From assembly GCA_030668875.1 (NCBI GenBank), contig DAOVER010000023.1:1-32000 (forward strand): DNA of 32,000 nt, given 5' to 3'. The position numbers and the translations under genes are program-made. How positions within the stretch are numbered: the first letter of the stretch is position 1; each line of letters starts with the position of its first letter. The stretch is from Candidatus Heimdallarchaeota archaeon (GTDB lineage Archaea; Asgardarchaeota; Heimdallarchaeia; Heimdallarchaeales; Heimdallarchaeaceae). This document shows positions 1 through 32,000 of this stretch, in pieces. Below the pieces are notes generated by a model that was given only the letters and a program-made list of their open reading frames with translations, had not been told where the DNA came from and made no database searches.

Positions 1-180
1 GACAAAGCTAGGTACATGTCGTGCTTAGAGGTCATGATATAGGGCGAAGATACTCTATACTCACTCTTAGTGGATACATCACGTATCCTCCTACCCCGTT
101 CGCACTACGTTTAGGTAGGGCTTTCGGATCGCTTTTTATCAGAATATTGTATGCGGCATTAACGTCAGCATTTATTAAGT
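1..180 (-). ncRNA. Candidate omegaRNA scaffold overlapping the tnpB 3' end
   Basis: Two stems in the last codons: CCTACC(90-95)/GGTAGG(114-119) and GGATAC(72-77)/GTATCC(83-88). TnpB omegaRNAs are known to derive from the element's right end. Boundaries are a guess. Confidence 0.4.
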
Positions 181-1291
181 GGCCTTGAGCAGAACGAAAT
201 AGCCCTCGTTTGATTCTTTTCCCTTTGTACCTTTTCCGTTCCTTGGGGAACTCATTATCCAGAAAACTGCTCTTGGAAGTGTATTGTTCAGGGATGGTTT
301 CCACTTTTATCCCTCGCTCAGCTCCTTTATATTTTAGCATATAGATGATTTTCAGGAAGGGGAGGGTAACGAACATCTGAGTGGTTTTCTTCCAGAAATG
401 TAATCCTTGTTTCCATAGCTCATTGTAGCCTATAATTACTTCATGGAGCCCTCGTTCGACCCACAAGTCAACCAGATACTTGGTTAATTTGTGGATAGCA
501 TCGTTTAGCTTCCTTCTCCACTTCTCCTTAAGTTTGTAGTAAGCTGGACCATACTTGAGTCTGTTCTTATTTTGCAGTTGTGCTCGCTGCTGCTGACTAT
601 ACTGTAGTTGTAGTTTCTTCTGTTCTTTCAAATAATATTGAGTAACGGACTTTATGCCTTTCCCTGCGTCTTTGATAACAATCGGTCTTCCTCCGAGGTT
701 ATCCACGAAAGCGGCAAGGTTGTCCATCCCTAGATCTATCGCTCCTTTTCTGAACATCTTCTTCCTAAGATTTGGGATACTCTTCAGATAAACAAGTTCA
801 AGGGTGTAGTGAGTTCTTCGAGGAATAACTCTTACTTCTCTTAGCTCTGTCTGAGCTGTTAGTCTTGTCTTGTAGGTATACTTCACTTTCTTCGGTAACA
901 CTAACCATCCATTGACAATACGTGCTTGTTGATTGGTAAAGATAGCTACCACTTCCCCATCCTTCTTTTTGTAGTTAGGTGGCTTAGGCATGGCAAAGAA
1001 CAATGTAGGATCCTTTTTCCACTCTTTTTTAGCTCGGAAATAGCTCTTCCAGCATCTAGAAAGAAGTTTGAGTGTTTGTTGTGCAACATGAGCTGGAAGG
1101 ATACGGTAACACTCCTCCTGTTTCAACTGTATGTCAAGATTATAGTAAAAGAGTAGTTTGCTTGTCTGCTTCAAAGAGTTTTTTATCAGAAAATTTGCTC
1201 GATTATAGAGATTTTTTGCTTGATGACAGATTCTGCTCAGTGCTGGATGATACGCCACTTCTATACGTTCTGCACGCAGTACCTTTGCCAT
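32..1291 (-). CDS. tnpB: TnpB RNA-guided endonuclease, IS200/IS605 family (IS1341-like, rearranged RuvC-II, no Zn finger)
   Basis: 419 aa. N-terminal 'LSRICHQAKNLYNRAN' and 'MPKPPNYKKKDG'; RuvC-I 'GAIDLGMDNL' (D186); 'VIIGYNELWKQ'; 'PEQYTSKSSFLD' (E335); RuvC-III 'INADVNAAYNI' (D376). Spot GC counts of the first two 60-nt lines are 43% and 50%, versus 28% for line 12661. Confidence 0.95.
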   Translation of the reverse strand: MAKVLRAERIEVAYHPALSRICHQAKNLYNRANFLIKNSLKQTSKLLFYYNLDIQLKQEECYRILPAHVAQQTLKLLSRCWKSYFRAKKEWKKDPTLFFAMPKPPNYKKKDGEVVAIFTNQQARIVNGWLVLPKKVKYTYKTRLTAQTELREVRVIPRRTHYTLELVYLKSIPNLRKKMFRKGAIDLGMDNLAAFVDNLGGRPIVIKDAGKGIKSVTQYYLKEQKKLQLQYSQQQRAQLQNKNRLKYGPAYYKLKEKWRRKLNDAIHKLTKYLVDLWVERGLHEVIIGYNELWKQGLHFWKKTTQMFVTLPFLKIIYMLKYKGAERGIKVETIPEQYTSKSSFLDNEFPKERKRYKGKRIKRGLFRSAQGHLINADVNAAYNILIKSDPKALPKRSANGVGGYVMYPLRVSIEYLRPIS

Positions 1292-1497
1292 CCTTTGTTA
1301 ACCCAGAGTTCACTATAAAAACACCCGTACTATCACTGAAATGTTACTAGATTTACAACTTAACAAGACAATAATACAAGAGCATATTCATAAATCAAAC
1401 TAAACGCACTTCAGATTGGCGATCAAGTTACATAATGCTTACTAATTTCTGCGAAAAAGATATAATAGTGAAAGTTGTTGCTTAAGCACGAAATCAA

Positions 1498-1528
1498 ATT
1501 GTGAATGAGTTCATTAAAATATGCTTTC
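1498..1528 (+). repeat. 31-bp direct repeat, copy 1 (ATTGTGAATGAGTTCATTAAAATATGCTTTC)
   Basis: Identical to 4308-4339 except for one inserted A in copy 2. Contains the imperfect palindrome AATGA-GT-TCATT and TATA-like TTAAAATA. Confidence 0.9.
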
Positions 1529-1620
1529 AATCTCTTTTACTTCTTTTTTCTCTTTTTCTCATTCAAATTTCAAATAGGTTTATATGTTACATTTTCTATA
1601 GCTTTAGCTTGGTGATATGA

Positions 1621-4119
1621 TTGTACAAAAATAAGGTTAATGTGTTAATTTTTATTATACTGTTATGTTCTGTAACTACTTTAGTACAAATTAGTAGTTT
1701 TCCTACAGAGAATACTGATCTTCTGAAATTTTCTGTAGAATTTCAAGATGTAGAAATTAACGACCTTCCTGGTGAGCCACAGAATTGGACATGGGCTAAA
1801 GACCAAGGTCTTTGTACTGGAAATGGAGTAGAAAGCGATCCTTATATTATCGAAGACATTCTTTTTAATGGAACTGGTTTTTGCCTTAGTATTTTAAATT
1901 CTATAAAATACTTTATTATAAGAAATTGCACTATTAGTGGGAATAAAGGTCTCTTACTGTCTGATGTAACTAATGGACAAATTATTGAAAATAATATAAT
2001 ATTTAATGCCGGAGAAGGGATTAATATAGATACATGCAGTTCTCTCCTCGTTTCAGGAAACAATATAACTGATAATGACGCAGGGGTATTAATCAACGAC
2101 TGTTCTTTTACTTCTCTCTCGAATAACAACATAAGTAATAATAACGGAGAAGGGATTTATTTAGAAAATGCGAATAACAACATTATCATCTCAGAAAATG
2201 ACATAAAAAACAATGTGAAAGAAGGGATTAAGATAAATAAGAGTTATAACAACACCATCTGGGGAAACGAAATTTCTGACAATACTCTTGCAGGAGTACA
2301 CGTAAAAAGTCCACAATCAGTTTACAACCTGTTTTATGATAATTACTTTAGAAATAATAATCCTATTGTAAATGATGCTAATGGTGAAACCATCTGGAAT
2401 ACTACACTTATTGGTAATTATTGGGATGACTATGGTGGTGAAGATGCAAATGGTGATGGTATCGGAGATACTCCATATATTGTTCCAGGTACAGGTGGAA
2501 ATCAAGATTATTTACCAATATGGAGCTCTGTGGGGCCTATCACAATTAATGGAGCAGCAACTGGTGTTGGAGCTCATAATTGGACATGGGCAGCAAGTCA
2601 ATATTGGTGTAGTGGTTCTGGTTCTTTTGCTGATCCATATGTTATAGAAGATTTAGAGATAGATGCTCAGGGAACTGGAAGTTGTATTTCAATCACTAAT
2701 TCTAGAGTATATTTTTCAATTGAGAATTGCGTTGTAAGTGATGCAGGAACAGCTCTTACTGATGCAGGAATCTATTTATTTAATGTTACTAATGGAAATA
2801 TAGTCGAGAACGATTGTTCTAACAATGGTTATGCGGGAATATTTGTAGATGATAGTAACTATAACACTTTATCAGGAAACAATATTAAAGACAATTTATG
2901 TGGGATATATATTATTGGTTTTTGGAATGAAATTTCAGGAAATACTATAGATACCAATATAGATCAGGGTATTTTTATAGCGAGTGGTAGCCACAATAAT
3001 ACAGTGGATGGAAATACTGTGAAAAATAGTATTTATGGTATATTGGTAAGTAATACAGATGATAACACTATTTCAAATAATGAAATAAGCAGCAATTCTT
3101 ATGGAGCATACTTAGATAATTCAGATGATAACATTATTTCAGATAATGAAATAAGTAGCAATTCTTTATATGGGATATATATTGTACTGGGTAGTAACGG
3201 AAGTTTAGTTTATTCCAATTACTTTGTACTAAATGGAGAACATGCTGTTGATTATGGTTACCCCTCTTCAAATAATGTTTGGAATAGTTTGTTAATAGGT
3301 AATTATTGGGACAATTATACTGGAAGCGATGCTAACAATGACGGTATTGGTGATGATCCTCACGATTTTGGTACGGGGATAGATTACTTACCAATTTGGG
3401 ACGATGCAGCTCCAATAATTATAATAAATTCACCAAATCCTAGCGATGTATTTGGTCTCAGCGCACCATATTTTGATGTAACCATCAGTGAACCAAATTT
3501 GGATGAAATGTGGTATACTCTTGATAACGGATTACATAATCATACATTTGAAGAGAATGGAACAATTGACCAATCAGCCTGGGATGCAGCGCCTTCTGGT
3601 AGTATTACACTAGCGTTTTATGCTAGAGACATGATTGGAACTATTGGTTCTGCTGAGGTTATTATAATAAAAGACGTTGAAGCTCCAACTATTACAATCA
3701 ATACGCCTGATGCTGGTGATGAATTTGGCAGCGATGCACCAAGTTTTGACATAACTGTTACAGATGCTAATCTAGATACAGTATGGTTTACTCTCAATGG
3801 AGGTATTCCCTATTATATTGACTCTTTTAGCGGTACAATCAATCAAACAGCATGGTCAGCTTTAACCGAAGGAAATATTACTATCACTTTTTATGCCAAT
3901 GATAGCGCTGGAAATCTTGCATCTGAAGAAGTTAACATCATAAAAACCGCTGATACAGGACCTAATTTAACTTTAATCATCGTTCTTAGTACTACTCTTG
4001 GTGGAGCTGCTGTTGCTGCTGGAGTTATAGGGACATTAATGTATAAGGGGAAGATAAAAAAACCAGAATGGTTAAGGAAGATAAAAAAACCAGAATGGTT
4101 AGGAAGAAAAACGGATTAA
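1621..4119 (+). CDS. Secreted, C-terminally anchored surface protein: two NosD/CASH parallel beta-helix modules plus two Ig-like domains
   Basis: TTG start with GGTGA at 1611-1615; signal peptide; two modules each opening with 'NWTWA...G.G...DPY(I/V)IED' and closing with 'GNYWD.Y.G.DAN.DGIGD.P'; N/I-rich beta-helix rungs; two 'AP.I.IN.P...FG..AP.FD.T....NLD..W.TL..G' Ig-like repeats; C-terminal TM helix and basic tail. Confidence 0.88.
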   Translation: MYKNKVNVLIFIILLCSVTTLVQISSFPTENTDLLKFSVEFQDVEINDLPGEPQNWTWAKDQGLCTGNGVESDPYIIEDILFNGTGFCLSILNSIKYFIIRNCTISGNKGLLLSDVTNGQIIENNIIFNAGEGINIDTCSSLLVSGNNITDNDAGVLINDCSFTSLSNNNISNNNGEGIYLENANNNIIISENDIKNNVKEGIKINKSYNNTIWGNEISDNTLAGVHVKSPQSVYNLFYDNYFRNNNPIVNDANGETIWNTTLIGNYWDDYGGEDANGDGIGDTPYIVPGTGGNQDYLPIWSSVGPITINGAATGVGAHNWTWAASQYWCSGSGSFADPYVIEDLEIDAQGTGSCISITNSRVYFSIENCVVSDAGTALTDAGIYLFNVTNGNIVENDCSNNGYAGIFVDDSNYNTLSGNNIKDNLCGIYIIGFWNEISGNTIDTNIDQGIFIASGSHNNTVDGNTVKNSIYGILVSNTDDNTISNNEISSNSYGAYLDNSDDNIISDNEISSNSLYGIYIVLGSNGSLVYSNYFVLNGEHAVDYGYPSSNNVWNSLLIGNYWDNYTGSDANNDGIGDDPHDFGTGIDYLPIWDDAAPIIIINSPNPSDVFGLSAPYFDVTISEPNLDEMWYTLDNGLHNHTFEENGTIDQSAWDAAPSGSITLAFYARDMIGTIGSAEVIIIKDVEAPTITINTPDAGDEFGSDAPSFDITVTDANLDTVWFTLNGGIPYYIDSFSGTINQTAWSALTEGNITITFYANDSAGNLASEEVNIIKTADTGPNLTLIIVLSTTLGGAAVAAGVIGTLMYKGKIKKPEWLRKIKKPEWLGRKTD
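4051..4104 (+). repeat. 27-nt tandem duplication encoding KIKKPEWLR/KIKKPEWLG
   Basis: AAGATAAAAAAACCAGAATGGTTA occurs at 4051 and 4078. Confidence 0.95.
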
Positions 4120-4180
4120 ATTTGATTTCAATTTAGAAAAAAAAGGGTGAATTCTCTAGCATAAATAAGGATTAATTAAG

Positions 4181-4300
4181 TTATATTTTGATATGCAAGG
4201 TTATCCTAATTTCAGAAAATCTTTCAAATGTTTCATTATCTGCTACGAGGACTGTTATGCTATTTTCAAGTTGTTCTATTACCCCTGTTCTTCCTTCATG
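4181..4300 (-). pseudogene. Relic fragment of the longin domain of a TPR-longin paralog
   Basis: Minus strand reads HEGRTGVIEQLENSITVLVADNETF, versus HEGRAVIIEQQENIMAVLVADNETF in 6242..8254 (18/25 aa identical). DNA 4225-4300 vs 6385-6460 is 61/76 identical and ungapped. There is no start codon. Confidence 0.85.
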
Positions 4301-4307
4301 GGATCAT

Positions 4308-4339
4308 ATTGTGAATGAGTTACATTAAAATATGCTTTC
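4308..4339 (+). promoter_or_regulatory. Direct repeat copy 2; probable core promoter of the metalloprotease gene
   Basis: TAAAATATGCTTT (4326-4338) starts 28 nt before the ATG at 4354, the same spacing as upstream of taw1. Confidence 0.6.
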
Positions 4340-4353
4340 TGCATGTTTATAGT

Positions 4354-6234
4354 ATGAATAAGAAGCTGATTTCCTTCTCCATCTTTATGTTATTTTTCTC
4401 ATCCTTCGTAATTGTTGGAGAAACAAGTCTTACTCAAGAAAAAACAGATAAAATTTCTAGTTTACCTGATAATTTTGACACCAATCTAACGGTTTATGTT
4501 AGATTTCTAGGTTTTGATCAAGACATTATTGACGAAGATGCAATTGAAGATAAGCTTCCAAGTTATTTTACTAAATGGGATGTCAATTATGGAACAACTC
4601 AGCTTAATTTCAACTATGATTTTGAACACATGGATGATGTTTATGTTAATGGTTTGAAAAACTATATTCAAACAACTGCTATTAATGGTACAGGGGTAGG
4701 TTTTTCCCTGAATGTTACAAAACTCAATGAAGAGATCATTTCAGGTCAGAGATCAGATGTTTTTCTTCCAGAAGATGGATTAGTTGCAGATGCAGAAGAT
4801 GTTGAGAAGTTTATTTCGACTTTCATTCATAGCCCAGAATTAGAAAGGAGTGGATATACGCTCTATTTCCTTAATTTTTCGTCTTTTGATTCTCCTGATC
4901 ACTCTCTGGAACATTGGTACAATGTTGATAAGATTTCATTTGATACAAATGAAACAATCTCTCACTGGTATAGTGGATATGATGAGATTCCTTCTAGACC
5001 AACTTCAGGATGGGGAGGAAAACACCGATTTTGTTATCTTGACCTATCTTCTCGTTCCTGGTATTTTGATTGGTTGTTAACAGCTTGGACGGCTTTTTAT
5101 CCAGGATCTTTTAGTTATTATAATTATCCTGACATCGAAACTCTTATTCAAACACATAATCCCTATACTCCAGCTGGCCAAGAAATATTGACAACCTATA
5201 TTGCAGATTGGTTGTATTCATATCTAGGTAACGTATTTTCAGCTTATTATTCTCATTACCAGATTGGCGAATCATATTCACTACAAGTGAAAGTATTCGA
5301 TAATCTGACCAATAATGGGTTTACAACTGAAGAAATTGAATGGACAATTTCTGATAGCAGAATGTTCACACAATTAGAGAAAGATCTTCCTTGGATTGAC
5401 TGGGAAGTGAATGTGAATTATGTCCTATTAACTGATTATCCAGAACTTTATGATGAAATTGCCTCTTATGTTCACGAAGATGTAAATGGTATGTATGTGG
5501 AGGTGATGGAAGGTTTGTTCTATTATTTAAGCAATGAACTTGCGAACTACTTTGATTTTGATGCAGCTGATACTGTTCTCCCATGTTATTTCTTCCTAAC
5601 TAATGAAATAGGTTTCAGATACAATGGAATTTCATTTGCTGGACTAGGAGGAATGGGCTGGGAGATACTTCTTGGAACTCAGAATAGTATTTTCAAAGAT
5701 GCTGATCCTTCTCAACTCAGAAGAGGGTATTCAGCTGTTATGATCCATGAATTGGGTCATAGTCTTGGTTTACCTCACCCCCACGGTAGTACCTATGGTT
5801 GGGGATCATCATTCTTTCAAGACGTCATGAATTATTTTTCGTTCAGTGAAGAGAGTTTTAGTTCATTTAATCAAGATGGTTTGGCAAGAGCTCATTACAA
5901 ATATTTCTTCAAACAAACAACCGAAGAATTCGAAGACGCTTTAGAATTATATGAAAGTCAAGGTTCTCCTGTTAATTTAATTGGGTATTTAGACAAGGTT
6001 AATTCATATATCGAAATTTCTATCGATAATTATGTGAATATGGAATACATAGATGCAATAAACTCAACAAAAACAGCTCTTATTGAGATCGAAGATTTAC
6101 TCTACTACATTTTACACCCTGAAGAGTATACAGAAGAGCCCCTTCCGACTGATGAGACTACAATCTATTTCCTATTAACTATACTAGCATTAGTACCAAT
6201 GACTATATTGAGGAAAAAGAATAGAGAAAAGTAG
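4354..6234 (+). CDS. Secreted, C-terminally anchored zinc metalloprotease (metzincin-type)
   Basis: HEXXHXXGXXH 'HELGHSLGLPH' at 5746-5778 and Met-turn 'DVMNY' (ATG 5827). Signal peptide MNKKLISFSIFMLFFSS; C-terminal 'PTDETT' + TM + RKKNREK. The ORF track starts at 4315, but 4354 fits the signal peptide and promoter spacing better. Confidence 0.85.
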   Translation: MNKKLISFSIFMLFFSSFVIVGETSLTQEKTDKISSLPDNFDTNLTVYVRFLGFDQDIIDEDAIEDKLPSYFTKWDVNYGTTQLNFNYDFEHMDDVYVNGLKNYIQTTAINGTGVGFSLNVTKLNEEIISGQRSDVFLPEDGLVADAEDVEKFISTFIHSPELERSGYTLYFLNFSSFDSPDHSLEHWYNVDKISFDTNETISHWYSGYDEIPSRPTSGWGGKHRFCYLDLSSRSWYFDWLLTAWTAFYPGSFSYYNYPDIETLIQTHNPYTPAGQEILTTYIADWLYSYLGNVFSAYYSHYQIGESYSLQVKVFDNLTNNGFTTEEIEWTISDSRMFTQLEKDLPWIDWEVNVNYVLLTDYPELYDEIASYVHEDVNGMYVEVMEGLFYYLSNELANYFDFDAADTVLPCYFFLTNEIGFRYNGISFAGLGGMGWEILLGTQNSIFKDADPSQLRRGYSAVMIHELGHSLGLPHPHGSTYGWGSSFFQDVMNYFSFSEESFSSFNQDGLARAHYKYFFKQTTEEFEDALELYESQGSPVNLIGYLDKVNSYIEISIDNYVNMEYIDAINSTKTALIEIEDLLYYILHPEEYTEEPLPTDETTIYFLLTILALVPMTILRKKNREK

Positions 6235-6241
6235 TTTCTTT

Positions 6242-8254
6242 TTATTTTATTGTAAAAGGAGATTCAGAGAAAACATCATTAACGATAGGTTGAAACTCTT
6301 CTTGATCTATTGTCTTTATCGAAATATTATCTTTTATTTTTGTTACTGCTTCTTTCAAGAATTTTCTTACTTTTAACCTACACACAAATGTTTCATTATC
6401 TGCTACTAAAACTGCCATAATATTTTCTTGTTGTTCAATTATTACCGCTCTTCCTTCATGATTGATGCTTCGAAGTGTTTCAACTCCTTTTCCTAACACT
6501 TCCGACGAGAAATTTATTATTGCAGTGATTAATCCTGAAACTAGAAGATCATCCATTTCCTTTGTTTCTGTGAATTTGTGGGAATACAGGGGTAAACCTC
6601 CTTCATCTATAACAAGTAGAAGATACAGTACTATAGGTATTTTCTTGTGTGCTCCATAAGAAAATTTTCTTATTCTATTGAAGAGTCTCTTTGATCCTTT
6701 GAGTTCTTGAAGTAGAGAAGGTTTGTCTCTTAACCTTATTTTCAGTTCTTCTATTTTCTCATCCAGTCCAAGTTGTTCTGCAAAAGTTAATGCAATCTGC
6801 AGTTTTTCTTTTGCTCTTTTATTTAAATCCCTATATTGGTAATAGCTTGCTTTAATGATCATTGCATCTATATACAGAGGATGTTCAAGTTCTTGAGCGA
6901 CATTAAGAAGACTATCTATATAGTATAGAAACTTATCTGCAAATTCATTGTTTTCTGTGATTCTATACATCTCAAAGTAGCTTTCAGCAAGTTTCCCATA
7001 TGAATATACAATTCCTTCTAAGATAACCTGATTCTCAAAAAATTCTAACGCCCTTTCGAACTGTTCTACAGCGTCAGAAAGATTAACTTTTTTCTGGGAA
7101 TATAATCCCCTGTAGAAATAGAAATATGACATAGCGTTGAAATCAAACTGATCTTCTGCTAGCTGTAAGCCGAATTTTAATGCTTCACCATCATCTTTTT
7201 TGTTTAACAGTTTTAAATATCCATAAGTAATTTCTAGGAGAGCATAAATGAAACCATTTTCTTCATTTAGATTGTGAGCAGTTTCGTAATATTCTTCTGC
7301 TTTTTTGGAATCTTCATTTAGAAAGTATATCTCACCAATCTTTTCCAAAACTTGAATTTTTGTCGGTTTAAGCAAGTTACTAATTTTCAGTGTGTTTTTG
7401 TATATAACTAATGCTTCATTGAGTTTTCCGTTCATTTTTTCCTTAGTAGCGATATTCAACTGCATAATAACAAGCAGACGATCAGATTTTAGATTTTTTG
7501 CGAGATTAACACCTTTTTCTATATACTCAACAGCCTTTTTCATGTCGTACTCTTTCATTGAAATATTTGCAAGTAAATCATACAGTGAACAGAGCATACC
7601 TTCATTGTCGTAATTCTCTGCTCTCTTAACTGCACTTTCAATCCACAGGTCTTTTAGATTATCATCTGCTATTACATATGCAAAATTAACCAAATCACTC
7701 AATAAAGCATCAAGAATGAACGGGAATTTTTTAGAAAGGTCATCCATATTTAATAAATAACGTAGGATTTCATTGAGAGCTTTGTATCCAAATTCAGGTC
7801 GTTTTTCTATTTTTGCTGAAAATTCCTTTAGCGATAAAATCAGAAATTCTTTTTCTCTTGAATCCTCGTGCTCATTTACTATTTTCTCCACTTCGATTTT
7901 AAATTTCTTAAACTCATCAAAGTTAAACATATTTCTTAGAGAAAGAGCATGGAGAACTAGAAGGGATAAATTTCGCTTGTCTATTGTATCATTGAACTTA
8001 CTGTAATAATCAATAACTGAATCATATTCCTTACACCAATAACTAAGTAAAAAATATGTTAAGATAAGCATTTGATCTGTCTGATCTTCTAAAGCGACCT
8101 TTTTGGAAAAATAATTTTCCAAAGATTTTCTAACTATCTCCTCTTTTCCATTTGAACTTATGATTTTAGAGATTCTGTTGAAGAATTCACTTTTATCATC
8201 ACCAATATGTATTTCAACCTCATTTACAATAAAAGCAGGTAAATTAGTTTTCAT
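6242..8254 (-). CDS. TPR-repeat protein with C-terminal longin-like domain
   Basis: TPR helices such as 'VLEKIGEIYFLNEDSKKAEEYYETA'; C-terminal 'LLVIDEGGLPLYS...DDLLVSGLITAIINF...LRSINHEGRAVII...AVLVAD' with longin beta-beta-alpha-beta-beta-beta-alpha order. Confidence 0.8.
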   Translation of the reverse strand: MKTNLPAFIVNEVEIHIGDDKSEFFNRISKIISSNGKEEIVRKSLENYFSKKVALEDQTDQMLILTYFLLSYWCKEYDSVIDYYSKFNDTIDKRNLSLLVLHALSLRNMFNFDEFKKFKIEVEKIVNEHEDSREKEFLILSLKEFSAKIEKRPEFGYKALNEILRYLLNMDDLSKKFPFILDALLSDLVNFAYVIADDNLKDLWIESAVKRAENYDNEGMLCSLYDLLANISMKEYDMKKAVEYIEKGVNLAKNLKSDRLLVIMQLNIATKEKMNGKLNEALVIYKNTLKISNLLKPTKIQVLEKIGEIYFLNEDSKKAEEYYETAHNLNEENGFIYALLEITYGYLKLLNKKDDGEALKFGLQLAEDQFDFNAMSYFYFYRGLYSQKKVNLSDAVEQFERALEFFENQVILEGIVYSYGKLAESYFEMYRITENNEFADKFLYYIDSLLNVAQELEHPLYIDAMIIKASYYQYRDLNKRAKEKLQIALTFAEQLGLDEKIEELKIRLRDKPSLLQELKGSKRLFNRIRKFSYGAHKKIPIVLYLLLVIDEGGLPLYSHKFTETKEMDDLLVSGLITAIINFSSEVLGKGVETLRSINHEGRAVIIEQQENIMAVLVADNETFVCRLKVRKFLKEAVTKIKDNISIKTIDQEEFQPIVNDVFSESPFTIK

Positions 8255-8271
8255 TTGATAACCTTCTAAAT

Positions 8272-10362
8272 TTACTGTTCCTTAAAGTTTGTTTGAATAA
8301 TATCACTATAAACAAGTTTTGGTCCAAACAGCAATTCTACTTCCTTATCAATATAAGTGCTAAGTTCTAGAGACAAATCCCCATAATATTGTTTAGGAAT
8401 TTCAGTTTTAGACATTTTATCTGTTAATTGATGTATTTTTCTTCTGAGTGAAAATGAGTCATGTGCTGAAATGGCAACGGAACTGAAGCCTTTAGGATGA
8501 GCCTCTATTATTATTTTATAATTACCATAGGTTATCACCAGTACTTGACTCTTCTGTTTTTCGAATAATTCTGAAAGCATGTCTCTGATTGCAACAATAA
8601 AACCTCCGAATAATAGTTGATCTTTTACTGTACGTTTTGATATAACGAAGGATCTTAGTGGTATTCCAGATCTGTGTAATATAATAAGGGCTAAGGGTGC
8701 TATTTCAATTTGAACATGAGGTTTCTGCATATAACGTAAACCAATGTCTTCTAAGTTATAAACATCTGTTCTGAATGGTTCATTGACCCACTCATAACTT
8801 GAGAGTTCCTCGCGATTCTCAAGACTGCTTAAATCTTCTAGATACCTGTCAACCATTTTCATTAAGTGTTTATTTTTGTGATGCTGGAGTAAGTCACGAG
8901 CTTTCTGTAAACTATTGAATGAATTAGAATAGTCTTGTTTAATTGCGAAAATTTTTCCTTCGAGAAGACGCAAAGCTACCTGTTCTTTAATTAATTTGCT
9001 TTCAATGAAATAAGGTAATATGTGGCTGATGTTATGAATAGCTAAATCTAGTTCATCAATATTCTTTTCCACATCATATTTATTGATATTTAGTAAAAGT
9101 GTATTCATCAAAATTTTTGCAGACAATTCACCTCTTCCTTGACGATCTGCCATTCTTAATGCTTTTGAGAATAGTTCGCTTGCCTTACCGAAATTAAGTT
9201 TCTTCACGTTATTTAAACCCTTAAGAAATAGTATGTAAGCTTCAATTATTGACGAAGGTGAGCCTCTGATTTCTTCTTCCAGATTTTTTATGAGAATCTC
9301 AAAATCACTTACTCTTCCTGTTTGAAGGTATAGTTCGGTCAGTATACAATATTGGTAGGTTTCCTTTAAGTTTAGTTTTTCTACTATGTTTAGAGCTTCC
9401 TGATATTTTTCAATCGCTTCTTCATAATTCCCTCTTTCAATATCAATGTTCCCTAAACTTTTAATGGAAAGAGCAGTAAAACGGTTTTCTTCTAAATTCC
9501 TGAAAGTTTCTAATATTTCAAGGTAAATTGATTCTGCTTCATCTAACTTGCCTTGTATGACACATATTGTACCGAGATTCCCTTTAGTTGCAGATAGTAA
9601 ACTCTCATTTCCTGTTTCTTTGAAAAGAGCAATAGCTTTATTGGAATATTTAATTGAATCATCAATTTTTCCCGAGTCTCTTTGTAAAAGAGCCATTAAA
9701 TAATAAAACGAACCTAGATGGTTTCTTTCGCCTAAATCTGTAGCAATTTGTAATGCGACACTTATTTTATTCTCAAGTTTAATCTTCTCGTCTGAAAATC
9801 GATTAAGAATGAAATTATCTTTATGTGCTTCTAGAAGAATATCGTTAATTATTGGTTTATCTTCTGCAGATAGTTTAGGAGAAGTGAGAGAATCTTCAAA
9901 TAACTCGTTAAGATAAATTTTACATTGTTCATGATTTCCAAGGTTAAGATACCCATTTGCAATAGATCTTAAACTATGTAACTTGAAACAGAGACGAATA
10001 CCCTCTTTATTGTATATCACAGAAGCTTTCTTGATTGCCTCTTCACTCAGTCCTCTTCTAAGCAACAATCTAATTTTCCATAAAGCAAAACCTTGATATG
10101 AGAATTCTTCTTCAAGAGCATCAAGAGTGTCGTAATCTGAATTAAAAAATAGTATTTTACCGAGAGCAAAAACTAGAAAATCAGAGGGTTTAGGAAGATT
10201 CGGGAACAAATCTATTACATAATCACGCACTTTAACTAGTGAATCATCAATTTGGAAGCTTTTCTCTTGGTTTTTAAGGATATTTTGTTCTTCCGAAGAC
10301 ATTTTTGGAATATAAATAGCAAACTCCTTTGGAAAACCAACTTTGCTCTTCTTATCTTTCAT
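8272..10362 (-). CDS. TPR-repeat protein with C-terminal longin-like domain
   Basis: About 40-aa TPR repeats 'KGNLGTICVIQGKLDEAESIY' and 'KSLGNIDIERGNYEEAIEKYQEAL'; C-terminal 'LIILHRSGIPLRS...DQLLFGGFIVAIRDML'. ATG at 10362 preferred; a TTG alternative lies at 10371. Confidence 0.8.
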   Translation of the reverse strand: MKDKKSKVGFPKEFAIYIPKMSSEEQNILKNQEKSFQIDDSLVKVRDYVIDLFPNLPKPSDFLVFALGKILFFNSDYDTLDALEEEFSYQGFALWKIRLLLRRGLSEEAIKKASVIYNKEGIRLCFKLHSLRSIANGYLNLGNHEQCKIYLNELFEDSLTSPKLSAEDKPIINDILLEAHKDNFILNRFSDEKIKLENKISVALQIATDLGERNHLGSFYYLMALLQRDSGKIDDSIKYSNKAIALFKETGNESLLSATKGNLGTICVIQGKLDEAESIYLEILETFRNLEENRFTALSIKSLGNIDIERGNYEEAIEKYQEALNIVEKLNLKETYQYCILTELYLQTGRVSDFEILIKNLEEEIRGSPSSIIEAYILFLKGLNNVKKLNFGKASELFSKALRMADRQGRGELSAKILMNTLLLNINKYDVEKNIDELDLAIHNISHILPYFIESKLIKEQVALRLLEGKIFAIKQDYSNSFNSLQKARDLLQHHKNKHLMKMVDRYLEDLSSLENREELSSYEWVNEPFRTDVYNLEDIGLRYMQKPHVQIEIAPLALIILHRSGIPLRSFVISKRTVKDQLLFGGFIVAIRDMLSELFEKQKSQVLVITYGNYKIIIEAHPKGFSSVAISAHDSFSLRRKIHQLTDKMSKTEIPKQYYGDLSLELSTYIDKEVELLFGPKLVYSDIIQTNFKEQ

Positions 10363-10443
10363 CTCTTTCAAATAGATTATACATTATTGAATAATAAATA
10401 TATCTTCTTTCCGAATCTACTAATTAAAAATTCAAAAGGGATT

Positions 10444-12480
10444 TTAACTTCTAATACCAAATAAGTTCCTTACCAAAGAATCTATTTCAAAAGCTAGTGT
10501 TTCTGCCAAATCACCTTTGAATTTTTCTTTAAATAATCCCTTAACTGATAGGTGTTTGACCAATCTATGCATTTTTCGTCTTAACATATAGCTGTCTCTT
10601 AAAGCAATAACTACCACAGAGAAGACATTCGAATAAAACTCGATTAGTAGTTTGTATTGTCCATGATCTATCGAGAGAACTCCATGTTTCTGATCCATAA
10701 ACAACTCGTTCATCAAGTGCCTGATGGCAGATACAAAACCTCCAAAAAGAAGATCATCTGTAACACGAACTTCTTCTGATAGATATGTTCGTATTGGAAT
10801 TCCACTAGAATGGAATAATAGAACTGCAATTGGTTTTTCTCCCTTTGGCGCGGCTAATTTCTTCGATTCTTTACGAAGTATTGTTGTAATAGAGTCAATA
10901 TCTTCGATGAATTCTACTAACCCTGTATCTATTATTGTATCAACATCACTTTCAATTGCGTTTTTCACTAGATTTATTTTCTCTTTATAATTTTCTACTA
11001 ATAATGGTGTATAGGTTCTTGCTAGTTTTTCTCCACTCTTTAACAGAAAGAGAGCTGTTTCAAAATCTAAAACTATTATTTTGATTTTTGATCTTATATA
11101 ATATATCAAAGAAAGAGATTCATATTTTGCTTTCTCTTCCAGGTAGGTTATAATGTCTTCCAGACACTTATCAGCTTCGATTAGCTCTTCTAAATTAAGT
11201 GTTAGTGTATACTTCTTGAGGAATACAACTGATAACAACACTAGCGTTTTAGAACTTAATATCTCGTTTCCTAATTCATCTGATAGAAGCATAGCATTTT
11301 GTAGGAAATCTTGAGCATTACCATAATTGTTTTTCTTATATTCAAGAAATCCTAAGAGGAATAAGAAAAACGCTTTCTGTGTGGGAGATAGTTGCTTTTT
11401 CCACTCTTTTTCTATTTGTGCCAAAATTGATTCTACTAGAGAAGCATCATTTAAGTAGAGAAGAATTTCAGCATATTTCATTTGCATAAACAGGTCCTTA
11501 AATTTCCCTTTATCTATAATCTGCAGAACCTTTTCCATTTCAGTTTTAGCTTTCTCAAACTCTTCCTTAGCAAAATGAACATCCGCAAAACTAGCATGAA
11601 GAATATAAAGTGATCTATAATCATTTTTCCATTCTTTTACAATAGAATAACTCTTGTTATACCAGAACATGGCTTCATCTAGATGACCCATTTGTAAATA
11701 AATGTCACCAATACTTCCTGCCACATGACCTAGTAATCTATCCATTTTGATTTCTTTTGCAATTGCTTCACTTTTTAGAAATATCTGGTGAGCGATTTGA
11801 AAACTTCCTCTCTCTAACTCGATTATACCAATTGTATTGTTAATTTGTGCTTGTACAATTCTATCATTCAAAGCTTGATTCAAGTTTAAACATTCTTTTG
11901 TTTTATCTCTTGCCATTGAGAGAATGTAAGTGGAACGAAGGTAGTAAGCGTCCATTTCCAACATATATATTTGAATCAATTTGTATAAATCACCACTATA
12001 TTCAATTTCTTGAGGATATCGAACAAGTAAAAAGTTGAAACAATTTTCTCTATTCTCAAGATATTTTGAGAAATTTTGTGATAGAAAACCTTGAATTGCC
12101 TCTACATAAAAAGTAAATGCGAGTAAAATGGAATGACTTAGTTTTTCTGATAATTCTAGAATTAGAGAGTTATATTGTTCAACTTTTCCTTCATATATGA
12201 GTATTAGGGCATACCACAACCCCATCCCAGTAGTTTGTTTTTTCATATAAAGGGAAGTAATTTCGCTGAATTTTGCTCTGTGGTAAAGTATTCTTCCCAG
12301 AAGAAAACAAAATGAGTCTGTAGTTTCTTTTTTCTCATTTCGTATATTTCTCATTGCATTTTCAATAACTTCAAGATCAGCATTAGCTGTTAGCTTGTCA
12401 GATTTCAGTATCCTCTCCTTTTCATCATCTGATAAAGTGGGAAATATTGAAAGTATTTCTGGTGGGAGGACACTTTTCAT
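10444..12480 (-). CDS. TPR-repeat protein with C-terminal longin-like domain
   Basis: TPRs 'NNTIGIIELERGSFQIAHQIF' and 'AGSIGDIYLQMGHLDEAMFWY'; C-terminal 'VLLFHSSGIPIRT...DDLLFGGFVSAIRHLM'; GGTGA RBS upstream (CTCACC on the + strand). Confidence 0.8.
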   Translation of the reverse strand: MKSVLPPEILSIFPTLSDDEKERILKSDKLTANADLEVIENAMRNIRNEKKETTDSFCFLLGRILYHRAKFSEITSLYMKKQTTGMGLWYALILIYEGKVEQYNSLILELSEKLSHSILLAFTFYVEAIQGFLSQNFSKYLENRENCFNFLLVRYPQEIEYSGDLYKLIQIYMLEMDAYYLRSTYILSMARDKTKECLNLNQALNDRIVQAQINNTIGIIELERGSFQIAHQIFLKSEAIAKEIKMDRLLGHVAGSIGDIYLQMGHLDEAMFWYNKSYSIVKEWKNDYRSLYILHASFADVHFAKEEFEKAKTEMEKVLQIIDKGKFKDLFMQMKYAEILLYLNDASLVESILAQIEKEWKKQLSPTQKAFFLFLLGFLEYKKNNYGNAQDFLQNAMLLSDELGNEILSSKTLVLLSVVFLKKYTLTLNLEELIEADKCLEDIITYLEEKAKYESLSLIYYIRSKIKIIVLDFETALFLLKSGEKLARTYTPLLVENYKEKINLVKNAIESDVDTIIDTGLVEFIEDIDSITTILRKESKKLAAPKGEKPIAVLLFHSSGIPIRTYLSEEVRVTDDLLFGGFVSAIRHLMNELFMDQKHGVLSIDHGQYKLLIEFYSNVFSVVVIALRDSYMLRRKMHRLVKHLSVKGLFKEKFKGDLAETLAFEIDSLVRNLFGIRS

Positions 12481-12614
12481 TAGTTTCTAATCTCACCGCA
12501 TATTAAAAAATTTGCCGAATATACAACCAAATTGATCATTCAATAAGCCTACAATTAGCTGATTAATAACAGAAGACATTTTATAGCAGAAAAAGGATTT
12601 GTGATTGAGTTTTA

Positions 12615-14633
12615 ATGGCACCTAGTTCCATGAAATACCAACTTCAGAGTATTCTTAATAGACTCAATAAGTTGGGAATTTCTGAAAATGAATCTAAATC
12701 ATTGCTATTGAAACTCTATATCCTCAAAAAATATGAGCTTCTATCAGAAAAACATAAAGAAAATGATTTTGTATCTCTTGAACAACTCATTAAAGAAGGA
12801 GTCCCATATATTTTTCATTTCTATCAAAAAATGGAGAGTTTTTTCGTTTCCAAAGTTTTGATATCAAAGGATATAATAGAGTTAATATTGAATATAGATA
12901 CCATTGAATCAACCCATGATTTCTTTTCCATTTTACAAGCAGATGCTAAACAAAAGGAAATTGGGCAGTATTTTACTTCTAAGAAAACAATTAATAAAAT
13001 TACCAACGAAATATTTTCTGATAAACTCACATCAAATGGGATGCATTCAGTAATTGATTTTTCTGCAGGGTTAGGCGATTTCATAAACCCCTTAATGAAA
13101 AAGACTGAACTCACCATCTATGCACTTGAATTGGATAAGCTTTCGTATGAGTATTGTATCTTTAGTTTAATCTTTAATCCAAAATTATCAAAACAGAGAA
13201 AATGTTCTCTCTTATTGACAATAAGGAATGGAGATGCAATTTCAGGTTTCGATGAGAAAGTTTTTTCGGATTTGTGTAAGAACATTAAAGCAAAAAAGTT
13301 GTTGCGAGAGTATTTAGCTTTAAGACATAATTTAGTCTATAAGACAAATTTGTTCCTTGAAGAAGACATTATCAAAGTTTTTTCGATTAGAAAACAAATA
13401 GGGAATATAGATAAGAGGTTCAAGAAATTTAATTGGTTCATTGATTTTCCTGAAAAATTTCTAGATTATGAAATGAATTTTACTGAGGAGAATTACTTTG
13501 ATTTTATCGTTGGGAACCCTCCTTGGATAATTTATGGCTCGTTCTTGAAGAAGGAGTATCTATCAATATTGTCCTCTACACCCTTCTCGAGGTATTTATA
13601 CGGAAAATATAACTTTTCACTTCCATTTTTGATTCTTGCCCTACGATTAACGAAGAAGAAGGGAGCTTTAGTCCTTCCTCAAGGAATAGTTTCTGAATCT
13701 TATGGAAAGAAAGTAAGGGAGAAATTAATAGAAGAGAAACTGCTTACAAAAATAGAGTTGTGTGAATCCAAACTATTCGAGAGAGTAGTAAATGATTATT
13801 GTGTAATCTATTGGAATAAAGAGAATAATGATGACACTTTCCAAATACAGGACAACAAAAATCAGAAAACTATTCAAGTTTCTTTTGCTTCTATAGTACA
13901 TTCCCATTACAAAATACCACTATTACCTACTAAATATTCTGCTCTAATCAAGAAGATAAGCTCAAAATCAGTTTTACTTAGAGACATTATATTTGTAAGA
14001 AGGGGATTGACTCTAACTAAGAAGTATCAGCAATCCTATTCAGAAGTTGATAATAAAAACTGTAACATTGAACAAAAAAGGCTCATAAAACACAATGCCT
14101 TCAAATCACAGAAGAAAGAGGGAGTAATGAATTTTCTGGTATTCTACGATGGTGACAAATTTGTTTATGATCGAGAATTATTAGGGGCACCTGGAGATTT
14201 CTCTCTTTTTGAAAGAAAAAAGATTATTCGAAGGAATCGTGGAAGAAAGTGGTATATAGGGTTAGATATGTCAAAGGAAATCTACGTTAATGATATTTTT
14301 GACATAATATACTCAAAAGAAGAGACAGTCTCCTTAAAAGCTCTGTTTGGCTATTTATCTTCATCATTAGTTCAGTACCTAGCAGAGTATTTTATTCAAA
14401 GAGATATTACTTCTAATGTTGTTAGAGAATTACCATTTCCAAACTTCAGTTCGAGTGATCTATTAGTTTTGGATCAATTAGTGGGTCAATGGTTAAATTC
14501 AACTAAGAGTGAGGAAGAGTTTCTGAAAATGAGAAGAGAGATAGACAAAATAGTATACCAAATTTATGATTTGAACAAGGAAGAATCAGATTTGGTTAAT
14601 TCAAGCAGCAAATATAATTGGAAGTATGAATAA
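12615..14633 (+). CDS. Amino-DNA methyltransferase (N6-A/N4-C, gamma class, Eco57I/TaqI-like) with C-terminal target-recognition domain; no nuclease domain evident
   Basis: 'IGQYFTSK'; motif I variant 'VIDFSAGLGDF'; motif IV 'FDFIVGNPPW'; TaqI_C-like tail 'LFGYLSSSLVQY...VRELPFP...IDKIVYQIYDL'. Confidence 0.85.
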   Translation: MAPSSMKYQLQSILNRLNKLGISENESKSLLLKLYILKKYELLSEKHKENDFVSLEQLIKEGVPYIFHFYQKMESFFVSKVLISKDIIELILNIDTIESTHDFFSILQADAKQKEIGQYFTSKKTINKITNEIFSDKLTSNGMHSVIDFSAGLGDFINPLMKKTELTIYALELDKLSYEYCIFSLIFNPKLSKQRKCSLLLTIRNGDAISGFDEKVFSDLCKNIKAKKLLREYLALRHNLVYKTNLFLEEDIIKVFSIRKQIGNIDKRFKKFNWFIDFPEKFLDYEMNFTEENYFDFIVGNPPWIIYGSFLKKEYLSILSSTPFSRYLYGKYNFSLPFLILALRLTKKKGALVLPQGIVSESYGKKVREKLIEEKLLTKIELCESKLFERVVNDYCVIYWNKENNDDTFQIQDNKNQKTIQVSFASIVHSHYKIPLLPTKYSALIKKISSKSVLLRDIIFVRRGLTLTKKYQQSYSEVDNKNCNIEQKRLIKHNAFKSQKKEGVMNFLVFYDGDKFVYDRELLGAPGDFSLFERKKIIRRNRGRKWYIGLDMSKEIYVNDIFDIIYSKEETVSLKALFGYLSSSLVQYLAEYFIQRDITSNVVRELPFPNFSSSDLLVLDQLVGQWLNSTKSEEEFLKMRREIDKIVYQIYDLNKEESDLVNSSSKYNWKYE

Positions 14634-14675
14634 TATACAAATTTGTTAAGAACCTTAATTTCAACTGGAATAAGC

Positions 14676-14690
14676 ATCACAATTTGTGAT
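14676..14690. promoter_or_regulatory. Perfect palindrome ATCACAA-T-TTGTGAT, candidate operator
   Basis: 7-bp arms with a 1-nt spacer, intergenic, upstream of TATA-like TTTATAC (14737-14743) of the hydrolase gene. Confidence 0.45.
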
Positions 14691-14766
14691 TTCAAGACCG
14701 AAATTACCAAATCTATTTTTTTTCTTAAAATAACTATTTATACTAAAAAATATACCCTTCTTCATT

Positions 14767-15633
14767 ATGCGTAGACCAGTGAAAGAATACTTTTTAGAGA
14801 ATGAAGCTGATAAGATTTTTGTTAATCTAGAAAATAGAGCCAAACTACGAGTGTTATTTTTTTCAGCTAAAAATTCCTCTGATCTAAGTATGAACATCAT
14901 CTATTATTCAGGTTATAATTCCTATCTTTTTGCATGGTTTGAATCAGTTGAAGTACTTCGAAAGAATCACAACATTTACTTCATTGAAACAAGAGAGAAA
15001 GAATTTTCTTTCTTACCAGAAAATGATAAAAGATATGACATTTATAGTCTTGCAGAAGATTTTAACCTAGTATTAAAAGAACTAGATCTTCCTTTAGAAA
15101 CATGTGTTTTTACAGGTTCATCTATTGCATCAAATGCTGTTCTTTATGCAATGAGTAGTTATTCAATCAAGCCTTTCGTTGCTGTTCTAGCAACTCCTCA
15201 AATAGAGATGAGAGCAAATCCTCTAGCATCAAAATGGGCTAGAGCAGTTCCTCGTTGGTTTGCTATTTCCTTAAAACCGCTAACAAGATTAATTAGCAGA
15301 TTTGTTTTTCGAAAAGATAAGAAACACTATCAGAGCTTTTCACATGCAATAAGCAGAATGTTTTCAAAATATCATTTTGAATGGTTGAAAACAGCACCAA
15401 TAATGGATGATTATTACATGGAAAATGATAGTTTCGACAATATTTCATCCCCTTTAGTTATTATTTGTCCTGAAGATGATCCAGTACATGATAAGTTACT
15501 TATTCAAAAAATCAAAGAGTTTTTACCAAAAGCTAAAATTCAGAATGTTCCATTAAATTCAGATACACACAATGAAACCCTTGCAGAGATCATCGACAAT
15601 GCGTTAACTAAATTAAAAGAAAGCAATCTTTGA
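14767..15633 (+). CDS. Alpha/beta-hydrolase fold protein
   Basis: 'IIYYSGY'; 'IYFIETRE'; nucleophile elbow 'FTGSSIAS'; 'LVIICPEDDPV'; late His 'DTHNE'. Confidence 0.7.
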   Translation: MRRPVKEYFLENEADKIFVNLENRAKLRVLFFSAKNSSDLSMNIIYYSGYNSYLFAWFESVEVLRKNHNIYFIETREKEFSFLPENDKRYDIYSLAEDFNLVLKELDLPLETCVFTGSSIASNAVLYAMSSYSIKPFVAVLATPQIEMRANPLASKWARAVPRWFAISLKPLTRLISRFVFRKDKKHYQSFSHAISRMFSKYHFEWLKTAPIMDDYYMENDSFDNISSPLVIICPEDDPVHDKLLIQKIKEFLPKAKIQNVPLNSDTHNETLAEIIDNALTKLKESNL

Positions 15634-15671
15634 TTGCTTTTTATATTAATTTAATCAATATACTTCTGAGA

Positions 15672-16190
15672 ATGACTATCAGTAACTTGGAACTACAATC
15701 TTTTACACACGAATTGGACGAAATTGATACTAAAAGTATTTATGATAACCTTTACTTTGTTGCTTCATTATTTGATGAGATATCAGGACCTTTGGTCATT
15801 TACAACAATTCCCCCTTAGATGCACACATTATAGAAAAACTGAATCTCAGAGTTTTTAGTTTTCTCATGCAAGGGTCAGAATTTGGTCCTGACAATTTCG
15901 CAAAACTTCGAGGTATAGTCCATATTCCTCAAACAAATTACTATACCTCTGCAATCGATATCTTGGTTAGGAAAAATGAATCTAATAGCTTAACTACTGT
16001 TTTTGTTCCTCTGTTAATATATATGATATTTCCAAAAGAAGATATTGTGGTATATGCAAAAATTATTGATGAAATTGAGCAATTTATCTCAAGATACTGG
16101 GAAAGAGGAATGATAGGATCACCTGATATTAGAGATGTGGAGCTTCTAATAAGAAAATTACAAAGAAGAATATATTCTATCAATAAATAA
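15672..16190 (+). CDS. Small stand-alone uDENN/longin-like protein
   Basis: 'YFVASLFDEISGPLVIYNNSP' matches the F(D/S)xxxGP beta-hairpin signature of uDENN-type longins and is followed by a helix and strands. ATG at 15672 preferred; the track's TTG at 15630 overlaps the hydrolase stop. Confidence 0.6.
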   Translation: MTISNLELQSFTHELDEIDTKSIYDNLYFVASLFDEISGPLVIYNNSPLDAHIIEKLNLRVFSFLMQGSEFGPDNFAKLRGIVHIPQTNYYTSAIDILVRKNESNSLTTVFVPLLIYMIFPKEDIVVYAKIIDEIEQFISRYWERGMIGSPDIRDVELLIRKLQRRIYSINK

Positions 16191-16383
16191 AGTCTTTTTT
16201 CAGTGATTTATATACCCCTATAAAACAGAGAAATACTTCATTAATTATTTATTTACATAGAAAACAAACAATGGTCTTTATTCAATCATGTATTAGATTT
16301 ACTTTAATGCATTACGTATTTATACAAAGAATCCATTAAGTAAAGGATTGCCACAGTTTTTTTTCGCAGGTTTGTGCTATCTA

Positions 16384-16584
16384 TTATTGTCGATTCAGCT
16401 GTTCTTTCTCTTTTATCTTGGAATAAGAAGGTATTTCCCCATTATAATACTCCTTTGCCAGAAATTCTGCTAGGGCATCTCTCACCAGTTCACTGCGGGA
16501 TCTGTAATTCTCTACAGACATCATCTCGTTCATCCATTTTATCATCGAATCTGTTACTTTGAAGGTGATTAATCTTTTTTTCAT
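16384..16584 (-). CDS. Ribbon-helix-helix (CopG/NikR-N-like) transcriptional regulator
   Basis: N-terminal strand 'RLITFKVT', helix, then 'YRSRSELVRDALAEFL'. Confidence 0.85.
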   Translation of the reverse strand: MKKRLITFKVTDSMIKWMNEMMSVENYRSRSELVRDALAEFLAKEYYNGEIPSYSKIKEKEQLNRQ

Positions 16585-16648
16585 CAGTTGACCTCTAATA
16601 GTTACTATAAACTCTACTGACCTATCTTATATACTTTTTGTCGGCAGA

Positions 16649-16673
16649 TACCTAGGTAATATCGGGGTATTAC
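16649..16673. promoter_or_regulatory. Overlapping palindromes upstream of the RHH gene (TACCTAGGTA; GTAATA-N6-TATTAC)
   Basis: Both inverted repeats are directly visible, just upstream of the minus-strand TATA-like TATATAAG near 16625-16632. Confidence 0.35.
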
Positions 16674-16879
16674 ATATTTGGTGAAATATTTGTTCAAAAA
16701 AGGAAAAGTCGGATACAATAAGGAATGATTTTGATAAATATGTACTAAAAATATGAGATATATGATGAAAAGTCATATCAAATCACTGTTTGATAACCTA
16801 ATTCCAGCAACAAATAGAAAAAAAGCAGTTTAGCTAACAAAAAATAGAACAGAAATAATAAATCAGATTTCTACTAGAA

Positions 16880-18139
16880 TTATTCAGTATCAACCCAAAA
16901 CTCGGCTAGTTCATCTTCTTCTTCAATTTTCCCTTTCCAATTAGAGTACTTTTTCATAATCTGTTCAATATCACCAGAGATTGAACGAGCTAATTCGGCA
17001 CCTGTAGATTTTTCAGCAATATCTTTTGGTGTAGAAGCTCTAATAGGTGGTCGGTAAGGAGCTGGTGATTCAGGTCTGCCCTTTAATGTTTTTTCTATTT
17101 CGTCACTTATTGTTTCAACTTCATCTGGAATAGGAATGTCAAAGATCACACCATCAATTTCCAATGCAGCTTCTCCATCCATTTCCAGTACAGCTCCTCC
17201 AACAATCTTTTCTTCTTTTTCTTTCTCTTCCTCTATATCATCTAACCAGGCTTGATGTTTATCTAGCTCTGCTTCATCATTCTTTTGATCTTTTATCATC
17301 TGGAATATTTCAGTTCTGATTGGTTTACTAGTATCCCAAGCCATTTGCCATAATAATGTTGATTGATATTCAGAAAATTTGAAACCCATTTTTTTACTCA
17401 TGAATTCAGTAAAGCTCCAGAATTTTTCCCCTAAAATATCAACTATTTTTTTCTCAGCTGATTTTGCATCAGATTCCACACTCAGAATTGTTTGAATTCC
17501 TTCTAATTGCTCAAAAACATACTTTCTTATGTATGGCCACAAATTTGGAAAGTTTATTATTATCTCTTTTTCCCTGTCTTGCTCAGATTCGGGTGTTTTT
17601 ACGAGTATTTTTTCTTTCTTATTAATTACACTAAGTACTAATTCTTCAACATTTTCAAATCCATTATTCTTTGCTATCATTTTGAGCGCTGAATCTATGG
17701 AGTAGAGCAAAGAAGCAGGATGCTCCAATTTTGCCTCTTTTAGCAAATCTTCAACAGCCAGTTCTGAACCAATAAAACCTAATGATAAAGCTACTCTGCT
17801 TTTTACAGAAATTTTAGGGTCTTTCCTTAAGGAAATAAGTAGTGAAGATATTGCTTGAGGTGAGGAAAATTTTCCTAATCCCCTTGCTGCTGATAATCTA
17901 ATATCTTCTTCATTATCCATTAAACAGAAGATTAGTGTTTCTATTGCTCTGTAATCGCCTATTTCAGAAAGTGATTTTATTGCATAAGTTCTATTTTCAG
18001 TACTATCTTGGCTCACAACCTTGATTAAATCCTCAACAGCCCTCTCATCCCTCAATTCACCTAGAGCTAAAATGGCTTCTTCTCTCTTAGCAGGATCGTC
18101 ATCTTTTAGCTGTTTGATTAGCTTGTTGATATTTGCCAT
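16880..18139 (-). CDS. HEAT-repeat (PBS-lyase/HEAT_2-like) protein with unknown acidic C-terminal region
   Basis: Repeats 'LKDDDPAKREEAILALGELRD', 'LMDNEEDIRLSAARGLGKF', 'KDPKISVKSRVALSLGFIG'. Confidence 0.85.
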   Translation of the reverse strand: MANINKLIKQLKDDDPAKREEAILALGELRDERAVEDLIKVVSQDSTENRTYAIKSLSEIGDYRAIETLIFCLMDNEEDIRLSAARGLGKFSSPQAISSLLISLRKDPKISVKSRVALSLGFIGSELAVEDLLKEAKLEHPASLLYSIDSALKMIAKNNGFENVEELVLSVINKKEKILVKTPESEQDREKEIIINFPNLWPYIRKYVFEQLEGIQTILSVESDAKSAEKKIVDILGEKFWSFTEFMSKKMGFKFSEYQSTLLWQMAWDTSKPIRTEIFQMIKDQKNDEAELDKHQAWLDDIEEEKEKEEKIVGGAVLEMDGEAALEIDGVIFDIPIPDEVETISDEIEKTLKGRPESPAPYRPPIRASTPKDIAEKSTGAELARSISGDIEQIMKKYSNWKGKIEEEDELAEFWVDTE

Positions 18140-18205
18140 ATTAAGAAATAATTATAACTGAAATATATAATTTTATTGTTGTTTTTAGGATATTTACTAG
18201 AAAAT

Positions 18206-19174
18206 TCACTGTTTCTGAAACAGATTCTTTCTCCAAGGATAATCTTCCTTTGCAATCAAAGTTACAGCTGAGTCTTCCTTGAAATCAATCATCTTTAGAT
18301 CTGTTCCATCAATTATCTGTTCAGAGAATTTTAATATTTTTGGAAACCTTGGCATTTGTTCGTAAGGTAATCTCTTTCTTGCATCTCCCACAGACATGAA
18401 TCCTTTTGGTTCAAGAAAATGTGCTTCTGATTTCAAAAATAGTTCAGCATATTTTTTTGGTTCTACCATATTGTATTCAGGAACCAAAGTTAATCTAACC
18501 ACTTTTCTAGTTTTTAATTCTGGTAGTATTTCCACAGTTCTCATAACATTTTCCCAAGCATTTTCAGTTGATGGTCGAGCAGTTTTCTCAAAAGATTCTT
18601 TTGTTGGAGCAATTAAAGTTACATAAAGTTGAGTTGGGAGCGTAGTTAAATTTTCAAGAACCTCTGGATTAGTGCCATTTGTTACGAGAAAGGTTGTCAT
18701 TCCTCTACTATGGAACTCTTTCATCAACTCACTAATTTTGGGATACAATGTTGGTTCTCCTGAAAGAGAAATTGCAGCATGTTTAGGCTGATAGGCTTCT
18801 AGGTATTTCTCTTCTGGCACTTTGTCGTGTTTATTGTACCCTGCTATTAGCTTTCTCTGTTGTTCAATCATTGCATCAACTATTTCCTTAGGTTCGTCAA
18901 CTTTGCATTCCATTCCACCTTTGTTATACCAGGATGCACTTCTCCAACAGAAAATGCATTTCAGGTTGCACCAAATTGTTGAGGGGGTACATTGTAAACA
19001 TTGGTGAGATGTGATGCCATAAAACTGGTTTTTGTAGCAAACTCCTTCACCCTTTAACGAATGTTTTAACCAAGTACAAGTCTTCACAGCTGAATGGTGT
19101 CCAGCTAGTCTATATTGTTGTTTTTCCAGTTTTTCTAGAACAGGTTCTGGGATAAAGCAGTATTCATCATTCAT
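18206..19174 (-). CDS. taw1: 4-demethylwyosine synthase (radical SAM, TYW1/Taw1), tRNA-Phe modification
   Basis: 'GHHSAVKTCTWL', 'CYKNQFYGITSHQCLQCTP', CxxxCxxC 'CNLKCIFCWR', 'HAAISLSGEPTLYP', 'TFLVTNGT'. Confidence 0.96.
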   Translation of the reverse strand: MNDEYCFIPEPVLEKLEKQQYRLAGHHSAVKTCTWLKHSLKGEGVCYKNQFYGITSHQCLQCTPSTIWCNLKCIFCWRSASWYNKGGMECKVDEPKEIVDAMIEQQRKLIAGYNKHDKVPEEKYLEAYQPKHAAISLSGEPTLYPKISELMKEFHSRGMTTFLVTNGTNPEVLENLTTLPTQLYVTLIAPTKESFEKTARPSTENAWENVMRTVEILPELKTRKVVRLTLVPEYNMVEPKKYAELFLKSEAHFLEPKGFMSVGDARKRLPYEQMPRFPKILKFSEQIIDGTDLKMIDFKEDSAVTLIAKEDYPWRKNLFQKQ

Positions 19175-19189
19175 TGAATTACCTCAGAT

Positions 19190-19202
19190 AAAGCATATTT
19201 TA
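19190..19202 (-). promoter_or_regulatory. TAAAATATGCTTT promoter-like motif upstream of taw1
   Basis: Exact 13-nt match to the core of the 31-bp repeat; begins 28 nt before the ATG at 19174. Confidence 0.55.
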
Positions 19203-19285
19203 CTGTTTTGTTTGAATTGAAATTAACAGAATAGAATAATGGAAGGATTTAATTTTCTAAATTGAGTGAAAGAAGAAAGAGAATC

Positions 19286-19681
19286 TTATCTCTCTGCTAG
19301 AGAGTCAAGAGTGATTTCATCTAGAAAGCCATGTCTACTTTGGTCACTTATCCAAAATTGTGCATCCCAATCATTATCAAATACTTTAACTCGATCTTTC
19401 AATTCTTTATTTTTAATCTTCTTCTTTTTCGCAAATAGAAAAGCTATTTTCTGTATGATTTTTCCTTTCAAATATAAAGAATCGGCTATAGCATTAACTA
19501 TGTCTTCTACTTCTTTTGGTTCGTAAGAAGATACATCAACTAAATAGAATAAAGGTTTCTTTGCATTATCTATTTGCTCTTTTAAACATCTTTCAAATTC
19601 CTCTTCCATCTTTGTATTAAATGAGCCTTTAAAATTCATTCTCACAACATTTTGGGATATGTATTGAACATGTATTGTCAT
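19286..19681 (-). CDS. STAS/SpoIIAA-like small protein
   Basis: 'VVRMNFKGSF', 'FYLVDVS', 'KIAFLF', and terminal 'VKVFDNDWDAQFWI' pattern. Confidence 0.6.
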   Translation of the reverse strand: MTIHVQYISQNVVRMNFKGSFNTKMEEEFERCLKEQIDNAKKPLFYLVDVSSYEPKEVEDIVNAIADSLYLKGKIIQKIAFLFAKKKKIKNKELKDRVKVFDNDWDAQFWISDQSRHGFLDEITLDSLAER

Positions 19682-19796
19682 ATTATCACGTATTTCCCAC
19701 GTTGTAAATAATTTCTTTTGGGATACTTAAAAAACATTTGTTCTAACCATGTTTTGGATTTTTTTCAAATTCACTTGCAATATACTTAAGAATCAG

Positions 19797-19828
19797 CCTG
19801 CTCTAATCAAACGTGAGTTAGAGCATGG
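19797..19828. promoter_or_regulatory. Inverted repeat TGCTCTAA-N11-TTAGAGCA overlapping the gtrA-like start codon
   Basis: 8-bp perfect arms at 19799-19806 and 19818-19825, extendable with bulges (inner TCA/TGA, outer CC/GG). Confidence 0.5.
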
Positions 19829-20358
19829 AAAACGAAAAGATCAAAGAAGAAAAAGAATCCTTCCTGGATAAAGAGAGGAGAGAGCGAGCGATTAAATTTC
19901 TTATAGTTAGTCTAGGTGGTTTAGGGTTAAATGAACTTTTCGCGTTTCTATCATTACTTGTTTTGAATGCTACTGTTGAACAAGATCCTGTGATAAGTTT
20001 TCCTGTAACAAGTTCTTGGATTATTGACATCCATAAAGTAATAATTGCAGGAGCTGTAGCAATAATTTTTGTAATGTTTTACAATTATATTATCAATAAA
20101 ATTTGGACATACAGGAAGCAAGAAAAAAATACAGAGTTCAACAATATTCACCAGTTCATCAAATTTGCCATAGTAGGAGCTGTTGGAGCTGTTATTAATC
20201 TAGGTCTTATCCAACTTTTCTCCGTTATAATTGGATGGAATGATTATCTTGCTTTTGCTATTGGTTTCACTGTTTCAGTTATTTCGAATTTCATATTCAA
20301 TGATATCTGGACATTCAACCCAAAGTTTGGTAAGAAAAGAGATAAGGTCAAAGACTAG
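19825..20358 (+). CDS. GtrA-family membrane protein (putative lipid-linked sugar flippase)
   Basis: Two homologous halves 'IKFLIVSLGG...NYIINKIWTY' and 'FIKFAIVGAVGAVIN...NFIFNDIWTF'; four TM helices. Confidence 0.88.
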   Translation: MENEKIKEEKESFLDKERRERAIKFLIVSLGGLGLNELFAFLSLLVLNATVEQDPVISFPVTSSWIIDIHKVIIAGAVAIIFVMFYNYIINKIWTYRKQEKNTEFNNIHQFIKFAIVGAVGAVINLGLIQLFSVIIGWNDYLAFAIGFTVSVISNFIFNDIWTFNPKFGKKRDKVKD

Positions 20359-20363
20359 GAAGG

Positions 20364-20723
20364 TTATTTCCCACAATTTTCGCAGATGTTAGACGAATTG
20401 GATTTAGGAGCACCACAGTATTTACAGACTTTTTCCTCGGTTTCATTGAAAGTTCTTACTTCATTAGTGAAATCATCACGTTCAATTCGTTCATCGTAAT
20501 GCACAGACAATTTGTTTGAGAGACTATCAAACTGCTTGGAAACGTGTCTTTTTCTAAAATATCTTGCTAGCCAGATGATTACAACAGCAGCTGTAATAAC
20601 AATAATATAGATATTGTACTCTCCAGTATCAAAAGTGAACCAGAGATAGATGGCCAAAGAAAAAACACCCAAGAGCGCCCATGGAACACCTCTTCTATTT
20701 GATACGCGATATTTCTTTGACAT
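20364..20723 (-). CDS. Small membrane protein with C-terminal zinc ribbon
   Basis: Two N-terminal TM helices; 'CKYCGAPKSNSSNICENCG'. Confidence 0.75.
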   Translation of the reverse strand: MSKKYRVSNRRGVPWALLGVFSLAIYLWFTFDTGEYNIYIIVITAAVVIIWLARYFRKRHVSKQFDSLSNKLSVHYDERIERDDFTNEVRTFNETEEKVCKYCGAPKSNSSNICENCGK

Positions 20724-20767
20724 CTGATTTGTAAATTAAAACGACTATTAATAAACTGTGCTAAATA

Positions 20768-22543
20768 TCAGACTTCTTTACTGAAAGTAGGGGGGAGAAA
20801 CTCAAACTCCAATAGTTTCAGTTGTTCAAGATTAAAGGGGAAGGGTTCAGGAAGATGAGTGATTATTTTCCTCCAATCATTATTTTCTCTTGACCAAGTG
20901 TTAAAATCTAAAACATTGAAAGGTCTATCAAATCTTAGAGGTTTTTTCAGTTCTATGTTATTCAAACAATCCTCCATTTGTTCTCTAAATTTCTCATAGT
21001 AATATATTTCAGAGTTGTTTAGAATGAGAAGAGATTTTGCATCATTAAATTCGTCATCTGCTTTCATAAGATAGATTTCAGCGCGAGCCTTGTTTCCTTT
21101 GTAAACCTGCACTAGTGCTAAGATGGAATAACCATATATTGGAACATATCTGTTATTATATAGCATCTGATAGACTTCAGATGCTCTCTCGAAATAGCTT
21201 ATTGAAGCGTCAAGATACTCTACTATTTGATTCTCTGTCCATCGACTTAGCCAATATTCTCCTAAGAGTAAGGATAATTCCGGGTCACAAATATCTATAT
21301 TACTAGTTTTAATGATCTCTTCCATTGTTTTAAGATTGTTAGCTAAGCCATAAACATAAGCACCAAAGGCAATTTTAGTGTAAATATTTATCATGTTATA
21401 AGAAATACCAAGATCTTGTCGCCTAGAAAGCTGTAAAAGTATTTTTAGATATTCTTCAATTTCCCGTAGGATCTCATGCACTTCATGTTTAATAGAAGTT
21501 TGAGTTAATTTAGCCTTATCGTCTTTTATATCCCCCACGTACACTGAATTCTTATACTGTGTTCTAACAATTCTATTCAAAATCTGGTAAAATTGTGTTT
21601 CGAGAAGTAAGGTTTTCTGTTGGAAATAATAACTCTGCACCAAATGAGAATTTTGCGGGCTTTCCATGTATTGCTCCAATACTTGAAGAGAGTGAACATT
21701 TTCAACATTAGCTAAATTTAGATATTCTTCCACATTTTCGTTTAGATATTTAGCATTGAGTAAATATAGCTGAGCCTTTAATGAATAAAGGGATGATTCA
21801 GAAGTTTTAGTCCTTATCAAACCCAGCTCCGTATCCTCTACTTCTTCAAGGTGAACATGTCCAATCAGTGCTTTCTGAATAGCCACTTCAAATAATTTAC
21901 TCCATGAAATGAACTCTTCCTTTGGGATAACTGGGATTGTAACTAGGAAATTATACAGAGTTAAGACTAAAAGCTGGGCGTAGTTTGTTGCAGATTTTAT
22001 TATTTCTAATTTAGATTTCTTATCAAGATTTAGTCTTAAGACAGAATCTAGTTGCATGTAATCAATAAGGAATTGTAAATTCCGTTTCTCTTTCTGTAGT
22101 AGTTCAGAAATCTTATCCTTGGCAGGAAGTTTACCGTATTCAATAGTTTCATCTAATGTTGAATGAAGAGTGTAGAAGGGATTTAGACCTTTTAGTTTGG
22201 AGAATAGATCAATAAACGCGGATAGTGCTGGGTAAAGTAAAAATTGCGAACCACATTTCTCTACTGCTTCCCACATAGATTTGATACTGAAAGTTAGAAA
22301 ATCAAAATACTCTTTTTTATATACACCAGATAATCTGTAAAGACCTGACAAGAAGTATTTGAATACTGCAATTCTTTCAATAAAGCGATCAACAGCTGTT
22401 TGCTTCTGAGACATCGAAATGATTATAGAATCTAACATTTCTTGAACAAAATTTATCTTATCCTTTGGAGGTAAAGAATGAAATCTTTGATGCTCTGAAT
22501 CAAGCTCTTTGGTCATTAAGTATATATTTACAAAATCACTCAT
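20768..22543 (-). CDS. Hypothetical all-alpha (TPR-like) protein
   Basis: 591-aa ORF of amphipathic helices; TPR-like 'GYSILALVQVYKGNKARAEIYLMKA'; no catalytic motif recognised. Confidence 0.6.
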   Translation of the reverse strand: MSDFVNIYLMTKELDSEHQRFHSLPPKDKINFVQEMLDSIIISMSQKQTAVDRFIERIAVFKYFLSGLYRLSGVYKKEYFDFLTFSIKSMWEAVEKCGSQFLLYPALSAFIDLFSKLKGLNPFYTLHSTLDETIEYGKLPAKDKISELLQKEKRNLQFLIDYMQLDSVLRLNLDKKSKLEIIKSATNYAQLLVLTLYNFLVTIPVIPKEEFISWSKLFEVAIQKALIGHVHLEEVEDTELGLIRTKTSESSLYSLKAQLYLLNAKYLNENVEEYLNLANVENVHSLQVLEQYMESPQNSHLVQSYYFQQKTLLLETQFYQILNRIVRTQYKNSVYVGDIKDDKAKLTQTSIKHEVHEILREIEEYLKILLQLSRRQDLGISYNMINIYTKIAFGAYVYGLANNLKTMEEIIKTSNIDICDPELSLLLGEYWLSRWTENQIVEYLDASISYFERASEVYQMLYNNRYVPIYGYSILALVQVYKGNKARAEIYLMKADDEFNDAKSLLILNNSEIYYYEKFREQMEDCLNNIELKKPLRFDRPFNVLDFNTWSRENNDWRKIITHLPEPFPFNLEQLKLLEFEFLPPTFSKEV

Positions 22544-22566
22544 AAAGGTGACGAAATTCCTAGTGG

Positions 22567-22596
22567 AAAGAAAAGAAAAGCGAAAAGAAAAAACAA
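22567..22596 (-). terminator. U-rich archaeal terminator-like tract after aor
   Basis: Minus strand TTGTTTTTTCTTTTCGCTTTTCTTTTCTTT directly follows the stop codon. Confidence 0.55.
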
Positions 22597-24411
22597 TTAG
22601 AATTCGAGTTCTAATCTTTTCATTTCTTCAGCTGTTGGGTAACCTTCTGTATCTAAACCTCTTTTCTCATAGAGTGCTTGCATGGATCTCTTGAAATCTT
22701 CCTCGTTAACAAAAGCAGTCTTCCCTTTTGCCCTTCCAGATGGCAAAGGTTCAGTCATAAATCTTTTAGGCAAAGTATCGAATTCAAAGGGTTTCTTATC
22801 ACTATATTCTCTGATATTAAACATTCGTTTAAGCAGCCAAATTCTTCTCGCAACATTAGTAAGTTCTTCATCGGTCACAGATTTGTCCCAAACAGATTCT
22901 GTAATTCTTCTACATCCTTCGAATTTTAACGGAGGACTTATACTATGAGTAAAGTGACAGATAGTTAAAGAATCTTTGATGGTTTTAACATCTTGTTCAT
23001 GAACGAGAGAATCGATTATTTCAAGAGCACTTCTATCAGGAATTTCTCTAGTAGCAGGCCACCCTCGTAAATGTGATGCTCCTACAGCAGCTGTTGCATA
23101 GCTAAGCCCTAACCCTAGTTTGCCTCTAGGATCCCATGCTGGAAACGGCAAACCTTTCGAATGGATAGCTAGATGTTCAATATTCCATTTTTTAGAAGCA
23201 TAAACTATACCATTAGCTAAGATATCTCCAAGCCCTTCTCTATAGGCTATTTTATGAATTAAATCAAAGATAGCTTCCTTATTGCCAAAACGAATATTCT
23301 CGAATTCTTCTCCCTTAAGCAAACCTTTCTCAACTGCTTCCATTACCATAGCAATAGAACTCCCTGTACTAATTGTGTCTAGACCTAATTGGTTGCACAA
23401 ATAATTTACGTGAATAATTGTTTCTATATCACCTAAGCCTAAGTTTCCACCCATCATTCCAAGTGTCTCATATTCAGGTTTGGCTATCTCTTTCTCATCT
23501 GTCCATTCAAAGATTGAAGCATCTAAGGTCTCAGAACAGGCTATAGGGCATTGGAAACATGGTCTTCTAAATCTTTTATAGAGTTTATCGAGAACTTCAT
23601 GAGTTATCTTTTCATGATCTTCAAACTCACCTGATTGGAAATTACGCGTAGGAAATTGGGTGTTATAGTTTGCAATATTGACTAGCCAACTAGTTCCGTG
23701 TTTATAGAGCATGTGCCCATCATCTTTTGCAGTTTTAGCTCTTTTATTAAGCTCTTTTCTCATTTCATCAATCTTATCAGGATTACCATTTGTTGGTCTA
23801 TTGGAACCTTTAATCGCAACAGCTTTAAGGTTCTTTGAACCGAAAACAGCTCCTATTCCCCCTCTTCCAGCATTTCTAAATCTATCAGAAGTTGTACAAG
23901 AAATCTTAACTTGATTTTCTCCAGCTGGTCCAATAGCTAGAATTCTCATTTTAGGTTCATTTTCGTTTTCTTTTATCAGCTCATCAGTTTCATGAACTCT
24001 TTGTCCCCAGAGTTGCTTAGCATCTTTGATTTCTACTTTATCATCTTTAATCGAGATATAACAAGGATTATTGGACTTTCCTTCGATTATGATTAGATCA
24101 TAACCAGCCATTCTAATTTCACTGCCAAAGAAACCTCCAGCATTGCCATCGATGAAGAAACCTGTCAGAGGGCTTTTCGTCCCAACAGAATATCGTCCAG
24201 AGATGGGTATCCTAGTCCCCTGGATAGGACCTGGTGCGAGAATGATTTTATTATCAGAAGAAAGAGGATCAATCTTAGCTTCAAGCTCTTTGTAAAGGAA
24301 GTAACTCAAATAGCCTGTTCCACCCATGTATTGGAAAACAACAGAATCGGGAATTTTTTCTGTAGTTACTGTTCCTTCAGTTAAATTAATCCGTAAAAGA
24401 TTGTCATTCAT
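22597..24411 (-). CDS. aor: Tungsten-dependent aldehyde:ferredoxin oxidoreductase family protein
   Basis: 'KSPLTG', 'AGRGGIGAVFGSKNLKAVAI', 'CFQCPIAC', 'PEYET', 'CNQLGLDTISTG', 'ASHLRG', 'DSLTIC', 'DTLPKRFMTEPLPSG', 'RGLDTEGYPT'; GGAG RBS. Confidence 0.95.
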   Translation of the reverse strand: MNDNLLRINLTEGTVTTEKIPDSVVFQYMGGTGYLSYFLYKELEAKIDPLSSDNKIILAPGPIQGTRIPISGRYSVGTKSPLTGFFIDGNAGGFFGSEIRMAGYDLIIIEGKSNNPCYISIKDDKVEIKDAKQLWGQRVHETDELIKENENEPKMRILAIGPAGENQVKISCTTSDRFRNAGRGGIGAVFGSKNLKAVAIKGSNRPTNGNPDKIDEMRKELNKRAKTAKDDGHMLYKHGTSWLVNIANYNTQFPTRNFQSGEFEDHEKITHEVLDKLYKRFRRPCFQCPIACSETLDASIFEWTDEKEIAKPEYETLGMMGGNLGLGDIETIIHVNYLCNQLGLDTISTGSSIAMVMEAVEKGLLKGEEFENIRFGNKEAIFDLIHKIAYREGLGDILANGIVYASKKWNIEHLAIHSKGLPFPAWDPRGKLGLGLSYATAAVGASHLRGWPATREIPDRSALEIIDSLVHEQDVKTIKDSLTICHFTHSISPPLKFEGCRRITESVWDKSVTDEELTNVARRIWLLKRMFNIREYSDKKPFEFDTLPKRFMTEPLPSGRAKGKTAFVNEEDFKRSMQALYEKRGLDTEGYPTAEEMKRLELEF

Positions 24412-24495
24412 GCATCTCCAGAAATTTGAGATTTTTTAAATATTGTTTTCCAACTGAAACAAAAATCACTTTTGAGATGACACAAGAGTATATTC

Positions 24496-24936
24496 TTGCT
24501 AGAAATTCTTAATACAAATAAGGATAAAATCAAAACCATGATTGTGTGTGACTCCTTCAAAGCTCTCTTTAAAACAGGAAAATTTAGAAGAAAGGATACT
24601 ATCACTACTATTGCTAAATGTTTTGAGAAAACTTGCTTGTATAAACCAATTGCTGAAATTAGTCATGACATAGGTGTAGTTAATGTTGGTAAAGCAAAGA
24701 GTAAACGATTAGCTTTAAGAAAAGCTCTAAAATTAATTTCTAGAGAACTTTCTAATGAAGTTGATTATGACCTTGTATTTTCAAAAATTGAATCTGATAA
24801 ATATTTCTCAATAATTGAGAAAAAGATTAGAAAACAATTTAGGATTAAGGAAGTACTCCATTGGGAATCTTCACCTATAGTAATCTGGGCTATCGGAAAA
24901 AAAAGCATCAAATTTGCATTAATCCCTCATTTCTAA
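24496..24936 (+). CDS. Hypothetical basic protein; start uncertain
   Basis: 146-aa ORF filling the gap between aor and the Fe-S gene; TTG start or internal ATG at 24538; no motif recognised. Confidence 0.5.
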   Translation: MLEILNTNKDKIKTMIVCDSFKALFKTGKFRRKDTITTIAKCFEKTCLYKPIAEISHDIGVVNVGKAKSKRLALRKALKLISRELSNEVDYDLVFSKIESDKYFSIIEKKIRKQFRIKEVLHWESSPIVIWAIGKKSIKFALIPHF

Positions 24937-24995
24937 TTCTATAAAAGTTAATTAATCCATATTTAGTTCATCGCAGTTTTTCATTTAACCTGTCT

Positions 24996-25958
24996 TCAAG
25001 ATTTCTTACTCTTTTTTAGGAACCCTTCTTTAATCTGTTCATATGAAGTGTAATTAAATGGGCAAACTTTGATACAAACACTACAACCATATTCATTCAT
25101 AAAATGAGGCATACATTTAGTATTTTCAACATGGGTTATTTGACCACTTTCATGGAGTACTGGCTCATCTAGAATTGCTCCACCAGGACATTCTTTGATG
25201 CACTTTTTACATTGTTTACAATATTCTCTTACCCATGCATGTTCGTCTTTTTCAGTTTTTGGTAGATTTTCAATACTCGTATAAACAGCTGTAAGCCTAA
25301 AACGAGGACCAAATTCTGGTGAGATCATAATTCCTGAGTAACCCAGAGAAGCTAAACCTGCTAATTGAGCCATAGGAGGATATAACGCGGCACCCATGAG
25401 AGGATGACCAGCATGAGCTGCGAAACCTTTCTTTCGAAGAAATGCTGCAATTTTATTTGAGACTATTCCCAAGTCGTCATATGTTTTCAACACTTCATGA
25501 AGACATTTAACACTAGGAGCAGTATCTATTTTTTCTTTGTCCATCTCAAATCCTAGAACAATGACATTTGTACTTAGAACTGCCTTATTTTCAAAAACGA
25601 GGTGTTCCGGAATTTGAGCGTATCCAACTATACCAGCACCCTTCTTATTGGCTAGTTTCACTAAATCTGCTAGTTCCTCATCAGTGATAGTAGTCCTTGG
25701 TTCCTCAGGATTATTCTTCAAAGAATTAATTACTTTGTTCTGATTTCTAATAACAGAAACCATCATTGGAACAACTCTAGGACCGAATCCTGATCTTTTT
25801 CCATACTTGCTACCTTCTAGCATAATCTCATATCTTGCAGGGGAATCTTTAGTGAATTTTACAAAATCTTCTTTCTCGGATAAACTGTTTTCTCTCTCAA
25901 ATAGCCCTCCCATAAATTTTTCCATTATGAAATTTTGAAATTTATCTAATATACTCAT
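24996..25958 (-). CDS. Reductive dehalogenase/QueG-superfamily 2x[4Fe-4S] protein (cobalamin-binding type), no TAT signal
   Basis: 'GAGIVGYA', 'VIVLGFEMD', 'AGLASLGYSGIMISPEFGPRFRLTAVYT', 'CKQCKKCIKECP', 'C...GCSVCIKVCPFN'. Confidence 0.8.
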   Translation of the reverse strand: MSILDKFQNFIMEKFMGGLFERENSLSEKEDFVKFTKDSPARYEIMLEGSKYGKRSGFGPRVVPMMVSVIRNQNKVINSLKNNPEEPRTTITDEELADLVKLANKKGAGIVGYAQIPEHLVFENKAVLSTNVIVLGFEMDKEKIDTAPSVKCLHEVLKTYDDLGIVSNKIAAFLRKKGFAAHAGHPLMGAALYPPMAQLAGLASLGYSGIMISPEFGPRFRLTAVYTSIENLPKTEKDEHAWVREYCKQCKKCIKECPGGAILDEPVLHESGQITHVENTKCMPHFMNEYGCSVCIKVCPFNYTSYEQIKEGFLKKSKKS

Positions 25959-26121
25959 TAAACCACTCTATTAGATAAGAAACATCAAATTAGGTTATTA
26001 AATGTTATCTCAATTTTTGTTATTTCTCAAAACCTTCCTTTATCGTCGCATAATCAGTGTAATCATATTCATTTTAAAAAAGGTTATAACTGTTTAAGCA
26101 ATGGATAAAGTGGTTTACTGT

Positions 26122-28074
26122 ATGTCTAGAAAAGGAAAAATAATCCCAATAATGCTAATTTTACTAATTTCAATGCAAATATGTTCCAGTCAAAATATTG
26201 AGGCAAGCTACACCATTGCTGAGTTGGTATTGAAAACAAATGGAGGAGGAGTTCGTCCAGATTATGGTCTCTTCATTGCTTCTTATTTAAGAGATATTGG
26301 TATAGATGTACAGGTTAAAGTTGAAGAATGGACAGCATTTGTAGGTTGTCTATTACAAACTCACGATTATGATATGGGTATAGTAGGATTATCAGAAGGA
26401 GGTACATCACCAGATATGTACGATATATATGGTGCGGATGGTTCACTAAACTTGTTTGGAATTACAAAAGAAATGCCTTATGGAAATGACAGTGAGAACA
26501 TGTTGCTAGAAGGACCAACAATTATGGATTTGGAAACTAGACAGCAACATTATTACGATTGGCAACAATTGATGATGGATCGAATTGTACCAATACTACC
26601 CTTGTTTGCTCCTCAATCTTATGTTGGGACATGGTCTAACTTGAATGGATATGACGCAAACTGGGGATTACTCCACTCTCTTCCTCGAATGTCGTTTAAT
26701 GGTTTACATGAAGGGCAAGAATCAATTGATGAGTTTAGAATTGCTGACGCCAATTGGCGTGATCTGAATCCGATGTTTTGTGACTGTGGTGGAAGATATA
26801 GTTTTATTGGAAAAGCTCTGAATGAAGAAATTGTCATACTTTCACCTGATTTAGCACCAACCAAAACTGGTTTAGTGATAGATTGGGAACTAATAGATGA
26901 TTTCCATTTTAAGTTCTATATGAGAGATGATGTATTTTGGAATCCCTCTTACAATATTACTGTAAGAGATGAAAATTCTATACCATTAAGTGATATCCCA
27001 ACTTCTCAATTAGCAAGAGGGTTAAAAAACAATGAATACAGTGATGGTTTTAATCAGAAAGTTACTGCAAAAGATGCTGTATTCACTTTTCTTCTGTGGA
27101 GCAGTACAATTAGTGAATCACCCGGTTATCATAACTGGATTTCCAATATTTATGTTGACCCAGAGGACCCTTTAGCTTTTCATATTCATATTGACGGAGA
27201 TCCAAATACTCCAGAATTAGAATATTATCCTGAATTTTGGCAAAGATTAAACTGGATAATAATGCCTGAATTCTTCTTAAATTCAAGCGAAACTACTGTT
27301 ACTTATTCATCAGGAGGGGTTAAAACTGTAGGTTTGTACTGGGGAATGTTTGATACTCCACAGTGGATGATGAATAGCATTTCACAATTTGGCTGTGGGA
27401 AATATTTACTAGATTACCACATTAGAAATGGTAAAACCGTTCTAAGAGCTAGTCCATTTTGGTTGGGAGTAGATCCAATAGATGGATCAGTTGAGGTTTT
27501 AGATATCAAGACAATAACTGTTGATATGATTCCTTATCTGGAAGAAGAATTGGCTGCATTTATGCACGGAAAATTAGATTGGAGTGGTTTGACTGCATAT
27601 CCTGCTATGAGGAAGATGATGCAAGCAGATCCAAGATTCGATGTGCAATCATTTCTAACTTCTAGTTTTACTTTTCTGTTTTTCAATCTCCAACGTCCCT
27701 TTTTAGGCGGAGATTACAACTATATGTATCTAACCTCCTCTCCTGATAAAGAGGCTTACACTTATGGAATTGCAGTTCGAAAAGCTATTTGTTACGCAAT
27801 CGACAGAGAGGAGATGAATGAAATTATCCATAATGGTGACTATATCATCGCACACAGTGTGCTCTATCCATATACGGGCTATTTCTATTATGATGACATA
27901 ATCAAATACAACTATGATCTCGATGTTGCTAAAGACTGGATATCTTCTGGAGGATATACTTGCCCAACAACAACCAATATTGCATTGTTACCCATTATTA
28001 TTTTCGTCTTTGTTATGTTTTCATTAACACTAAGAAAGAGAGTCAAAAAAAGAAAAAATAAGGATTATGCATAA
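26122..28074 (+). CDS. ABC transporter family-5 (Opp/Dpp-like) solute-binding protein, apparently circularly permuted, C-terminally anchored
   Basis: SBP_5 motifs 'YLRDIGIDVQVKVEEW', 'VTAKDAVFTF', 'FGCGKY', 'FFNLQRP', 'VRKAICYAIDREEM', 'YNYDLDVAKDWI'; signal peptide; TM + basic tail. ATG at 26122 preferred over 26101. Confidence 0.85.
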   Translation: MSRKGKIIPIMLILLISMQICSSQNIEASYTIAELVLKTNGGGVRPDYGLFIASYLRDIGIDVQVKVEEWTAFVGCLLQTHDYDMGIVGLSEGGTSPDMYDIYGADGSLNLFGITKEMPYGNDSENMLLEGPTIMDLETRQQHYYDWQQLMMDRIVPILPLFAPQSYVGTWSNLNGYDANWGLLHSLPRMSFNGLHEGQESIDEFRIADANWRDLNPMFCDCGGRYSFIGKALNEEIVILSPDLAPTKTGLVIDWELIDDFHFKFYMRDDVFWNPSYNITVRDENSIPLSDIPTSQLARGLKNNEYSDGFNQKVTAKDAVFTFLLWSSTISESPGYHNWISNIYVDPEDPLAFHIHIDGDPNTPELEYYPEFWQRLNWIIMPEFFLNSSETTVTYSSGGVKTVGLYWGMFDTPQWMMNSISQFGCGKYLLDYHIRNGKTVLRASPFWLGVDPIDGSVEVLDIKTITVDMIPYLEEELAAFMHGKLDWSGLTAYPAMRKMMQADPRFDVQSFLTSSFTFLFFNLQRPFLGGDYNYMYLTSSPDKEAYTYGIAVRKAICYAIDREEMNEIIHNGDYIIAHSVLYPYTGYFYYDDIIKYNYDLDVAKDWISSGGYTCPTTTNIALLPIIIFVFVMFSLTLRKRVKKRKNKDYA

Positions 28075-28173
28075 TAGAATCTCTAATCTCTTCACTTCTT
28101 CTCATACTTCAATTAAAAAGAATATTTTTGTCAGTTGAGAGATGTAGTTGTGAATAAGACAAAGAAAGATTCT

Positions 28174-30255
28174 CTATTTAGTTTCTTGGAATAGTTCATT
28201 AACAGATTTATCAAGTTTCATCGTAATCTGTCCAATTTTATCAGATTTTACGAAATCTTTTTTCTCTAATATTTCAATGATTTTCTCAGTTTCATCTGCA
28301 AATTTAAGTATGCCTTCTTTTATCCCATATGAGAAGCTATCAGTAAAAAAAGCAACAGTAAAATTTTCTCTAGGTTCTAGTAATACAAGATAATCAGTGT
28401 GTTCAAGCATTCTAAATTCACCTTTTTTCATTGAAATTTCAGAACTAAAATTCTGTATTGCATTAATTAAACCTGCTATTAAAAGCTCATCATCACTAAT
28501 TCTTTCAGACTTAAAATTATATGAATAAACAGGTAACCCAGAAGGAAGTATAACCAACAAGAATAACAAAATTGGTTTTTCTTCTGAGGAAGAAATATAA
28601 GTGGTTTCTTTTACTCCTCTCTCTGAATAATCCATCATTGAAATTTCGAATTCCGTTCTCATTTGAAGTATTGCTTGTTCAATATCTTCTTGTTTTGATC
28701 TCTCTTTTAAATCTAAAGCTATTTTCAGATTTCTTTCAGCTCTTTCGCATTGTTTTTGTAAATTGTATTCTTTACAGACTTTTACTATTCTATTTAAAAC
28801 ATCTTGAGCTAGTTCGTATTTAAAAGAAAGAATATACACAGTAGCAAGAAGCAGATTATAATTAACCATTTGAAAAATAGATTTATATTCTCTAAGAAGT
28901 ATCACACATTCTTGACAATTTAACTCTACCTTTTCAATGAATTTATTCCTTAAATCAAGATCTTCTGTAGTTCTATATTTGATAATTAAAAGTTCGATCA
29001 GATAAATTAGACCTTGAAGGATTAATGGTGCAAAATTGTTTTTCCTAGCCAATTTAATACCTTCAATCAATTCCTGTTCTGATGCAAAAATATTCATTTT
29101 TTTCAATTCTATAAATCCTTTAGAGATGTGCCAAGTAGATTTATTTAGTGTTTCTTCCTCTTCTTTAACTTGCATTATTTCGTAATACTTCTTCAAATAG
29201 CTCTCTGCTAAATCAAATTTACCATTTATTGCATAAAATTCAGTTGCCTCAAGATATATGTCATCATTTTCTATGTCATGTTTCTTCATACTGTCAAAAG
29301 CTTTAATCAGATATTCTTCAGCTTCATCCATTTTTTCCATGGATCTTAAACAAGAGTAGATGTAATTATAAATAACTAGGATATTTCTTTGGTCTTGAAA
29401 TTTACTCATTATATCAATGAAGTTATAAAAATACTTTATAGCTTGATCAAATCTTCCTTCTTGGATTAATAATGTTGCAATATTTGCTTGACATACTGCC
29501 ATTCCTCTCTCAATATTATTTCTTGAAAAATGTTCTAAACCTTTAGAGAATGCTTTTTTAGCTTCTGAATCTCCCAATATGTTCAGAGCGCTTCCAAATG
29601 AATTGTATAGTGTTCCTAGAATGAAGCTATCTTCTATTCTTTCTATCTCTAAGATATCAATACCCTTTTTGATCGAAACCAAGCTTTTATGATGATTTCG
29701 TTCTACTTGATGCAATACACATTCAATATGAAAAAGTAAGGCTTTTTCTTGTCTATAAACTAGATTATATTTCTCGTTACTTTTTATTTCTTCGAGAATA
29801 TTTTCTGTATATTGAAGAATTTCTTTTGCTTTTTGAAAATCACGTTCATAGATGAAGAAATAAGTTTGCCATATTAAGAAATCAATTTCAGAGACTAAGA
29901 GTGATTTATCTGTTCTTGTTATTGGAAAGGAGTTTAGCATGCTTTTAATTTTCTCTTTTTGACTTTGTCTAATTAAAATCATCAAATAGCTTGAAGCCAC
30001 TTCTAAAGTCGGATATTTTTCATGAAGTTCTTCAAGTTTTTGGAATTGGAAATAAATCATTAAAACATAGGAAATGATGGCTAAATAAACTGGAGGGAGT
30101 TTAACTGAAAGAACTATTTCCCATTTCATAACTAAACTGTCAAAATATTCTTCCAAGGACTCGTAATTTTCAAAATAAAATAGCCCATCGTGAAAACTTA
30201 TGTCTCTTTCTGTGAGAAATGGGAGATATTTTGATAATTCTATCAAGTCTTTCAT
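28174..30255 (-). CDS. TPR-repeat protein with C-terminal longin-like domain (fourth paralog)
   Basis: TPRs 'LYNSFGSALNILG' and 'QANIATLLIQEGRFDQAIKYF'; C-terminal 'LLVILPSGLPVYSYNF...DELLIAGLINAIQNFSSEI'. ATG at 30255 preferred; TTG at 30267. Confidence 0.8.
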   Translation of the reverse strand: MKDLIELSKYLPFLTERDISFHDGLFYFENYESLEEYFDSLVMKWEIVLSVKLPPVYLAIISYVLMIYFQFQKLEELHEKYPTLEVASSYLMILIRQSQKEKIKSMLNSFPITRTDKSLLVSEIDFLIWQTYFFIYERDFQKAKEILQYTENILEEIKSNEKYNLVYRQEKALLFHIECVLHQVERNHHKSLVSIKKGIDILEIERIEDSFILGTLYNSFGSALNILGDSEAKKAFSKGLEHFSRNNIERGMAVCQANIATLLIQEGRFDQAIKYFYNFIDIMSKFQDQRNILVIYNYIYSCLRSMEKMDEAEEYLIKAFDSMKKHDIENDDIYLEATEFYAINGKFDLAESYLKKYYEIMQVKEEEETLNKSTWHISKGFIELKKMNIFASEQELIEGIKLARKNNFAPLILQGLIYLIELLIIKYRTTEDLDLRNKFIEKVELNCQECVILLREYKSIFQMVNYNLLLATVYILSFKYELAQDVLNRIVKVCKEYNLQKQCERAERNLKIALDLKERSKQEDIEQAILQMRTEFEISMMDYSERGVKETTYISSSEEKPILLFLLVILPSGLPVYSYNFKSERISDDELLIAGLINAIQNFSSEISMKKGEFRMLEHTDYLVLLEPRENFTVAFFTDSFSYGIKEGILKFADETEKIIEILEKKDFVKSDKIGQITMKLDKSVNELFQETK

Positions 30256-30330
30256 TTTCACACCCAAATCAGCTAATATTAAACCTTATGATAATTGTCA
30301 GACACGGGATATTAAAGGGCGTAATAAGAT

Positions 30331-30351
30331 AAGGGAGACTTTCCTCCCCTT
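30331..30351 (-). terminator. Stem-loop just downstream of the second aor
   Basis: Minus strand AAGGGGAG-GAAAGT-CTCCCTT (7-bp stem with one bulge), 10 nt after the stop. Confidence 0.35.
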
Positions 30352-30361
30352 CTTCAAGTGT

Positions 30362-31999
30362 TTACTCGATTTTAAGTTTATTAATCTTCTCTCTTTTAGG
30401 AACTCCGTATTCATCTAAACCTCGTTTTTCATATAACAACTGTAAAGACTTATTGTAATCTTCTTCACTGATGAATGCTTTACTCCCTTTTGCTCTTCCT
30501 GAAGGTAAAGGTTCATTCATGAATCTCTTTGGAAGTACATCATAATCAATTGGTTTTTCATCCTCATATTGATTGATATTGAAAAGTCGTTTTGTTATCC
30601 ATATTCTTTGAGCTATTTCCATTAGTTCTTCTTCTGAAACTTCTCTATCCCAGAGAGCAGATAATATATTTTGTCTGTCAGCAAAACTAAATCCTTTGTC
30701 AATTGAATATGAAAAAGAGCATACTACTAAACAGTCTAGAAGAGTTTTGTAATCCTGCTGATCTTTCAAAGAGTCTATTACTTCTAAGGCGCTCTTATCA
30801 GGGATATCTGATGTTTGTGGCCAACCACGCATGTGGGATGCCCCTACAGCAGCTGTAGAATAGCTCAAACCTAAACCTAGTCGTCCTCTTGGATCCCAAG
30901 CGGCAAATGGCAAACCTTTAACATGAATTGCCAAATGCTCAATTCCCCAATGTTTTGCTGCTTGAGCATTACCTCTTGCTAGTATCTCACCTATACCTTT
31001 TCTATTGGCTATTAGTTCTAGCATTTCCAGAAGTTTCTCATCATTTCCAAATTTTATTCCCTCGAACTCTTCTCCTTTAAGTAAACCTTTTTCCACCGCT
31101 TCCATTACCATGGCTATTCCACTACCCGTACTGATTGTATCTAATCCTAACTGATTGCACAGATAGTTAGCATGAATAATCGTTTCATTATTACTTATTC
31201 CACAATTCCCTCCGAGCATTGCTAAAGTTTCATATTCAGGACGAGCAATTTCCTTTCTATCTGTCCACTCAAAATCAGAACCATCAAGAGTACTTGAACA
31301 ACCTACAGGACAACCATAACACGGACGTTTTATTGCTTTGTATTTCTCGTCCATCTCTACTCCTCCAACTTTTTCGTATTCCTCAAACTCTCCCGATTGC
31401 CAATTTCTTGTTGGGTATTGACTCATTTGATTTGCGAAAGCTACTGCATCGCTAGTTCCATATTTGTTCATACCTTTTCCTGCATCTATTGCTTTCTTTG
31501 CTCTAGCAAGATACTCTTTTCGTAGTTCGTCTATTTTCTCTTGATTACCATTTGTTGGTCGTGAAAATCCTTTTACAGCTACAGCTTTCAGGTTCTTTGA
31601 ACCAAATACTGCACCTAATCCACCTCTTCCTGGATTTCTATGACTATCAGCTGTTGGACAAGATATTGCGACAAGATTTTCTCCTGCTGGGCCTATGCAG
31701 ATGATTCTCATCTTTGGCTCGTTTTGCTCTTCTTTTATCATATCTTCAGTTTCATAAGATAATTTTCCCCAAAGTTTTGACGCATCTTTAATTTCAACAG
31801 CATCATCTTTGATTGAAATATAAACTGGCTTTTCAGCTTTACCTTCAATAATAATCAAATCATATCCAGCGAACCTTATTTCTGGACCCAAAAAACCACC
31901 AACATGACTATCAAGGAAGTGATTAGTTAAGGGACTTTTTGCTCCAACAGCGTATCGCCCAGTTATTGGGATTCTCGTTCCAGTTGCAGGACCTGGAGC
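30362..31999 (-). CDS. aor: Second aldehyde:ferredoxin oxidoreductase paralog; 5' end outside the window
   Basis: The frame stays open past the track start (31891) to the edge, reading APGPATGTRIPITGRYAVGAKSPLTNHFLDSHVGGFLGPE. Motifs 'CYGCPVGC', 'PEYET', 'CNQLGLDTISTG', 'ASHMRG', 'DCLVVC'. Confidence 0.95.
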   Translation of the reverse strand, partial: APGPATGTRIPITGRYAVGAKSPLTNHFLDSHVGGFLGPEIRFAGYDLIIIEGKAEKPVYISIKDDAVEIKDASKLWGKLSYETEDMIKEEQNEPKMRIICIGPAGENLVAISCPTADSHRNPGRGGLGAVFGSKNLKAVAVKGFSRPTNGNQEKIDELRKEYLARAKKAIDAGKGMNKYGTSDAVAFANQMSQYPTRNWQSGEFEEYEKVGGVEMDEKYKAIKRPCYGCPVGCSSTLDGSDFEWTDRKEIARPEYETLAMLGGNCGISNNETIIHANYLCNQLGLDTISTGSGIAMVMEAVEKGLLKGEEFEGIKFGNDEKLLEMLELIANRKGIGEILARGNAQAAKHWGIEHLAIHVKGLPFAAWDPRGRLGLGLSYSTAAVGASHMRGWPQTSDIPDKSALEVIDSLKDQQDYKTLLDCLVVCSFSYSIDKGFSFADRQNILSALWDREVSEEELMEIAQRIWITKRLFNINQYEDEKPIDYDVLPKRFMNEPLPSGRAKGSKAFISEEDYNKSLQLLYEKRGLDEYGVPKREKINKLKIE

Positions 32000-32000
32000 A

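Follow-up and report, generated by a model that had tools for sequence, protein, structure and literature searches.

A widespread, under-annotated family of Asgard proteins in which a TPR solenoid precedes a single predicted longin domain

Introduction

In eukaryotes, regulators of small GTPases repeatedly use longin and roadblock domains as docking platforms, and the finding that these domains are expanded in Asgard archaea is among the chief reasons for placing the origin of trafficking control before eukaryotes. The expansion was described by Klinger 2016, as cited in PMC4917890, and Liu et al. 2021 recognized 130 Roadblock/longin asCOGs. In solved longin/roadblock complexes the helix α1 makes up the interface of the dimer as well as the face to which the GTPase binds, and the majority of longin/roadblock-containing complexes include GTPases; longin domains also work independently of GTPases, for example in SNAREs and in coat-adaptor sigma and mu subunits (Levine et al. 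2013, PMC3747258). Longin GAP subunits of the FLCN/NPRL2/SMCR8 type are characterized by an adjacent G-P before β2 and an arginine finger, and look-alikes of folliculin, NPRL2 and SMCR8/C9orf72 exist in Heimdallarchaeia (PMC12290439). In Asgard genomes, longin and roadblock genes are generally not operon-linked to GTPases (Tran et al. 2024, PMC10933270). In the papers searched, we found no description of a TPR-longin or an archaeal tri-longin protein, and no report of an Asgard counterpart of the first longin domain of the Rab7-GEF type.

Here, we analyse a group of genes from the genome of an Asgard archaeon of the Heimdallarchaeaceae, located in a stretch of 32,000 nucleotides (hereafter, the window), whose products combine a long TPR solenoid with a C-terminal domain that is predicted to fold as a longin.

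Results and discussion

Four TPR-longin genes and a relic

The first-pass annotation of the window had described three adjacent, co-oriented genes of 670-700 aa and a fourth gene farther along, and the corresponding ORFs, of 670-699 aa, are all found on the minus strand (Table 1). The spacer between the P0003 and P0002 genes is 72 nt long and AT-rich, and P0001 starts 17 nt past the stop codon of P0002, so that these two are probably co-transcribed. The array is listed for DNA data sets from marine sediment, which may be its source sample, and for no RNA data set. A relic copy, which had been placed near position 4181, is also real: it aligns without gaps at the nucleotide level to positions 6385-6460, which encode the β3-β5 part of the P0001-type longin domain, the sole part that it retains, and its translation (HEGRTGVIEQLENSITVLVADNETF) is flanked by stop codons. 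Genes for a DNA methylase and TnpB are neighbours.

Table 1. Positions of the TPR-longin genes, their longin domains and the relic in the window
Feature	Positions	Strand	Length	Remarks
TPR-longin gene P0003	10444..12480	minus	678 aa	ORF; first of tandem trio
P0003 longin domain	coding ~10447-10839	minus		domain match
TPR-longin gene P0002	8272..10371	minus	699 aa	counted from TTG; ATG three codons in
P0002 longin domain	coding ~8281-8703	minus		domain match
TPR-longin gene P0001	6242..8254	minus	670 aa	ORF
P0001 longin domain	coding ~6245-6637	minus		
Fourth TPR-longin gene P0004	28174..30267	minus	697 aa	away from trio, unlinked
P0004 longin domain	coding ~28177-28572	minus		domain match
Relic of a fifth copy	4225..4300	minus	76 nt	non-coding; translation and nucleotide alignment

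The TPR solenoid

All four proteins match the Pfam model TPR_12 above its cut-off of 30.1 bits (33.3, 67.8, 45.5 and 43.7 bits for P0001 to P0004, respectively), and P0003 additionally matches TPR_2 above threshold. In the full-length AlphaFold2 (AF2) model of P0001 (pLDDT 85, pTM 0.82), residues 7-509 are helical and form a superhelical TPR solenoid of ~510 residues with ~27 helices. Repeated helix-turn-helix units, matches to curated profiles and a solenoid are thus all present, and the long TPR solenoid proposed for all four proteins is borne out by the Pfam matches and the helical model. Its best matches in the PDB are the TPR domains of LGN/Pins, the APC/C and OGT, and Tom70 is also similar. 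The common linker helix proposed in the first-pass annotation does not hold, as the motif concerned (near Y430 of P0001) lies inside the solenoid, ~110 residues ahead of the longin domain, at the helix-turn-helix H412-433/H436-455. The actual linker of P0001 comprises residues 513-540, a flexible, low-confidence coil of ~30 residues.

The C-terminal domain is predicted to fold as a longin

The AF2 model of the isolated C-terminal domain (pLDDT 74) has the order ββ-α-βββ-α-α (E4-11, E16-21, H30-50, E55-60, E63-70, E73-79, H84-104 and H116-123), and the full-length model of P0001 shows the same order in one domain at residues 543-662. Its five-stranded meander carries one helix on one face and the two C-terminal helices on the opposite face, as in longins, and residues 529-542, which precede β1, are coil, so that the domain has no N-terminal helix. 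Foldseek places the longins of zeta-COP, VAMP7 and sigma-adaptin on top among PDB matches, with TSET tstD among the best. A VIA-align comparison with 48,161 chains retrieved synbindin (Z 14.1, rmsd 2.5 over 121 aligned residues), Sec22 (13.4), the VAMP7 longin (13.4), sedlin (12.9), AP-3 sigma (12.8), a chain of the CPLANE complex (12.2) and the solved longin dimer of a Lokiarchaeota Roadblock-Longin protein (8yqg; 11.2), while Mon1-Ccz1 entries score lower than the TRAPP, SNARE and sigma longins (Z 8-9). The predicted topology and the matches to solved longins agree with the longin fold originally assigned to the last ~125 aa.

These structural matches bear on the idea of a fused proto-adaptor, in which the α-solenoid and a sigma/zeta-like longin would correspond to one half of an AP/COPI-F/TSET heterotetramer, made of a large and a small chain, and both halves would come from the tandem pair. 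The Foldseek ranking of zeta-COP, sigma-adaptins and tstD, the suitable sizes of the solenoid (~510 aa) and the longin (~125 aa), and a conserved pair of tandem paralogues are in keeping with it, but the solenoid is built of TPRs and not of adaptin-type HEAT/ARM repeats, TRAPP and SNARE longins rank equal to or above sigma subunits in VIA-align, and no adaptor-small-chain family of Pfam recurs among the matches, as against 41 matches to Fuz_longin_1. We therefore regard such an adaptor as very improbable.

Sequence relationships of the C-terminal domain

The sequence pattern reported earlier for the C-terminal domain is real, and 12 residues are invariant across the four proteins (G553, P555, D568, L570, L571, G574, A578, I579, E585, E607, V658 and F662 in P0001 numbering). 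Outside the G-x-P turn, they are concentrated on α1 (D568, L570, L571, G574, A578, I579 and E585). An arginine that is invariant was found neither in an alignment of 12 family domains nor in one of 111, and other candidate catalytic residues are likewise absent. A full-length BLASTP search recognizes only the pair P0002/P0003 (26% identity, E 2e-44) and finds no match of P0001 to P0003 or P0004. Among the 3866 ORFs of the genome, an HMM built from P0002-type domains only retrieves P0004 (9e-10) and P0001 (4e-9), and one built from P0001 orthologues only retrieves P0004 (6e-15), P0002 (1e-7) and P0003 (3e-7). At the level of profile comparison, the homology of the C-terminal domain across the four proteins is above chance and non-circular.

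The first-pass annotation had likened this domain to the first longin of Mon1/Fuzzy-type proteins. P0001 matches Fuz_longin_1 (PF19036) with 22.4 bits (E 1.5e-4), below the cut-off of 26.1, and P0002, P0003 and P0004 give no match to this family at E<=10. Across the family, PF19036 is matched at E<=1 by 41 of the 111 domains (best E 3e-7), Intu_longin_1 by 12, and every other Pfam family by at most three, Robl_LC7 being matched by three; several P0001 orthologues carry a precomputed PF19036 match. A search of PDB sequences with two family profiles gave marginal matches to Roadblock/LC7 (E 0.006 for A3 and 0.1 for A8) and returned no Mon1, Fuzzy, TRAPP or adaptor chains. By these profile matches, the closest curated family of the C-terminal longin appears to be the first longin domain of Mon1/Fuzzy. 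The proposed likeness stands insofar as Mon1/Fuzzy is the sole family that recurs in Pfam, with Ccz1/Inturned next, but not insofar as P0001 is sub-threshold, the other three proteins do not match, each has one longin domain, and the structural ranking does not favour Mon1/Fuzzy over TRAPP, SNARE or adaptor longins.

Distribution and age of the paralogues

The genome-wide paralogue census recommended at first pass yielded nine TPR-longin copies in this genome. Matches to the family are present in 140 of 150 sampled Asgard genomes, with up to 26 per genome, and at E<=1e-10 we obtained 776 family clusters, all of which are named 'tetratricopeptide repeat protein' at source. Public records likewise use only this name or 'MalT-like TPR', and PADLOC and NCBIfam assign generic TPR models only, with no match to the isolated C-terminal domain. 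The TPR-longin architecture is thus real, widespread and under-annotated, and belongs to the known Asgard longin expansion. Few longin architectures in the phylum are as abundant, and its longin part is absent from public annotation and from the papers searched.

At six loci in four genera of Heimdallarchaeaceae, P0003-type and P0002-type genes stand in tandem in this order; P0003 orthologues are found in four genera, each upstream of a P0002-type gene. P0003 and P0002 are hence an old tandem pair. An array in H. aukensis was considered as a further longin pair and rejected, since the 856-aa TPR neighbour of the orthologue there is not matched by the domain HMM at 1e-5. P0004 falls into a clade of its own, which is well supported and includes orthologues from another genus. 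The earlier description of an expanding family is apt in that the family is large, shows tandem duplication and includes lineages that fit the term, but the copies in the window are old and deeply diverged and have orthologues in other genera. P0001 and its H. aukensis orthologue are 30% identical in residues 1-200, 45% in the TPR core and 58% in the longin domain. Of all parts, the longin domain evolves most slowly, and the N-terminal third of the solenoid most rapidly.

Some features of the family recall a diversifying sensor of the MalT/STAND type, whose TPRs would detect a ligand or foreign protein, possibly in defence, with the longin as a small PAS/GAF-like module for signalling or ligand binding. 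The TPR_MalT model matches 68 of 70 members, the N-terminal part of the solenoid changes fast, tandem arrays in some lineages are young (L040, for instance, has five near-identical copies), in-frame stops in some relatives point to turnover, and the DNA methylase and TnpB neighbours would suit this possibility. We nevertheless consider it improbable, as Pfam finds no effector domain, such as an NTPase or a nuclease, in the window proteins and the AF2 model shows none, PADLOC offers nothing beyond the generic TPR model, and the window copies represent old orthologous lineages rather than fast-turnover ones.

Relation to small GTPases

No GTPase gene had been noticed in the window, and Ras/Arf matches are in fact absent along the whole 56-kb contig. 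This genome encodes ~40 small GTPases, none of them within 20 kb of any of its nine TPR-longin copies. Gene-context support is consequently absent, and we infer engagement of a GTPase only from the fold and from family precedent; by the same analogy, the TPR arm may recognize cargo. In this genome, the same longin subfamily is also represented by stand-alone proteins of ~150 aa and by three domains fused behind Arf/Rag-like GTPase domains. Clade HMMs built without GTPase-fused sequences match the C-termini of the Arf-like GTPase fusions C71_33956 (2e-7) and C47_3980 (7e-5), and in the ESM Atlas the domain lies beside Arf/Ras-fused Asgard clusters (TM 0.78).

These observations have to be weighed against a TPR scaffold of the plain kind, whose longin would be an oligomerization or autoinhibitory module without a GTPase partner and which would organize, for example, a chaperone, proteolytic or envelope assembly. 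The neighbourhoods devoid of GTPase genes fit such a scaffold, as do SNARE longins, which fold back on their own helix with no GTPase (PMC3747258), the resemblance of the solenoid to peptide-binding LGN/Pins, APC/C subunits, OGT and Tom70, and the pTM of the full-length P0001 model, which is compatible with a fixed longin-TPR contact. However, most longin/roadblock complexes include GTPases (PMC3747258), domains of this subfamily occur fused to Arf/Rag-like GTPases in the same genome, and conservation is focused on α1, the helix of the dimer and GTPase faces. On balance, a scaffold of this kind appears somewhat unlikely.

A possible mechanism

With about even chances, in our estimate, the TPR-longin proteins are cytoplasmic two-module scaffolds, in which a longin dimer docks a small GTPase and the TPR arm binds a client. 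The longin domain would pair with another longin or roadblock domain through the usual β3/α1 interface. Candidate partners are a second copy of the same protein, the neighbouring paralogue (P0003 with P0002), one of the stand-alone longins and the C-terminal domain of a Rag-like GTPase. The single-helix face of the dimer would then provide the docking platform for one of the ~40 small GTPases, and the variable TPR arm would bind a client, either a protein or a peptide, and so couple it to the state of the GTPase. The platform may act as an exchange factor, a GAP helper or a passive tether.

A more specific version, which we consider unlikely, is that the P0003-P0002 pair, or perhaps the trio, forms a heterodimer through its Mon1/Ccz1-like longin domains, on which an Asgard Rab/Arf/Rag-like GTPase would dock or exchange its nucleotide, while the two TPR arms select clients. 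Complex prediction for the P0002 and P0003 longin domains with their linkers, using orthologue alignments and run without controls, gave 0.30 against a mark of 0.32, a score that favours neither binding nor its absence. If true, the pair would be a prokaryotic single-longin forerunner of eukaryotic GTPase regulators made of paralogous heterodimers (Mon1-Ccz1, the TRAPP core and Ragulator), and the shift from homodimer to paralogous heterodimer would already have occurred within Heimdallarchaeia. Now that Lokiarchaeial and Heimdallarchaeial strains are in culture, members of the family can serve as baits to find out which Asgard GTPases have partners and which clients the TPRs recruit.

Comparison with known systems

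The family shares its phylum and superfamily with the Asgard longin/roadblock expansion, in which the domain has been shuffled among many architectures, including GTPase fusions. The dimer-platform logic proposed here is like that of MglB, Ragulator (LAMTOR) and the C-terminal roadblocks of Rag GTPases, and the family profile weakly matches Roadblock/LC7 chains (E 0.006). However, roadblock domains possess an N-terminal helix, whereas the TPR-longin C-terminal domain has none there and ends in two helices; with coil at residues 529-542 before β1, two helices after β5 and marginal LC7 matches, assignment to Roadblock/LC7 (MglB-type) was rejected. With longin GAP subunits the family has in common the longin fold, a Gly and a Pro before β2 and presence in Heimdallarchaeia, but its motif is G-[LI]-P and not an adjacent G-P, and it has no invariant arginine, so that a longin GAP subunit was likewise rejected.

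The first longins of Mon1/Fuzzy/HPS1 (PF19036) and of Ccz1/Inturned/HPS4 (PF19031) provide the recurrent Pfam matches (41 and 12 of 111), and the longin topology is common to the family and the Mon1/Ccz1-type tri-longins. The family has a conserved G-x-P-h-Y-S turn between β1 and β2, and this turn is present in Mon1. The paralogue pair that lies side by side in Heimdallarchaeaceae can be likened to the obligate heterodimers of tri-longin exchange factors and is an indirect hint of a heterodimer here. The TPR-longin proteins are not Mon1/Fuzzy-type subunits, because each has one longin domain where three are expected, and with a model of P0001 that consists of the solenoid and a single longin, a tri-longin Rab exchange factor subunit is ruled out. 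Tri-longin factors carry three longins, whereas the TPR-longin family carries a single one, which follows a 510-aa TPR solenoid and closes the chain.

Gene layout and neighbourhood

The four genes described in the first-pass annotation were recovered as open reading frames of the claimed sizes and places; their products are referred to here as P0001 to P0004. The window makes up the first 32 kb of a contig of 56 kb belonging to a genome of 3.23 Mb (99 contigs, ~32% G+C), and its DNA occurs in marine-sediment metagenomes. Close orthologues of these genes carry the source name Candidatus Heimdallarchaeaceae, the nearest closed genomes being those of Candidatus Heimdallarchaeum aukensis and H. 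endolithica. The adjacent P0003, P0002 and P0001 genes (the trio) are closely packed, with only 17 nt from the stop codon of the P0002 gene to the ATG of the P0001 gene and an AT-rich spacer of 72 nt between the P0003 and P0002 genes.

Positions of the TPR-longin genes and of neighbouring features in the window
Feature	Position	Strand	Remarks
TnpB gene	32-1291
NosD/beta-helix surface-protein gene	1621-4119
Two perfect 26-nt direct repeats, 27 nt apart	4049-4101		At the 3' end of the NosD/beta-helix gene, just upstream of the relic
Longin relic	4225-4300	minus	Bounded by stop codons
Protein with zinc-metalloprotease motif	4315-6234		639 aa; HELGHSLGLPH; N-terminal hydrophobic segment, C-terminal hydrophobic tail; weak Pfam M10/M66 matches only
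P0001 gene	6242-8254	minus	670 aa
P0002 gene	8272-10371	minus	699 aa
P0003 gene	10444-12480	minus	678 aa
Eco57I-type N6 DNA methylase	12615-14633		TaqI-like specificity domain; divergent from the trio
186-aa ORF	15630-16190		No Pfam match at E<=1 beyond noise; missed by the genome's iterated longin HMM
Protein of unknown family	20768-22543		591 aa; weak TPR-S (sensor TPR) match, E 1e-3
Aldehyde:ferredoxin oxidoreductase	22597-24411
P0004 gene	28174-30267	minus	697 aa
Aldehyde:ferredoxin oxidoreductase	30362-31891		Read from an internal TTG; true start probably further upstream, near the window end

A 625-aa orthologue of the metalloprotease-motif protein is a conserved neighbour of the trio in two related contigs (L038 and L039), where the same DNA methylase is also found, with a TnpB (IS605 OrfB) gene beside it. 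The P0004 gene lies between the two oxidoreductase paralogues, which are 6 kb apart.

Domain architecture and homology of the four proteins

Pfam TPR_12 scores above its gathering threshold in all four proteins, as the reading of TPR repeats had led one to expect, and the shared C-terminal pattern is likewise borne out by 12 residues invariant in P0001-P0004, viz., G553, P555, D568, L570, L571, G574, A578, I579, E585, E607, V658 and F662 (P0001 numbering). The motif proposed as a common linker helix is misplaced, since it surrounds Y430 within the solenoid, ~110 residues ahead of the C-terminal domain. Identity to P0001 in the full-length alignment of the four is 19-25%, a deep divergence; full-length BLASTP recognises P0002 with P0003 alone (26% identity, E 2e-44) and does not detect P0001 with P0003 or with P0004. 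Searched against the genome's 3866 ORFs, an HMM derived solely from P0002-type domains finds P0004 (9e-10) and P0001 (4e-9), and one derived solely from P0001 orthologues finds P0004 (6e-15), P0002 (1e-7) and P0003 (3e-7). At the sequence level, the argument for homology of the four C-terminal domains is thus solid and non-circular. The supposed relic of a fifth copy also held up: its translation, HEGRTGVIEQLENSITVLVADNETF, comes from a stretch that aligns gap-free to the part of the P0001 gene encoding beta3-beta5.

A full-length AlphaFold2 model of P0001, computed with 27 orthologues and paralogues (pLDDT 85, pTM 0.82), predicts ~27 helices at residues 7-509, a low-confidence linker (513-540) and a longin domain (543-662). 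The solenoid is structurally like the peptide-binding TPR superhelices of LGN/Pins, APC/C subunits, OGT/SPINDLY and Tom70/71. P0001 is matched over its full length by a 741-aa AlphaFold DB cluster representative (TM 0.72) and by an ESM Atlas cluster (TM 0.77) that is 100% archaeal, with Promethearchaeota as the commonest phylum (62 members). Examination of sequence and Pfam matches revealed no signal peptide, membrane span, NTPase or enzymatic domain in P0001-P0004. Conservation among P0001 orthologues increases from the N- to the C-terminus, identity to the H. aukensis orthologue being 30% over residues 1-200, 45% in the TPR core and 58% in the longin domain, which indicates a constant C-terminal module with a variable arm. 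We regard a diversifying sensor family as an improbable reading of these proteins.

Fold and subfamily of the C-terminal domain

An AlphaFold2 model of P0001 residues 540-670, based on the alignment of the four paralogues, has two C-terminal helices and lacks an N-terminal helix, the arrangement by which longins are defined (Levine et al. 2013 PMC3747258; Tran et al. 2024 PMC10933270). An all-against-representatives structural search gave matches spanning essentially the whole domain, including synbindin (Z 14.1), Sec22 (Z 13.4), the VAMP7 longin (Z 13.4), sedlin (Z 12.9), AP-3 sigma (Z 12.8), a CPLANE complex chain (Z 12.2), the solved Lokiarchaeota Roadblock-Longin dimer (8yqg; Z 11.2), MglB (Z 10.3) and Mon1-Ccz1 entries (Z 8-9). 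In Foldseek the top places go to zeta-COP, VAMP7, sigma-adaptins, Sec22 and TSET tstD; a fused proto-adaptor nevertheless seems to us very improbable. Judged from the predicted structure, the longin fold is established and, together with the two-module anatomy and the conservation gradient, belongs to the firm part of the picture. Because the matches spread over longin types, structure alone cannot pick the subfamily.

Sequence comparison points weakly to one type. The isolated P0001 domain matches Pfam Fuz_longin_1, the family of the initial longin domain in FUZ, MON1 and HPS1, with an E of 1.5e-4 (22.4 bits, under the 26.1-bit cut-off), and Intu_longin_1 with an E of 3e-3; those of P0002, P0003 and P0004 have no Pfam match at E<=10. 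When 111 C-terminal domains of the wider family were scanned singly, Fuz_longin_1 was matched by 41, Intu_longin_1 by 12, and Sybindin and Robl_LC7 by three each. The best Fuz_longin_1 match (E 3e-7) should lie above the cut-off, given the score-to-E relation in the same search. When family profiles were run against PDB sequences, the sole matches were marginal ones to Roadblock/LC7 chains (E 0.006 and 0.1). On sequence, the domain is thus best assigned, albeit weakly, to the Mon1/Fuzzy-like first longin type: the longin fold proposed in the first-pass annotation stands and Fuz_longin_1 is the best recurrent match, but P0001 falls under the cut-off and the other three proteins give nothing.

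Family size and distribution

An HMM search converging after two rounds found the domain in 29 ORFs of this genome. Nine combine TPRs with a C-terminal longin (the four of the window, C23_71256, C85_4808, C88_8637, C29_107722 and C47_42876), three carry it C-terminal to an Arf-like GTPase domain in a Rag-like layout, and several stand alone (~150 aa). Contig C71 (33956-35845) has two adjacent Arf/Rag-like GTPase genes, reminiscent of the Rag-like operon pair of MK-D1; the product of one (329 aa) ends in this longin-type domain.

A 12-sequence profile gave 4353 matches at E<=1e-3 (776 at E<=1e-10) among 1.84 billion cluster representatives. In an architecture sample of top matches and this genome's own copies, 114 of 162 members have >400 residues ahead of the C-terminal domain; among such long-fronted proteins, TPR_12 was found in 70/70 and TPR_MalT in 68/70. 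Matches at E<=1e-8 occur in 140 of 150 sampled genomes of the phylum, including all 72 of high quality, with 1-26 per matching genome, most of them within open frames 640-750 aa long. The named records come from Heimdallarchaeaceae, Kariarchaeaceae, Hodarchaeales, Promethearchaeota and Thorarchaeota MAGs. A metagenomic protein of 2171 aa from a Logan contig (P0053) has three copies of the domain (~669-800, 1175-1300 and 1680-1806); read-through or fusion across a tandem array may account for it.

History of the array

In a tree of 79 C-terminal domains, whose deep forks are weak as it rests on 142 columns only, P0001-P0004 each belong to a different clade, all four clades include orthologues from other genomes, and the P0002 and P0003 types are sister clades (SH-aLRT 99). 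The tandem of a P0003-type followed by a P0002-type gene keeps its order at six loci of four Heimdallarchaeaceae genera (the window, L038, L041, L042, L043 and L046), with an intergenic gap of 65-80 nt in the last three. Only the genus of the window has a P0001-type gene adjoining this pair; that of H. aukensis lies elsewhere in the genome, beside a TPR gene without detectable longin. Young arrays occur in other lineages; in another Asgard family, for instance, five near-identical head-to-tail TPR-longin genes of 651-663 aa (L040, G049:C33:12500-23600) are a young tandem expansion. Some relatives' copies have a single in-frame TGA or TAA within the longin match (G045:C97, G080:C78, G068:C69, G115:C152, G003:C40 and others) and are probably pseudogenes or sequencing errors. 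Tandem arrays elsewhere and the orthologues of the window clades indicate that the family expands in the phylum by tandem duplication, as had been proposed, but that the window trio is an old maintained set.

A candidate GTPase-docking platform

One domain subfamily is common to the TPR fusions, the stand-alone proteins and the Arf/Rag-like GTPase fusions, and the genome encodes ~40 small GTPases. Longin and roadblock domains dimerise via beta3 and alpha1, and the GTPase-binding face of the dimer is the one bearing the single helix alpha1, as in MglB, the TRAPP core, Mon1-Ccz1 and Ragulator (Levine et al. 2013 PMC3747258). Since alpha1 carries the invariant residues, those of the G-x-P turn excepted, the domain is most likely a dimeric platform of the longin/roadblock kind, on which GTPases would dock. 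The conserved, probably co-transcribed P0003/P0002-type pair suggests a heterodimer, and the TPR arms would recruit clients.

The remark that the window has no GTPase gene extends to the whole 56-kb contig, and no small-GTPase gene lies <=20 kb from any of the genome's nine TPR-longin copies. These missing neighbours argue against a direct link and would suit a TPR scaffold working independently of GTPases, although their weight is tempered since a general lack of operon linkage is reported for the longin, roadblock and GTPase genes of Asgard archaea (Tran et al. 2024 PMC10933270). We consider the GTPase-independent scaffold rather unlikely, and the chances of the GTPase-platform scaffold evenly balanced.

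Comparison with known systems

Neither the TPR-longin architecture nor its abundance and Mon1/Fuzzy affinity appears in public annotation; the source names encountered are only 'tetratricopeptide repeat protein', 'MalT-like TPR' or 'hypothetical', and NCBIfam has no model for the C-terminal domain. A literature search did not find the architecture, its pan-Asgard abundance or the Mon1/Fuzzy-type sequence affinity, the asCOG supplementary tables, where an earlier listing is possible, being outside that search. The expansion and promiscuous fusion of Asgard longin and roadblock domains are already well known (Tran et al. 2024 PMC10933270) and make such a family less surprising.

P0001-P0004 belong both to the TPR class and to the longin fold class. 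The tri-longin exchange factors are excluded as a home, and with them a Mon1/Fuzzy-type architecture, because the TPR-longin proteins have one longin domain and not three. Roadblock/LC7 membership is excluded by the wrong helix arrangement, and the GAP-longin type by missing motifs. No arginine is invariant among either 12 or 111 family domains. In the GAP longins of folliculin, NPRL2 and SMCR8 the G and P are adjacent, whereas the turn of the TPR-longin family reads G-[LI]-P.
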